From a virus (taxonomy: Duplodnaviria > Caudoviricetes): a DNA stretch of 57,163 nucleotides. The stretch lies in IMG/VR virus record IMGVR_UViG_3300020045_005021, positions 1 through 57,163 of that record. One strand, given 5' to 3'. Made by a program: the position numbers and the translations under genes. Shown here piece after piece: positions 1 to 57,163 of this stretch; the stretch's first letter is position 1, and each line of letters begins with the position of its first letter. A model generated the notes under the pieces. The model was not told where the DNA came from and made no database searches. It saw only the letters and a list, made by a program, of their open reading frames with translations.

Positions 1-107
1 TCTGCCTCATTCTTTTTAATTTCGGAAGTATTCTTCTTCCTTCCAAAAATATAACCAATTAAGGTTACTAGTATTAACGCCAATGCGCCTAAAACTGCCT
101 CTATCAT
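1..107 (-). CDS. Partial small membrane protein (holin-like), runs off the window edge
   Basis: ATG at 107; MIEAVLGALALILVTLIGYIFGRKKNTSEIKKNEAE: single N-terminal TM segment followed by a charged region; downstream of tail-fibre gene. Confidence 0.5.
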   Translation of the reverse strand, partial: MIEAVLGALALILVTLIGYIFGRKKNTSEIKKNEA

Positions 108-124
108 TTATTGTAATTTAATAT

Positions 125-694
125 TTAAAATTTTATGTTCATTCCAACCGAGAATCCCTTTTCTTTAAAGTTAGTTATGTAGTTTGCTTGTATTCCAATA
201 TTATGATAATACATTCCACCACCAGTTTCAATATATCCAAAAGAATTATATGTTGCTTGAATAAATGGAGTAAAAGTTCTTTCTATGGTTTTAGTTATCT
301 CTTTTGTTACCGGAGTAAATTCATATCCAATACTATCTATCTTATTGTACTGAACTGCTACGCCAATCTTTAATTTGCCATTTTCTTTATTGTTAAATAA
401 TATTGGATTATAAGTTCTTCTGTAAGTATATTCTGATATTATCTTGGCCGTGTCAACTACAAATACTTCGTGCTTAGAACTATCTTTATAAATTATAATT
501 GGTTTTAGTGGGAGACTAGGCTTTTGTAGAATATTTTCTTTATAAACTAAACTATCTTTTGTGATAGTTTTATATATGGCTTCACCTTTTACAAACTTAG
601 TTTTCTCACTAACACTAATAGTACTTCTTCCAATAAAGAAAGAAGTTACTATTAACGCAGTTGCTATTATTGATATTATAAAATATTTATTCAT
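125..694 (-). CDS. Membrane-anchored hypothetical protein (possible spanin/lysis-associated)
   Basis: 189 aa, N-terminal TM helix, beta-rich C-terminus ending in F; TAA stop; between fibre gene and holin-like gene. Confidence 0.5.
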   Translation of the reverse strand: MNKYFIISIIATALIVTSFFIGRSTISVSEKTKFVKGEAIYKTITKDSLVYKENILQKPSLPLKPIIIYKDSSKHEVFVVDTAKIISEYTYRRTYNPILFNNKENGKLKIGVAVQYNKIDSIGYEFTPVTKEITKTIERTFTPFIQATYNSFGYIETGGGMYYHNIGIQANYITNFKEKGFSVGMNIKF

Positions 695-731
695 ATATTT
701 TAAGTTTTTTCATATTCTATGTTTTTAATAA

Positions 732-3700
732 TTAATATCCTTCAATAACAAACCAACCCGTAAAATTAGTTTGCCCAGATGTTGTAAATGCCGTAGTTGT
801 ACAGTCGTACGCACCTATAGTTCCACCCTGTATTGTCGCCCATATATGCGGTACATATGTGAATGTTGTTGGCAGTGTGTATGTAACACCACCACTTAAT
901 GCATTTGATCTTATTATGACTTTTTTATAGCTACCAGTTTGAAATGGCATTGACCCTACTATTGTTCCACTAGTTGATCCGTTAATGGTTGTTTGGGATT
1001 GGTTTACAATTCCGCTACCTGAATAATTAGGAATATTTATATTACTACCAGTCATTGTTGCTGGTCCGCTTGTACCCGTTGTAGTTAGTGTTATTGGGAG
1101 TTGTACGCCTGTAAGGTTTGAGCCACTTCCATAGAACGAAGGTGCTGTAACCGATGAGCTAAACATCCCGGTACCATTCACGGCTAATTTATATGACTGA
1201 TCTGTTTGGTACCCTATTAGAGTATTTCCATTTATCATTCTAATATATTCTGAATTACCATTAATTAGCGATAATCCATCGCCTCCTGCATTACCTATTG
1301 CCAATATATCTCCCTTATTTCCAGTAAGAGGAGAGCCTATACCATCCCAATATGAAACAATTGGAAGATATAACCCACCAGATAGTCTTTTAGAGTAAAC
1401 TTTATCATCGAAAGTAAAGCTTCCAGATGTATGAAGTTTCGAGTTTGGAGAAGTAATACCTATACCAATGCTACTTCCACTATCATATAATATAGAATTT
1501 GATAATACTCCATTCCATTTTGGAATATAGTTGTTTGATAAGCTTGAAGTAAGATTATTTCCGTTTAACAAAAATCCTGTTGCGTTTACGGTTGAGATAA
1601 AAGTTGCTGCGCCTGTAGTGCCATCATAGTAGTTATTTCAAAATCCGCCATTTACGCCAAAATATAATCTACCGTCAGAAAACGCTTGTATTCTCCATTG
1701 TTTGCCATTAGTAGCTGTATTATTCAACTCTAGTATCGAACTAGTAGTTGAATTTATGGTTGTCGAACCTAGAAAAGATGGCGAATTTGTGGTTGACAAT
1801 CTTTGATTTTCTATTGGCTGAAAATCACCAACAGAACTATTAGCCGCCGTGCCAAATGTTCGACCCTCCAAAACAGTTCCGGTAGTGCTTCCTAAAGGCA
1901 AATTAAACCCTGTGTTTTTGATAATTGCGGGCTCTTTGCTATTAAATGTGTTATAGTCATTAAAAGTCAATGCGCCAGATTGAGTAAGGCTTGCGTTTTG
2001 AAGCGAAATGTTTTGTCCTGAAATAGATAACCCATTTGCTGCCGTAACCGTTGTCGGAGTGTGCAGTAGAGCAAAGTCTTGATACTTCAAATATCCATCG
2101 CTTGTAGTTGTTGCAGCGCCTAATTTCGTTTTGATACTAGTCAATGTTTCATCGCCTGTATTAGTTCCGCTTGTTGCATTAACTACGCCAACTTGTGCGG
2201 ATGTTAAATGTTGGTACAAAGACTCTCCATTTTTATCTCTTAATTGTGAATGTCTTAATGCTAGCGGGGTATTTAAGTATGATGCAGAGCCATCACCAAC
2301 TTTATAGGACAATGTTTTATTAACTGTAGTAGTTGTTGTTGCATAAACCCGACAACCTAATCTGTCTGTAGCGTCAACCGTAAAACTAGGTTGAACTGTT
2401 TCAATGATATTGTTTTGATAATCTGTATTTTCAATCGTATTAGAATATATTGTGAACATGTCGGTTTCAACACCTGTAGATGACCTCCGATATTGAATGA
2501 TTTTAAATTTACTATCGCCAACACTTGAGCTAATAATACTATTTAACGTAAACCTCCATACACCAGCATCTACGGTTGTAACTCCGACTGGTTGTTCAAA
2601 GAGATAGGTATAAATTAACACCTCGTTGTTATTGCACGTAGCCGATGCGACTGTTTCGGTCAAATCAGCCGTTCCGCTTGTTTGTTTATAAGTTCCTACA
2701 ATCGTAGAAGTTATGTTAGTAAAGTATACGTTAGAAGCATAACCTCCACTACCCATAACCATTTCAGCCCATTGTCTATTACCATTAAGCCATTTAGATT
2801 CTGGGTTGATTGGAGTGGCCGGAAGTAGTGGTTCTTTCTCCAAAAGTCCTGGCACTGTTGGTAGATCAGCAGTGCCACTCAAATCTCCAGCAAGTTTAAC
2901 CTTACCTTTTGTCGTAGTTGTAGCATCTGGAGCTCCTGAAACTACTGCATCATCAACATATGCTTTAACTGCATTTTGTGATGGATATAATATGTCACTA
3001 GTTCCAAGAGCTGTGGACGTTGACTTATTTGAAATATTTTCAGCTCCAATATCGCCAGGATGTGTTGGAACTGCAATATTTATTTTTTTTGAATTTATTA
3101 TTAAATCAACACCGTTTCTTTGCACTCCATCAATTACATTTACCTGAGCACCAGATTCAATACTATCTAATTTTGTTTTTAAAGTGTTTGTAAAATCATT
3201 TGTAGACAATCCCCTTCCAGCCTCTTTATCAACTTTCAATGCATCTTGTTGATCTACATATATAGTTGTTGCAAGTCCAGTTGTAGATGGTATTGTTGGT
3301 TTATTTAGTATTTGAGAATCTCCACTAGTTGAATTTCAATCTGAATTTACATTTTTCTCTGCATCGGAAGGAGCATGTGCTGTTTGTGAATGGTCATAAG
3401 AAATTTTACCTCTATCACCTCTATAAGAATCTGCTGATGTTTCACCCAATTGAATAGGAGTTCTTCACCCAGCGTCTTGCTCGGTATAGGATAATTTGGT
3501 AACTACTTGTCCTGGCGCTCCATCAATTGGCAATACGCCATAACCAGGATCACCCTTATCGCCTTTTAATGCATCAATTAATTCAGCACTTCCAGTTACT
3601 GGGGCTGTAGATACATCTAATTCAATCATCATGTTTACTCCATCATTAGTTGTTGGAGTTTGATAATCTGTTGGTAGTCTTTCAAATAATATGCCTGCAA

Positions 3701-3965
3701 TAACAACCTGTCTTACACCATCAGTTCCATCAAGAACTACGATTACATCTCTATAACCTCTCATTGGAAACGTATCTTCGCTAGAAAGATTCATTTTATA
3801 ATATGGAGATTCATAAGTTATTAATGGAATACCAGTATCTAGATTTCCTATTAATACTCCACCAATATAAACCAACATATTAGTATTTAATGGAAATGTC
3901 TGACCAGTCTTTAATTTAAGTCATATAGAGAAGCTATCACCGCATTTTATGCTAATTGTGCGCAT
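732..3965 (-). CDS. Tail fibre / receptor-binding-like structural protein (1077 aa reading TGA as Trp)
   Basis: ORFs 3465-3878, 1638-3239 and 732-1571 share one frame and are separated only by TGA at 3921, 3465, 3336 and 1638; ATG at 3965, TAA at 732; NVNSD[TGA]NSTSGDSQILNKP matches the phage fibre motif SDWN...ILNKP; DATTTTKGKVKLA fibre repeat; Thr/Ser/Gly-rich. Confidence 0.8.
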
Positions 3966-3989
3966 TTTATTTATTTTAAAAATTAGTAT

Positions 3990-4015
3990 TCCAGCAACCA
4001 ATCAAAGTTGCTGGA
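3990..4015 (-). terminator. Hairpin between portal and fibre genes
   Basis: TCCAGCAAC-loop-GTTGCTGGA inverted repeat just after the portal stop; no clear U-tract. Confidence 0.4.
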
Positions 4016-4021
4016 CTTATA

Positions 4022-6412
4022 TTACTTAGTTGATTTAGACTTATTAATCTTTTTGATTTCTAAATCTTTTTCTTTCAATTGATTCTGAATATTGTCTTGA
4101 TTTATTCTATGAATATGTTCTCTATTTTTTAGAGACATTTCTTCATCTAATTTTTTAATTTTTAAATCAAGTTCATCTCTAGAATAATCTTCTGGCAATT
4201 CAGTTTGATTAGACATTTCCGCAATAAGAATTCTAGTTTCATTATCACGTTGATTTAATGTATCTTCAAGTTGGATTTTTTGTTGCTCAACATCTTTACG
4301 ATACTGTATTTCTTGTTGTTGAATTTTAAGATTATCTTGAGCCTCTTTGGATTTACGCTCATTCATATCCTTTTCATCCTTGTCGATAATTCTGTGAACC
4401 TCAGCCATGGATGGTGAAGATAATACTTTCATCATTGCACCAAATGACATCATTTGATTTTGCATAGCTGCATGAGCTAATTGAAGCAGCCCTTCCTCTA
4501 ATCTTTGAGATTCATTGCTATTGTCAAGAACTAATCCATAATCACATTCAGAAAATTCATCCCCATCAATATCTGCAATTTTAGACGCTCCGTCAGACAA
4601 TATATATTGAAACTTTTTAGAACCACCTTTTAGTGCAGCCTTAGAAGTTTCTAAGAAGCATTCAAGTGCCCTCTTCTTTACATCATCATGCTTGGCAAAT
4701 AACCATTCTGTAATGTGACTTGATTGTAAATTAGATCGCTCAACACCGCCCACAGTTTCAGAAGAGGACACCTGTCCTTCTCGTTGCTTAGAAATTCCAG
4801 CAGCTTCAGACATTTCCATCTTTACAAACTCTAAGAGATTAATATGTTGTTGGATATAATTACCTTGCTCCAAATCTAGAACTCCAGAAGATTGTTGCAT
4901 CATACCAGATAATTTACCTGTAGCAGCACCGATATTTCCCTCTTTGAAACTATCAATAACTGCAATGTGCATTGTCTTAGCATAGTGTAACCACTTCTCA
5001 ACCTCCCAGCCTTTTGGAACCATAGCTAAATCAAGCTTAACCATCTTTCCTCAGTTAGCAGCTATAGCCTTATTTAAGCGGTCGTGGAGAGCATTATATA
5101 AGTAATTGTAGGGTTTCATTACATCTACTAAAGAAAATGGCTTAGTATCGTTTATATTATATACTGAACCTACAAATCCAAAGTGACATCTTGATGGATT
5201 AGATAATCTGTTGTATTGGACAACTCTTGGTCGCATGTTTACATAGATTTCTTTACCAATCTTAGTACCTTCCCAAGCTTCGTTAATCCAAAATACTTCT
5301 TCTTCCTGGCCTAGGTCTTTATCACATTTATATGTTTCTGGATAGAAGTCAAACTCTTCATCGCCAGTTTCAGCATTATATGACTTTACTTTTTTAATCT
5401 TACGTTTAGAACGCCAATATGTTCTTACAACACGAATATTACCATTATTGTCAAAGTAGTTTGTTGTAGCAGCAGAACCAGTTGTTTGAGCAAATATCGA
5501 ATAGTTATCTATAACAGAACCATATCCACCTTCGAATCCATTTATTTCATTTACATTAATAAATGCATTTCGCTCATCAATATTGGACATGCTATCACCA
5601 GAATAAACTTGTGGTAAGTTTTCTAGGTATTCACAATCTGCCTCTGTTAAGACATCGTAAAATGTATCTATAATTCTACCTGGACTTCAGAAGTCTATAT
5701 ATGTTAGAATATCAGCATCTTCAATTCTATTAGAGAATCCGCTTTTAAACGTATGGCATTTTAATGGGTTAATTCTTTCAAAAGTAGGTTCTCCTCCAAC
5801 AATGTCACATTGGTAAATCTCTTCACCTACAATCATTGCATCCATGAACCCATCGTTAAACTTATCTTTAATTGCAAGTTCTTTAATGTAATGATTAAGA
5901 ATTAAATTACCACGTTCTTCTCTAGCATCTTGCCATTCGTAAGTGTAGTAATACGACATTTTATCCATTTCAGAATTAAAAGATTCTTCATCTGGATGTT
6001 CTGCTTTGATAGCATCTTGCAAACTGCCCATTAATTGGGTCTTCTTATTTTCCTCAATTTCAGAAACAGCATTGGGGTTTGTTATAATCAAGTGTCAGTC
6101 AAACCTACGTTTACGCTCTTCTCCAGCAAGTAAGTTAAGTTTAGCCTTCATTACTGGATAATGCTGAATATTTTCTGGAACATAACTAGCGTCTACGTTG
6201 TCTGGGTTTAGAATTAATGACATATCATTAAGGTCTAAAATTCCATTAACTAGATTATAGTTTATTCTTTTGCGAATAAATGATTTACGTATGACTGAAT
6301 CTGAGTAATACACACGTCGATCGCTTCAGTCACATATTGATTTTCTTCACTCAGCACTCTTTGCTGAAAAAGACAGTTTTTGCCTTGGGAAGGAACTTAC
6401 TGGATTACTCAT
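4022..6412 (-). CDS. Portal protein, crAss-like (796 aa reading TGA as Trp)
   Basis: Four ORF fragments in one frame joined by TGA at 6347, 6326, 6095, 5687 and 5051; N-terminus MSNPVSSFPRQKLSFSAKSAE[W]RKSICD[W]; motifs RRFD[W], DF[W]SPG, WINEAWEGTKIG, AN[W]GK, GISKQREG typical of crAss-like portals; downstream of terminase. Confidence 0.9.
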
Positions 6413-7397
6413 TATTTTCTATTGTTTTATTATTATAATAATCATCCTTTTTTATAAACTTAAAACGATTATATATTATTTTTTTGTTTTTAATTGCAAT
6501 TCCTATTGTACTGGGATGTATACCATATGTTCTACTTATTTCTCTTATAGAAATAAATTCTCTTATATAATTCCCATTAATATCTAATTCGACAATTTCC
6601 ATACCAATAAGTGCCGCATTCCTTACTCTATCTAATCCTGAATCTGAAAATCAAGATCCATTATTTATGTTTTTTCTAGACATAGTATCTCTATCGGCAT
6701 TATGGATTCTTGAGTTACTTAACTTCTTTCTAGTCTCATCTGATATGTTTTTACTACATTCAGATATTTTCTTTTTTGTTTCATCGGTATGATGCCTACC
6801 GGTTGACGACAAACTTATCTTTAGTTTAGTTTCATCTGATAGTTTTTTGCCGGTATGAAATTCTTTTAATATTTTTTTATGTTCCTCTGTAACGATCCTT
6901 CCAATATTTGATTTTCTAGTAGCATCTTTTACGTGTTGTGGCATTGGTCTTCCTGTATTTGCCTTTCTTGATTTTTCATATGCAATTTCAGGAAGTCTTT
7001 TGCCCTTTAATCTATCAGACATTTTTTTCTTAGTCTCTTCACTTCTATTACTTTGAGCAAATCTCATTTTAATTAAAGTTTCTTCAGTGCATTTTCCTCC
7101 AGTACCACCAAACCTTATATTATAGCCACTGTAAACTGAGTCATATTTTTTAATGCAAAACTTCTCCATTGCATCTAAAGTAATATTCAATCTGGATCTA
7201 TTATCTGAGTTATATTGGAATAATATTTCCAATTTAAAATTTTCAAATCCATATTTAGTAAGAGCCCTATGTAGTTTTCATTGTTGAGTACATTTTAATT
7301 TTGAATAATTTCTCATTCGTATATTTAAATGTATTGTTTGACCAATATAGCATTTACCACTTGGACTTGTAAGTTTATATATATTTCCAATTAACAT
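6405..7397 (-). CDS. Free-standing GIY-YIG homing endonuclease with NUMOD3-like repeats (330 aa, 2 TGA)
   Basis: ATG at 7397, MLIGNIYKLTSPSGKCYIGQT; TGA at 7278 and 6651 in frame with ORFs 6651-7232 and 6405-6602; SEETKKKMS-type repeats; C-terminal HTH. Confidence 0.85.
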
Positions 7398-7420
7398 TTT
7401 TGCAACAATTTATAAATTTA

Positions 7421-7454
7421 TGCAAAGGTACAATTAGTATTTGGATTTACAAAA
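7421..7454 (-). promoter_or_regulatory. Bacteroidota sigma-type promoter (-33 TTTG / -7 TAnnTTTG)
   Basis: Minus strand TTTTGTAAATCCAAATACTAATTGTACCTTTGCA upstream of the GIY-YIG and portal genes. Confidence 0.75.
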
Positions 7455-7455
7455 C

Positions 7456-7491
7456 AAAAAAGTGCCTACTACCAGAAAAGTAATAGGCACT
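7456..7491 (-). terminator. Rho-independent terminator after terL
   Basis: AGTGCCTATTAC-loop-GTAGTAGGCACT followed by a T run on the minus strand. Confidence 0.7.
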
Positions 7492-7504
7492 ATATTTTAA
7501 TTTA

Positions 7505-10500
7505 TTAGAATTTTAATTTATTCCCAGTTGAAATATCTTTGCGATAATTCTTTTCAAAGAATGCATCTTTGCCAAGATATCCAACATCTCTATTTGCTCC
7601 AGCCTCCCTAGGAGATGTGTCACCAAGCAACCTTAGTTTATCTTCTCGGATAAGCATAAGCATAATGATCGCATCATGTCTATCGTAGTTTCCATCTGGA
7701 GTTCACATTGCAGTTTCTTGTAACAATCCTTTAGACCAAATCTTTTGATAGTTAAACACATTAACTACTTCTTCAACTTGCATCCCATCAATTTCTTTTA
7801 TGTTTATTTGTGGTGTTGATCTTAAGAGATAATCCCTATAACATCTTCTACCATATGGGGCTATAGAACCATAGTTTCCTGTGCCTTTACTTTTGTTGCC
7901 GTATTGCCCACCCTTAACCATCTCCTTATCTTTAAGAAATTCTAAAGTGTCTGATAGTAAATATAAGCAGTTATGTTTTGACATATAAGCAAAGAAACCT
8001 TTCTTATTATTCTCGTAGTTGCACTCTGCATTATACATAAGTAACGCTAGTCTAGCATTTTCATAAGCGTCATCGGCAAACATAGGTCTACCAGTATATT
8101 CAAATACAAGTTCATCGGTCCATAAATCATGGATAAATAAACTAAAGAGCGAAAGCGTATCTGAGGAATCGTCATCATCAGTAATGTTATCGTACAAGTT
8201 TTTTATCATGTACTTCTGGGAGTCACCTCCATACCACAGTTCCTCAATGTGGATACTTCCGTTAATTCGGACCAGCTCAGCATATATTATCATCCAAAGA
8301 TTCTTTGGATGGTGGGCACTCGTGGCGGATTATATTCTACTTTCGTAGGTTCTCCACTATGCGTTACAATGTTTAATACTTTTAAATATTAAATTATCTC
8401 GATGTTTTCTAATTACTTAGACTTTCTTCGATTTTGCCCACTTATTCAATTAGTGTTACCACTAAAGGGTGCTAAATCAACACGTCAGCCCCAGCTATAT
8501 ACCTTCCTCATGGAACATTGCCAGAGCTACTTTTAACTGGCATATGCTTTATACATATAGCGCCTTCAATTTTATTATCTTTATGTGGAAACTCCGTTAT
8601 ATATTTTAAATCATTATCAGGTTTGTATTCTACTTCACCACTTTTCGATAAACTTAATCTACCAATCCACATATCATCTGTATATTTTGGATTAAGATTA
8701 ATTTCATTTATTACATCATTAAGTTTGTCTGTCGGATATAATGAACCATCACGCTTCATTATAGCATCTTGGATTGTAAAGGCGGTCTCAGCTTTACGCC
8801 TAGTTAACTGCAATGGATCGGATGAATTATATTTAAGATTAATCCTATATTCAATCTCAGAGATTAAAGCTCCAACAACATCCGATACACCATCTTCATT
8901 ATAGTACCCTTTAGAGTTTACATATCCTGGATAGAAAAATATTGTTCGTTTCTTTCCATTAGCTCCTTTATCTCAAAAGTTTGGCAGAGAATATACATTG
9001 TAACCATCTGGGTATGAGAGCATTTCAAGTGCGCCCTGGAAGTCAGATCCTTCCGAGCCTCCAGTTCCGCAACCAATTGCTTGTCCAAATGCAATATTAC
9101 CTTCTTGAACATTTGGTATGGAAGTTTGCCATATATCTAGAAATTTAGGAAAGCTACCAAACTCTTCAAATAACATAGCCGAACTACGTTTTCCACGAAG
9201 CTTGTCACTATCATCCTTAATAGCAACTCCAAGAACCTCATTGAGAGTTCCCATTTCTAATCCAGTATCCTGATCTAAATATCCAGCCCTTCAATTTAAG
9301 TCAGACATGGATTGCTTTAGTTTCCTAGATGGAAATTGTGTGTGTTTAGCACAGTGAGTAATACCATCAATAAATTTATTCAAAGTACCATCTTTAATTA
9401 AATATTCTTTCTGATAGGCTGCAACAAGAGACTTTACTTTACTTCTAGCTAGCTCATTTTCTCCAAGAATAAAGTTCTTTGTAAGTTTAGATCCAAAGGC
9501 GTACGATTTAGAATTGTGAGTCTGTACAAAATCTCCAATAAGATATGAATGCGATTCGTTATCAACAGTTACACACTTGGATTTCTCTATGTGAGAAAAT
9601 TCTATATTTACAATTCTAGTTTTATCTCTTTTGCTTTTAGAATAACCTTTTGTGTATTCTGATATAGCATTTAATTTTCTTGGAAGTCTAAATATTCCAT
9701 CGTTTGTATATATCCATAAACAGTAACAGTCTTGACATTCAATATAAACTCCATCTTTTTTATACCCAGCTTTTTGTTTTGTGTAATTACAGTTATATCC
9801 AAGACTTCTAGCAATAAATGCAACATCCTTTATAAGCCTTTCTGACACAGAACTATATGTAGGTCTACCATTAGATAAACCTCCATCGGTATCCATTAGT
9901 CCCTTTAGAATATTTAATCTAACTTCTTTTGAATTATATTTGTATTCATCTGGAATAAATTTTCCTTCTGACTTTTGCATAAACAATCCAACAGATTTCA
10001 AATAATCAGAAACTCCATTTATATTTATAGAGTGTCCAAATTTAGTCTTTCCAGTATTGGTTTTATATGGAATATAATCTCTATATATTTCCATATCGTC
10101 TTTATGAGCAGTAAATGCAACTGTATTCACATACTCTGGATGCCGAAATGTTCCATCGCCAATTAATAATCCCATAGTATATGGGTCAATAAAAACATCT
10201 TTACTATCAAAATCTATAGACTTATTAGATGGTATAGAATAAACACACTCAAATCCATTTGGATTTCTTTCAGTAATTTTTCTAGGACGTTTATAATCTG
10301 AGATTATATCTTTTAAAGACTTAGTTTCTATTCTATCATCTTTTCATCCATGTTTATGTACATTCCATAAATGATTTTCAGACGAATAGACTTCTCTTCC
10401 ATCTTTTAATGTTATCTTATAAACATCAATTTCATCATCAAATGGTATATCTATTACAGTTGTAATATTTCCATCATCACCATATAATTTACTTCCAATG

Positions 10501-11150
10501 TTTATACTACCTCATTCTTTAAATCCAGTTGGAGTTAATACATCTTGCGAATATGGATGACTCTTCCCTCTTGAAGCTATTTCGATGCAGTGTTTTGCTC
10601 CCTGAAAGTCATCGTACATTCCACCATATCTAGCCTGATGCCAATAATGAAATCTTCAATAAACACCCTCTCATACTTCTGGAAAATCTATAATACGTTC
10701 ACCAACCTTAGTTCCTTTTTTAATTTTGGTTTGAATAATTGGAAAATAATTCAAATAAAAATACATGTCCCCAGTTATTCATTCACCATCTGATTCACGA
10801 ACTAATCCATTTCAGCATCGCTGCACTTCCCTTTTTAGTCACTGCCCAAACTCAGATTGCGGATTTGGGTTTGGCATAAGCTTTGTGTAACAACCATATT
10901 TCTGAAAGTGAATAGCTGCTTGACGAAAATAATTCATGTCAATCAATAAGTGCGGATCACACAAGTCTATTAAAATTCTACCAGACTTATCTCTTTGCAA
11001 GTCTTTAGCAAACTTTCTTTTTGGAGATATAAGGCGCTGAATAAACTCAACATTATTAATTATATCTAATAAGTCCGTTCTCGCTTCATCCTTTAAACTG
11101 CCAAGTAATTCGTCTGTTAATTGCGTTTGATAAATATTTGTTTCTATCAT
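7505..11150 (-). CDS. terL: Terminase large subunit; exons 11150-8480 and 8178-7505; intein-containing; 11 in-frame TGA (1114 aa precursor, about 764 aa mature)
   Basis: Walker A ASRGK|SKS around the intein, LRGKR...FEEFG Walker B, GTGG, nuclease motif RYIAGADVYDDD after splicing, NYENNKKG, GNYDR; TGA at 10839, 10812, 10779, 10671, 10656, 10512, 10344, 9291, 8973, 8508 and 7703. Confidence 0.92.
8179..8479 (-). mobile_element. ORF-less group I intron in terL nuclease domain
   Basis: P1 GTGTT/AGCAC with a U-G pair defining the 5' splice site after 8480; P3 GTGGGCA/TGCCCAC; P7 GCATA/TATGC; terminal G at 8179; removal restores the frame and gives GAD-V-Y-DDD. Confidence 0.85.
9513..10562 (-). 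mobile_element. Intein (350 aa) with LAGLIDADG homing endonuclease in the terL Walker A motif
   Basis: Starts SHPYSQDVLTPTG, ends VTVDNESHSYLIGDFVQTHN followed by extein Ser; LAGLIDADG blocks MGLLIGDG and LKGLMDTDG. Confidence 0.9.
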
Positions 11151-11152
11151 AT

Positions 11153-11917
11153 CTATTTAAATAATCCATCAAAATATTCCTTGCTAACCCATCTAAAACC
11201 CAAGTGAGAACCCCGACTTCCAGTAAAACATGCAGATATTCTTTTTGGCATTGTATTTATAGAAGTGGCTGCATCTGATAAAGATTTAAATTTTTCTATT
11301 AAATTATAATCCATATCAAGTTTATACACTTCTTTTGCTAGTATGTATTTAAATCCATCTGGCTTTTTTCTTCCGATTAATGCTTTCGATAATTTGTTTT
11401 TATGCTCATCTGATAATTTAATTCCAATTCTAGAAAGTCTTGATTTTTCTACCTGGTCTTTTGGCTTTTTAATTCCTTTTTGTTTCTCTGAAATTATCTT
11501 TTTTACTTCTTCTGATACAACTCTACCAATATTGGCTTTTAATAATGCAGCAGCAGTTTGCGGTAACATTTTCTTACCTTTGTGTGATATTGATAAATTT
11601 TCTTTATGCTTTTCCGATGCAAATCTATTGTTACCACCACTCACCATATTATATCCATTTGGATACATTGTATTTTGAATACGTATCTCAGATTCCTCTA
11701 ATTTATTTAAAATATCAATTACATTATCAGATTCATCTAATTCGTGAATTATTTCTAATTTAAAAGAATCAAAACCATATTTTAATATAGCATTATAAAT
11801 TCCGTATTGAGCTTTGCAATTCGCATTCTTATATTTTATCATTCGTCTTTCAACATTTACGCTCTGACCAATATAACTTTTTCCACTTGGGCTTGTCAAT
11901 TTATATATTCCTATCAT
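11153..11917 (-). CDS. GIY-YIG homing endonuclease with NUMOD repeats
   Basis: MIGIYKLTSPSGKSYIGQS...NGYN; NUMOD3-like SEEVKKIIS and SDEHKNKLS; C-terminal GFRW. Confidence 0.9.
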   Translation of the reverse strand: MIGIYKLTSPSGKSYIGQSVNVERRMIKYKNANCKAQYGIYNAILKYGFDSFKLEIIHELDESDNVIDILNKLEESEIRIQNTMYPNGYNMVSGGNNRFASEKHKENLSISHKGKKMLPQTAAALLKANIGRVVSEEVKKIISEKQKGIKKPKDQVEKSRLSRIGIKLSDEHKNKLSKALIGRKKPDGFKYILAKEVYKLDMDYNLIEKFKSLSDAATSINTMPKRISACFTGSRGSHLGFRWVSKEYFDGLFK

Positions 11918-11920
11918 TAT

Positions 11921-12460
11921 TTATTTGAATAATTGATCAAAACCTTGGTCCAGTACTGTCATTGCGCGATCGCCACGAGCATTAGATATTTCTTCAACCT
12001 CTCTAACAACCTTTCTTTCAAGATCCGATAGTTTATCCGATAGGGACATCATTTTAATAATTATATCAGTTCTCTTGACGAACGTCTCATCATTTATTTC
12101 AGACTCTCTAAGATACTTTTTAATCTTCTCTATCTCAATTCTAATTTCATTTACTAAATCAGACGATGTTGTATTTGTCATCAGCATATAAACATCTATA
12201 GCTTTCTGCAAATCACTATCTATTTTAAACTTACTGTCAAACCCAATAAGTTCTTTAACCCTTTCAATTCTCTCTTGCTCATCTACTATAAATTGTAAAT
12301 CACTTCTTGGGTCATATACAAAATATATAAATGATAATTCTTTTTCTAATTGACTTTTACCAACCGTTCTATCTCTTTGATCAAGCCGTTTAAAGGCTTT
12401 TAAAGTGTACACAAGTGGGTCTACAATCAATTTATAATCAACTCTTTTTAGTAGCCTCAT
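11921..12460 (-). CDS. Conserved crAss-like protein upstream of terL (possible small terminase)
   Basis: 179 aa, FIYFVYDPRSD motif, helical C-terminus; position next to terL. Confidence 0.5.
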   Translation of the reverse strand: MRLLKRVDYKLIVDPLVYTLKAFKRLDQRDRTVGKSQLEKELSFIYFVYDPRSDLQFIVDEQERIERVKELIGFDSKFKIDSDLQKAIDVYMLMTNTTSSDLVNEIRIEIEKIKKYLRESEINDETFVKRTDIIIKMMSLSDKLSDLERKVVREVEEISNARGDRAMTVLDQGFDQLFK

Positions 12461-12511
12461 TCTATTATATAGTTTAGGGCTGACCAGAATAAACCGACCA
12501 GCCCTTTATTA

Positions 12512-12916
12512 TTATTTAATTAAACTTTCATTAAATTCAACATACTCATAATCATCAATCTTTAATTCAATATCAGATATATCAACAAGCATGTGTTCTC
12601 TACCATCCAATACCATAACAGGCATTTCATAATAAACCTGCTTATCATACTCTTCATCAATTCCAAAGTTATTCTTCTTGACATTTTTTACTTTTTTATA
12701 ATTCTCGTAAGACAAAGCGACCAATAATCCTTCTGTAATCCCTCGTTCAATACAGCTTTTTGATGGACTTACGATTGTCTGTACTTCCTTAATTCTACCA
12801 GTCATTGATACATCCTCAATTCCATCAGTAGTTGTTTCTTCGATAGTGTATCTATCACATGTTACTATAACACCAGTTGACATTGGTGTTGCCTTTTTAA
12901 TACTAAGTATTTTCAT
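12512..12916 (-). CDS. GroES-like co-chaperonin-fold protein
   Basis: IKKATPMSTGVIVT N-terminus and VLDGREHMLVDISDI C-terminus resemble GroES strands; GroEL gene nearby. Confidence 0.45.
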   Translation of the reverse strand: MKILSIKKATPMSTGVIVTCDRYTIEETTTDGIEDVSMTGRIKEVQTIVSPSKSCIERGITEGLLVALSYENYKKVKNVKKNNFGIDEEYDKQVYYEMPVMVLDGREHMLVDISDIELKIDDYEYVEFNESLIK

Positions 12917-13205
12917 TCTTCTCCCTATATATTTTTTTGTAATTATTTATCTTTAAAATTCTATCTCTATGAGTATATAACTTTCCAATTGAGCCAATAT
13001 TAAAGCTCAATGGTTTAATTATCTCAGTATCCTCTTCTATTAAATCTAATTGTAGATTTTCTATTGATTCTTTTATATTCTCCCAGAAGCTTGAGTAAGC
13101 CAATACAACTACTTGAACTGGTATGTTTAGTTTAATCGACACTTGTTTCGCCATCTCCAGTATCTCTCTGTTTGAGTATGTCGCTCTCGATCTTGTACTT
13201 TTCAT
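12903..13205 (-). CDS. IHF/HU-like DNA-binding protein
   Basis: Two helices followed by FNIGSIGKLY, resembling the HU/IHF beta-arm start; typical gene near crAss-like packaging genes. Confidence 0.5.
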   Translation of the reverse strand: MKSTRSRATYSNREILEMAKQVSIKLNIPVQVVVLAYSSFWENIKESIENLQLDLIEEDTEIIKPLSFNIGSIGKLYTHRDRILKINNYKKIYREKNENT

Positions 13206-13593
13206 TTATATCGAAAATAAGTGTTAGTCTATATTGTGTTGTATCTTTTTGTATGTTAGGAATATAATGCTTATCTATCTTTTTACCATCCATTACGCCA
13301 GAACGCCTTAGCTTTGATACTAAGATATTAAACTGTGGTACTGTCAGTCCAACAGCATCACGTATTTCCTTTCTAATATCTATGCTATTAAGTACATTAT
13401 CAAGCATATTTTCATCTCTAATAATCAAAGATAATTCATGTCTCTTTGCTAGAAATGAAGCTAATACTTGACGTTCTGATTTAGTAAGTTTGTGCAATGG
13501 AGTTAAGAATGATAACCATTTATAAAAGAATCCAATATCCAAAGCGCATGGTACTTTGGCGATATTGGAATTAGCGTTTAGATTCACAGTCAC
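13132..13593 (-). CDS. Winged-helix-like hypothetical protein
   Basis: 153 aa; LTKSERQVL...IRDAVGLTVPQFNILVSKLRRSGVM is wHTH-like. Confidence 0.5.
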   Translation of the reverse strand: MTVNLNANSNIAKVPCALDIGFFYKWLSFLTPLHKLTKSERQVLASFLAKRHELSLIIRDENMLDNVLNSIDIRKEIRDAVGLTVPQFNILVSKLRRSGVMDGKKIDKHYIPNIQKDTTQYRLTLIFDINEKYKIESDILKQRDTGDGETSVD

Positions 13594-13870
13594 TAGGTGT
13601 TAGCTTTGCGCTATCTGTTGGAGTTTTTTCAATTCTTAGAATAGATATTAAATCTTTAACCGAATCGTTGAAAAACTCATTATCAACGGCAATAAACAAA
13701 TCTTTATTTTCAATTACTTTAAATAAATATTCAATTCGCTTAAAGAAATCTTCACCTGCATGTTTTTGTAATTCATTTCTAAGAAATGTATTCTGTTGTT
13801 GTAATTGATTACAAACATCTTTTAATTCATCATAAGTCAATACTTTTTGATCTTTATTTTCTTCTCCCAT
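13571..13870 (-). CDS. Hypothetical coiled-coil protein
   Basis: 99 aa ORF in a tight operon; LTYDELKDVCNQL. Confidence 0.6.
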   Translation of the reverse strand: MGEENKDQKVLTYDELKDVCNQLQQQNTFLRNELQKHAGEDFFKRIEYLFKVIENKDLFIAVDNEFFNDSVKDLISILRIEKTPTDSAKLTPSDCESKR

Positions 13871-13874
13871 TGTT

Positions 13875-14099
13875 TTATTTTTTAAATTTAATATTTAATC
13901 TTTTATTCTTTAAATTCTCAATCTCTTTAACGCCATACTTTTCTGTAACTGCAATATCTGTACTTCCACAATCATCACAATAACATGGAGTTGGGTCTCC
14001 ATCAATATCATCTCCATTACCAGATGAATTTAAAATTCTCATTGATAAGCATGTTCTGCAATACCAAATAGGTTCTTCTTCGTAATCTATTTTACTCAT
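13875..14099 (-). CDS. Small zinc-finger protein
   Basis: CRTC...CDDC Cys pairs. Confidence 0.65.
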   Translation of the reverse strand: MSKIDYEEEPIWYCRTCLSMRILNSSGNGDDIDGDPTPCYCDDCGSTDIAVTEKYGVKEIENLKNKRLNIKFKK

Positions 14100-14481
14100 T
14101 TATTTTATTTTTCTTAGATTCTAATATTTCTTTCTTATAATCAGCAAATGACATCACTAACCTTTCGTCTACACCATTTACGTAATTTTCTTCAGTTTCT
14201 TTAGATAATATGATACAGTTTATTAGCATTTGAATAAAATCTTCCGTAAATTCATCTCTAGTATCTACATTATATGGAGTCTTAGAATATTGTTTTATTC
14301 TTAAAACGGAAGAATCTGACGGCAAATACATTGTCTTACCGTAATAAACACATTTAAACTCTTCATCATATCCGTTATCTTTATCTAAAATCTTCCAACT
14401 TATGGAAGATTCAAAATAATCACCGTCAAATGCGGTATTTAAATACTTATCTATCTTATTTAATCTCATACAAATTATCAA
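14092..14481 (-). CDS. Hypothetical protein
   Basis: ORF in operon; true start probably the MRLNK ATG. Confidence 0.5.
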   Translation of the reverse strand: MIICMRLNKIDKYLNTAFDGDYFESSISWKILDKDNGYDEEFKCVYYGKTMYLPSDSSVLRIKQYSKTPYNVDTRDEFTEDFIQMLINCIILSKETEENYVNGVDERLVMSFADYKKEILESKKNKINE

Positions 14482-14668
14482 CTATTACGTTTCCCTCGTA
14501 GATTGCTATTAAATCTGTTGATTGTTTTGGATTATGAATTAATATTTCATAATCGTCCATTCCTACAAAGTGTTTTACTAATTCTTTTATTTCAGATATT
14601 GTTATATCGTCTACAAATACATTAATAGTTTTTTCTTTTGGATCTATATTTATTTGTTTTGCTACCAT
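14456..14668 (-). CDS. Hypothetical protein
   Basis: 70 aa ORF, ATG start, operon spacing. Confidence 0.5.
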   Translation of the reverse strand: MVAKQINIDPKEKTINVFVDDITISEIKELVKHFVGMDDYEILIHNPKQSTDLIAIYEGNVIVDNLYEIK

Positions 14669-14671
14669 AGT

Positions 14672-14941
14672 TTAATATTCAAATACTTCTTCATAAGTAA
14701 GTTCCCAAGTTTCTTTAAATTGTATATTTCTACCATTACCAATTGGCTCCCATTCTATTCCACGATAATACATATGTGTATCAACTCCTACCTCTACAAC
14801 CGTATAATAACCAGTAGGTGCTATTCTAGGCTCTGGAATAGTTTGTTCTAATTCTCCAGTATTCTCATTGACTGTAACTCCAGGTCTACCAACTCTAGCA
14901 GTCATAATTGGATCAAAAAAATGTAATATTGTTTTTCCCAT
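14672..14941 (-). CDS. Hypothetical protein
   Basis: Start moved to ATG 14941 (MGKTILHFF) because the upstream part of the track ORF overlaps tRNA-Thr. Confidence 0.55.
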   Translation of the reverse strand: MGKTILHFFDPIMTARVGRPGVTVNENTGELEQTIPEPRIAPTGYYTVVEVGVDTHMYYRGIEWEPIGNGRNIQFKETWELTYEEVFEY

Positions 14942-14956
14942 AATATTGTTAATTTG

Positions 14957-15028
14957 AGCAAGTAGATGGAATCGAACCACCGCTATCTGATTACAAAACA
15001 GATGCACTAACCACTATACTATACCTGC
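14957..15028 (-). tRNA. tRNA-Thr(TGT)
   Basis: GCAGGTA/TACTTGC acceptor, D-loop AGTGG, anticodon arm TCTGT-TT TGT AA-TCAGA, T-arm GGTGG TTCGATT CCATC. Confidence 0.8.
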
Positions 15029-15239
15029 AAATTGTGAGACTTATTACCTCTCACACTTCCTGCGCAAATTGCAAATTTAATTGCTGACTACATGCATTTA
15101 GTCATTTGGGAAGACCGCTACATTTAATGTCTATTAAGACAACAGAGGTTATGCGGCGCACAACACATTAAATTTAAAACAATCAAAAATGAATTAAAAG
15201 ATATACTTTCACAAGTACTTAATTATGAAACAATTATTT

Positions 15240-15318
15240 GGTCTACATATTGGAGTCGAACCAATAATTACGGATTTTTTAAGTCCCTCAGACTGCCACC
15301 AACTGAATGAATGTAGAC
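15240..15318 (-). tRNA. tRNA-Leu(TAA)-like with enlarged anticodon loop (possibly pseudo)
   Basis: GTCTACA/TGTAGAC acceptor, TTGG TTCGACT CCAA T-arm; anticodon region GGGACTTAAAAAATCC has two more A than the canonical GGGACTTAAAATCC. Confidence 0.55.
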
Positions 15319-15390
15319 TTTTAAAATTAATAAAGAACCCTCTAGTCCGTGCCCGCTTAGGTTTTTTGAGCTAAACTTTATTAATTATTG

Positions 15391-15463
15391 CATGCGCAGA
15401 AGGATTCGAACCCCCGTCGTTCTGGGTTGAAACCAGACAGTCTGACCACTGGCTTATACGCAT
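15391..15463 (-). tRNA. Opal suppressor tRNA, anticodon TCA (probably tRNA-Trp(UCA))
   Basis: ATGCGTA/TGCGCAT acceptor, G73 discriminator, anticodon arm TCTGG-TT TCA AC-CCAGA (anticodon 15428-15430), T-arm GGGGG TTCGAAT CCTTC, short variable loop. Confidence 0.92.
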
Positions 15464-15503
15464 ATGTGCAGTTGATTACGGCTCAACTAGCAAAACCTTT
15501 TAT

Positions 15504-15695
15504 TTAATTTGTTACTTCGCTTGAATATGATGCTATTTTAATTTCATCAAAAGATATATTGTCTTTAAACTTTAAAATACCACCACCTAAAAAACATTCA
15601 GTAAAATTATATTCTATTCTATTTAATTCTAGCAGAATAACTTTTTCTAACCAATTTGGATTGTCATTTTTACTTTGTTCGCAACGTTTTCTCAT
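15504..15695 (-). CDS. Hypothetical protein
   Basis: 63 aa ORF directly after a promoter. Confidence 0.4.
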   Translation of the reverse strand: MRKRCEQSKNDNPNWLEKVILLELNRIEYNFTECFLGGGILKFKDNISFDEIKIASYSSEVTN

Positions 15696-15714
15696 ATCTT
15701 TATTTTTGAATTAT

Positions 15715-15748
15715 GACAAAGGTAAATATAATAATTGAATTATGCAAA
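15715..15748 (-). promoter_or_regulatory. Bacteroidota-type promoter upstream of the tRNA cluster
   Basis: Minus strand TTTGCATAATTCAATTATTATATTTACCTTTGTC. Confidence 0.7.
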
Positions 15749-15771
15749 CTATTTAACATTTATTTTCAGTA

Positions 15772-17313
<1,542 letters not shown>

Positions 17314-17469
17314 CTATTTACTTTTATGATTAAACACTGCTATTAATTTATCTCCATCAAATATTTCAAACTTCCTTACAATTAAATCTCCATCCCAGTT
17401 GTTTATAAACTTGAAGAAACTTTTGTAATCGTTGAAATGTATTACGCCATCTACTTTATCGAAACTCAT
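17314..17469 (-). CDS. Small hypothetical protein (51 aa)
   Basis: ATG 17469 to TAG 17314 fills the gap between neighbouring genes. Confidence 0.4.
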   Translation of the reverse strand: MSFDKVDGVIHFNDYKSFFKFINNWDGDLIVRKFEIFDGDKLIAVFNHKSK

Positions 17470-17478
17470 ATATTTATA

Positions 17479-17866
17479 TTAATTTATTCTCATTTCATCC
17501 CATTCGACATTACCATTTTTAATCATCTCTTTTATTTTTTTTTTGACTCTGACTAAGTTTAGCTTCACCAGATTTAATCTCCAAGAACACAACCTTATCC
17601 TCCTCGAAGATAACATAATCTATTGGATTTCCAAGAAAATGCGTTCTCTTTGGATCATATTTAAAGTCTTTTAAGAATGGTGCAAGGTTTTCTGATATCT
17701 GTCCAAGTCTAACCTCTGATGATTTCTTCTGGGATAATAATTTGCTATAATTATCTTTTAATATCTTATTCTCATCTCTAGCCATTGAGTAATTACCTCT
17801 AGTCCAATTGCAATAAATTGCCATAATTACAAGAATAAATAATAGTACATATATAATTAATTCCAT
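17479..17866 (-). CDS. Holliday junction resolvase-like PD-(D/E)xK endonuclease with N-terminal TM; frameshifted at an A10 run
   Basis: LGQISENLAPF, FLGNPIDYVIF, FLEIKSG; removing one A from the run at 17535-17544 gives the C-terminus QKKIKEMIKNGNVEWDEMRIN. Confidence 0.75.
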
Positions 17867-17867
17867 A

Positions 17868-18263
17868 TTACTTTTTATTTTTATACGATTTAAACTCACA
17901 CATACATTTTACCATCCATCCAACAAGATAGGCATTAGCTTCACTTCTCATAGACAGTTCTTTCTCATTAATCCAACCCCATAATATGTCAGCCATATGT
18001 GTAGCCTCATGTGCCATTGTGTCAGCAGTAAAAGATTTCATATCATATACAGATAGCAATAATCCATATTTTTTAGTCTCTTTCAGCATTACTGGTCTAT
18101 CCCATACTGCGGCATTAGAATTCTTCATTTCTACTGGATGAAACTCTTCGTCTATTCCACCAAAGTTATCAGTTAGAAAACCTACTGTTGGATTTTTAAT
18201 TATCCATAACTTTAATGGATATATTACTGGATCGAATTCGTGTATTTGTATTTTATTATTCAT
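17868..18263 (-). CDS. Zincin-like HExxH protein
   Basis: AHEATH...EANAYLVG motif. Confidence 0.65.
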   Translation of the reverse strand: MNNKIQIHEFDPVIYPLKLWIIKNPTVGFLTDNFGGIDEEFHPVEMKNSNAAVWDRPVMLKETKKYGLLLSVYDMKSFTADTMAHEATHMADILWGWINEKELSMRSEANAYLVGWMVKCMCEFKSYKNKK

Positions 18264-18281
18264 ATTTTATTTATAAACTTC

Positions 18282-18314
18282 TGCAAAATTACAACTAATA
18301 AATGAATATACAAA
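18282..18314 (-). promoter_or_regulatory. Bacteroidota-type promoter
   Basis: Minus strand TTTGTATATTCATTTATTAGTTGTAATTTTGCA. Confidence 0.65.
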
Positions 18315-18346
18315 ACATTTATGGTTAAAAGTTTAATTATATTCAA

Positions 18347-18379
18347 TAAAAAATCCACAACTATTTCTAATTGTGGATT
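18347..18379 (-). terminator. Hairpin terminator
   Basis: AATCCACAA-loop-TTGTGGATT followed by a T run on the minus strand. Confidence 0.6.
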
Positions 18380-18438
18380 AAATGAGTTGCAATCAGTTCT
18401 TGTGGTATGATTTACTACTACTGTTATCTGCTCAGAAC

Positions 18439-18592
18439 AAATGACTTAGACTTGAACGGAGACTTTTTCCTCATTTTATAGTGCAGTATAAATGACAAAG
18501 ACTTACACAACACTGTTGTTTTATAGTACAGATTATAATGACAAAGACTATAAGGGCACTCTCAACATTTATAGTCAGTTAGTATAGACTTA
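18439..18592. repeat. Degenerate direct-repeat array (TTTTATAGT..AATGACAAAGACT units with unique 13-20 nt spacers)
   Basis: Full units at 18474-18505 and 18519-18550, degenerate copies near 18439-18453 and 18568-18592. Confidence 0.6.
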
Positions 18593-18684
18593 TTCTTAGA
18601 TAAGTACGCAAGGCTCAACATACCTCGAACATCTTTTATATTAACGTGGAGAGATGAACTCCATTCCATAGATTACACCGATAT

Positions 18685-18906
18685 CTATTTAATTATATTT
18701 ATCAAACAAAATCCTCCATTAGGACTAAAAAATTTATCGTCTATAAAGCATGACGAGTGTTTAGACAATATAATATCACTTTCATTCACATCTACTTTTA
18801 TTCCATTTATATAATTTCTTAAATTTAAAATGGATGCAAAATATATAAATGCTGTAAGATACTCTCCAACATCATTAGATTTTGCTATTTCATATTTGTG
18901 GTCCAT
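18685..18906 (-). CDS. Hypothetical protein
   Basis: 73 aa ORF, ATG start. Confidence 0.35.
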   Translation of the reverse strand: MDHKYEIAKSNDVGEYLTAFIYFASILNLRNYINGIKVDVNESDIILSKHSSCFIDDKFFSPNGGFCLINIIK

Positions 18907-18910
18907 GCTC

Positions 18911-18955
18911 TTAGCACTTCTTACCAGTGCCTTTTCCTTTAGGTTTAGCTTTCAT
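18911..18955 (-). CDS. 14-aa Lys/Gly-rich basic peptide MKAKPKGKGTGKKC
   Basis: ATG 18955 to TAA 18911, AT-rich leader, fills the intergenic gap. Confidence 0.45.
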   Translation of the reverse strand: MKAKPKGKGTGKKC

Positions 18956-18974
18956 ATGTATATTTATTATTAGT

Positions 18975-19508
18975 TTATAAATCTCCAAATTTTTCCTGAA
19001 TAAACGCTAATATCTCGGAGTATAATAATTTACAATCATTAGTCCTTGAATTATCAAATCTTAGAACAAAATAACCAGCACGTCTTAAATGCATTGACCT
19101 TAAATCATCTTTAATCTTTTGCTCGCCAGTATAATGATACCCACCGTCTAATTCTATAATAAGATTATATTGTTTAAAGAAGAAGTCTGCTATATAGAAT
19201 TTTTGTTTGCAATCGACGCTTACATACACAATCTTTTGGAATTTATAAGCAACCATGTTCTTATCTAAGAACTGTTTAAACTTCAATTCAGCACCAGTTG
19301 CTTTAGAAATCAATTCTTTTCTGAATCTTTCAGAAATATCTTTTGCAGATTCATTAGCTACGGTAGGCTTGTTATTTTGCTTTTGTTTTACTGGCTTATT
19401 ATTATTTCCATAGACAGTTGATATCTGTGGACTATTATGCAAATATGCATTACTCTTGCTTTTTGAAATTTTCTCAAACTTCTCTCGCGCTTTACTACTT
19501 CTACTCAT
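18975..19508 (-). CDS. DUF559/Vsr-like endonuclease
   Basis: ATGAELKF, FQK, FYIADFF, LIIELDGGYH, DDLRS, VLRFDN. Confidence 0.85.
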   Translation of the reverse strand: MSRSSKAREKFEKISKSKSNAYLHNSPQISTVYGNNNKPVKQKQNNKPTVANESAKDISERFRKELISKATGAELKFKQFLDKNMVAYKFQKIVYVSVDCKQKFYIADFFFKQYNLIIELDGGYHYTGEQKIKDDLRSMHLRRAGYFVLRFDNSRTNDCKLLYSEILAFIQEKFGDL

Positions 19509-19539
19509 AGTGTTTCTTTTTATTTATTGTTTAATATAG

Positions 19540-19850
19540 CAAGTCCTAGCCGACTCAACGACTTCGGACTGCTGTTACCAGGGTCTAATCAACCATAAAC
19601 TTCATAAACTGCGTCTTAAATAGTCTTTCAACTATGTTATACCCCTTGGAGATCTTTTTGTCCTCTACCTATATTAATTGCTAGGTGTCTCAAGTTTACT
19701 TATATCATGGTCATTTTTGTCAGTATAGGGACATCTCATTATCTATTAGATAATTACAACCCTACGTGTAATCCATTTGAAATACTCTTGCGACAGTATC
19801 AAGTATGGCCGTCCTACTTGCAAATTCAGTAGCTGACTGATTTAATTATA
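19540..19850 (-). ncRNA. Candidate structured RNA / long 5' leader (about 310 nt)
   Basis: No ORF between promoter and DUF559 gene; multiple hairpins (CAAGTAGG/CCATACTTG, ATAGTT-GAAA-GACTAT, GTCC..GGAC). Confidence 0.45.
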
Positions 19851-19856
19851 AATCTT

Positions 19857-19889
19857 TGCAAAGATACAACTAAGTTTTGGATTATGCAA
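19857..19889 (-). promoter_or_regulatory. Bacteroidota-type promoter starting the minus arm
   Basis: Minus strand TTGCATAATCCAAAACTTAGTTGTATCTTTGCA. Confidence 0.75.
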
Positions 19890-19983
19890 GCTTTTACTAC
19901 ATTATTTTTAGTACATCACTATAATAATTTTTTATAGAAATTTTTTGGTAATAATTTTTTTAAAATTTTCTATGGTAGCTTGA

Positions 19984-20045
19984 GAGTGGGATACCCCCCC
20001 AACAACCCCCTCCACTAATTTTTGAGCGACGGGTGTCCCCCGTCA
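19984..20045. other. C-rich tract at the strand switch; candidate genome end or packaging/terminal-repeat region
   Basis: GAGTGGGATACCCCCCCAACAACCCCCTCCAC and GACGGGTGTCCCCCGTC in an otherwise AT-rich genome, at the divergence point. Confidence 0.35.
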
Positions 20046-20108
20046 ACATTGCTATACGCGTGTACATTATTATTAATTAATCAAGCTGTTAGGAGCAGCA
20101 CAATCATT

Positions 20109-20381
20109 ATGGGATTATTTGCAAAACTTTACGGTGGTAGTTGGTCACTTAAATCAACTGAGAAATTGTTGTCTGTTGATAACAGTATTAAGAGTGGTGT
20201 TGTCACTGAAGGTAAGTTTGGTAAGCAAGTTTGCTTCACTCTAGTAAGTGGTGAGACTGGCTATGCACCATTATCACGTGACTCTAAGCTTGGTGTTGGC
20301 GAGGAATTTCCTGTTGCTAATGCAAGTGTTCAAACTCTCGCTAAGAGTGGCGAAGACGATATCATTCGCGTTATTGAGTAG
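20109..20381 (+). CDS. First early gene; putative ssDNA-binding OB-fold protein of crAss-like phages
   Basis: ATG 20109; GKFGKQVCFTLVSGETGYAPLSRDSKLGVGE resembles the conserved crAss early protein. Confidence 0.6.
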   Translation: MGLFAKLYGGSWSLKSTEKLLSVDNSIKSGVVTEGKFGKQVCFTLVSGETGYAPLSRDSKLGVGEEFPVANASVQTLAKSGEDDIIRVIE

Positions 20382-20390
20382 TACTATATA

Positions 20391-20425
20391 GCATTGCACC
20401 TTCGGGTGCTCTGCTTATTTTTTTT
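20391..20425 (+). terminator. Rho-independent terminator with UUCG loop
   Basis: GCACC-TTCG-GGTGC then a T run. Confidence 0.75.
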
Positions 20426-21428
20426 AATCATTAACCTTACTTAATCATTATTATTATGGAAGATTACGATAATGAATTACCTACTATTATCTGTGGAGCT
20501 GCTATTATAGTTGTTCTAATAATAGTTGCACTTATCTTTGGATAAGTATCCTTTTTAATCCTCGTCACTTTAGCCATTAAGTTTATTTATTTCAGGCCTG
20601 AATAAGTGTTATAACAGCAGATGTTAGCGAGGATTATTTATATTAATTATCAACTAAAAAACTACACATTATGTTTGAATCAGTATTAGACGATTGTTAC
20701 GACCAAACAATTGATATGGATGGCGGATGGAATGATTACAATGATCTACCAAAGTCAAGACCTTCATGGGATTAAACTTATTCATTTAACTGCGTAGTTA
20801 GGCATTGCTACATTCCAAATTATCACAATTGGTTGGCGTAAAAATCCATTATATTGTGTATATAAAGTAATCAACCACTGAGTGTTGGCAGTTATTTTTT
20901 TTAATCCACAATAAGTTTTAGATAATTTGATCCAAGAAAGACTGATAATCTAGAATAAGCAGTATGCGGTGATTAGCTCGGACAAAGGCTTATTGTGGAT
21001 TTTTACCTTACTCAATCATTCTATAAGAATAATAGTAGTCAACCCAATTAGAGTGTTGTCAAATATTAGACCCCGACTGAAGCGTCAGTCAAAGAACCTA
21101 TTATTCTTGTGGAAATGATTGATTAATCATTAAACTTTCACTTTAAATTATTGAGCTAAGTGATTGAGGTTGAGGGTGGTTGAGAGGTAGAATATTCCAT
21201 CACCAATCATTTAGCCAAAATTACTACAATTACCAAACTTACAATCATTGGTTTAATAAGACTATTTTATATCAACGCGTATTACTACATTAGTACACTA
21301 ATTTAATCATTTAACTAGAGTGCATACCATATTTATGTGGTAGATTTATACAATTATGTATAAGTTTAGGTCAATAATACATTAAATCTGTATTATTCGA
21401 TGCTCAAACTCTTTAAAATTATACTATC

Positions 21429-21674
21429 ATGAAAAAACTAAAGTACATTCTTACGATATACGATCGTAATACAAAAACTATTCAACATTTAGCAAGAAAT
21501 GCTGAAGATATTAATGCAACTGTTACCAAAGAATTAGGTGATTGGGGGCATTGCGCTTGCACTTCAGGTGTAAATAGGTCAACTAGACCTCAAGAGTTTT
21601 TTCAAGCTGGAACTACTAAAGATAATTCAAAATGCTTTAGTATTTTATGTATAGAAGAATCAATTGAAGATTAA
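21429..21674 (+). CDS. Hypothetical early protein
   Basis: 81 aa ORF with AT-rich leader. Confidence 0.55.
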   Translation: MKKLKYILTIYDRNTKTIQHLARNAEDINATVTKELGDWGHCACTSGVNRSTRPQEFFQAGTTKDNSKCFSILCIEESIED

Positions 21675-21677
21675 ACC

Positions 21678-21717
21678 AACAAGAGTTTCCAAACCTATTT
21701 ATAGGGGAGGAAACTTA
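21678..21717 (+). repeat. Intergenic structured repeat, copy 1
   Basis: AACAAGAGTTTCCAAACC-TATTTATA-GGGGAGGAAACTTA. Confidence 0.7.
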
Positions 21718-21746
21718 AATTATTAAACTCTTTAAAATATTATATT

Positions 21747-21953
21747 ATGAACTTGGCAGGAATTTTAAAAAGATTTTTATCATTACTATTGGTATTATTC
21801 ATATTCATGGGCTATTATTTTATATTAAGCTCAATAGTGTTATTATTTGGATATAGATATATCGAAACGATAAGTAATTTAAATTGGTTTATTATATATT
21901 CATTATTAATAGGCTGGTGGCTAACATGGATTACAATATTTGAAATTGACTAA
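21747..21953 (+). CDS. Small membrane protein
   Basis: Two hydrophobic segments. Confidence 0.55.
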   Translation: MNLAGILKRFLSLLLVLFIFMGYYFILSSIVLLFGYRYIETISNLNWFIIYSLLIGWWLTWITIFEID

Positions 21954-21993
21954 CAAGAGTTTCCAAACCACTTAATTGTGGGGAGGAAGCTTA
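21952..21993 (+). repeat. Intergenic structured repeat, copy 2
   Basis: AACAAGAGTTTCCAAACC-ACTTAATTGT-GGGGAGGAAGCTTA. Confidence 0.7.
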
Positions 21994-22017
21994 TTAAACT
22001 AACTAACAATTATTATT

Positions 22018-22224
22018 ATGGCAAAATCAATAAAAGAACTAGCGGACATACTTACAGAAAGACACGATGAAGCTAAAAGAATTGAGTTATCAATATTAAT
22101 GAATATATGTCCTAAATGTGACAATAAATTACAAAGAAAGTCTGGATTCTTTAATGACACTATAAAATGTTCTTGTGGATTTATTGAGAAAAGATCAAAT
22201 ATTGGCACTAGTCATTGTGGATAA
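22018..22224 (+). CDS. Small zinc-ribbon protein
   Basis: CPKC...CSCG. Confidence 0.6.
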   Translation: MAKSIKELADILTERHDEAKRIELSILMNICPKCDNKLQRKSGFFNDTIKCSCGFIEKRSNIGTSHCG

Positions 22225-22250
22225 TTAAACACTTATTAAAACTTATTATC

Positions 22251-22412
22251 ATGAATAAAGCACATGTATTTCAACATAACACAACAGGTGTTCAAATATT
22301 TATATATCATTGCACTAATAAAATTGCAGCAAGAGAAGAATTTATGAATGTTGTAATAGATTATAGAGAATGGATGTATTTAGGTAAAAAAATTGCACAC
22401 GATACAATATAA
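22251..22412 (+). CDS. Hypothetical protein
   Basis: ATG 22251 (MNKAHVF) with AT-rich leader. Confidence 0.45.
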   Translation: MNKAHVFQHNTTGVQIFIYHCTNKIAAREEFMNVVIDYREWMYLGKKIAHDTI

Positions 22413-22429
22413 TTATTAAACTTATTATT

Positions 22430-22597
22430 ATGAAAGAATATATTATATTACAGCATTTAACAGCATCTCAATTAGAAGATAAAGTTATTGATAAATTAAG
22501 ACTTGGATGTTATGTTCCAATTGGAGGTGTAACAATTTCTATATCTCAGCATGGAGTTTTATTTATACAAGCAATGATATTAAAAAGATACTTATGA
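22430..22597 (+). CDS. DUF1737-like small protein
   Basis: MKEYIIL...LEDKVIDKL..G..PIGGV...FIQAM; ends in TGA overlapping the next ATG. Confidence 0.55.
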   Translation: MKEYIILQHLTASQLEDKVIDKLRLGCYVPIGGVTISISQHGVLFIQAMILKRYL

Positions 22598-22701
22598 AAT
22601 ACATATTAATATCACTATTAATAATAACTTTATCAAGTTGTTCAACAACTAAATCAACTAAATTAAATCCTTATAAAGATTTGATTGCAATAAATAAATG
22701 A
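22594..22701 (+). CDS. Small lipoprotein
   Basis: MKYILISLLIITLSSC lipobox; TGA TAG double stop. Confidence 0.55.
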   Translation: MKYILISLLIITLSSCSTTKSTKLNPYKDLIAINK

Positions 22702-22789
22702 TAGGGTAATACGTAATGGCAAAATTGATTATGTCATCCTAATAAAGTGGGTTGTATCGTTGCAGGTTTGAGTCCTGTCCCTATTACCA
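22700..22789 (+). tRNA. tRNA-like element with degenerate D and anticodon arms
   Basis: GATAGGG/CCCTATT acceptor plus ACCA, T-arm GCAGG TTTGAGT CCTGT; no canonical anticodon loop. Confidence 0.5.
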
Positions 22790-23092
22790 ATAATAATTAT
22801 GCAGCAAACTTCAGAAATGAAATGCATATTCAGTACAGTGTTAACTGATTTGGTGGTCTATATGCAGGCATGCTCCATCGAAGCAATTATCTATGGCAGT
22901 TATTACCAATAATCATGAGTTGATTACTCTCGGAGAAATGCCGTTAATTAATCATAGATATAATACATTGTGAAATACATTATATGAAAACATAGGTTGA
23001 TAACCTACAGTGGAATGCTGTAAATAATTAAACTTATTGAGCCCTAAGATAATATCAAAGGTGTCTCACAAATAAACTTAATAATAAATATT

Positions 23093-23401
23093 ATGGATGA
23101 ATTTAATTTTTACAATCCTTATGATCCAGAAATTATAGCAATCAAAGAGAAATGTAGTCGGATTAAAAAAGAATTACAATCCATAATATTGAACTTTGGT
23201 AAATATAAGGGATATAATTTATGGTTTTTGGCAGATTATCCAATCACTAATTTAAATAGTACTATAAGAGACTATTTATATTGGGCCATAAAGAATACAC
23301 CTCAATTAAAAAGAATAGTTATAGGTATGTCAGAAGAATCCAGAAACTATTTCTTAAATAGAATAAAGAAATCACAATACGAAAAATTCAATTTAAACTA
23401 A
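23093..23401 (+). CDS. Hypothetical protein with FGKYKG motif
   Basis: LNFGKYKG...YLYW motif (DUF3820/exonuclease-X C-terminal-like). Confidence 0.55.
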   Translation: MDEFNFYNPYDPEIIAIKEKCSRIKKELQSIILNFGKYKGYNLWFLADYPITNLNSTIRDYLYWAIKNTPQLKRIVIGMSEESRNYFLNRIKKSQYEKFNLN

Positions 23402-23406
23402 ACATT

Positions 23407-23559
23407 ATGAAACGAAAACATTTATATCCAATAGTATCAATAATCTGGGCATTATCCTGGATTATTGTAATTGTAGTATTTATATACATATTCTTTCCTC
23501 AGACTTTTGAAAGTAAAGATAGGGTATATTATGAACCAGAAACTGAACAAGCACAATGA
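23407..23559 (+). CDS. Small membrane protein
   Basis: Single TM helix; TGA stop overlapping the next ATG. Confidence 0.45.
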   Translation: MKRKHLYPIVSIIWALSWIIVIVVFIYIFFPQTFESKDRVYYEPETEQAQ

Positions 23560-23813
23560 GTGATTACATACCATTTAGCGAACCTGAATATTCAGTAGGT
23601 ACTCAAGATATAATACCATATAATCCACAAGAATTTCAACAAGTACAACAATCAAATTGTATTAAGCAAACTCATTGTTATGTTTGTGGTAAAGGATGGG
23701 GATATGGTTATTGGAAACATTGTAAATGTAATTCAGTGCCCATTGGTGATGGGATTATTCCTATAACAATATTATTATTAGCATACTCATTGTATAAATA
23801 TCTTAAGAAATGA
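23556..23813 (+). CDS. Cys-rich protein with PID-CTERM-like C-terminal sorting/TM segment
   Basis: C-terminus VPIGDGIIPITILLLAYSLYKYLKK; TGA stop in ATGA overlap. Confidence 0.55.
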   Translation: MSDYIPFSEPEYSVGTQDIIPYNPQEFQQVQQSNCIKQTHCYVCGKGWGYGYWKHCKCNSVPIGDGIIPITILLLAYSLYKYLKK

Positions 23814-24166
23814 ATAAAAATGAAGCATATCAATCAATGTGTCAAGGACACAAAGTTTGTAATGAATATTATTCTCCGGAAGAATATGCATTTATCAATG
23901 ATGATGGTTTAATTGAATACGAAGATGGTTGTGTAGTTGGTGATCAATTCAGTGAAAATTGGGTTAAATATCAAGATCCAGAATGTAAATTTGAATGGAG
24001 TATTTGGAAAGATAAAAATTGGGGAAATCATGATATTGAACCAACATTTCCTATTATAGATCCTTATTTGTATACATCAAAATCAAATTACATTTCACCT
24101 ATTATTGATTATCCAAAACCATTTGTTCCGAAACATAGTCATAAACGTTCAAATAAACAAAGATGA
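23810..24166 (+). CDS. Hypothetical protein
   Basis: 118 aa; TGA stop in ATGA overlap. Confidence 0.55.
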   Translation: MNKNEAYQSMCQGHKVCNEYYSPEEYAFINDDGLIEYEDGCVVGDQFSENWVKYQDPECKFEWSIWKDKNWGNHDIEPTFPIIDPYLYTSKSNYISPIIDYPKPFVPKHSHKRSNKQR

Positions 24167-24741
24167 AAAAGTTGTTATTGTTTACATTAATATTATTACC
24201 AATGATATGTAGTTCACAAAACTATGTATCATTAGGTAGTAGTATTATATTCCCAGAAACTGATACTGGTAATGAATATGGAATTAGTATATCAGCATCA
24301 TTTAATCATAATGTTGATTATATTATATTCCAGCCTACTATATCAATATCTCAATTTAAAGGTATTGATTATGAATTAAGACGTAATAGACAATATTCTT
24401 ATAATACTACATTATTTACTGGTGGACTGAATATAATGAATACTGGTAGATTCTATGGGGTTATTGGAATACATTACAATGCAAATATTGTTAGTTCTAA
24501 ATTTAAACTACAATCCAATCAATTTGATAAGGTTGCTAGACATAATTTATTTCTATCAGAGTATGCTGGTATTGGATTTCATACATTGATAAATGTTGAG
24601 TTTGGAATATTCTATACTAATACTAATTATCTTGATGGATATTATCCTATTACAAGCAAGCATAACGATGTTTATTTACAATTAAAACTTAGTTATGATA
24701 TATTATTAAAGAAAAATAAATGTGACTGTTTAAATTATTAA
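24163..24741 (+). CDS. Outer-membrane beta-barrel-like protein with signal peptide
   Basis: MKKLLLFTLILLPMICSSQ signal peptide; alternating beta strands; TNTNYLDG...NDVY..LSY resembles Bacteroidota DUF6089-type barrels. Confidence 0.55.
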   Translation: MKKLLLFTLILLPMICSSQNYVSLGSSIIFPETDTGNEYGISISASFNHNVDYIIFQPTISISQFKGIDYELRRNRQYSYNTTLFTGGLNIMNTGRFYGVIGIHYNANIVSSKFKLQSNQFDKVARHNLFLSEYAGIGFHTLINVEFGIFYTNTNYLDGYYPITSKHNDVYLQLKLSYDILLKKNKCDCLNY

Positions 24742-25217
24742 TCATGAAATTAAAATATATTCTAATATCAATAATTATGTGGTCAATCACATATTATTCA
24801 GCATCACATCCTGAAAAATATCACGTATTAATACCTGTTATTCTTGGAGCAATATCTGTATTATTAATATGTGTAGCAATTGTTGACAAAAAGTAAAGTA
24901 AAATTAAAGAAAACTTTCGTTCAATAAGTTTTAGTAGAACGTAGATATAATCTGGTGCGAGTCTTTGACGGGCAGTTGTTATGACTTATCCTATGTAATG
25001 GAGGGCGGAAGGATTATAGATATGTACACAGGGTACAACCTTGCGGATAGTTTTCTTTTATAAAATATAAACAAATAATTAGCTCATTAGATCGCAAATC
25101 TAATATTGTGAAAACAACATTCTGGTTATTCTAGACAACTCCAGTGAGCAGACCATAGCAAACTAATTATTTGTTTTTAATACAATATTACCTCAAAGAT
25201 GATGCGAGGAATATTTA

Positions 25218-25297
25218 GCTACGTGTTGGTAGGCTTCCAACAATTGCATGCATGTAAACGCAAGCGGATTAATTAGGTTCGAGTCCTAAACGTAGTG
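25218..25297 (+). tRNA. tRNA-like element with atypical D and anticodon arms
   Basis: GCTACGT/ACGTAGT acceptor, TTAGG TTCGAGT CCTAA T-arm; GTTGG..CCAAC D-hairpin; anticodon hairpin with a 4-nt loop. Confidence 0.5.
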
Positions 25298-25470
25298 CTA
25301 ATAATTAAAACAAACTAAAAATTCAAATTTATGAAAAAACAACATCGACTAATAGATAATACTGGTAAAATACTTGCAAAAAGTTCAAACCATAGAGTAA
25401 TAGAAGCTAAAGCTGCTATTGCTGATTGTGAGACTAAAGTAGTAATGGTTTTAATAAAAAAATAATAATT

Positions 25471-25677
25471 ATGAAAACAATAAAAATATTTATTCAATTA
25501 TTGATTGTATTTATTCCATTTGTATTAAACATATGCGCATTTCTTCCTTTAATTCCCCAAAATAAAGATAATCATTTATTTTTCTATTGGACTGCAATAT
25601 TAGTAGCATCTGAAGTATTTATTATGGGCTATGTAGCTGATTTATTTGGAAAATGGTTTGACTCTAAACTTAAATAA
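25471..25677 (+). CDS. Small membrane protein
   Basis: Two TM segments. Confidence 0.55.
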   Translation: MKTIKIFIQLLIVFIPFVLNICAFLPLIPQNKDNHLFFYWTAILVASEVFIMGYVADLFGKWFDSKLK

Positions 25678-25679
25678 TC

Positions 25680-25925
25680 ATGTCAAATAGACCAAGAGTA
25701 AAATTGTGCATGGCAATAGTCAGAGTACAAGATGGTGAAATCACTAATCGTGAACCAAAAGAAATTAGTACTAAGCATTTAATTGCACATAAAATTAAAA
25801 CCGAATACAACAAACGTCATGATGAATTCATGGCATTAGGTGGTACTCGTGTTTTAAAAACATACAGTGATAATGTAGCTAGACAAATAGCTGAATTTAA
25901 ACAACAAAAGAGTATGGCGTTATAG
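25680..25925 (+). CDS. Hypothetical protein
   Basis: 81 aa ORF in operon. Confidence 0.55.
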   Translation: MSNRPRVKLCMAIVRVQDGEITNREPKEISTKHLIAHKIKTEYNKRHDEFMALGGTRVLKTYSDNVARQIAEFKQQKSMAL

Positions 25926-25952
25926 TCATACTCTTTACTAAACTTTAATATT

Positions 25953-27581
25953 ATGCCATTAACAGGAAAATATCTTAAATACTCTCCAAAGATTACTTTA
26001 GAAATATTTACACTAATTTGGGACAAATTAATAGAATGTAATTGGAAGCATAATAACGAAGGAAATAATTATGATATCAAAAAAAGATATACAGAATTAA
26101 AATCCGGAAATTATTATTTGTTAGAATATAAGGACAAAACATTTGCAACACACACGATTGGACATTCATATACATCAAGTCCTTCGGAAACCACTGTTCA
26201 AGAAATTCTTGGATATGACCCATTTGTTAAAGAAGACTTTTTATTGCCAAGAAATTGGGTTTGTAAAATGACAAGTGAATCAAAAGACACACTCAATAAC
26301 TATAGAAAAAATATTGTAAGATATGATAGCGGAGATTGCAGTTGGGATTATATGTTACCAGATGGATCTGGGGGATTTTATAAAGATGGTGTTGAAATTA
26401 CTTTCGATCAATTCAAAAAATATGTTCTTAAAGAAAATGTTGAAGTAACTAAAGAAAAAGTTGTTGAAGAAGTTATTCCAGAATATGTTGAATGTATTCA
26501 AAAATTAAGTCAAATTGAAATTGGTAAAATATATAAAATTGAAAACAATGTTGTTGCTGGAGCTTACGCATGGAAAACTACGCAATTTAAACCCTCGACC
26601 AAAGAAGCTTTTGATGCACAAAATCAACCCAAACAACCATTAAAACAAGCTGTCCATTGTAAGACTCAAGAAGAATATAAGTTTACCAAAGAAACTCTTG
26701 GCGTAACATTTAATTCTAATGCATATATAGCTGGTGAATCAATAATTCCACTAGATGCAGTAGGCTGTACAATAAATCTAAATAGATTTGGTCATTCGAT
26801 ATATAATGATTATAAGCTATTATCTTTCCAAGAATGGTGTGATTTAAATGGATATAAAATGGAAAAAGAAGTTAAGTTTGAGGTTGGGAAGTGGTATTGG
26901 TTTGCAATATCCAGTACTAATAATTCATTTTTTAGGATTATAAAATGCTCTGCAATTGAAAGTAATAAAGTAAGGGCGGATTATTGGCTAATGAATCAAG
27001 ATGCTAAAATTGGTAATAAATCGCCAAACGAATGGATGTTAAGCAGTATATATTCTTTGAAAGAACTTTCTATCGAAGAAATCCAACAATATTTACAAGA
27101 TGGACATGTTGATAAACTCGCACCAGTAATCCAACAAGCAAGAGATATGCAAAAATCTAATCAAGAATTTAAAGCTGGAGATTGGATAGTTGCAAATTCT
27201 ACCGGATGGAATGATACAGCTCATAAGCAATTTAAAACTGTTTACAAACAAAATGAGTTAATGCAAATTAAATCATTTTCAAAAATGAGCAATGGACAAG
27301 ACTTTAATGTTGCTATAACTCATGGTGGAAATGTAGTTTATATTGATAAATATAAAGAAAAGTTTCGTCATGCAACTCCAGAAGAAATAAATAATCATTT
27401 AATTTCTATTGGACAAATTCCAGCAGGTGAGCCATTAAATACTGGTATTGAGCCAAATAAAGATGGTATGTTTAAATATACCACTGGAAATAGCTACAAT
27501 AAAGATTTCTCAACAAGTGTAATTCCAGTTAAACCAATTTCAGCGGAAATTGAATTTAATTATCTCCCAGAACCAAAGTAA
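25953..27581 (+). CDS. Mosaic multi-module hypothetical protein
   Basis: 542 aa with short phage modules (EITFDQFKKYVL, AVHCKTQEE, FEVGKWY, FKAGDWI, FRHATPEEI). Confidence 0.65.
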   Translation: MPLTGKYLKYSPKITLEIFTLIWDKLIECNWKHNNEGNNYDIKKRYTELKSGNYYLLEYKDKTFATHTIGHSYTSSPSETTVQEILGYDPFVKEDFLLPRNWVCKMTSESKDTLNNYRKNIVRYDSGDCSWDYMLPDGSGGFYKDGVEITFDQFKKYVLKENVEVTKEKVVEEVIPEYVECIQKLSQIEIGKIYKIENNVVAGAYAWKTTQFKPSTKEAFDAQNQPKQPLKQAVHCKTQEEYKFTKETLGVTFNSNAYIAGESIIPLDAVGCTINLNRFGHSIYNDYKLLSFQEWCDLNGYKMEKEVKFEVGKWYWFAISSTNNSFFRIIKCSAIESNKVRADYWLMNQDAKIGNKSPNEWMLSSIYSLKELSIEEIQQYLQDGHVDKLAPVIQQARDMQKSNQEFKAGDWIVANSTGWNDTAHKQFKTVYKQNELMQIKSFSKMSNGQDFNVAITHGGNVVYIDKYKEKFRHATPEEINNHLISIGQIPAGEPLNTGIEPNKDGMFKYTTGNSYNKDFSTSVIPVKPISAEIEFNYLPEPK

Positions 27582-27630
27582 ATAAATAAATTTTCATTAA
27601 TAAATAAACAAACAATTAAATTTTAGAATT

Positions 27631-28089
27631 ATGAACAACAAAGTAGAAGCAGCTCAAGGAGCAAATGTGTTTAGCGCGTTAGTAGGTAAAATCATGTCTA
27701 TCCTTAAATTGGATGATGCGGGTAAATTAGAGAAATTCTTTGCTGGCGAAGTTAAGACCATTAAAAATGGTATTAAAGCCATTGAAATGAATAAACAAAC
27801 CGCCGCATTACAACATGAAATGGCATTATCGGAAGTTGATAGCCAAATTGAAGATGCAGAAGAAGCATTGGCAGATTCATATACTGCTGTAACAGTTGAA
27901 GAAATCAACAGCAATGATGCAATGAAATCTTTTAGTGCTAAATATTGGGATAATATTGATGCTAAAGAACTTAAACTTCAATCATTGAAAGATGATCGTA
28001 AAGCAAAAGTTGAGGCCTATGATAAAGCTCTCGAAGCTCGCAATAACAACATTGCCAAACAAGAAGCTCGTATTGCAGCTATTTCATAA
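27631..28089 (+). CDS. Coiled-coil hypothetical protein
   Basis: 152 aa, Ala/Glu/Lys-rich heptads. Confidence 0.65.
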   Translation: MNNKVEAAQGANVFSALVGKIMSILKLDDAGKLEKFFAGEVKTIKNGIKAIEMNKQTAALQHEMALSEVDSQIEDAEEALADSYTAVTVEEINSNDAMKSFSAKYWDNIDAKELKLQSLKDDRKAKVEAYDKALEARNNNIAKQEARIAAIS

Positions 28090-28147
28090 ATAAATTAAAT
28101 AATTAGCTTCTATAAATCGTAGAAGCTAATTATAATTCTTTTAAAAT

Positions 28148-28393
28148 ATGGATTATATAACATTTTGGAAACAAAAGGAACAATATGGTGAAAATCGTAT
28201 TGCAAGAATGATTGAGAGAAAGAACATTCGTAAAGAAAAGTCTTCAATAATTCATCAATGTGAATCTTGTAAAAAATATTTTCCACATAAATTATCAAAA
28301 ATAGAAAATCCATATTACAAAGAAATGCACGATTCAATAGTAATGGTTAGAATGTGTGACGATTGTTATGAAGATTCTTGTGGAGATATTTAA
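28148..28393 (+). CDS. Zinc-finger hypothetical protein
   Basis: CESC...CDDC. Confidence 0.55.
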   Translation: MDYITFWKQKEQYGENRIARMIERKNIRKEKSSIIHQCESCKKYFPHKLSKIENPYYKEMHDSIVMVRMCDDCYEDSCGDI

Positions 28394-28399
28394 AATCAT

Positions 28400-28457
28400 T
28401 GCGAGTTAGCTCAGTGGTAGAGCCTGGATGTCGGAAGTTCGATTCTTTCGCTCGCTA
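28400..28457 (+). tRNA. tRNA-like RNA lacking the anticodon arm
   Basis: GCGAGT/GCTCGC acceptor, canonical D-arm GCTC AGTGGTA GAGC, T-arm GGAAG TTCGATT CTTTC, only 9 nt (CTGGATGTC) between D and T arms. Confidence 0.7.
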
Positions 28458-28497
28458 CAAATCATTTTTACTAATTTTTTAAGTCTCCGTAAATAAT

Positions 28498-28749
28498 ATG
28501 AATGAAATTCTATCAATAGGATTAAATATCTCAATATTCTTTTTAATATGGGCATTAATAAATTTTATATTAAAGAAAAATCTTCCAAGAGCGTTTAAAA
28601 ATAAAAGGCAAAATTGGAATTATAATTTTTGGCTACATAATTCAGAATATGGAGCAAGTTATCTTTGTAGTATATATTTCTTTAAATTATTACTTACATT
28701 AACAGCTATATCCTATAGCATTATTTTTATAAGATTTTTTCAGTCATAG
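28498..28749 (+). CDS. Small membrane protein
   Basis: Two hydrophobic segments. Confidence 0.45.
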   Translation: MNEILSIGLNISIFFLIWALINFILKKNLPRAFKNKRQNWNYNFWLHNSEYGASYLCSIYFFKLLLTLTAISYSIIFIRFFQS

Positions 28750-28781
28750 TGAAGTACAGTAATATTATTTTTTAAACATGA

Positions 28782-29318
28782 ATGATGAATGATGAAAATT
28801 GGAAACCAGTTAAAGATTATGAAGGAATTTATGAAATTAGTGATCTTGGAAACATAAAATCTCTTTCGAGGGAGATATATAATGGTCACAATATTTATAT
28901 TTCAAAAGAAAGAGCTTTAAAACCTGATATAAATGGGAATGGATATTTAAATTATAATTTACATAAAAACGGAATTAGAACTAATAAAACAATACATCAA
29001 ATTGTAGCTATTGCTTTTTTAGATCATGAACCAAATAAACACAGATTAGTAGTTGACCATATCAATGGAAATAAACTAGATAATAGAGTTACAAATCTAC
29101 AAATTGTAACAAATAGAGAAAATACAACAATTTGTTTTAAAAAAACATCAAGAAATCTTACAAGTAAATTTATAGGAGTTTCCAAAGTTAAAAATTACAA
29201 CAAATGGCATGCTAGAATTTGTATTGATGGCAAATTGAAACATATAGGTTATTTTGATTCAGAACAAAATGCATCAAACGCTTATCAAGAAATATTAAAA
29301 TCTATTTGCTGCGAATAA
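28782..29318 (+). CDS. NUMOD4-HNH homing endonuclease with AP2-like C-terminus
   Basis: ENWKPVKDYEGIYEISDLG, HQIVA, VDHINGNKLDNRVTNL, SKFIGV..KWHARI. Confidence 0.9.
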   Translation: MMNDENWKPVKDYEGIYEISDLGNIKSLSREIYNGHNIYISKERALKPDINGNGYLNYNLHKNGIRTNKTIHQIVAIAFLDHEPNKHRLVVDHINGNKLDNRVTNLQIVTNRENTTICFKKTSRNLTSKFIGVSKVKNYNKWHARICIDGKLKHIGYFDSEQNASNAYQEILKSICCE

Positions 29319-29448
29319 TAGTAACAGTATAAATAGTTGGAGCTAAATACCAATTTTGAGAAATCTGAATAAATTAGTGAGTATTTATACAAGAAAAATA
29401 ATAGAACAAAGCGCATTATTATTAAATCCTTAGCGCAAAGGTAATCGT

Positions 29449-29760
29449 ATGAATAATGGAATCGTATTAACAGTAAATTTAGTAGGAACATTAGGTAAAA
29501 ATGTAGTCAAAGAAGAAATAGTGAATATCCGTCATGGAGAATCGCTATTGGCCAAGACTATTGAATACAGAGGTCAAGAACAGACTAAATGTGTTCGTAA
29601 GACAAACATTTCTGAAGAAGTAATTAAGGGCTGGGTTGGTAGTAAATCGCCATTCTTCGTGAAAGAATTCATTTGGAAAAACATGTCAAAAACTCAGAGA
29701 TTGAAAGCTTGGGTTGAAAGATTTGATGAAGGTTTTGGTGTTCAATATCAAGAATTGTAA
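29449..29760 (+). CDS. Conserved hypothetical protein
   Basis: 103 aa ORF. Confidence 0.55.
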   Translation: MNNGIVLTVNLVGTLGKNVVKEEIVNIRHGESLLAKTIEYRGQEQTKCVRKTNISEEVIKGWVGSKSPFFVKEFIWKNMSKTQRLKAWVERFDEGFGVQYQEL

Positions 29761-29762
29761 TC

Positions 29763-29975
29763 ATGATAATTGCAGAAATGATTGGAATGCCGTTTGTAAT
29801 TGAAAAAGATTATTTCTACGAAGCAAAAAGTAAATGGGAAGAATTATGGTTTAAAATACCAGAATATGAAATATCTTTATACAAAAAGTATTTTTATGAA
29901 ATTCGCAAATCTTTTACTGAAAGAAAAGTTTTTAAATCTTTTTATGAAATGGAATTAGAAAAAATTAATATTTAG
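29763..29975 (+). CDS. Hypothetical protein
   Basis: 70 aa ORF. Confidence 0.45.
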   Translation: MIIAEMIGMPFVIEKDYFYEAKSKWEELWFKIPEYEISLYKKYFYEIRKSFTERKVFKSFYEMELEKINI

Positions 29976-30138
29976 TGAAATGAAAATAAAATTAATTAAT
30001 AGAAAGTATATTATAGCTAATAAATTTTTTAGATTTGAAAGTATGACTGGAATTGAATTTATAGGCTATAAAATTGCTGTTGGAAAATATGAGATTAGAT
30101 TTTTCATGAAATAATAATTTTGATTTTTAAAGAGTGAT

Positions 30139-30171
30139 AAGCCATGAGTAGCCGTGAGGTGAAAGTGGCTT
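30139..30171 (+). other. Hairpin with loop-E/bulged-G (AGUA/GAA) motif and GNRA loop
   Basis: AAGCCAT-GAGTA-GCC GTGA GGT-GAAA-GTGGCTT. Confidence 0.5.
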
Positions 30172-30496
30172 TAATAATTTTAAATAAATAATAAAATGAA
30201 AATAGCAAATTGGACAATTGATAGTGCGTATTTCCAAGACGAAGTAAATAAATTCATTTCAGAAAATTTTATCTATCAAAATAACATTATATCTATCACA
30301 CAACATGATGGATTTACAACATTGTGGTACTTTGAAAAAATTAGACAGGAATTATGAAAATATTTCTGCTTAATACCATACATTTAATCGGCTCAATAAA
30401 TCCAAAACGAGCTGATAATATTGTAAGAAATTCAAGAGTTATTGAAAGAGAGAATAAACCACCTTATTTTATATTAAATACTAACAATAAATAATT

Positions 30497-30802
30497 ATGA
30501 GCTACGGTATAGGAATTGTAATTCCAAAAGAAGATTTATCTAAGGACAAAATAAGATATGATTTTTGCGATTGGACACTTCCGATAACAAATAAAATATG
30601 TCCAAAAGACTGCAAAAAGGCATTTATAAAGTGGCACAAGGAATTTAAAGACGAATTAAAACAAACTTCTATAGATCTTCTCAGAACAGCTCCATGTGAC
30701 TGCGTATGCGTTATAGATTCTGATGGAAATTTTGAAAATCTAAACAGATCAAACTATAAATTATCAAGTGAAGCTGACATTAATAAATATTTTAAAAAAT
30801 AA
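30497..30802 (+). CDS. Hypothetical protein
   Basis: 101 aa ORF. Confidence 0.5.
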   Translation: MSYGIGIVIPKEDLSKDKIRYDFCDWTLPITNKICPKDCKKAFIKWHKEFKDELKQTSIDLLRTAPCDCVCVIDSDGNFENLNRSNYKLSSEADINKYFKK

Positions 30803-30968
30803 ATTATGTGGAAATCAATTATTGAAAAACTATTTTGCACTCACTCATGGAAAAGTCATGCAAAGAATCTGTATCCAAGCAATTCTGTTAATAATAACAG
30901 ATTTGAACAGACCACAGAAGTATTAATCTGTCAGAAATGTGGTAAAATTAAACAAATAAATTATTAAA

Positions 30969-31322
30969 ATGTATGATTTGGTAAAAAAATACTATAAATT
31001 CCCATTAAGCCAATTTAGTTCATATATTCTTGATGCAAATAACAATATGTGCTTAATGTATATTTCTTGTGGAATTGATAAAGAATCTAAACAAAGATTT
31101 TTAGATGTTCTAAATGGAATAAAAGGAATTGTATTTAACTCTGAGAAGCATGTATTCTCAATTAAAAATGGAGATATATTTTCAGATGATAATAAATTTA
31201 TGATTGTTCGAGGATGGGGAAGATTACAATATATTAAAACTGACAAACCAGAAAAAATTCAAGATGAATTTGGACAATGGGTTATTGATACTTTAAATAA
31301 TTATAATTCAACATTAAATTAA
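30969..31322 (+). CDS. Hypothetical protein
   Basis: 117 aa, VRGWGRL motif. Confidence 0.6.
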   Translation: MYDLVKKYYKFPLSQFSSYILDANNNMCLMYISCGIDKESKQRFLDVLNGIKGIVFNSEKHVFSIKNGDIFSDDNKFMIVRGWGRLQYIKTDKPEKIQDEFGQWVIDTLNNYNSTLN

Positions 31323-31327
31323 AAGAT

Positions 31328-31663
31328 ATGAATGATATTTTAAATGCAAAAGAAGAATTATTGAAAACTCTAAAAGAATATAATCTTACAATAAAATGCG
31401 CTAAAATAACTTATGGAGAACAATGGGATGATGAAGAAAAAGTCCCAGAGTATATTTTGAAAGTAAATTACAATGAAGAGGATTATGCTAAATTCTTAAA
31501 TGAAATAAATTTTGATTACGATTCTGGGTTTGGAGGACAAAGATTATTTGGAGAAGTTTGGCTAACAAATGGCACTTGGCTATCTCGTAGAGAATACGAT
31601 GGTTCTGAATGGTGGGATTATAATGTTCTTCCAGAAATTCCAAAAGAATTACTTAATGACTAA
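31328..31663 (+). CDS. Conserved phage hypothetical protein
   Basis: YDSGFGGQRLFGEVW...REYDGSEWW motif. Confidence 0.65.
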   Translation: MNDILNAKEELLKTLKEYNLTIKCAKITYGEQWDDEEKVPEYILKVNYNEEDYAKFLNEINFDYDSGFGGQRLFGEVWLTNGTWLSRREYDGSEWWDYNVLPEIPKELLND

Positions 31664-32822
31664 AAAAGAAATATCTAGACAATTAATTAAATCTAAATGT
31701 GAGGAATTATTTGATAATTATAAAGCTATTTTGTTAATTTTTGCTACAGGCGTTGGAAAATCTTTTAATGCAATAAATCTGCAACAACGAGTAAATGCTA
31801 AAAAAACATTTATTTGTGTTGCGGAAATTTCACACATCAAAAATTGGCAAGATGAATATATAAAACATGGATTTGAGGAATTATTAAAGTCAACAGAAAT
31901 ATTTTGTTATGCTTCGCTAAAAAAGTATAGAAATAAATCATGTGATATATTAATACTCGATGAGGCACATCATTTGACATCCGACAGAATTGATACAATT
32001 AAAACAATTCCAAGAAAAGCAACTATTGGATTATCAGCTACAATGTCAGATGAAAACCAATACGACTTTGCATTAGCGTCTGGTGGACACAAAAGTTATA
32101 TAATTACTATGGAAGAAGCCATTGAGATGGAAATTCTTCCTAAACCAAAAGTTTACTTAATAGGCTTAGAATTAGATAATTCAAATAAGTCTGAAACTAT
32201 TAATTTTAAACGTGGTAAGAATATAAAGGAAATTCATTGTGACTATCTTCAAAGAAACACTTATATATATGCTAAAAGTAAATATCCTACATTAAATTTA
32301 ATTATACATTGTACTCAAAAAGAAAAGTATGACTATATAGATGCAGAATATAATAGAGCTGCAATGTATAAACGTACTGGATGGTTGAGATATGGTGGAG
32401 TTAGAAAGAAATATTTAAGTGATTGTAAAACTAATAAAATTAAAGAATTATGCGAAAGTATTAAAGATAAAAGATTTATATGTTTTTGTGGAAGTATAGA
32501 ACAAGCTGAAGAAGTAAATTCAATTAATTGTATTCATTCAAAGAAAGAATCAACTAAGATAATTAATGCCTTTAATTCGAAGCAAATAAACTCGATATAT
32601 GCCGTTAAAAAGTTGGTTGAAGGCATGAACTTAACTGACATACAAGCTGCAATTATAGGGCAGCTAGATGGCACTGAGAGACCGTTTATTCAAATGACTG
32701 GAAGATCACTTAGGGCTGAATTTCCTGAAGTCTATGTGCTATTCTTTAAAGATACGAAAGATATAGATTATTTAGAAAATGTAACTAATAATATTCCTCA
32801 AGAATATATTAACTATTTATAA
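31656..32822 (+). CDS. SF2 (DEAD/DEAH) helicase
   Basis: ATGVGKS, DEAHH, LSAT, EGMNL, QMTGRSLR; start ATG 31656. Confidence 0.9.
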   Translation: MTKKEISRQLIKSKCEELFDNYKAILLIFATGVGKSFNAINLQQRVNAKKTFICVAEISHIKNWQDEYIKHGFEELLKSTEIFCYASLKKYRNKSCDILILDEAHHLTSDRIDTIKTIPRKATIGLSATMSDENQYDFALASGGHKSYIITMEEAIEMEILPKPKVYLIGLELDNSNKSETINFKRGKNIKEIHCDYLQRNTYIYAKSKYPTLNLIIHCTQKEKYDYIDAEYNRAAMYKRTGWLRYGGVRKKYLSDCKTNKIKELCESIKDKRFICFCGSIEQAEEVNSINCIHSKKESTKIINAFNSKQINSIYAVKKLVEGMNLTDIQAAIIGQLDGTERPFIQMTGRSLRAEFPEVYVLFFKDTKDIDYLENVTNNIPQEYINYL

Positions 32823-33161
32823 TCATGAAAAGACAAGAAGGTTTTTATTGGGGTAAAGTAAAAGATAATTGGGATATTTACTACTGGAGTGGATATTCTT
32901 GGAGAACTCTTGGACCAGATTGCGATTGGGAAGAAGAATTTTTTAATGAAATTGATGAAAAACAAATTAAAAGAGAATAAAATATGACATTATCAGAATA
33001 TGTAAGAAATATATTAAACAAAATAAAAGATGAATATAAAGGTTCGGATAAAAATGTAATAAGACATTTATGTATATATTGGCATAATGTTGGATATTCA
33101 TATTCAAATATATCCAATGTATCTGATAAAGATTTTATTCAAGAAGTAAATAAACAAGTAG

Positions 33162-33734
33162 ATGAGCAATAATCTATTACAAATTGATAAATCTGTTCTC
33201 AAACAATATAATATAAGACTAACTGAATATTTCTTCATGATGATACTATTGTATTATCCCAACACAAGAATATCAATAGACTTATCAAATTTGCTTGAGA
33301 ATGGATTTATTATTGAAAATGATGTTGGATATTCATTAACTGATATAGGATTAAGTTTTATTAGTGAAGTAGAAACTATGTCTGTTGATAAGAAAATATC
33401 TAATAAAGATGTTGAGAATTTGGCTGAGCAAATGAGATTGTTATTTCCTGAAGGTAAAAAGCAGGGTACAACAAAGTATTGGAGAGACAATAAATCAAAT
33501 GTAGAAGCTAAATTAAAGACATTTTTTAAGAAATATGGTCATTATGATTCAGAATTAATATTAAAAGCTACGCAAAAGTATGTTGATAGTTTTGGGGATA
33601 GCAAGCAATTAATGCGGACGATTATATACCTAATTGAAAAGGATGGAAGTTCTGACTTAATGACTATTATAGAAAATATTGATGAAGTAAAAAGTGATGC
33701 TAATAATGAATTATGGGGCAGTAAATTAATGTAA
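33162..33734 (+). CDS. Putative replication initiator / helicase-loader-like protein
   Basis: wHTH-like N-terminus; directly upstream of the DnaB-like helicase. Confidence 0.45.
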   Translation: MSNNLLQIDKSVLKQYNIRLTEYFFMMILLYYPNTRISIDLSNLLENGFIIENDVGYSLTDIGLSFISEVETMSVDKKISNKDVENLAEQMRLLFPEGKKQGTTKYWRDNKSNVEAKLKTFFKKYGHYDSELILKATQKYVDSFGDSKQLMRTIIYLIEKDGSSDLMTIIENIDEVKSDANNELWGSKLM

Positions 33735-34990
33735 TGAGTGAATTAAAACTATTTGACAGAGTATATAGAGATATAAAAGGTCGTAGAGAAAAAATTCTTT
33801 CAGGTAAAATCAATTGTATTCCATGCACATTTAGTAGATTTAAAACGGAATGGCCTGGTATAGAGCAAGGTAGATATTATTCTGTGACGGCGCAACAAAA
33901 GGTTGCCAAGACTCAATTTACCGACAAGGTATTTTTGTACGATCCATTCTTTTATGCATTTAACAATCGAGATACAATCAGGATAAAGATAATCTATTTT
34001 AGCCTTGAGATTAGCGCAGAAGAGAAGTATAAGCAGTTTATATGTCACCTACTGTACGTTCTATCAAAAGGCAGAATTAGAGTCTCTCAGAGAGATTTAA
34101 ATTCAGTTATACAAGATAGTCCAATAAGTCAAGAAGTTTTAGATACCTTAGGTTCAAATGAGTATAAAGAATATTTTAAATTCTTTGAAAAATGCGTAGA
34201 TATCATCTCTCACATTAGAAATCCTACCGGGATGCATGAATATGTAAAGCAATATGCTAAAGAACATGGACATTGGGAATACAAAGAGATTGACTGGAAG
34301 GAATTTGATGGTTCTATAACTAAAAAGAAGGTTAAAGATTATTATATCCCAGACGATCCAGATGAATATGTTGAGATAATAACGGACCATGTTAGTTTAA
34401 TAACTTCAGAATCAGAAGATGGTAAAGCTCTAGGGCTTCATGGAAGTATGGGTAAGTTATCTTCCAAATATATGATTAGTTGGAGAGATGATTTTAAATA
34501 TATTCCGATCACAGTCCATCAACAGGCTTTAAGTGGTGAATCTACTGAAAATGTAAAATTGGGTAAATTAAAACCTTCTGTAGCTGATCTTGGTGACAAT
34601 AAAATGTTATCACGCGATGTCAATATGATGTTTGGATTATTTAGTCCATACAGACATGGAATACATGATTACATGGGATATTCAATTGATAAGTTTGAAG
34701 ACAATATTAGATTTCTTGAAATAATGATATCTAGAGAAGGCGGTGGTGGGATGACATGCCCATTGTATTTCGATGGAGCAGTTAATTTTTTTAGAGAATT
34801 ACCATTACCAGGAGATGGCATTGGGATAGCGAAGGTTTATTCTATGTTAGAAAGTATAAGACAACCCAAAAAGGTTGCAATGTTTTTATATAAAAATAAT
34901 GATGAATTAAAAAAGAAGAGGAGGAATATATGGCAAAAGTTATCGGCATTTTTGGGATGTCAGGCGAAGGAAAAACAACAAGTACAATAA
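33734..34990 (+). CDS. DnaB-like replicative helicase
   Basis: AQQKVAKT Walker A variant, YFSLE, IITDH, VHQQ, DLGDNK. Confidence 0.8.
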   Translation: MSELKLFDRVYRDIKGRREKILSGKINCIPCTFSRFKTEWPGIEQGRYYSVTAQQKVAKTQFTDKVFLYDPFFYAFNNRDTIRIKIIYFSLEISAEEKYKQFICHLLYVLSKGRIRVSQRDLNSVIQDSPISQEVLDTLGSNEYKEYFKFFEKCVDIISHIRNPTGMHEYVKQYAKEHGHWEYKEIDWKEFDGSITKKKVKDYYIPDDPDEYVEIITDHVSLITSESEDGKALGLHGSMGKLSSKYMISWRDDFKYIPITVHQQALSGESTENVKLGKLKPSVADLGDNKMLSRDVNMMFGLFSPYRHGIHDYMGYSIDKFEDNIRFLEIMISREGGGGMTCPLYFDGAVNFFRELPLPGDGIGIAKVYSMLESIRQPKKVAMFLYKNNDELKKKRRNIWQKLSAFLGCQAKEKQQVQ

Positions 34991-35634
34991 TCAATCCAGA
35001 TGGAAGTTTTGATTTTAGTAAAGAAGGCTACAAGGGAATGAACCCTGAAAGTCATTTTATTATTAATCTTGACATGAAAGATGTTCCATTCCCAGCAGGA
35101 ATGTGGAGCATTGAGAATAAAAATATGATTGTTACTAGTGATATTAAGCAGATAGTAACTGCTTTAACTTGGGCATCAAAAAATCCTGCTATAAAATCAG
35201 TAGCATTAGACACAATTAATTTATATCTTGCATATAAAGAGTATAATGATAGAAAGAAATTGTCTTTTGATAACTGGAGGGACATCGCTAATGACCTTAT
35301 AGAAATTAATACAATGTGTAATACTATTCTCAGACCAGATCAGATAGCTTATATTATGGGTCATGTTGAATTGATTACAGATGTGAATGGTAAGGAAAAG
35401 AAAGTTTTAAGTGTTATCGGTAAGAAGTCTAAAAGACAAATGCCTGAAGGATTCTATCCAATATGCTTATTTACAAATATGGAATGTGATGGAGATGGCA
35501 ATAATACATTTACTTTTGAGACTAGAGCTAATCAATCATCAGCTAAGACTCCAATTGGAATGTTCAATGACTTCTTAATTCCAAACAGTCTTAGGTTGGT
35601 CGATGACACTGTTCGTAATTATTATAAAATGTAA
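34930..35634 (+). CDS. AAA ATPase (Sak4/AAA_24-like)
   Basis: GMSGEGKT Walker A, ALDT Walker B, AKTPIGMF. Confidence 0.8.
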   Translation: MAKVIGIFGMSGEGKTTSTIINPDGSFDFSKEGYKGMNPESHFIINLDMKDVPFPAGMWSIENKNMIVTSDIKQIVTALTWASKNPAIKSVALDTINLYLAYKEYNDRKKLSFDNWRDIANDLIEINTMCNTILRPDQIAYIMGHVELITDVNGKEKKVLSVIGKKSKRQMPEGFYPICLFTNMECDGDGNNTFTFETRANQSSAKTPIGMFNDFLIPNSLRLVDDTVRNYYKM

Positions 35635-35719
35635 TTATGAATATATTTTATTGTATAGGAAGTTGTGAAGGGCAATTAATTTATTGTCATCATTTCATTC
35701 CAGAGGAAGAAATTAAATA

Positions 35720-35941
35720 ATGAGTGATTGGGCAAATAAAGCTAGACAAAGAAATTGGTTATTAATGAGACTTGTGGGGAGTGTATCACTATTTGGTAAC
35801 AGGTCGGTCGTTACGCCAAAGGAAGCATTAATAATGGCTGAAATACACGTAAATATATTAAAGCTAATAAATAGTTTTAGTGATAATTCTAAGCAGTTAG
35901 GATTTAAGGTAAAAGATAAAGTTGAAAAGCAATGGGATTAG
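35720..35941 (+). CDS. Hypothetical protein
   Basis: 73 aa ORF. Confidence 0.5.
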   Translation: MSDWANKARQRNWLLMRLVGSVSLFGNRSVVTPKEALIMAEIHVNILKLINSFSDNSKQLGFKVKDKVEKQWD

Positions 35942-36120
35942 GTAATTCAGTTATCAAAAGTTTAGAATCAGATAGAACTAAACTAAATACGAAAATAGCC
36001 AGACTTTATGCTAAAAGACAAAAATTAGTAGACCAACTAAATAGTCAAATATACTACACAAACGGTCAAATCGAGGAGATAAATAAGAAATTAATAGAAT
36101 TTAATAAACAAAACAATTAG
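35932..36120 (+). CDS. Small coiled-coil protein
   Basis: 62 aa ORF. Confidence 0.45.
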   Translation: MGLGNSVIKSLESDRTKLNTKIARLYAKRQKLVDQLNSQIYYTNGQIEEINKKLIEFNKQNN

Positions 36121-36123
36121 AAG

Positions 36124-37050
36124 ATGAGTATAAGTGCTGGTCAGGAGACAAAAGAGACGCAAGGTGGAGCTAGATTAATGACTGGGTTAGTACCAATGAT
36201 GGTAGTAGCAGTTAATCCATCAAAAAAAGAATTAGAACAAATTTACGGACGTGATTTAGATAAAGAGCCAGAGTATCTTTCAGCCGATGAACAAGGTGTA
36301 AAAAAGTTACGTATTGACTTTATTATGAAAACTGTTGTAAATGACAAATTAGGATGTAATGAAGAGATTATTACTAAAGTGCCATTCTTCCTGGATGATA
36401 AACCAGCATATACTTCTGATGGAAGTAAAGTATATATGCTTAATCTTTATGGGGAGAATGCATGTATTCCAGTAGAAGATGCTAAGAAGAATACAGTGCC
36501 AGAGAATATGGCTTGGTATAACACAACTAAAATGCGTCCGGCATTTCGTGGCGAAGTAGAATTGGTTGGATTCCTTAAACAATATCTAGGAATTCCTAAT
36601 CGTGCATTTAAAGATAAAGTTATTCCAGATGTAACCAAAGCTGAAATTCAGCTTGAGAAGATTAAAAGTTATTTCAATGGTGATATTAAAGAGTTTGTAT
36701 CAGTTGTAAACTTACGTAAAGCAACTAACATTGTATTATTAGCTGGTGGAGTACGCACTAACGATGATAACAAACAATATCAAGCTTGGTATTTAAAGAA
36801 GCCATTGAAATATGGTACAACTAATCTTGAATATATAAAAAGAGATATTAAGGAACGTCAATCACAAATGAATGTAGACTTTGGACCAGAAGACCTTAAA
36901 TTTAGAGTTTATACTAATGAGCCAACAGTTTTTGAAGGCTCGCCTAATGCAACTACAGTAGCTGGTGACGACCCATTTGCATTAGCAATGAATACTGGAG
37001 TTCCAGCGAATGCTGAATCAACTCCACCAGATGATTTTTGGAATAATTAA
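36124..37050 (+). CDS. Putative ssDNA-binding/recombination protein
   Basis: VVAVNPSKKEL motif, acidic aromatic tail (DDPF...DDFW); follows the AAA ATPase. Confidence 0.55.
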   Translation: MSISAGQETKETQGGARLMTGLVPMMVVAVNPSKKELEQIYGRDLDKEPEYLSADEQGVKKLRIDFIMKTVVNDKLGCNEEIITKVPFFLDDKPAYTSDGSKVYMLNLYGENACIPVEDAKKNTVPENMAWYNTTKMRPAFRGEVELVGFLKQYLGIPNRAFKDKVIPDVTKAEIQLEKIKSYFNGDIKEFVSVVNLRKATNIVLLAGGVRTNDDNKQYQAWYLKKPLKYGTTNLEYIKRDIKERQSQMNVDFGPEDLKFRVYTNEPTVFEGSPNATTVAGDDPFALAMNTGVPANAESTPPDDFWNN

Positions 37051-37257
37051 TCAATATAAAAGAAAGGAGGATTACTGTGAATTTTGAAGTTCAAGAAGTA
37101 GACGAAGACATGACAGAAAACTAATGTCAATGTGAAAAAAGGTTTATAGTAGCAAGTTCTTAAACAAGAAACCTTGAACCCTTACTAGAAGACATAATGA
37201 TCGGAAGGGGTGACAGACCAAGAGGTAATTCTCTAGGAGCGCTTTAATTTAAGAGGA

Positions 37258-37357
37258 TGGCATATGGCGGAATTGGTAGACGTTTAGGTAGAAGTCCTAT
37301 TTGTGAGATTAGCTCAGAAAGTAATTATTCATTCAGGTTCGAGTCCTGATATGCCAG
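37258..37357 (+). tRNA. tRNA-like element with class-II-like D-arm, non-canonical anticodon loop and long variable region
   Basis: TGGCATA/TATGCCA acceptor, GCGGAATTGGTAGACGT D-arm, TAGG-TAGAAGT-CCTA arm lacking U33, TCAGG TTCGAGT CCTGA T-arm. Confidence 0.6.
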
Positions 37358-37395
37358 CAAGTATAAGTAACTAACAATTAAAATAACATAATAAA

Positions 37396-37782
37396 ATGAT
37401 AAATAAAATTATAGAAATATTTTACCCATTTACAAATGATATAGATAAGTTTGTATTAAAGAATAAGGCTTCATGGTTTTCTAATAAATATAGAGATGTT
37501 TTATACTCTGGAAATGGTGGAAAAACTTTTAAAGAACTGCTGAGAGCTGAAAGACCTTTATTTGAACATGGAGATTCTATATTGGAATATAATTGGTCAT
37601 TTACAAATGAAACATTTAATTGTGAAGATAAAAGCTTTTCGGAATATAAAGATAAATTTAAATGCTTAGAAGATATTAATGATTACATTAAAAATCAATA
37701 CAATATATATCTAGATGGAAGAAAAGATGTTGAAATTAAGAGAAAAAGATATTTAAATAAATTAAATGAAAATATACAATAA
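37396..37782 (+). CDS. Hypothetical protein
   Basis: 128 aa ORF. Confidence 0.55.
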   Translation: MINKIIEIFYPFTNDIDKFVLKNKASWFSNKYRDVLYSGNGGKTFKELLRAERPLFEHGDSILEYNWSFTNETFNCEDKSFSEYKDKFKCLEDINDYIKNQYNIYLDGRKDVEIKRKRYLNKLNENIQ

Positions 37783-37793
37783 ATTAAAATAAC

Positions 37794-38189
37794 ATGGAAG
37801 AAATTAAAAACAAAAAATTCAAATTCACAGAACTTTATTATCAATTTCCAAAGATGATTGAATTAGAAATAATTGGTGAAGACTTTAGATTTAATATACA
37901 ATTATATGAATCACCATTTGGAAATTGTCAAACATTCACTATTGGAAGTGCATTTAAACTAAAAAATTGTAATAAAGAAGAAATTATAGAATTATTCAAA
38001 TTGATATATAATAAATTTGGTAGACAGCAAGTGCTTATTGATTTAAAAGAAGAGCATAATGAAGAAACACTAAAAGCAATTGAGCATATTATTATAAACA
38101 AATACTCAACTCGATATGTAAGTACAAATGGTAGTCATATGAATTTAAATCTTATACAGTTAAAAACAAGTTTATTAAGTAACGAATAA
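37794..38189 (+). CDS. Hypothetical protein (NCQ motif; possible GNAT-like fold)
   Basis: GNCQ...STNGS pattern similar to the neighbouring gene. Confidence 0.45.
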   Translation: MEEIKNKKFKFTELYYQFPKMIELEIIGEDFRFNIQLYESPFGNCQTFTIGSAFKLKNCNKEEIIELFKLIYNKFGRQQVLIDLKEEHNEETLKAIEHIIINKYSTRYVSTNGSHMNLNLIQLKTSLLSNE

Positions 38190-38200
38190 AATAACAGAAA

Positions 38201-38770
38201 ATGAAATTAAAATGTATTAATCAAGGAAATTTTAAAAATATCACTCTTGGAAATGAATATCAACTACTAGAAGAGAGTGTTGATCTTTATATCATAATAA
38301 ACAACGGTGGAGTTAGTGCGAGATACTCAAAAGATTATTTCGAAGTAATCCCAGAGCAAATTCCAGATATTATTGAAGATGTTGAAGAAGTTGGAGTTGT
38401 AGAAGATGAAATTGAAGTAGAATTTGATACCGATGATAGCGATAGCGATATTGTATGTTCAATAAATGACAATATAGTAACTTTAGACTTTTATGAAGTA
38501 GCTTCAAATTGTGGAGTTAAATCATATCATAGAATGAATTATTTATTTGAAAATTGTGACCACAATCCAGTATTATTTGAAAAAGTAATCACGGCTATAA
38601 TTGAAGAAGTCATTTACAGAAACAATTCATGTATGTTGATTTTTTCAACAAATAACACTTATCCTGAAATATGGACAGCTTTAGATAAAGTTATGGATTT
38701 TAGCAGTAAATCTGTAGAAAATCCTAATTCAGATTTACAAGTAAAACTTTGGATAAAATACACCAATTAA
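38201..38770 (+). CDS. Hypothetical protein: small N-terminal domain, acidic linker, NCG/NPNS domain
   Basis: MKLKCIN..ITLGNEY; EDVEEVGVVEDEIEVEFDTDDSDSD linker; SNCG...ENPNS. Confidence 0.5.
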   Translation: MKLKCINQGNFKNITLGNEYQLLEESVDLYIIINNGGVSARYSKDYFEVIPEQIPDIIEDVEEVGVVEDEIEVEFDTDDSDSDIVCSINDNIVTLDFYEVASNCGVKSYHRMNYLFENCDHNPVLFEKVITAIIEEVIYRNNSCMLIFSTNNTYPEIWTALDKVMDFSSKSVENPNSDLQVKLWIKYTN

Positions 38771-38771
38771 T

Positions 38772-39047
38772 ATGCCAAATAAAAAAATAAATATTTGGCA
38801 ATTGCTATCCAATTATCCACAATCAGATATCAACTGCTCTACTCACAGGAATGGAAGTGGAGATACGGTAATGGGGATGGAAGAAATAAAAGAAGCCATG
38901 TTAGATTTTGGCAAACAATTATTAGAATTAGCTGCTGAAAATGCTAAATGTATATATGTCCCACATCCACACAAAGAATATGATAGAGAGATATGCTTGG
39001 GTGTAGATAAACAATCTATTTTAAACACAATTAATCAAGTAGAATAA
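38772..39047 (+). CDS. Hypothetical protein (AAENAK...VDKQSIL family)
   Basis: Motif shared with 48431-48661. Confidence 0.55.
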   Translation: MPNKKINIWQLLSNYPQSDINCSTHRNGSGDTVMGMEEIKEAMLDFGKQLLELAAENAKCIYVPHPHKEYDREICLGVDKQSILNTINQVE

Positions 39048-39048
39048 T

Positions 39049-40062
39049 ATGCCAATATCAAATGGATTTCCAACGGTAGAAATATCGTTGGATTCCATTC
39101 TTGATTATAAAACAGAATTAGATATACTTAACTTTTATATTGGAGTAGATAATTTGCCAATAATGATTAGTTCACCGCTAAGAGAAGATAGAGGACCGTC
39201 ATTTAGACTTGATTACAATGAAAATGGTAATATAAGGTTTTATGACTTTGGTGGAACAAATCAAAAAGGTGGAATATTTGACTTACTTATGGATTTATAT
39301 AAACTTACATTCTCAGAATGTCTAGAAAAGGTTTATGGTGAAATGATATTAGGTCATGATTTAGTAAAAATAAAACGCAATACTTCAATAAAAAATAATT
39401 CTGTTCATAAATCAGAAATATCCAAGATAAATGTAAAAGTAAGACCATTGAGGAATCACGATTTAGAATTTTGGGGTAGTGGTGGAATAACAGAAGAATG
39501 GTTATCTTTTGGAGATATACATCCTATATCTCATATGTTTATAACTAAGAATGGAAATGACATGGTTATTCCATGTGAGAAACACGCCTATGCTTACATA
39601 GAGTTCAAGGATGGACTTCCAACGTATAAGATATACCAACCATTCAGTGAGAATTATAAATGGCTTAATAACCACGATAGGTCTGTATGGGATTTATGGA
39701 GTAAATTACCCGAATCTGGTGAGAATATAATCATTACTTCCAGTAGAAAAGATGCTCTAACTATATGGGCTAATACTGGAATACCATCAACAAGTGGTCA
39801 AGCTGAATCTGTAACATTTAAAGGTAATGTTATGGATCAGATTAAATCAAGATTTAAAAATGTTTTTGTATTATACGACAATGACTTTGATAAACCAGAA
39901 AACTATGGTAGAATTTATGGAAAAGAATTGGCTGATAAGCATAATTTAATTCAAATAGAGATACCAGAATATTATGAATCAAAAGATCCTTTTCAGTTTA
40001 GACAAAAACATGGAGAAGAAATATTTAAAAATACATTTAATTTTTTAATTAACGGAAAATAA
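39049..40062 (+). CDS. DNA primase (DnaG-like, TOPRIM)
   Basis: SPLREDRGPSF, FYDFG, ITSSRKDA, LYDND, KDP. Confidence 0.85.
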   Translation: MPISNGFPTVEISLDSILDYKTELDILNFYIGVDNLPIMISSPLREDRGPSFRLDYNENGNIRFYDFGGTNQKGGIFDLLMDLYKLTFSECLEKVYGEMILGHDLVKIKRNTSIKNNSVHKSEISKINVKVRPLRNHDLEFWGSGGITEEWLSFGDIHPISHMFITKNGNDMVIPCEKHAYAYIEFKDGLPTYKIYQPFSENYKWLNNHDRSVWDLWSKLPESGENIIITSSRKDALTIWANTGIPSTSGQAESVTFKGNVMDQIKSRFKNVFVLYDNDFDKPENYGRIYGKELADKHNLIQIEIPEYYESKDPFQFRQKHGEEIFKNTFNFLINGK

Positions 40063-40070
40063 ATTATACA

Positions 40071-40406
40071 ATGGAAATAGATATAAAAGAATATTTGTCA
40101 GATTCTGAGATAAAAGATATTTGCAAAGAAGTGGTTAAGTCTCACATAAAAACAGTATTAGGTAATGAAAGAACTTTTGTAACTACATTTACAAAAAGAC
40201 TTGCTAAAGATGAAGTACAAGAGTTAATTCCCAATTTTAAAGAATTAATTAATGAACATATCCAAGAACAAATCAAAACTATAACTCTTGGAGATTTCTT
40301 TGCTACATCATTTGGTTGGAGATCTGATGGAAATAAGATTTTTAATGGTATTTTATCAAATAACAAAGATTTAATTGAAGCTAAAATCAGAGATATTTTT
40401 AAATAA
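40071..40406 (+). CDS. Hypothetical protein
   Basis: 111 aa ORF. Confidence 0.55.
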   Translation: MEIDIKEYLSDSEIKDICKEVVKSHIKTVLGNERTFVTTFTKRLAKDEVQELIPNFKELINEHIQEQIKTITLGDFFATSFGWRSDGNKIFNGILSNNKDLIEAKIRDIFK

Positions 40407-40411
40407 ATAAT

Positions 40412-40888
40412 ATGCTACCAGAATTATACGAAAAATATAAACACCTTGAAGATTTAAAAATCTTTTGGGGTGGTAAGTCAAAAAAGATTACAAATGTAAG
40501 AGAATATCTTGAGAGATATTTCAAGAATGGAACTAAAGGTTCATATTATAAAGATGGAACTATTCAATGCTATCCACAAAGAAATAGAAGTTTCTATGAT
40601 TTATTCTTTATAGTAAAAGCTAGATTTAAAGAAATTACTGAAGAAGAATTAGCATTTCATTTAATTAATTTATTTGAAAATAATAATTTAAGATTTGTTC
40701 CATGTGGAGATGTTTGTAAAACAACATTTTTTGTGTCTGAAATGCATAATTACGGATATAATTGTCATGAGAAAGGAAGAGTTTATTTTAAATCTGATTC
40801 TAAGCAAAAATATGGAAATGAATTATCTTTTGTAGAAATTGAAGAATTAGCTGAAAATTACAAACAACAACAAATTATAAATAACTAA
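40412..40888 (+). CDS. Hypothetical protein
   Basis: 158 aa ORF. Confidence 0.55.
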   Translation: MLPELYEKYKHLEDLKIFWGGKSKKITNVREYLERYFKNGTKGSYYKDGTIQCYPQRNRSFYDLFFIVKARFKEITEEELAFHLINLFENNNLRFVPCGDVCKTTFFVSEMHNYGYNCHEKGRVYFKSDSKQKYGNELSFVEIEELAENYKQQQIINN

Positions 40889-40890
40889 TA

Positions 40891-41277
40891 ATGAAAGAAA
40901 ATGAAGTTCAATTTGTGTCCGTCTATGGAACTCTCCGTAAAGAATGTGGTGCAAATTATAAAATGGATAATGCTGAATTTATTGGTATGTCTAAAGAAAA
41001 TGTAAACTTTAAAATGTTACATTTAGGTGGCTTCCCAGGATTAGTAAAATCTGAAGAAAAGAATGAATTAATCTTTGAGACATATAAAATCAAAGATAAT
41101 GATAAAGATACTTTAAGGACTCTTGACCAATATGAAGGTTATCCATCATTCTATGATAGATGTGAGATTGAATTAGAGAATCTTGGAGTAAAAAGTTGGG
41201 TTTATTATCTGAAAAATGATAAAGAATACAGTAATGGCAATAACCAAATAATTTCAGGCGACTGGATGAATCAATAA
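40891..41277 (+). CDS. Gamma-glutamylcyclotransferase (GGCT/AIG2-like)
   Basis: VSVYGTLR, LGGFPGL, LDQYEGYP, SGDW. Confidence 0.9.
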   Translation: MKENEVQFVSVYGTLRKECGANYKMDNAEFIGMSKENVNFKMLHLGGFPGLVKSEEKNELIFETYKIKDNDKDTLRTLDQYEGYPSFYDRCEIELENLGVKSWVYYLKNDKEYSNGNNQIISGDWMNQ

Positions 41278-41404
41278 ATTATGAAATATTTAAAAGGATT
41301 TGTAGTTGGAGTTATTTTTGAATATTTAATTAAAGTAGATTTTCATATTCCATCATTAATAGCAATGATTTTAATAATAATTGGTATAATATTAAACGAA
41401 CTAG

Positions 41405-42205
41405 ATGAAACAAAAATATTTAAAAATAAGAACTAAGAATCATACAGCTCAACCTCTCAAAAACTTAATAGAGGTCAATGGTAGGGCAGTATTTCGTTTA
41501 GGTAGTCTAACACCTACTGAAGAAATATTCCCTCGCGGCGTGGCTTTAAATAGGCCCATTATTGAGATTAACACAGCAGAGGCTTGTCATAATAGTGGTA
41601 ACAAGATTTTAATGAAGGAGTGTTTTGATGAGTTAAATATAAAATCAGCTGAATGGGATGTTGTAGAACAACCAGACGGAGAAGTTACCAATTGGGAGAT
41701 CTTTCCAGCTATAATTAAACATAAAAACTCAGCAAAAGGAGAAGGCATTTACATGATTAATTCTATTGAAGAATATGAGGATTTTATAAATGACAAAAAT
41801 AGACTTTATGATTATATTATTGAAAAATACTATAATTATTCTAAAGAATATCGTCTTCATGTAACAGAAGATGGTTGTTTCTATACTTGTCGCAAAATGC
41901 TTAAAGAAGATGCTGAAGAACGCTGGCATCGTCATGATATGAATTCAGTATGGATAGTTGAAGAAAATCCTTTGTTTGAAAAACCAAGTAATTGGGCTTA
42001 TATCGAAGCTGAATGCGTAAAATCATTAAATGCTGTTGGATTGGATGTTGGAGCTTGTGATGTAAAAGTTCAATCTGAGAAAGGTCATGATAGAGTTGGC
42101 AATCCAGAATTTATTATTTTGGAAATTAACTCAGCTCCATCATTTGGATTAACAACATTAATTAAATATGAAGAACAACTTAGAAAAATGTTAAATGGTA
42201 ATTAA
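41405..42205 (+). CDS. ATP-grasp ligase (RimK-like)
   Basis: FPAIIK..AKGEGI, KEYRLHV, GLDVGACDV, ILEINSAPS. Confidence 0.85.
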   Translation: MKQKYLKIRTKNHTAQPLKNLIEVNGRAVFRLGSLTPTEEIFPRGVALNRPIIEINTAEACHNSGNKILMKECFDELNIKSAEWDVVEQPDGEVTNWEIFPAIIKHKNSAKGEGIYMINSIEEYEDFINDKNRLYDYIIEKYYNYSKEYRLHVTEDGCFYTCRKMLKEDAEERWHRHDMNSVWIVEENPLFEKPSNWAYIEAECVKSLNAVGLDVGACDVKVQSEKGHDRVGNPEFIILEINSAPSFGLTTLIKYEEQLRKMLNGN

Positions 42206-43001
42206 TGCATTAAATTATAAAACAGTTTACAGTTGGTCAATAAATAATAAGGCGGAAGAGGTTAGAAGAAGTGCTGCATGCTTCTCTACTTTATATGGTG
42301 AGACTTTTAGAGAAATGCAAAATAAAAAAACTAATTTTGGTAATATAAATATTAAAGTTTATTTTAGCAGAGATAGAAATCAAGATGCTGAAGATAATTA
42401 TTGCTTATTAAATGATATTGAGCTAAAAGAATATATTGAATGGATTAAAAAAATCACTAAATTCAATATTAGATTGTCCAATAAGATTAAAATAGCTGAT
42501 TCTTGTAATGATTTAAATTATAAAATGCTTTCTATAAAATTCACTAAAAGAATGCCATATGAAATCAAATTAATCTGTGCTTTAGTTAGAAATCTTTATG
42601 AATGTCCGTATAATATAATGGTCAAAACTGCATTTTTATTGAAAAATCATGAAGAATATGCAAATTTAGATTTTACTGAAAGACTTTGTATTGCAATAAA
42701 TTCTATAGCTGGATATAATACTGGGCATTCTACATTTCAATATGAAGGAGTAGATTTTTATAATGATAAATCATTAAGAAATAGATATTGCAAAGCTGCT
42801 AGAACTGAAATGAATGTAAATGGATTCATGTTGAAAAATAATAGATTAGTCTATGATAGAAATTACTTTGATAGTCATGATCGAGATGAAGATGATGAAG
42901 ATATTACAATATTTGATTCATTGGAAGAAGATTATATTTCAGATGAATACATGAAAATACTACAGAAAAACTATAAAATAATGAAAAATAACAATGGATA
43001 A
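42195..43001 (+). CDS. Hypothetical protein within the amidoligase cluster
   Basis: 268 aa, overlaps both neighbours. Confidence 0.6.
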   Translation: MVINALNYKTVYSWSINNKAEEVRRSAACFSTLYGETFREMQNKKTNFGNINIKVYFSRDRNQDAEDNYCLLNDIELKEYIEWIKKITKFNIRLSNKIKIADSCNDLNYKMLSIKFTKRMPYEIKLICALVRNLYECPYNIMVKTAFLLKNHEEYANLDFTERLCIAINSIAGYNTGHSTFQYEGVDFYNDKSLRNRYCKAARTEMNVNGFMLKNNRLVYDRNYFDSHDRDEDDEDITIFDSLEEDYISDEYMKILQKNYKIMKNNNG

Positions 43002-43884
43002 TAAATTAATAAAAGTATATGTAGTTGGTGGAGATACTTCTTATACAAATTTATTCTTAGATAAGATTGAGATTGTGTCAGAAATTAAAGATGCTAATGT
43101 AGTACTCTTTACCGGTGGAGAGGATGTCTATCCTGGAAACTATGGAGAGGAAGTTGGTAAATATACTAGCTACAATAGGACTAGAGATAAATTTGAAACT
43201 TCTGAATTTCTTAAAGCAAGAGATTTAGGTAAGTTTCTATTAGGCATATGCAGAGGAAGTCAACTTATAACTACTTTATCTGGTGGAGGGTTAGTGCAGC
43301 ATGTATCTGGCCATGGAATATCTGGTACTCATAAAATTCATTTAATAAATGAAAAAGTTGATATAGATATTACAAGCACTCATCATCAAATGATGTGGCC
43401 TTTCTGGTTAGATAAATCAGAATATACAATATTAGCAAAAGCTAAAGACAATTTATCTTCAACTTATTTAAATGGAGATGATTGCGAAAAGAATTTGCCA
43501 GTAGATTTTGTAGAGCCAGAAATAGTCTATTATAAAAAGACTAATGCTTTGTGTATTCAAGGTCATCCTGAATATATGCCAAAAGATTCTAGTGCTGTAA
43601 AATATATAAACGTTCTTATCAGAGAGTATTTGGAAGATACAGTAGAGATTCCATATAAAGACTTAGATTTAGCTAAAGCACCTAATGTGGATGATGGAGT
43701 TTTAAGACAAATAAACAACATAAATATTCAAAGAGTTGAATTGAATGACATAGATTGGAATGCTCAAAGAGTTCGTTTAAATGATGCTTTTGCAAATGCT
43801 GTAAATAATATTCAAGTTGCACCACAAAGACAAAGAGTTCGTAGAGAAATTGATCATTTAATAGAACCAGATGATTTCTTTTGA
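42994..43884 (+). CDS. Class I glutamine amidotransferase / peptidase C26-like
   Basis: FTGGEDV, GICRG nucleophile, STHHQ, QGHPE; TGA TAA double stop. Confidence 0.9.
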   Translation: MDNKLIKVYVVGGDTSYTNLFLDKIEIVSEIKDANVVLFTGGEDVYPGNYGEEVGKYTSYNRTRDKFETSEFLKARDLGKFLLGICRGSQLITTLSGGGLVQHVSGHGISGTHKIHLINEKVDIDITSTHHQMMWPFWLDKSEYTILAKAKDNLSSTYLNGDDCEKNLPVDFVEPEIVYYKKTNALCIQGHPEYMPKDSSAVKYINVLIREYLEDTVEIPYKDLDLAKAPNVDDGVLRQINNINIQRVELNDIDWNAQRVRLNDAFANAVNNIQVAPQRQRVRREIDHLIEPDDFF

Positions 43885-43920
43885 TAATTATAGTGTAAAA
43901 TAATAACAAAATTTTAAAAT

Positions 43921-44733
43921 ATGCAAGAAATATTTCAATATAAAAACATTACAATTGGGACAGACCCAGAATTTTTTATACAAAATAAAGATGGTAAATT
44001 AATTTCTTCAATAGGAATAATCACTGGGACAAAAGACATTCCTAATAGATTAAAACATTTAGGAGCTGGATTTGCTATTCAATGCGACAATGTTCTGGGA
44101 GAATTCAATGTGCCTCATGGATACACAGCTAAAGAAGTTGCGAATAATATAGCAATTATGAAAGCTTATATTACTGGATTCTTAGAAAGTAGAGATTTAC
44201 ATCCAGTATATGCAGCATCAGCAGTTTATGATGATGACCAAATCCAATCAGATGAAGCTAAAGAGTTTGGTTGTAGCCCAGATTACAATGCTTGGACTAA
44301 TGGTGTTAATCAAAAGCCAGAAGGTGCTTCTACCAATCTTAGGTCAGCAGGAATGCACCAACACATTGGGTATGATAACAAATCAGCCAAACGTTCAAGA
44401 GATATTATTAAAGCTTTAGATGTATTTGTTGGAGTTCCATCAGTAATTATTGATACTGATACTAAACGTAGGAGTTTATATGGTAAGGCTGGGTGCTTTC
44501 GCCACACGATTTTTGGGTGCGAGTACAGAACTCCATCGGGATTCTTTTTGAGCGATCCTAAACTTACAGAATGGTCATTTAATCAAATATTTGAAGCTAT
44601 AAACTATTTAAATGAATTTGGTATCGAAGAAATCAATAATGACAAAGATTGGATTGTAGAGACAATCAATTCTGGAAATATTGATGAGGCTAAAAAGATA
44701 GTATCAAAATATAAAATTAATCTAAAATATTAA
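43921..44733 (+). CDS. phiEco32-like COOH-NH2 ligase type 2
   Basis: IGTDPEFF, GTK, DNVLGEFN, FGCSPDYNAW, LRSAGMHQHIG, RRSLYGKAG, CEYRT. Confidence 0.9.
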   Translation: MQEIFQYKNITIGTDPEFFIQNKDGKLISSIGIITGTKDIPNRLKHLGAGFAIQCDNVLGEFNVPHGYTAKEVANNIAIMKAYITGFLESRDLHPVYAASAVYDDDQIQSDEAKEFGCSPDYNAWTNGVNQKPEGASTNLRSAGMHQHIGYDNKSAKRSRDIIKALDVFVGVPSVIIDTDTKRRSLYGKAGCFRHTIFGCEYRTPSGFFLSDPKLTEWSFNQIFEAINYLNEFGIEEINNDKDWIVETINSGNIDEAKKIVSKYKINLKY

Positions 44734-44734
44734 T

Positions 44735-45076
44735 ATGAGCCCAATAGAATTAACTGATTTGCATAAATTTAAATTATTAGAAATGTGTAAAGTTTTATTT
44801 CCTAATTATTATCATCTCAATTTTTATTCAGCACAAAGTAAAGCTTTGCAGATATCAGAGACTAAAAATGATTTAGATTTAATTCATTGGTTTGAATTTG
44901 TGATGACGTATCTAGTTGAGAAAATTTTAAATCCAAATCCAAATCATCCAAACAGAGGTTTAGTAGATAAATTTAAAGATTTTTTCTGGCAGACTAATTT
45001 ATTCATAATGAATTCGAATGAAGGAACTAAACACCCGATTGACTATCTTTACGAACAATTTAAACAACTAAAATAA
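44735..45076 (+). CDS. Hypothetical protein
   Basis: 113 aa; IHWFEF..HPIDYL. Confidence 0.55.
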   Translation: MSPIELTDLHKFKLLEMCKVLFPNYYHLNFYSAQSKALQISETKNDLDLIHWFEFVMTYLVEKILNPNPNHPNRGLVDKFKDFFWQTNLFIMNSNEGTKHPIDYLYEQFKQLK

Positions 45077-45081
45077 ACTAA

Positions 45082-46584
45082 ATGTGTGGAATCGCAGGAT
45101 ACATAGGAAACAATTTTAATAAATACAAATTCAATATTCTTGGATTATATAATGATTCACGAGGAGGAGACTCTTGTGGTATTGTTACAAGTAATCAAGA
45201 AAATGTTGAAGTCTATTATGGACATGATAAAACAAAACTTTATAAAAATTTTGTAGAACTTGGTGGATTAAAAGATGCAAATCTTGAGTCACCAAATTTC
45301 GCATTATTACATTGCCGTAAAGCATCAGTGGGTGGGATTAGTCTAGCGACTGCCCAACCAGTGGTGATCAGGGATGAGAATGAAGATATAGTTTTCTCAA
45401 TGATTCATAATGGAACATTAATAAATTACAAAGAATTAGCTGTAAAATATGGCGTAGATTTTATGCTGTCGGAAACTGATTCTCAGATATTCTGCAAGAC
45501 AGTTTTTAAAGCTGGATATAAAGTTCTATCAGAGTATGATGGGGCTGGAGCATTTGTATTTTGGGACAAAAGAGATGGTGTTGATACTATAAAAGTATTC
45601 AAAGGAGCTTCTTTATTCTATGAGAATGACGCAGCTTTATATATTGAAAGACCATTATTTTGTATTAAAGAAAAGAATTCTTTTTGGTTTTCGTCAATGG
45701 AAGAATCGTTAGAATTTGTTAATGATACTAATGCTAAAATTGAATCAGTAAAAAGCAATACTTTAATTACTATTAAAAATGGAAAAGTCATTAGTGAAGA
45801 TAAAATCAATAGGTCTGATAGAAAGCAATCAGATAAACTAGCTATTAACTGGGAGAAACAAAGAGAATTAAATAGAAAGAATTATCTAACAGCTCAAACA
45901 TCATTTACAGAAGATGATTATGAAGATGTATGGGGAGCTGAATGGAATAGACATACTCCACAATACTCAAGCGCCTATAGACTTAGTGAAAAGACTAATA
46001 AAATATCAGCTTCAACCTATATCAGTAAAGATAAAATATACTTTAATGTTGATGGACTATATTATTTAAATGGACTTCCATGCGATGGACCAATTGAATG
46101 TACTCCTGCTGGATTTACTGATGTAACAATGGTAAAGAAAGACATGTATTACTTTGTATTAGGAGTATTAATGTATAGCTATTTTGATTATTTATGTGCA
46201 AGTCAATTTGTAAGTCAGAATTTTGCACAAGAAGATTGTGTAGAAATGTATTTAGCTCCATATTCACCAACACCAGTGCCCTGGAGCTTTCTAGATGATA
46301 ATAAGTTTGTTTATACAGAATTTTATCATTATAACGAAAGACTAAAAGATACTGAGTTATTTAATGGACCATTTGAGCCATACTTTAACTTCAAGAAAGA
46401 TAAGTATATTGTAAATTCTGGAGAAATTACATGGCATTATGAAATGGCTACTGGCGGATCATATTACACGGCAGATCCAAAAAAAACTGCTTTAGATTTA
46501 GAAATATTACATGGTGTAATATCAAAGAATGAATTAAAAAAAATGATTAGAAAAAATTTAAAAACCGTTTATGCGAGAAATTAA
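45082..46584 (+). CDS. Class II (Ntn) glutamine amidotransferase with C-terminal extension
   Basis: MCGIAG, RGGDSCG, HCRKAS, HNGT, ETDS. Confidence 0.9.
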   Translation: MCGIAGYIGNNFNKYKFNILGLYNDSRGGDSCGIVTSNQENVEVYYGHDKTKLYKNFVELGGLKDANLESPNFALLHCRKASVGGISLATAQPVVIRDENEDIVFSMIHNGTLINYKELAVKYGVDFMLSETDSQIFCKTVFKAGYKVLSEYDGAGAFVFWDKRDGVDTIKVFKGASLFYENDAALYIERPLFCIKEKNSFWFSSMEESLEFVNDTNAKIESVKSNTLITIKNGKVISEDKINRSDRKQSDKLAINWEKQRELNRKNYLTAQTSFTEDDYEDVWGAEWNRHTPQYSSAYRLSEKTNKISASTYISKDKIYFNVDGLYYLNGLPCDGPIECTPAGFTDVTMVKKDMYYFVLGVLMYSYFDYLCASQFVSQNFAQEDCVEMYLAPYSPTPVPWSFLDDNKFVYTEFYHYNERLKDTELFNGPFEPYFNFKKDKYIVNSGEITWHYEMATGGSYYTADPKKTALDLEILHGVISKNELKKMIRKNLKTVYARN

Positions 46585-47977
46585 AGATATTAAAGTGATA
46601 ACTATCTTTGGAAATACAGTAAGTAAGAAAAACTGTATTTCCATTAGTGGTGAATATTATGAAAAAAATGTTGATTGCTTCAATGTAGATGGTAGATGGT
46701 TTCGCAAGGGAAATCCTAGAATTTATTTTGATGATATTAAGCAAGAGTGGAGAAAAATAACTCCTAATGTAGTAGAAGGTATTGTTAGATATGATGAAGT
46801 AGATGACAAGTATATCATTGGTAAATTTGAAAAAGAATTTGAAGCTGATTATTTTGTAGAAACATATTATGGCAAACAAACAGTTTATAGTAAGGAATTG
46901 TTTGATAAAATTCCTAAAATGTTTGATGCATTTAACGGAGTATTTTATGACTATAAAAGAGCATATTCAAGAGGTTATGAAAAGTCTAAAGATAAGCAAG
47001 GTAATGCTTATATTTACACATTTGAAAGATTATATAATTCTGAAAATTTAATAGGATTATTCTCTCAAGTTGATAATTCTAAATATATAGAAAAATTAAT
47101 CAATGCAGATAATTATTCTAGACTTTTAGACAAATATTCTTTTGGATTTGAGATTGAAACATCTGCTGGGATTATTCCAGAATATAAGTGTAAACAACTA
47201 GGATTAATTCCATTAAAAGATGGCTCTATATCTGGTCATGAATACACTACTATTCCAATGAAAGGAATTGCTGGAGTAAATCTATTAGCTAATCAAATGA
47301 AAGAATTAAAGAATAGTTGTTCTATTGATAGAAACTGTTCTGTGCATTTACATCTAGGAGGATTTCCATTAGAAGAATCTAAGATTCTATCATTGTATAA
47401 TCTTTGCCATGAATTACAAAATGAAATTGGAGAATTATTTCCATATTACGTTTTTAATACTGGTAAATATAAAGGTAACGGTAAGGATTATTGCAAGAAA
47501 CTTCCACAGAAAATGGATTCTATAGAAGTATTATACAATTTTTTATCTGATGGAAATGCTGACTGGGATAATAGTTTTATGCAACCACATCCTAGTGATC
47601 CAAGACGTGATAGAAAGTGGGAAGTCCACAGTCGCTATTACTATTGTAACTTCATTAATATGTTATTTGGTAAAAACGTAAAAACTGTAGAGTTTAGAAT
47701 TCATAATGCAACAACAAATATTGACAAATTAGTAAATTGGTTACATATTTGTATGGCAATTTTAAACTATGCAGAGAATAATAATGAGTCTGGAAGAAAA
47801 ACATTAGCGCAGATTATTGAGTATTCATACGATACAAAAACATCAACTATTCTTTGTGATTATATCAAAGAACGTAAAGTGTATAATAAAATGTGTCAAA
47901 ATAAGTTTAGTGACACTTATGGATATTTTGATTTGATGGATGATAAATCAATGTCATTTAAAACACCAGTAAACTAA
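46571..47977 (+). CDS. Putative amidoligase (glutamine synthetase-like fold)
   Basis: FGFEIET, DGSI, EYTT, CSVHLH, RYY, TVEFRIH. Confidence 0.85.
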   Translation: MREIKDIKVITIFGNTVSKKNCISISGEYYEKNVDCFNVDGRWFRKGNPRIYFDDIKQEWRKITPNVVEGIVRYDEVDDKYIIGKFEKEFEADYFVETYYGKQTVYSKELFDKIPKMFDAFNGVFYDYKRAYSRGYEKSKDKQGNAYIYTFERLYNSENLIGLFSQVDNSKYIEKLINADNYSRLLDKYSFGFEIETSAGIIPEYKCKQLGLIPLKDGSISGHEYTTIPMKGIAGVNLLANQMKELKNSCSIDRNCSVHLHLGGFPLEESKILSLYNLCHELQNEIGELFPYYVFNTGKYKGNGKDYCKKLPQKMDSIEVLYNFLSDGNADWDNSFMQPHPSDPRRDRKWEVHSRYYYCNFINMLFGKNVKTVEFRIHNATTNIDKLVNWLHICMAILNYAENNNESGRKTLAQIIEYSYDTKTSTILCDYIKERKVYNKMCQNKFSDTYGYFDLMDDKSMSFKTPVN

Positions 47978-47978
47978 T

Positions 47979-48431
47979 ATGGCAGAAAATGTAAAAGTTA
48001 AGAATGCCAAAAAGGTTGAGTATGATGGAGTGAAGTTTGATAGTGCATTAGAAGTTTTTACATACAAGCAATTAAAGTTATTGGGTGTTGAATTTAATTA
48101 TGCAGGAGTAGTCTTTGAGATTATTCCTGCATTAGTTTTAAATAAGACTATTGCTTTATGGCCTAATGCTTCAGGAGCTGATAAAAAGACTTTAAGACTT
48201 AGGGATAAAATCAAAAAGAAAACTTATACACCCGATTTCACTCACTATTGGAAAGATAAATATTTCATTTGCTGGGAGGCGAAAGGTTGGGCTAATGACG
48301 ACTTTGTAAGTAAAAAAAAACTTATTATGCAATATCTTGAAAAAAGTGATTGGATAACCCCGGTATTTCTTGAGCCTCATTCACAATTTCAGGTGAAAGA
48401 ATGTATTGAATTTATTAAAAATTTAGAATAA
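47979..48431 (+). CDS. PD-(D/E)xK endonuclease (DUF1064-like)
   Basis: DGVKFDSALE, YTPDF, EAKG. Confidence 0.8.
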   Translation: MAENVKVKNAKKVEYDGVKFDSALEVFTYKQLKLLGVEFNYAGVVFEIIPALVLNKTIALWPNASGADKKTLRLRDKIKKKTYTPDFTHYWKDKYFICWEAKGWANDDFVSKKKLIMQYLEKSDWITPVFLEPHSQFQVKECIEFIKNLE

Positions 48432-48661
48432 TGAAAACACCAAAAGATTATCTAGCAGAAATGCAAATAGATGATGATATATTATTTAATAGAAATGAAG
48501 TTTCGGTTTGGTTATCAGATTTTATTAAAGAAGTTCAAAAAGAATCATATAATCAAGCAATTCAAGATGCATCAGACAATGCAAAAATTGTTGGAGGAGG
48601 TTTTTACGGACAATTCGGTAAAGTAGATAAAAATTCAATTCTTAAACTTAAAATAAAATAA
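48431..48661 (+). CDS. Hypothetical protein (YNQAI...VDKNSILKLK family)
   Basis: Motifs shared with 38772 and 48815 ORFs. Confidence 0.55.
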   Translation: MKTPKDYLAEMQIDDDILFNRNEVSVWLSDFIKEVQKESYNQAIQDASDNAKIVGGGFYGQFGKVDKNSILKLKIK

Positions 48662-48814
48662 TTATGCCAGATAAAAAACTAAATGCAATTAAAGAAATAG
48701 AATTTAGAATTAATAAGTGTAAAGAAGTATTATCAGATTTGAATATGCCGGACAAGCTAACTGAAATTGACAATTTATTATTTGATATTAATGATTTTAT
48801 GAATGATTTAAAAG

Positions 48815-49024
48815 ATGAAGAATCCTAAAGAAATATTAAAAGAATTGCCAAAAGCATTTCATACGCTTTCATTATTTGAGATGGAGCAGATTGTATATAA
48901 TTCCCAAAAGGAAGCCTACAATGAAGCTATATTAGTTTCGGCAAAATATGTAAATTCAGTAGCATTGGACGATAAGGCAATGAGATTTTTGCATAAAACA
49001 ATTTTAAGTTTAAAAATTGATTAA
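48815..49024 (+). CDS. Hypothetical protein (QKEAYNEAI family)
   Basis: Similar to 48431-48661. Confidence 0.5.
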   Translation: MKNPKEILKELPKAFHTLSLFEMEQIVYNSQKEAYNEAILVSAKYVNSVALDDKAMRFLHKTILSLKID

Positions 49025-49031
49025 CAACTAA

Positions 49032-49298
49032 ATGAAACAAATTGAAAAATTAAAACAATTATCAAAATCAGTCTTAAATGATAAAGATTACAGTCTAATC
49101 TTAAAATTCATTAGAGACCATGATTTTGATAATATTTCAGACATAGTAAGGTCTGAAACGATTAAAGAATATAGATTATGTGAACCAGAGAATATGACTG
49201 AAAGATATTGTAAATTGCAAGAAATTAGTTACTTATTAATTGGTTTAGATATAAGTGATACTTATATAGAAAGATGTATAAATTATGATGAGGAATAA
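49032..49298 (+). CDS. Hypothetical protein
   Basis: 88 aa ORF. Confidence 0.5.
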   Translation: MKQIEKLKQLSKSVLNDKDYSLILKFIRDHDFDNISDIVRSETIKEYRLCEPENMTERYCKLQEISYLLIGLDISDTYIERCINYDEE

Positions 49299-49300
49299 GT

Positions 49301-49744
49301 ATGTTGAAAATTAAAAATAAAAAAGTTATAGATTGTTTTGATTGGGATAAATTAGTTAAAGAGACATACAAAAGACCATATCGTTTCCAACAACAAGATA
49401 ATTGTCAAGGTCGTGGTCAAGTAGAACTCACAATACCAAATACTTCATATGATGAAGAAATGCATGACTCTATACCAGAAGTAATAAATGGAGAAGAAAT
49501 GGGAGTAAAATTTAAAGTTTGGTTAGAAAGAGACCCAGAAGCTCCATTAAATCCAACAAACGAACAGTTAGCATTATCCAATTATTATTTCAAAGAAAAT
49601 AGAGATGAGTGGTGTAGTAGTCCAAATCATATAAATTTATTTTATGCAAGAAATTTTTATCCAGAATTACAGGCGGTTGCAAATGATTTACATTCCAGGG
49701 GATTGGTTGAGGCAGGAGAATATACGATAGATATAGATTGGTAA
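49301..49744 (+). CDS. Hypothetical protein
   Basis: 147 aa ORF. Confidence 0.6.
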   Translation: MLKIKNKKVIDCFDWDKLVKETYKRPYRFQQQDNCQGRGQVELTIPNTSYDEEMHDSIPEVINGEEMGVKFKVWLERDPEAPLNPTNEQLALSNYYFKENRDEWCSSPNHINLFYARNFYPELQAVANDLHSRGLVEAGEYTIDIDW

Positions 49745-49765
49745 TTAGAAAAAAAGTTTAAAAAT

Positions 49766-50125
49766 ATGAAATTAAGTAAACAACAAGTTGAAGCCATTGC
49801 TTCCAAGATAAAGAAAAATGTAGTTAAACCAATCAATCAGCACAATAATGATATTAGAAATTTAGTTGAATATACTGATTTTGAAAATCTAAATAAAGAT
49901 TGTGTTAAATTAAAAGCATTATTAGCCAATTATGGCGTGGATTATCAAATTAATCAAATCATATCTAAGATAAAAAATGATTACTTTAAAGATAAATTAA
50001 TATCGCCACCAAATTTCGGATACGATAACTGTGATATTATAAACGATATTATTATTGGAACAATAGAATATGAAAACTTAGAAGAATTAATTAATAGTTT
50101 ATCTGAGAAATATGCCAATGCGTAA
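49766..50125 (+). CDS. Hypothetical protein
   Basis: 119 aa ORF. Confidence 0.55.
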   Translation: MKLSKQQVEAIASKIKKNVVKPINQHNNDIRNLVEYTDFENLNKDCVKLKALLANYGVDYQINQIISKIKNDYFKDKLISPPNFGYDNCDIINDIIIGTIEYENLEELINSLSEKYANA

Positions 50126-51125
50126 AAGTTTAGCTGATATTTCGTGGCAAGTCGATGAGTCCACTTATCGAGCTGATAATGCACTAAGTTACTCAAAACT
50201 TTCACAGTTCTTCAAAAATGGTCCTAAAGCATTAATATCTAATGAAAAGATAGATACGCCAAGCTTACGTTTTGGATCGCTGGTCGATTGTATTTTAACA
50301 GCTCAAGAAGAATTTGATGATAGATTTTATGTGGCAGATATTGATAGGTTTAGTGATACGATAAGAAAGATTGTAGAAGATATTAATTCCTATAGTGGGA
50401 ATTGGGATGAACTAATTCATATACCACAAGATATATGGGAAGAAATCTTAGATAAATATCAATATCAAACCAATTGGAAATGCGACACTAGGGTTAAAAA
50501 AATTGTTGAGCAGGGAGAAGATTATTATACAGTTTTAAAATATTCTACTGGAAAGATAGTTATTTCTCCACAAGAATTTAGTGATGCACAGCAGTGTGTC
50601 ATGACACTAAAAACACATCCATTTAGTTATCAAATATTTGAATGTAATGAAGATGAGGAAATATTCTACCAATTGAAGTTTAAATACAACTTGGCTGGTG
50701 TGAATGCTAGGTGTATGTTTGATATAATTAAAGTTAATCATAAAGAAAAATGGATTCGCTTAATTGATCTTAAAACCTCAGGAAAATCAGAGGAGGAGTT
50801 TGAAAAATCATTCATAGATTGGAACTATTGGTGTCAAAGTGGTCTTTACCACAATATAATTGATCTAAATTTATATGAAGATAATTATTTTAAAGAATTT
50901 AAAGTATTGCCATTTCAATTTCTAGTAATAAATAAATCAAATTTAAATCCTCTTATTTGGGAGGTAAACAGAGATGATGTATTTAATTCAATAAAAGAAA
51001 AGTTTGGAGTTTCATATATGTCATTACTTGTTGATGCTAATTGGCACTTACAAAATGGTAAATTTGATTATTCAAGAAAGAGTTACGAAAATAATGGATG
51101 TAATCCGATAATATTAAAATTATAA
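50112..51125 (+). CDS. PD-(D/E)xK exonuclease (RecE/DUF3799-like)
   Basis: LSYSKL, FGSLVD, RCMFD, IDLKTS, YWCQSGLY. Confidence 0.8.
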   Translation: MPMRKSLADISWQVDESTYRADNALSYSKLSQFFKNGPKALISNEKIDTPSLRFGSLVDCILTAQEEFDDRFYVADIDRFSDTIRKIVEDINSYSGNWDELIHIPQDIWEEILDKYQYQTNWKCDTRVKKIVEQGEDYYTVLKYSTGKIVISPQEFSDAQQCVMTLKTHPFSYQIFECNEDEEIFYQLKFKYNLAGVNARCMFDIIKVNHKEKWIRLIDLKTSGKSEEEFEKSFIDWNYWCQSGLYHNIIDLNLYEDNYFKEFKVLPFQFLVINKSNLNPLIWEVNRDDVFNSIKEKFGVSYMSLLVDANWHLQNGKFDYSRKSYENNGCNPIILKL

Positions 51126-51128
51126 TAA

Positions 51129-51629
51129 ATGGGTGGATATATAGGCGTAGGAATAGTATTGTTAATTTTAGGATTTGGATTAGCATTTCTAATAAATGAT
51201 ATTAAAAAGAGAATTAATAATTCAAATAAATATAGAGTTTGCTTTAAGAAGGGTTTTAAAAAATGTGGATTACCACTTATTAAACTAAAGATTAATGGCA
51301 AATTGGAATGGTTTTTATTAGATACTGGAGCAAATGATAATTATTTAAAAGAATCATATTTTAATACAATTGAAAATAAACCAATTGCATTAAGTGAGTC
51401 TAAAACTAATGATTCAAATAATGAAATGACAGTAAATAATTACTTATTTGACTTGTCATATAATAAATCAATGTTTAAAGATGAGCAATTTAGTGTTACT
51501 ACATTGAATACATTTAATGAGCCATTTCAAGGATATGATATCGTTGGAATAATTGGAAGTCCATTTTTCAGTAAATATCGTTTCCAATTTGACTTCGATG
51601 AATTAGTAGTTTGGATTAATAAAAAATAA
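51129..51629 (+). CDS. Membrane-anchored retropepsin-like aspartic protease
   Basis: N-terminal TM; FLLDTGA; GIIGSPFF. Confidence 0.8.
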   Translation: MGGYIGVGIVLLILGFGLAFLINDIKKRINNSNKYRVCFKKGFKKCGLPLIKLKINGKLEWFLLDTGANDNYLKESYFNTIENKPIALSESKTNDSNNEMTVNNYLFDLSYNKSMFKDEQFSVTTLNTFNEPFQGYDIVGIIGSPFFSKYRFQFDFDELVVWINKK

Positions 51630-51735
51630 TAATTATGCTAATAGAATTTATAATAATGATATTGTCATTAATTGCTGGATATTCAATTGGGTTTATAATA
51701 GCAAAATATATTATAGAAAAGAAAAATCTAAATAA

Positions 51736-52029
51736 ATGATTATGAACAAATACAAATTATTCAAAAAGACTGAGAATTACTTGAAATTTCTCACACCATT
51801 ACAAGATAATCCTAAATCAAAAGTTGCAAAAGTGCTGACTAATGATGATAAAATGTATATTGGATATAACGAGGATGAAGAAATGTTTTTAGAAATTGCT
51901 CAATGTCCAAGAATTTATGTTGGAATGGATTTAAGATGTAAGAATATGGATACTAATTCTTATGAAGATTTAGGTAAATTGGTTGATATTCAATATAGAG
52001 AAGATTCAGGATTTTTATTTATATTCTAA
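51736..52029 (+). CDS. Hypothetical protein
   Basis: 97 aa ORF. Confidence 0.5.
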   Translation: MIMNKYKLFKKTENYLKFLTPLQDNPKSKVAKVLTNDDKMYIGYNEDEEMFLEIAQCPRIYVGMDLRCKNMDTNSYEDLGKLVDIQYREDSGFLFIF

Positions 52030-52129
52030 ATGATTAAAAAATCTTATAGGTATTGCAAGTATTGTGATAGAATAATACCATTTGGGTATGATTTAAAAGA
52101 ACACAAGCAAATATGTAGGAAGATAAATA

Positions 52130-52867
52130 ATGGCTAAGAAAAAAGACATAAGCGCTCGTTGTACTGAGTCTTTTTTATATAAGCATGAATTATATCACTA
52201 TCCAAATAAAGAATGGTTTATAGAGCAGGAAAATGAGGTTATAGGCGTTAATTTAAAGTCTATAATGGGTCAATCCAAACTTAAACTTGAGAAATATAAC
52301 TTTACTCAAATTCAAGAAATAAAAGACTCTTCGGATTTATCAACTGATATGAAAGATATAAAAGTTGCTGGGATAGTTAAGTCTCTAGAATATAGACCAT
52401 CTCAAAAAGATGTATATTTTTATTGGGTAGAAATAATTGATGATAGAAACACTATCAAAGCTTATTGTAATAGAAAAACATTTGAAACATTTAATGCTCA
52501 TATATTAAAAGGCAAATGTTCATTATTTAATATTAGTGTTAAAAATGGATTTATATCTTTTGATAAATGCGTATTAATGGATATAGTTCCATTTAAAGCA
52601 GGATATATATTACAGATAGATTTACCTTATGGACTATTTACTACTGCAATTAAAGAATATATAGAGGATGAATTAGATGTAACTATAAGACGAGGAAATG
52701 TTCAAGTATATTTGAGAACTTATGGATATGATTTATTTATAGACCCTGCATATGAGTTAATTGATAATATATTTAATAAGTTTGGAGTAAAATGTAGGGT
52801 GAGAAAAATAGATGAAGTATTTAATGATGATGAAATAATGAAATATTTAGAAGAAAATGGCTATTAA
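52130..52867 (+). CDS. Stand-alone protein resembling the DnaE C-terminal OB-fold region
   Basis: ENEVIGVNL, VAGIVKS, EIIDD pattern; no polymerase catalytic domain. Confidence 0.45.
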   Translation: MAKKKDISARCTESFLYKHELYHYPNKEWFIEQENEVIGVNLKSIMGQSKLKLEKYNFTQIQEIKDSSDLSTDMKDIKVAGIVKSLEYRPSQKDVYFYWVEIIDDRNTIKAYCNRKTFETFNAHILKGKCSLFNISVKNGFISFDKCVLMDIVPFKAGYILQIDLPYGLFTTAIKEYIEDELDVTIRRGNVQVYLRTYGYDLFIDPAYELIDNIFNKFGVKCRVRKIDEVFNDDEIMKYLEENGY

Positions 52868-53032
52868 AAAATTTAAAGTGAGTTTCACTCGACAATACGA
52901 AGTTGAGACCGATGAAAATGCTAGTACCGAATTTATAATAAAGCTAGCCCAATCTGAATTTAATAGTGATATAGAATTTGGATTTATTGGAGTTGATGAT
53001 GATTGTTTTGATATTAAACTATTAAATTAAAA

Positions 53033-53431
53033 ATGATTAAAGGACATAGAAATCAATTATACAACATACACAATGAATTTCAAGGTAAAATTAAAAAAGT
53101 TCTTTGTGTATGTTCAGCAGGTCTTTTAAGGTCTGCTACGCTACAAAACATGCTTATTAAAGAGTATGGTTATAATGTAAGAAATTGTGGCACGGAAGAG
53201 AGTTATGCGCTTATTCCGATAAGTGAGGCATTATTGTTGTGGGCTGATGAAATAGTTTTTGTAAATAAAGCTAATTATCGGTCAGTTCAATATTATTCAG
53301 AAGAAATGGTTGGATTAGATTTAAGTAAAGTATTTTATTTAAATATTCCTGACAATTACTCATTCAATGACCCAAAATTAGTTGAGATTTGTAAGCAGCA
53401 ATATAAAGAAATTATTTTAAAAGAAGTATAA
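53033..53431 (+). CDS. Low-molecular-weight protein tyrosine phosphatase-like protein
   Basis: VLCVCSAGLLRS (CX5R), WADEIV, LNIPD. Confidence 0.8.
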   Translation: MIKGHRNQLYNIHNEFQGKIKKVLCVCSAGLLRSATLQNMLIKEYGYNVRNCGTEESYALIPISEALLLWADEIVFVNKANYRSVQYYSEEMVGLDLSKVFYLNIPDNYSFNDPKLVEICKQQYKEIILKEV

Positions 53432-53432
53432 T

Positions 53433-53789
53433 ATGGAAGATAAAAATTTAGATTGGCCTGTATTAAGTATGAGTAAGGCGCTTGAAAGATTCGGTGGAAA
53501 TCCTTGTGCGTTTATAGATTTGAGAAAATATAGATTTAGGTCTGAAAAAGAAGTATCAATATCTGGATTTTCTGGACTTCTTAAAACTCACATCAAAAAA
53601 GACGATAATGGAGCTGCCTATGCCGGTATAGTAATTACATCAAACGATAGTCAAATAACAATAGCATTTAATGACTTTAAAATGATAAGTGACTTAATAG
53701 ACAAATTAACCGAAGTTCAACATCATTCATTTAAAAGTGGATTTACATATCAATTAAAAGAAAATGTACGAAAAGATAATCAAATATAA
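53433..53789 (+). CDS. Hypothetical protein
   Basis: 118 aa ORF. Confidence 0.5.
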   Translation: MEDKNLDWPVLSMSKALERFGGNPCAFIDLRKYRFRSEKEVSISGFSGLLKTHIKKDDNGAAYAGIVITSNDSQITIAFNDFKMISDLIDKLTEVQHHSFKSGFTYQLKENVRKDNQI

Positions 53790-53847
53790 TTATGAATGAT
53801 TTATATTTAATGTGGGAAGATTATTGTTTAATTAATGATATTTCAAA

Positions 53848-54444
53848 ATGAGAATAGATTATAAAGGAGATTTAGATAAACTATTTTTTACCAGCGATTC
53901 ACATTTTCTTCATGAAAGAATTATAGAATTCTGTAATAGACCATTCCATTCTAATGAAAATCAATCAGAAGAATTAATTAGAAGATGGAATGAAGTAGTA
54001 CCAGAAGATGGAATAGTATTTCATCTTGGAGATTTATGCTGGACTGGTAATATTGATTTTATTCTTAAATTAAATGAGAGATTAAATGGATCAATTAATT
54101 TAGTTTACGGAAATCACGACATGCAGAATAAACTTGATAGAGAAATCATTAAGAATATTTTTAAATCTTATGGTGGAGATACAATGGATATTGCATCTAT
54201 ATTAGTTAGAAATGATAACAACCAGCAATTAACATGCTGTCATTATCCAATGTTATATTGGCCAACTAATACTATTATGTTGCATGGTCATGTACATAGT
54301 GGCCCAACATCTACAGCTTCAGAGAAGATGCCATTTCATCCTATGCGGTATGATGTAGGAGTTGATAATAATTTTTATAAACCAATATCTTATATAGAAT
54401 TAATGGAAATAATTGAAAAACAAAAGCTATGCGCATTGGAATAG
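53848..54444 (+). CDS. Calcineurin-like metallophosphoesterase
   Basis: SDSHF, HLGD, GNHD, HGHVH, DVGVD. Confidence 0.9.
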   Translation: MRIDYKGDLDKLFFTSDSHFLHERIIEFCNRPFHSNENQSEELIRRWNEVVPEDGIVFHLGDLCWTGNIDFILKLNERLNGSINLVYGNHDMQNKLDREIIKNIFKSYGGDTMDIASILVRNDNNQQLTCCHYPMLYWPTNTIMLHGHVHSGPTSTASEKMPFHPMRYDVGVDNNFYKPISYIELMEIIEKQKLCALE

Positions 54445-54980
54445 ATCTGGACGACGTAATTAACAATTTGGTGTCGATTTGGCTAAGTCGCTATAACTTA
54501 GACTATAACGATAATGTCAAAATCGAGGACATTAAATCTTGGGATATTGGAGATTATACTAAAGCTGGCAAAGATTTTTATAAGTATCTTGGAGATGGAG
54601 AGACTTTCAAAAATCTATCTATAAAAGATGGTGCTGCAAATGTTATTGAAAAGTTATGTCAAGAGCATGAAGTTTATATTGTAACAGCAAATGCATCTTA
54701 CAATACGGGTGTTTGTGATGATAAAGTAAATTTTATTAAGAAATTTATGCCATTCTTTCCAATAAAAAATATTATTTTCATTAATAATAAATCATTATTA
54801 GATTTAGATGTTTTAATTGATGATGGATTACATAATTTTGTAGGATTTAAAGGCAAGAAAATAGTTTTTGATAGACCCTGGAATCAAGATTATAGAAATA
54901 AGTACGACTGGAGAATGGAGTGTTGGGATGAGAATTTATTGTTGGCAATAAAATTAATAGATAATGGAATTAGCAGATAG
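54429..54980 (+). CDS. 5'(3')-deoxyribonucleotidase (HAD family)
   Basis: IDLDDV, IVTA, LIDD, PWN. Confidence 0.85.
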   Translation: MRIGIDLDDVINNLVSIWLSRYNLDYNDNVKIEDIKSWDIGDYTKAGKDFYKYLGDGETFKNLSIKDGAANVIEKLCQEHEVYIVTANASYNTGVCDDKVNFIKKFMPFFPIKNIIFINNKSLLDLDVLIDDGLHNFVGFKGKKIVFDRPWNQDYRNKYDWRMECWDENLLLAIKLIDNGISR

Positions 54981-55290
54981 AAAAGATAATGGCAAACTTA
55001 GATGGAGGAATTTTCCACCATTCATGTTGAGACCATTAGCTCAAGTAGCACAATTTGGTGAAGGTAAATATGCAACATATAATTACTTAAAAGGAGGTTC
55101 TCAGAATCAATATTTAGATTGTATGCATAGACATTTAGACTCATATGAAGATCCTACTCAAGATGATTTAGATCCAGAAAGTAGAATTAGTCATTTAGCT
55201 CATGTAGCCTGGAATGCGCTCGTAGCTATTTATATGTTGGAAAACTTTCCTGAATTAGATGATAGATTTAAAATAAATAAAGATGTATAA
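54964..55290 (+). CDS. dATP/dGTP diphosphohydrolase-like protein
   Basis: KDNGKLRW, FGEGKY, RH, DPESRISHLAHVAWN. Confidence 0.8.
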   Translation: MELADRKDNGKLRWRNFPPFMLRPLAQVAQFGEGKYATYNYLKGGSQNQYLDCMHRHLDSYEDPTQDDLDPESRISHLAHVAWNALVAIYMLENFPELDDRFKINKDV

Positions 55291-55492
55291 AATAACCAAA
55301 GAACAGCTAGAGTCAATCGAGCATTACGAAAGAATGTTTAGAACATTAAGAGATGATTTAAACAATTTATGCAAAGAAGATAGGCCTGATATATTAATTG
55401 GATTTGAATTGGGTAGAAATGCTAAATACTGTGGTGATTGGGCTAATGAAATCATGGAATTAATTAAAGAAATAAAATTTGCAGATGAGTAA
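55283..55492 (+). CDS. Hypothetical protein
   Basis: 69 aa ORF. Confidence 0.5.
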   Translation: MYKITKEQLESIEHYERMFRTLRDDLNNLCKEDRPDILIGFELGRNAKYCGDWANEIMELIKEIKFADE

Positions 55493-55627
55493 AAAATATT
55501 GGGAAGCTTTTAAAAAAGAGGCTAAAAGAGAATTTACCACAAGAACAAAAGGTAAAACATTTATTGATGTAATGGAAATATTTATTATTATAAAAATAGC
55601 CGAATGGGCTGTAACATTATTTTAATT

Positions 55628-55882
55628 ATGACAGATAAAATATTAGATAAAAAGCCATTTTTACAACAAGTAAAAATTAGATGGAAATCTGAAACTAATA
55701 AGTTTTGGAAGAAGGTTTTAAAGATTGCAACTATAATTGGTTCATCTGCTGCTGGAATATTATTGGCTAACACTACTTTTGGATTAGAGCAATATGTATC
55801 GCCAATTATATTTCAAATTAGTGGATATGCATTGACTGCTTGCGGAGCTATGGGTCTTGCAGCAAAATTGACTAAAGTATAA
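55628..55882 (+). CDS. Two-TM membrane protein (holin-like)
   Basis: RWKSET.KFWKKV then two TM helices ending AAKLT. Confidence 0.5.
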   Translation: MTDKILDKKPFLQQVKIRWKSETNKFWKKVLKIATIIGSSAAGILLANTTFGLEQYVSPIIFQISGYALTACGAMGLAAKLTKV

Positions 55883-56021
55883 TTAAATAATAATTTAAGA
55901 TGAAAAAAGAAAATTTAAAAGAAGATTATCAACAAGGACATGATTCTACAAATAATAGTAGCAATACAGGTAGAGATAGAACTGATGGAGGAATGAGAGA
56001 TCCTATATTTGGATACAGCTC

Positions 56022-56264
56022 TTGGTTGTAAAAATGAATAATCCTTGCGAAAATAAAAGTTATAGAGCTATCTTGAAGATTCTTTTAGAGATAGAAGATC
56101 TTCAATTTAGCTCTAAATATGAATTAGAGTTTGAATATGAAGGATGGAAGAATCCAACAGAAGAAGAATTAGAATTAAGAGCAATTGAATTATTCCAAGA
56201 TAAATATTCAGAATGTTTTGATATGGAAACTTCTGTCGAAGTAATATCTATAAATAAGAATTAA
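56022..56264 (+). CDS. Hypothetical protein
   Basis: Acidic ORF; true start probably the MNNP ATG. Confidence 0.45.
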   Translation: MVVKMNNPCENKSYRAILKILLEIEDLQFSSKYELEFEYEGWKNPTEEELELRAIELFQDKYSECFDMETSVEVISINKN

Positions 56265-56266
56265 TT

Positions 56267-56677
56267 ATGGAAAAGAAACTAATTCTAAGTAAAATACAGA
56301 CTCCTGATGGAACTATTTTAAAGTCTATGCACGTTCATGATTATGTGACACATTTAGATGCAAATGGAGAAGAATATATGCTTGATGGCGGAAATGAATA
56401 TCAGCGATATAACATAACAAAAGATCCATTCAAAGATTTATCAATTTATTCAGACGCTCCATTTGAAGTTATCCGTGAAAATTATTGTCGTGGAGGTCGA
56501 GGCAAAGATGGATTACAACCATTAACTTGGGTTCCACTATCAAAGATGTCTAATGAATGGGTAAAAAATTGTATTAAATATAATGATGATCGAGGCATGA
56601 GAAATTGCGATTCAAATTATTGGTACAATAAAGAGTTGAAATATCGTCAAAGAATGGAAATATTTATTGAAGATTAA
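56267..56677 (+). CDS. Conserved phage hypothetical protein
   Basis: TPDGTILKS.HVHDYV, YMLDGG, RGKDG. Confidence 0.65.
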   Translation: MEKKLILSKIQTPDGTILKSMHVHDYVTHLDANGEEYMLDGGNEYQRYNITKDPFKDLSIYSDAPFEVIRENYCRGGRGKDGLQPLTWVPLSKMSNEWVKNCIKYNDDRGMRNCDSNYWYNKELKYRQRMEIFIED

Positions 56678-56937
56678 TGAAAGAATTTATTAATAAAATA
56701 TTTTCAAATCAACAAGTAACTATTGAAGAATTATCTCAATTTATAGTTGAATATGCTGAACTGTGTGAAATTAGAAGTACCACTCCTCAGCATATTCAAT
56801 TTGCAATACAGTTCATTCAAAATGGAATGTTTGATTTGCAATACGCTTGTAAGAATTGTGCTAAGAAATTAGGATTAAAGATGGTTGAATTAAAAGATAA
56901 GAATGGACAAATATTATATACTAAAATAGAAGAATAA
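56677..56937 (+). CDS. Hypothetical protein
   Basis: 86 aa ORF. Confidence 0.55.
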   Translation: MKEFINKIFSNQQVTIEELSQFIVEYAELCEIRSTTPQHIQFAIQFIQNGMFDLQYACKNCAKKLGLKMVELKDKNGQILYTKIEE

Positions 56938-57163
56938 ATGGGATTAAAAATTATAAAGGCTGGAAGTTCATGGTGTTCTCCATGCGGTATATTATCAAAG
57001 GTATTAGTGCCATTATTATTAGATTATCCAAATATTGAATTTGAAGAAATTGATATTGAAGAAAATGATGATTTTGCAGTAAAATATAGTATTAGAAGTT
57101 TACCAACAACTTTAATATTTATGGATGATATAGAATTATTTAGATTTGTTGGAACAAGAAGTA
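56938..57163 (+). CDS. Thioredoxin (partial, runs off the window)
   Basis: WCSPC active site, IRSLPT. Confidence 0.85.
   Translation, partial: MGLKIIKAGSSWCSPCGILSKVLVPLLLDYPNIEFEEIDIEENDDFAVKYSIRSLPTTLIFMDDIELFRFVGTRS

Follow-up and report, generated by a model that had tools for sequence, protein, structure and literature searches.

Probable reading of TGA as tryptophan in the terminase-to-fibre gene block of a crAss-like phage that carries a tRNA(UCA) gene

Gene content and reading frames of the fragment

The window, i.e. the whole stretch of 57,163 nucleotides analysed here, by its gene content covers 57 kb of the genome of a crAss-like phage (Crassvirales, Steigviridae-like): it carries the Crassvirales signatures phrog_6547 and phrog_6681, tblastn gave 144 phage records with Crassvirales leading, and the gene order GroEL, small genes, terminase, portal is that of MT774385.1. 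The nearest classified record is cr108_1 (Steigviridae, Pipoluvirus), the portal of which is only about 60% identical and in the annotation of which, unlike here, terminase and portal are each one gene.

When the minus strand between 732 and 11150 is read with translation table 4, it resolves into five long frames, namely 732-4001 (1089 aa, 4 TGA), 4022-6412 (796 aa, 5 TGA), 6405-7397 (330 aa, 2 TGA), 7505-8293 (262 aa, 1 TGA) and 8472-11150 (892 aa, 10 TGA), in which, over 3369 codons in all, TGA occurs in frame 22 times and TAA and TAG not once. Table 11 gives about 20 short ORFs instead; calling the genes with code 4 and with code 11 had been suggested as a check in the original prediction. 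The standard code in other words shatters the terminase, portal and fibre genes, and annotation of the contig needs TGA=Trp calling from terL onward, minus one intron and one intein. With the off-frame density of TAA and TAG in the same genes as reference (490 per 6738 codons), the probability of a frame being free of both by chance ranges from 2.6e-9 to 2e-36. The 22 TGA are divided between terL (11), a GIY-YIG gene (2), portal (5) and fibre (4) just as had been claimed, and the accompanying claim that each of these genes forms one continuous frame stands for portal, GIY-YIG gene and fibre, whereas terL consists of two frames, the upstream one being ended by a TAG inside an intron. Read in this way, the recoded block begins exactly at terL and consists of terL, a homing endonuclease gene, portal and fibre, with UGA predicted to stand for Trp beside UGG.

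Outside the block, approximately 12,000 codons contain 150 TGG and no sense TGA and thus have the same reading under the host code. The upstream minus-arm genes (11153..19508, minus strand; 2323 codons), comprising a GroEL-like chaperonin, nucleases, small ORFs and two tRNAs, have 0 TGA and 14 TGG and are read alike in either code, and the replication and metabolism genes of the plus arm (20022..56937, plus strand; 9697 codons) have 136 TGG and no internal TGA. A TGA followed by TAA (43882..43887, plus strand) closes a glutamine-amidotransferase-like gene (42994-43887), an end that is valid in both codes. Compared with the 22 TGA and 23 TGG of the block, the splits of Trp codons in the plus arm and in the upstream minus arm differ with Fisher p of 3.7e-16 and 9e-4. 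The base 3' of TGA is A in 13 cases, G in 5, C in 3 and T in 1, and that of TGG is A in 8 and C, G and T in 5 each. It had furthermore been stated that no minus-arm gene ends in TGA, and indeed the 21 ORFs examined end in TAA (17) or TAG (4); likewise, none of the minus-strand ORFs of at least 50 aa between 11150 and 19700 is terminated by TGA. The last TGA-free gene before the block encodes a second GIY-YIG homing endonuclease (11153..11917, minus strand; 0 TGA, 1 TGG), which is a paralogue of the 6405-7397 product (37% identity) and sits between a conserved 179-aa gene and terL. The ORFs of the 57-kb incomplete contig yielded no gene for a release factor, TrpRS or another code-change function (PHROGs on 72, Pfam on 51 of these). 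A promoter scan gave 28 sigma-70-like sites against 31.5 expected, and terminator-like sites number 6 against 1.0 expected, none of them usefully marking the tRNA or terL boundary.

The terL gene appears as a mosaic, interrupted by a LAGLIDADG intein of 350 aa and a group-I-like intron of 301 nt, its 11 TGA being spread over both exons and the intein. Exon 1 (8480..11150, minus strand) encodes the ATPase domain and the intein and has ten TGA (10841, 10814, 10781, 10673, 10658, 10514, 10346, 9293, 8975 and 8510), while exon 2 (7505..8178, minus strand) encodes the nuclease domain and has one, at 7705; the true terL stop is the TAA at 7505-7507, and the TAG of the frame ending at 8472 is intronic and not the gene end. 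The intron (8179..8479, minus strand) is structured, with U as the final exon base, which pairs in P1, and G as the final intron base, and excision restores the ADVYDDDSS motif of intron-less relatives. An allele lacking exactly the 301 nt is found in relatives and in one DNA contig (8178 joined to 8480), and the fold is shared with the copy in relative L016, with 12 compensatory pairs. RF00028 scores 27.2 bits (E 3.8e-5) on the intron, which is below the gathering score of 50 and is seen only when 361 nt are searched alone; no intron model was found at the Rfam gathering level in the whole window, which gave only two tRNAs, or in an E-value search of 6300-8700.

The intein lies in the TerL P-loop (9513..10562, minus strand; residues 197-546 of the exon-1 frame), holds the TGA at 10514 and 10346 and contains LAGLIDADG_3 and Hom_end domains. 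It is in frame at a conserved site, starts with Ser (Ala in related copies) and ends in His-Asn followed by Ser, the junctions ASRGK/S...THN/SKS corresponding to an uninterrupted ASRGKSKS in relative L002. Intein-less relatives exist too, as does a DNA contig with an intein-less allele, in which 1075 bases are skipped with 25 letters between (net 1050). Contigs from public runs have TGG at the terL TGA codons starting at 10658 and 10673; the four runs compared consist of contigs, share 0.07-0.20 of the words of the stretch and have no bearing on expression or splicing.

The portal gene (4022..6412, minus strand; 796 aa) has TGA at 6349, 6328, 6097, 5689 and 5053 besides seven TGG, and one match to the portal profile phrog_6547 (residues 6-794, E 6.8e-137) spans all five TGA. 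Between terL and portal lies the free-standing GIY-YIG/NUMOD homing endonuclease gene (6405..7397, minus strand; 330 aa), with TGA at 7280 and 6653 and no TGG. The fibre-like or minor tail gene (732..4001, minus strand) matches phrog_8780 (minor tail protein) and Pfam DUF5907. Its frame of 1089 aa opens at a TTG, but the true start is probably the ATG at 3965, since the closest homologue aligns from residue 13, and all four TGA (first bases 3923, 3467, 3338 and 1640) remain within the gene.

Residues found at the TGA columns

The proposal that TGA stands for Trp is borne out by homologue tallies at the TGA columns of TerL, portal and a fibre motif, together with TGA/TGG swaps in close relatives. 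Taking TerL extein and portal together (n=14 columns), Trp is the commonest residue of standard-code homologues at 12 columns and Phe/Tyr at the remaining 2, so that the alignment check suggested at the outset did not return mainly other residues. In the TerL extein, Trp is commonest at eight of nine columns (e.g. 58/62 and 56/60), column 726 being Y/F and column 881 having W in only 16/64, and TGA and TGG interchange among close relatives at these columns. Four of the portal columns have Trp in 66/66, 63/66, 68/68 and 62/68 of the distant homologues with a residue there, the third and fourth of these counts belonging to two motifs in which Trp had been expected, DF[W]SPG (portal 242) and AN[W]GK (portal 454), respectively. 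A third expected motif, RRFD[W] (portal 106), turned out to be an aromatic column and not a Trp column, with F in 52 and Y in 14 of 68 distant homologues. The portal TGA columns hold TGG or TGA in twelve close relatives, and at portal 106 these relatives (n=12) have TGA in 9 and TGG in 2.

For the fibre, the motif SD[W]N..ILNKP (fibre 222) shows the anticipated Trp in 121/121 motif instances, which come from 28/120 homologues; this count was used instead of the best alignment, where W is found in 31/110 and the column is blurred by repeats. It should also be mentioned that Trp in the fibre homologues P0006 and P0007 may stem from code-4 gene calls and is not independent evidence. Several further sites, in addition to portal 106, TerL 726 and TerL 881, speak against Trp at every site. 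Fibre 179 has K in 20, Y in 16 and W in 4 of 69 aligned homologues, fibre 788 is covered by 2 alignments only, with N and T, and intein column 269 is unconserved, with Ser and Lys at 5/23 each. Endonuclease 249 is K in the paralogue, and W40 of the endonuclease, which was judged against the paralogue only since a PDB sequence search with this protein gave 0 hits, is there Tyr. At intein column 213, Gly is found in 6/27, which is its maximum at any TGA column; Gly is never the commonest residue at one, and a reading by table 25 (TGA=Gly) was rejected.

The phage tRNA(UCA) and alternative readings of TGA

A tRNA gene with anticodon UCA, that of an opal suppressor, is found in the TGA-free block upstream of terL (15391..15463, minus strand; 73 nt) by ARAGORN and RF00005 (53.5 bits). 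The predicted tRNA forms a normal cloverleaf, its acceptor, T and D stems being 7, 5 and 4 bp long and its variable loop short, and has A1-U72 and the discriminator G73, which can be taken as an argument for charging with Trp if, as we presume, the E. coli tRNA identity rules apply. By similarity it is not assignable to Trp and its origin is not recoverable, the best of 345 related-locus tRNAs being those for Asn and Met at 67-68% identity. An identity as tRNA-Sec (selC) was considered and rejected, since that form needs an 8-bp acceptor, a 6-bp D stem and a long variable arm, which the 73-nt tRNA does not have; the ARAGORN label 'SeC' derives from the anticodon alone.

In all six TGA-using relatives that extend 3.5 kb or more beyond terL on its upstream side, the corresponding slot downstream of GroEL is occupied by a tRNA(UCA), which is found there in none of five standard-code relatives; three of five TAG-using relatives have a tRNA(CUA) instead. 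The tRNA(UCA) at 15391-15463 is likely the mechanism by which TGA is read; the original prediction had mentioned neither this tRNA nor the interruptions of terL by intein and intron. It might be objected that the tRNA is irrelevant or inactive and that UGA is instead read by the near-cognate host tRNA-Trp(CCA) or by a factor encoded in the missing genome part, as the window is part of the genome only, and according to the accessible text of PMC7886860 recoding and a detectable suppressor tRNA can be found one without the other. With eleven UGA, however, natural readthrough would be expected to leave almost no full-length TerL, and such a notion is in poor agreement with the distribution of tRNA(UCA) among the relatives, which makes it improbable.

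Having a tRNA(UCA) encoded by the phage itself is likewise at odds with the idea that the host uses TGA=Trp throughout, as in the table 4 code of Mycoplasma and Spiroplasma, and that the phage follows without a switch of its own. The frames are open in table 4 and the genome is AT-rich (27-37% G+C), and TGA has the same meaning in Mycoplasma and Spiroplasma, where it is read by a tRNA-Trp(UCA). In these bacteria the whole genome uses TGA as Trp and RF2 is absent, though, whereas here one gene block only is concerned, in a cell presumed to be standard-code, and wide use of TGA would be expected of an AT-rich genome with code 4, in contrast to the TGA-free codons outside the block. Furthermore, the relatives belong to the Crassvirales, their cultured hosts being Bacteroides and Flavobacterium, and the fibre homologues come from Flavobacteriia and Bacteroidota, and Bacteroides, Flavobacterium and other Bacteroidota are standard-code bacteria. 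A host with code 4 is thus very improbable.

That TGA should specify another residue, be it Gly (table 25), Cys, Ser or selenocysteine, could be suspected from the ARAGORN label and from G73, which is the discriminator base of Ser and Sec tRNAs too. None of Gly, Cys and Ser is, however, the most frequent residue at any of the 14 columns tallied in TerL extein and portal, TGA and TGG, a single transition apart, replace each other in close relatives, and selenocysteine is opposed by the form of the tRNA, leaving this possibility scarcely credible. Least credible of all are real stops in decayed genes of a defective phage or in a sequence with sequencing or assembly errors, for which the table-11 reading and nothing further can be adduced, and against which stand the occurrence of one stop codon of three in frame and at Trp columns, the presence of TGA at the same sites in independent contigs and the continuation of profile matches through TGA. 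The tallies at the TGA columns already refute such stops.

We therefore hold it very probable that this crAss-like phage block reads UGA as Trp, with the phage tRNA(UCA) enabling full-length TerL, portal and fibre.

Consequences, known systems and the variable suppressor slot

If the first TGA acted as a stop, translation would end at codons 104, 22 and 27 of TerL, portal and fibre, respectively. Early in infection, host release factor 2 would terminate at UGA, and the genes outside the block would be translated correctly because they are without internal UGA. The phage tRNA(UCA), after its transcription and its charging with Trp by TrpRS of the host, would outcompete termination at UGA, and TerL, portal and fibre could then be made at full length. 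Trp as the amino acid charged and the timing of suppression are here both deduced from the sequence. DNA packaging and virion assembly would then be dependent on the suppressor and timed by it; the original prediction had proposed that virion assembly depends on UGA readthrough, a dependence that the sequence itself would directly imply. Suppression would have to be very efficient, given the eleven UGA in terL. Since the intein and the downstream homing endonuclease share the code of the block, their products would be gated likewise, and terL would further need RNA splicing of the 301-nt intron and protein splicing of the intein.

Opal-to-Trp reassignment was said at the outset to be known in some crAss-like phages, and it is indeed described in the accessible parts of PMC7886860 and bioRxiv 10.1101/2021.08.26.457843, according to which it is mostly confined to late genes and comes with suppressor tRNAs. 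The present case is consequently a clean new example of late-gene recoding and not a new phenomenon. It resembles the TGA-recoded crAss-like phages of PMC7886860 and the Zeta phage Lera (PMC12386605), as far as described in the available text of these papers, in that structural genes, TerL and portal among them, contain TGA at sites where homologues have Trp, early genes keep to the standard code, the phage encodes a tRNA(UCA), core genes harbour inteins and group I or group-I-like introns, and the code is not the same in all close relatives. It differs in that recoding extends from terL through fibre and is absent from further structural genes of the relative L001. The same logic, a late-gene stop reassigned together with a phage suppressor tRNA, is found in the 'code 15' crAss-like phages, where TAG-to-Gln has been confirmed by metaproteomics (Peters et al. 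2022, PMC9523058, in the text available), and in the window's portal family a tRNA(CUA) is present in TAG-using relatives. The 'code 15' phages differ in codon, amino acid and tRNA, however, and the proteomic proof covers, in that text, code 15 and not TGA-to-Trp. In the available text of Borges et al. (bioRxiv 10.1101/2021.08.26.457843), Jade and Agate phages read TGA as Trp in genes for structure and lysis, their 'code change module' unites a suppressor tRNA with TrpRS and RF1, and recoding is proposed to time late gene expression. These phages share with the present one a suppressor tRNA in an upstream standard-code region, unlike it have the TrpRS and release factor genes that were not found in the window, and differ in lineage and likely host phylum.

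With the fragment, the phages that would gate packaging and virion genes by a self-encoded opal suppressor gain a Steigviridae-related lineage that is non-gut-like. The onset of recoding at one gene boundary is conserved among relatives, TGA at terL being kept as the starting point in 8/8 close relatives examined, and TGA/TGG turnover is rapid; one 93%-identical portal has no TGA at all. In L001 the structural genes further downstream are without TGA (e.g. a 1040-aa gene with 0 TGA and 12 TGG), and the notion that all late genes are recoded therefore fails for the lineage.

The slot downstream of GroEL holds unrelated tRNA(UCA) genes, that of the window being short and ordinary-looking, and the approximately 0.3-0.4 kb of the slot show no detectable DNA similarity between phages with flanks 75-95% and portals about 90% identical. 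In the sister phages L004 and L005 the same slot holds a 94-nt tRNA(UCA) in which a spare arm resembles an anticodon arm with CCA. A metagenome scan for long tRNAs required the loop motif and is biased for that reason, and as it also caught true tRNA-Sec genes no frequencies were drawn from it. No description of a CCA-bearing extra arm in tRNA(UCA) was found in the literature as far as its text was available, including PMC7609411 and PMC5389517, the supplements of the recoding papers lying outside the search. It can tentatively be suggested, although we consider it rather doubtful, that the code-switch device is a swappable module, that the spare CCA arm serves as a possible TrpRS handle and that recoding of just terL, portal and fibre acts as a packaging checkpoint and not as a general late-gene code. 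A swappable module would imply a suppressor under diversifying pressure, for instance from host tRNA-targeting defences. Together with its sister phages, the window offers a natural comparison of a short and a two-armed tRNA(UCA) in nearly the same genetic background.

In-frame TGA codons and where they are used

Read with the standard bacterial code (table 11), the minus-strand block 732-11150, which comprises a fibre-like gene, the portal, a GIY-YIG endonuclease and terL, is broken into about 20 short ORFs, while table 4, with TGA as Trp, yields five long frames with 4, 5, 2, 1 and 10 TGA codons. In-frame TAA or TAG is absent from the block's 3369 codons, against 490 per 6738 codons off-frame in the same DNA, and judged from this off-frame density the chance of a frame free of both is 2.6e-9 to 2e-36 per frame. 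The original prediction had counted 22 in-frame TGA, and a table 4 re-call set against table 11 returns the same total. It had also noted that no minus-arm gene it checked ends in TGA, which is borne out by all 21 ORFs of this arm (TAA 17, TAG 4); nor were any TGA-terminated minus-strand ORFs of at least 50 aa found upstream of terL. The occurrence of in-frame TGA in the packaging and structural genes is confirmed.

The block contains 22 TGA and 23 TGG, as compared with 0 TGA and 14 TGG in the 2323 codons of the upstream minus-arm genes (Fisher p 9e-4) and no internal TGA and 136 TGG in the 9697 codons of the plus arm (p 3.7e-16). The lone TGA of the plus arm immediately precedes the TAA of an amidotransferase-like gene (42994-43887, plus), and this TGA-TAA end at 43882-43887 is valid under both codes; TGA also terminates a few small plus-arm ORFs. 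The switch to TGA use coincides with the start of terL at 11150, as does its onset in all eight close relatives examined, and in relatives with DNA coverage the genes upstream have almost no TGA, and TGA is present in terL, portal and the next fibre gene. Among the related viral loci fetched for comparison (L numbers), L002 has a portal (5226-7616) that is 93% identical to that of the window and contains 0 TGA and 12 TGG, with 8 TGA in its terL and 4 in its fibre gene, and TGA content turns over quickly, gene by gene. Since structural genes further downstream in L001 also lack TGA, for example with 0 TGA and 12 TGG in a 1040-aa gene, the recoded block may be short in this lineage; the window itself ends one gene past the fibre gene.

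The amino acid at TGA positions

The residue expected at each TGA was tallied in homologues, as the original prediction had proposed for portal and TerL. Using the portal, 80 related loci were taken from IMG/VR and the portal frames aligned with every stop codon masked, 68 homologues less than 68% identical forming the tally set and 12 close relatives being read separately. Among the distant homologues Trp occupies the first TGA column in all 66 that have a residue there, the second in 63 (F in 3), the fourth in 68/68 and the fifth in 62/68, and the third is aromatic (F 52, Y 14). The close relatives have TGG or TGA at these columns with the one exception of a TTT at column 29, and their portals use TGA at five more columns, which are TGG or TTC in the window; Trp columns make up four of these five. 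In the TerL extein, that is the parts outside the intein described below, Trp is the commonest residue in eight of nine TGA columns, namely 104 (40/62), 113 (29/62), 124 (58/62), 160 (42/62), 165 (30/62), 620 (56/60), 881 (16/64) and exon-2 column 197 (35/67), the ninth, column 726, being again aromatic (Y 37 and F 24 of 62). The tally hence gives mostly Trp, as had been anticipated, and Gly, Cys or Ser is the commonest residue at no TerL-extein or portal TGA column.

TGA and TGG furthermore interchange at the TGA columns in TerL of close relatives, in contigs from public runs the TGA codons that begin at 10658 and 10673 are replaced by TGG, and since the TGG columns of the window's TerL show a like pattern, the TGA sites resemble ordinary Trp positions. 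The fibre residue W222 lies in the motif SDWN..ILNKP, singled out at the outset as an expected Trp site, and this motif is found in 28 of 120 homologues with Trp in 121 of 121 instances. The two closest fibre homologues (83% identical) have Trp at 27, 179 and 222, although these may themselves be code-4 calls. Of the two TGA columns of the intein, one (213) has W in 17 of 27 related inteins and the other (269) is unconserved, Ser tying with Lys (5/23). In the endonuclease W40 corresponds to a Tyr of the paralogue encoded in the window, and the stretch around W249 is unconserved. Taken together, the interpretation that TGA is read as Trp is supported.

The tRNA(UCA) and its variable slot

A tRNA with anticodon UCA is found at 15391-15463 (minus) by both ARAGORN and Rfam (53.5 bits), about 0.3 kb downstream of a GroEL-like gene and within a TGA-free block. 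ARAGORN labels it tRNA-Sec, but this is ruled out by its ordinary 73-nt cloverleaf with a 7-bp acceptor, a 5-bp T stem and a short variable loop. Its A1-U72 pair and G73 are taken here as members of the E. coli tRNA-Trp identity set. A tRNA(UCA) is present in this slot in all six TGA-using relatives with DNA reaching it and in none of the five standard-code relatives checked, and three of five TAG-using relatives have a tRNA(CUA). A search among the window ORFs revealed no gene for a release factor or TrpRS.

The phage tRNA(UCA) very probably inserts Trp at UGA and thereby gates expression of the packaging and virion genes, and for charging and timing we infer the following order. Genes outside the block would be translated correctly regardless of how UGA is decoded, and the suppressor tRNA would build up and be charged by the host TrpRS. 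Full-length TerL, portal and fibre, whose first TGA is codon 104, 22 and 27, respectively, could be made only afterwards, terL having eleven UGA in all.

The finding is correct, and this kind of system is already known. Yutin et al. 2021 (PMC7886860) describe 243 crAss-like phages in which TAG is reassigned to Gln or TGA to Trp, in agreement with the earlier assertion that opal-to-Trp recoding is known in such phages. They likewise describe suppressor tRNAs, changes of code over short phylogenetic distances, core genes with inteins and group I introns, and TerL inteins carrying a recoded stop codon. A timing model for recoding and a detectable suppressor in 35% of TGA-recoded genomes are reported by Borges et al. 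(bioRxiv 10.1101/2021.08.26.457843), an opal-recoded Zeta phage is described (PMC12386605), and the proteomic proof given in PMC9523058 concerns code 15, TAG-to-Gln, only. As recoding, suppressor tRNAs and inteins or introns have all been published, the window is a further example of a known phenomenon.

The suppressor slot (15262-15640) is hypervariable. It has no detectable DNA similarity to L003, L004 and L005 over some 0.3-0.4 kb around the tRNA, its flanks aligning at 75-95% identity, and in phages with approximately 90%-identical portals the tRNA(UCA) genes are at most 68% identical to that of the window, which in terms of sequence looks like cassette replacement. In the same slot L004 (4359-4452) and L005 (3543-3636), both with TGA at invariant Trp columns, carry a tRNA(UCA) of 94 nt. 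The loop that ends its long extra arm, UUCCAAC, is arranged like the anticodon loop of a tRNA-Trp (U, CCA, A). An identical loop on a different, compensated stem occurs at L085:188-280 (minus), the length of these tRNA(UCA) being 93-94 nt, and extra-arm loops elsewhere (L145-L261) read CUCCAAA or GUCCAAA. Scanning viral contigs for long tRNA(UCA) with the extra-arm loop unconstrained gave at least 118 loci, and ARAGORN finds at least 21 distinct tRNA(UCA) of at least 84 nt among the loci listed. Among the matches listed, the extra arm has UCCAA in 15 of 21 and UCCAU in one more, all 16 of these have G73, and the remaining five look like true tRNA-Sec. UCCAA is absent from the extra arm in all 43 Leu, Ser or Tyr tRNAs of the crAss-like loci, and no description of a CCA-bearing extra arm in tRNA(UCA) was found in the accessible parts of the literature searched. 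The window's own tRNA(UCA) is without a long extra arm.

Between the two tRNA genes lies a tRNA-like element (15241-15318, minus) with an 8-bp acceptor stem and a perfect T arm. Its anticodon stem is just 3 bp with an A-rich loop of 9 nt, it is not called by ARAGORN and scores below threshold in Rfam (tRNA-Sec model, 20.6 bits, E 0.11), and it may be a decayed tRNA.

Insertions in terL and the layout of the contig

Residues 1-201 of the first terL frame are followed immediately by residue 547 in most relatives, and the intervening 350 aa (9513-10562, minus) form an intein with LAGLIDADG and Hom_end domains. It is placed in the P-loop (ASRGK/S...THN/SKS as against ASRGKSKS in L002), begins with Ser where related copies have Ala, and uses TGA twice. 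The first frame stops at a TAG at 8472 and homology picks up in a different frame at 8176, the two being separated by a group-I-like intron of 301 nt without an ORF (8179-8479, minus) at the AGxD motif of the nuclease domain. Alignment with intron-less relatives and the copy in L016 sets its boundaries after U at 8480 and after G at 8179, and its removal restores ADVYDDDSS, matching relatives. The copies of the window and L016 share a common fold with 12 compensatory pairs, and a third locus, L082, has a homologous copy with a 20-nt core match. RF00028 matches the intron solely in a narrow search (27.2 bits, E 3.8e-5) and under the gathering score. In one contig from a DNA run 8178 and 8480 are precisely adjacent, and intein-less alleles are found in relatives and in one DNA contig that skips net 1050 nt; element-free alleles therefore exist as DNA, RNA splicing being a separate matter. 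Without intron and intein TerL would have approximately 764 aa, near the length of its 758-position profile.

Two paralogous GIY-YIG/NUMOD homing endonuclease genes (11153-11917 and 6405-7397, minus; 37% identical) flank terL, the upstream one without TGA and the downstream one with two. The upstream gene sits between terL and a gene for 179 aa, which abut in relatives, and among 80 loci only L008 has a related gene at this site (36% identical); the flanking genes are, L008 excepted, absent from relatives.

The assembly for the window is the 57,163-base contig itself, with two divergent arms (minus 125-19508, plus from 20022) of opposite GC skew. In profile searches TerL and portal match the crAss-like families phrog_6681 and phrog_6547 (E 6.8e-137), respectively, and by tblastn the portal matches 144 phage records headed by Crassvirales, with Bacteroides and Flavobacterium hosts. 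The top record, uncultured phage cr108_1 (Steigviridae, Pipoluvirus), is 60% identical and shares the gene order GroEL, small genes, terminase, portal. The GroEL-like chaperonin gene (15772-17313, minus; phrog_5725, E 1.1e-152; Cpn60_TCP1), directly upstream of the suppressor tRNA, is syntenic with cr108_1. The plus arm holds replication and metabolic genes, among them a helicase, a primase, a Sak4-like protein, an exonuclease and an amidoligase/amidotransferase cluster. This early-arm cluster (40891-47977, plus) comprises gamma-glutamyl cyclotransferase-like, RimK-like, glutamine amidotransferase, COOH-NH2 ligase and amidoligase genes.

Follow-up and report, generated by a model that had tools for sequence, protein, structure and literature searches.

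The 57,163-nt stretch of crAss-like phage DNA analyzed here (hereafter the window, meaning that stretch at its full length) carries on its minus strand, at positions 15391 to 15463, a 73-nt tRNA with the anticodon UCA. From its fold and from what aligns with in-frame TGA codons, we consider it very probable (about 85%) that this is a phage-encoded opal suppressor tRNA of tryptophan type that serves a block of recoded late genes. Close relatives hold different UCA tRNAs at the same site, some of them with a second, tRNA-Trp-like hairpin in the variable region.

The window is one linear contig and comprises a whole IMG/VR record (57,163 bp, 29.9% G+C), the completeness of which is estimated by CheckV at 56%. 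Its portal protein, its terminase (TerL) and its gene order identify it as a crAss-like phage related to the Steigviridae. The portal matches PHROG 6547 and is 55-60% identical to Steigviridae crAss-like portals, among them those of isolates on Bacteroides thetaiotaomicron, B. cellulosilyticus and B. intestinalis, and the order GroEL, small genes, TerL, portal is that of phage cr108_1. ORFs of the plus strand include helicase, primase, exonuclease and amidotransferase/amidoligase-type genes. A GroEL-like chaperonin (15772-17313, minus strand), syntenic with cr108_1, lies directly upstream of the tRNA locus. As close relatives we compared three IMG/VR genomes, L007, L008 and L009, in which GroEL is 78-83% and the portal 90-95% identical to that of the window; all three are recoded in the same genes.

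Run on the window, ARAGORN recovered a tca-anticodon tRNA at 15390-15463 of the minus strand and labelled it 'SeC', a label given because of the anticodon alone. The Rfam tRNA model RF00005 matched 15463-15391 over its full length (model positions 1-71), scoring 53.5 bits where the gathering score is 29 (E = 9.6e-9 with the whole window as search space). Sequence and Rfam structure line together define a 7-bp acceptor stem that begins with A1-U72 and includes one U6-G67 pair, the discriminator G73, a 4-bp D stem with one C-A mismatch, a 5-bp anticodon stem bearing the loop UU-UCA-AC, a variable loop of 5 nt and a 5-bp T stem with two G-U pairs; the gene does not encode the CCA end. The cloverleaf that a first-pass annotation had read from the letters, with anticodon TCA, A1-U72, G73 and a short variable loop, is thereby confirmed. 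Searches with the tRNA sequence found little: blastn of the tRNA region against GenBank phages returned seven records, all generic T-arm matches and none with at least 80% coverage, a long exact pattern from the tRNA had no match in IMG/VR, and BLAST against five bacterial genomes produced uninformative matches of 14-26 nt. A second phage tRNA, tRNA-Thr (UGU), was detected by ARAGORN and Rfam at about 14957-15028 on the same strand.

When TGA is read as sense, ORFs are joined only at 732-11150 of the minus strand, where fragments fuse into five late ORFs with 22 in-frame TGA and 23 TGG in 3369 codons. The tRNA does lie upstream of the recoded genes (11150-732) and on their strand, as had been noted. 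In the direction of transcription, the recoded ORFs encode the N-terminal and middle part of TerL (8472-11150; 10 TGA; an intein at residues 197-546; recognized by translation, PHROG 6681 and alignments), the C-terminal part of TerL (7505-8293; 1 TGA; profile match and alignment), a GIY-YIG homing endonuclease (6405-7397; 2 TGA; translation and profile match), the portal protein (4022-6412; 5 TGA, 4 of them at invariant Trp positions; profile match and alignment) and a tail-fibre-like structural protein (732-4001; 4 TGA; translation and profile match). The base that follows is A in 13 of 22 cases for TGA and in 8 of 23 for TGG, a sample too small to call.

TerL is interrupted in two ways. The intein, of 350 residues (9513-10560, minus strand), has 2 TGA of its own; L008 and L009 lack it, and L007 has an intein-sized insert. 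Further on, homology breaks at the residue matching position 541 of the L008 protein and resumes in another frame at position 553, that is, at 8146 in the window, past an insert of ~300 nt (8147-8480, minus strand) that may be an intron or mark a true split of the gene; Rfam recognized no intron and no other family in this insert (8050-8600). In IAS virus (L003, NC_049978.1), a published Steigviridae phage, the annotated TerL CDS contains 2 in-frame TGA and the portal CDS 1.

Elsewhere in the window, reading TGA as sense introduces no internal TGA into any ORF of 100 aa or more; the only changes are three marginal ones, at the stop at 24166, at the TGA-TAA tandem at 43884 and in an ORF lengthened at its 5' end at 49274. 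Under the standard code, TGA is the stop codon of 7 of the 71 plus-strand ORFs that are 50 aa or longer. Because the plus-strand replication genes avoid in-frame TGA and a few apparently stop at it, we take the code change to be confined to the late block; within this one genome, TGA apparently ends some early ORFs and is a sense codon in late ones. Two plus-strand ORFs have tandem stops: in the amidotransferase-like ORF at 42994-43884 the TGA stop is immediately followed by TAA, and in the ORF at 22507-22701 by TAG. These arrangements (42994-43887 and 22507-22704) look as if they guarded against read-through by the phage's own suppressor.

In the mechanism that we propose, host RNA polymerase would transcribe the tRNA from a Bacteroidota-type promoter, the tRNA would be cut from the transcript and provided with its CCA end by the host, and the host tryptophanyl-tRNA synthetase (TrpRS) would charge it with Trp by way of A1-U72, G73 and C35-A36. 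The UCA anticodon would pair with UGA, and probably with UGG too, in competition with host RF2, and the 22 in-frame UGA of the terminase, homing endonuclease, portal and tail-fibre genes would be read as Trp. It had been stated that the window holds no release factor or TrpRS gene, and a six-frame domain search at E <= 1 bears this out for the RF-1, PCRF and tRNA-synt_1b domains in a record that is 56% complete. With no TrpRS domain in 57 kb, the phage would have to rely on the TrpRS of its host; since 44% of the genome is missing, the absence of both genes is a result for the window rather than for the whole phage, and the missing part may still hold a gene for a TrpRS, a release factor or a further tRNA.

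The motif TTTG-N20-TAnnTTTG, which we take to be the Bacteroidota promoter consensus, occurs three times in the window, against 3.09 expected. All three copies (7423-7453, 15717-15748 and 18284-18314) belong to the minus strand and fall in gaps that immediately precede genes of that strand; none serves the plus-strand replication genes. A scan for the sigma-70 consensus found matches at or below shuffled expectation. The copy at the tRNA locus, a pattern match, gains weight from its position and its conservation in all three relatives, not from the count: both boxes are invariant in the window and L007-L009, and adjacent bases vary. Of the host-type promoter proposed upstream of the tRNA, the conserved motif at 15748-15717 on the strand of the tRNA can be upheld, while its frequency in the window is at chance level. 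Between the motif and the tRNA lies a 63-codon ORF (15504-15695, minus strand), conserved in the alignment with L007-L009, and directly upstream of the tRNA a conserved hairpin of 6-8 bp (15470-15488, minus strand) with one compensatory pair change relative to these genomes.

The first-pass annotation held that accumulation of the tRNA switches on late-gene translation against RF2. We treat such a timed switch as a hypothesis, and the predicted signals favor co-transcription with TerL. Pattern scans located a strong terminator-like hairpin after TerL, with a 13-bp stem and a T run (7461-7491, minus strand), and a second strong one at 18379-18352; each is followed by one promoter motif, and together they bracket GroEL, the tRNAs and TerL. 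Only weak terminator-like sites were found by the same scan between the tRNA and TerL, and because no strong one separates them the two may share a transcript; the arrangement suggests one predicted transcription unit ending at 7461-7491. The tRNA could then be a suppressor without being a timer, simply accompanying the late genes on a transcript shared with the first of the recoded ones, or its main benefit could be damage to the host through UGA read-through, an idea that is raised for host UGA stops in the available parts of two papers (PMC7886860, PMC12386605). We regard this alternative as a serious one, if the less probable: the weak sites before TerL and the strong ones around the unit speak for it, but the terminator evidence consists of pattern scans, TGA is restricted to late genes, as the timing model of Borges et al. 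predicts, and the several early ORFs that end in TGA, two with an immediate back-up stop, fit a code that changes during infection.

A suppressor role for the tRNA draws further support from the site itself, which holds a tca tRNA in all three close relatives. L009 has another short tRNA with A1-U72 and G73; in L007 and L008 the tRNA is a UCA tRNA of 94 nt. In pairwise comparison the tRNA of the window is 0.55-0.60 identical to those of the three relatives, and the tRNAs of L007 and L008 are 0.71 identical to each other; the corresponding values are 0.67-0.91 for the upstream block and 0.71-0.95 for the downstream 200-nt noncoding block. Alignment of the window and L009 tRNAs with MAFFT put the anticodon out of register. 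Judged by these sequences, the UCA tRNAs at the site cannot be treated as simple orthologs. Three wastewater runs yielded short contigs in which the module 15390-15487 is found again with 1-2 differences, between flanks that both run into unlike sequence; this fits module exchange, but such contigs break at any variant. We tentatively regard the site downstream of GroEL as a slot for swappable suppressors, in which the long tRNAs of sister phages would satisfy the synthetase with a decoy anticodon arm, and we rate the odds of this proposal a little below even.

Two further elements are found downstream of the UCA tRNA. The first, at 15240-15318 of the minus strand (about 1795-1876 in L009), resembles a tRNA: it has a good T arm and an acceptor-like stem of 8 bp, but its anticodon stem is decayed, with the loop CUUAAAAAA, and neither ARAGORN nor Rfam calls it. 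Only the two genomes with a short UCA tRNA have this element, which in them separates that tRNA from the conserved block. The noncoding 200-nt block (about 15034-15233, minus strand) is 92-95% identical between the window, L007 and L009, more conserved than the adjoining ORF and tRNA, and is possibly a structured RNA; Rfam found no other family in the tRNA neighborhood including this block.

Divergence at the slot also invites the view that the tRNA is a passenger or is decaying, and that UGA is read by the host tRNA-Trp as a near-cognate or by a factor encoded in the missing 44%. At 55-60% identity to relatives, where the flanks reach 67-95%, the tRNA is indeed the least conserved segment of the locus; 70 nt downstream of it there is a decayed tRNA-like element, and the genome is incomplete. 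We nevertheless find this view improbable, as a UCA tRNA has been kept at the site in all four genomes despite replaced sequence, the cloverleaf is intact, and 22 TGA in essential genes need efficient decoding.

That UGA would be read as Trp is supported by alignments in which every TGA was entered as X, so that the alignment could not be biased towards Trp. Among standard-code relatives, Trp is the commonest residue at 10 of the 14 alignable TGA; at the other four, F, Y or L predominates. Four of the five TGA in the portal fall in columns with Trp in all six standard-code relatives, and the fifth in a column where all six have Phe. In TerL, Trp is commonest at six of the nine extein TGA, the others falling in an L/W, a Y/F and a mixed column; the two TGA inside the intein are without counterpart in relatives. 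The four close genomes (window and L007-L009), with portals 90-95% identical, provide 18 columns in which some members have TGA where others have a sense codon. In 15 of these columns no sense residue but Trp occurs; of the remaining three, one has Trp and Tyr, one Tyr, and one Arg/Ala (column 663, where the TGA sits in a relative). TGA and TGG interchange among these genomes, and together with the 10 of 14 positions this bears out Trp as the residue at UGA. No TGA in the alignments of portal, TerL and relatives pointed to Gly, Cys or Ser; the tRNA-Gly(UCA) of code 25 was considered and rejected, as no TGA aligns with Gly.

The tRNA itself has features that would suit TrpRS. An A1-U72 first pair and G73 belong to the identity set of bacterial tRNA-Trp, according to the part of the literature source available to us (PMC9976931). 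Among all 65 tRNAs of two Bacteroidota genomes, A1 and G73 occur together only in the two tRNA-Trp, both of which carry A1-U72 and G73, and in three tRNA-Ser with long arms, so the combination is Trp-specific only among tRNAs with a short variable loop. The earlier designation of A1-U72 and G73 as TrpRS identity elements needs this qualification, both being present in the window tRNA and common to long-arm Bacteroidota tRNA-Ser. All four distinct short UCA tRNAs (window, L009, L246 and L249) have A1-U72 and G73. The 17-nt anticodon arm, searched for with either C or U at position 34, had 98 matches in 185,579 species genomes. Only one of them lies inside a tRNA, a bacterial tRNA-Trp(CCA) whose anticodon arm differs at position 34 alone. 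Global identity to the 65 Bacteroidota tRNAs did not single out Trp: the two tRNA-Trp rank 12 and 14 at 0.66, and a tRNA-Val is at the top with 0.70. The anticodon of the window tRNA is UCA, not CCA as in bacterial tRNA-Trp; C34 is itself a Trp identity element, and because it is U here charging may be inefficient.

This change at position 34, and the occurrence of A1-U72 with G73 in some Bacteroidota tRNA-Ser, would leave room for charging with another amino acid (Ser, Gly, Arg or Cys) and a corresponding reading of UGA; in addition, tRNAscan-SE failed to separate Trp from Arg for a UCA tRNA of Zeta crAss-like phages, as reported in the accessible part of PMC12386605. We consider such charging very unlikely, and slightly more so than a passenger tRNA. 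The short variable loop excludes the size determinant of SerRS (PMC9976931, in part), all 13 tRNA-UCA tested in a preprint available to us in part inserted Trp (bioRxiv 10.1101/2025.10.30.685624), and in the phage genes TGA stands where Trp is invariant and is exchanged for TGG between close relatives. Bacterial tRNA-Sec has 8/5 acceptor/T stems, a 6-bp D stem and a long variable arm. That the window tRNA is a tRNA-Sec, as labelled by ARAGORN, can practically be dismissed: it resembles selC in its UCA anticodon and G73 but has the ordinary non-Sec shape, with 7/5 stems, a 4-bp D stem and a 5-nt variable loop (the short loop having already been held against tRNA-Sec), within the Rfam clan the general tRNA model is its best match, and TGA aligns with Trp, not Cys.

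The long UCA tRNAs of the relatives are of a different build. Those of L007 (3997-4090) and L008 (9104-9197), of 94 nt each, and that of a further genome (L186, 11110-11202) have a second hairpin; the 94-nt tRNAs fold by themselves into five arms, with this hairpin between the UCA anticodon arm and the T arm. Its loop is UUCCAAC in all three, on stems that differ, and the UCCAA loop resembles the anticodon loop of tRNA-Trp. The tRNA of the window was considered as a member of this two-headed class and rejected: with 73 nt, a 5-nt variable loop and no second hairpin, it is a plain form.

We scanned IMG/VR with a pattern that fixed only the anticodon loop, the T loop and a long spacer and left UCCAA unspecified. 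The scan returned 79 segments, 32 of them with a tRNA, including 25 distinct tca tRNAs of 93-100 nt; the further long UCA tRNAs come from 23 more loci (L294-L369). UCCAA is present in the spacer of 25 of 25 and, by RNAfold, in a hairpin loop in 22 of 25. For 28 distinct long UCA sequences RNAalifold predicted the second helix unprompted, with UCCAA invariant, and four pairs of this helix are kept through two-sided changes in 16, 14, 11 and 6 of the 28 sequences; five of the 28 were not counted for loop conservation, because they had been found with a pattern that requires the loop. The long UCA tRNAs start with A in 25 of 28 cases and have a G discriminator in 27 of 28.

In an amber scan set up in the same way, which returned 110 segments, we found 53 distinct cta tRNAs, 88-98 nt long (loci L370-L472). 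Their spacers contain U-[C/U]UG-A in 37 of 53 and CUG or UUG in 51 of 53; CUG and UUG are the glutamine anticodons. Gln-type tRNAs start with U, and so do 32 of the 53. As a cross-control, UCCAA was found in the spacers of 25/25 UCA and 0/53 CUA tRNAs, and the Gln-type motif in 0/25 and 37/53, respectively. When the variable regions of the CUA tRNAs were folded in isolation with RNAfold, the Gln-like motif fell in a hairpin loop in 12 of 37, so the hairpin claim is weaker for this set than for the UCA set (22/25).

We infer from these patterns that the second hairpin may offer the synthetase its cognate anticodon, leaving the first to read the stop codon; amber suppressors of other phages would follow the same plan with a Gln anticodon (CUG or UUG). 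Once the first hairpin is taken out, tRNA-Trp is the closest of the 65 Bacteroidota tRNAs for 15 of the 28 long UCA tRNAs, and those of L007, L008 and L274 are still closest to tRNA-Ser; in one long UCA member the 3' 58% matches ordinary mycobacteriophage tRNA-Trp genes. Read in this way, the two-headed design would have arisen on at least two scaffolds, one Ser-like and one Trp-like. The tRNAs of L007, L008 and L186 carry C2-G71 and G73, which in E. coli are antideterminants against SerRS and against LeuRS/TyrRS (PMC9976931, in the part available). In L007 and L008 TGA falls at Trp positions as in the window, but their contigs are short and another tRNA may lie elsewhere in these phages; around the other long UCA loci a crude test of stop-free-frame gain had a mixed outcome, many loci being short or standard-code.

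Our search of the main texts of open papers and bioRxiv preprints found no published description of a two-headed suppressor. In GenBank phages, none of 132 records reached at least 80% coverage of one full-length long UCA tRNA, and another had no match. If TrpRS or GlnRS is indeed recruited by the second hairpin, this hairpin would be nature's way round the main obstacle to making suppressor tRNAs, the loss of the anticodon as identity element, would help explain why many recoded phages seem to be without a detectable suppressor and would give tRNA engineers a new design principle; the two-headed relatives could then matter more than the plain tRNA of the window.

Among cellular systems, Mycoplasma and Spiroplasma (code 4) have a tRNA-Trp(UCA) in wholly recoded genomes without RF2. 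The window tRNA is like theirs in combining Trp identity with a U34 that reads UGA, and unlike them in that a virus would impose this reading on a standard-code cell and for one gene block only. Closer precedents are found in phages. Borges et al. (preprint 10.1101/2021.08.26.457843), in the part available to us, propose that standard-code early genes make the suppressor tRNA and that recoded structural and lysis genes come after, and describe in Jade phages a 'code change module' of tRNA(UCA), TrpRS and RF1 upstream of lysis genes. The locus studied here shares with that module a standard-code suppressor tRNA directly upstream of a TGA-containing late block and the same proposed logic of late-gene control, and differs from it in that the available 57 kb contain no TrpRS or RF1 domain and in the phylum of the host, which is Firmicutes for the Jade phages and presumably Bacteroidota for ours. 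The tRNA-UCA of the 2025 preprint (10.1101/2025.10.30.685624), drawn from metagenomes and assayed in E. coli extract, are like that of the window in the UCA anticodon and G73; as far as the accessible text goes, they inserted Trp there with an efficiency of suppression that depends on RF2 strength, in a host system that differs.

Most similar are the 243 crAss-like phages of Yutin et al. 2021 (PMC7886860, seen in part), in which TAG is read as Gln or TGA as Trp, mostly in late genes, and many of which encode suppressor tRNAs; their recoded TerL genes also have inteins. Like these, the window belongs to the Crassvirales, uses TGA for Trp mostly in late genes (TerL, portal), has a phage tRNA complementary to the stop codon and has inteins and inserts in the same recoded TerL. 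Unlike the named Steigviridae, it has a portal only about 60% identical to theirs, in a partial genome of 30% G+C. The window tRNA is thus a further member of the kind described by Yutin et al. and Borges et al., its lineage may already be among the 243 genomes, and the late-gene switch of the first-pass annotation is the published model. The annotation of the contig is corrected to code 4 for the late block and to a suppressor tRNA rather than a tRNA-Sec. To the published phages it adds one more case from Bacteroidota in which a phage would impose a second genetic code on its host, and the early TGA stops of the same genome, together with the predicted unit shared with the first recoded gene, bear on the published timing model.
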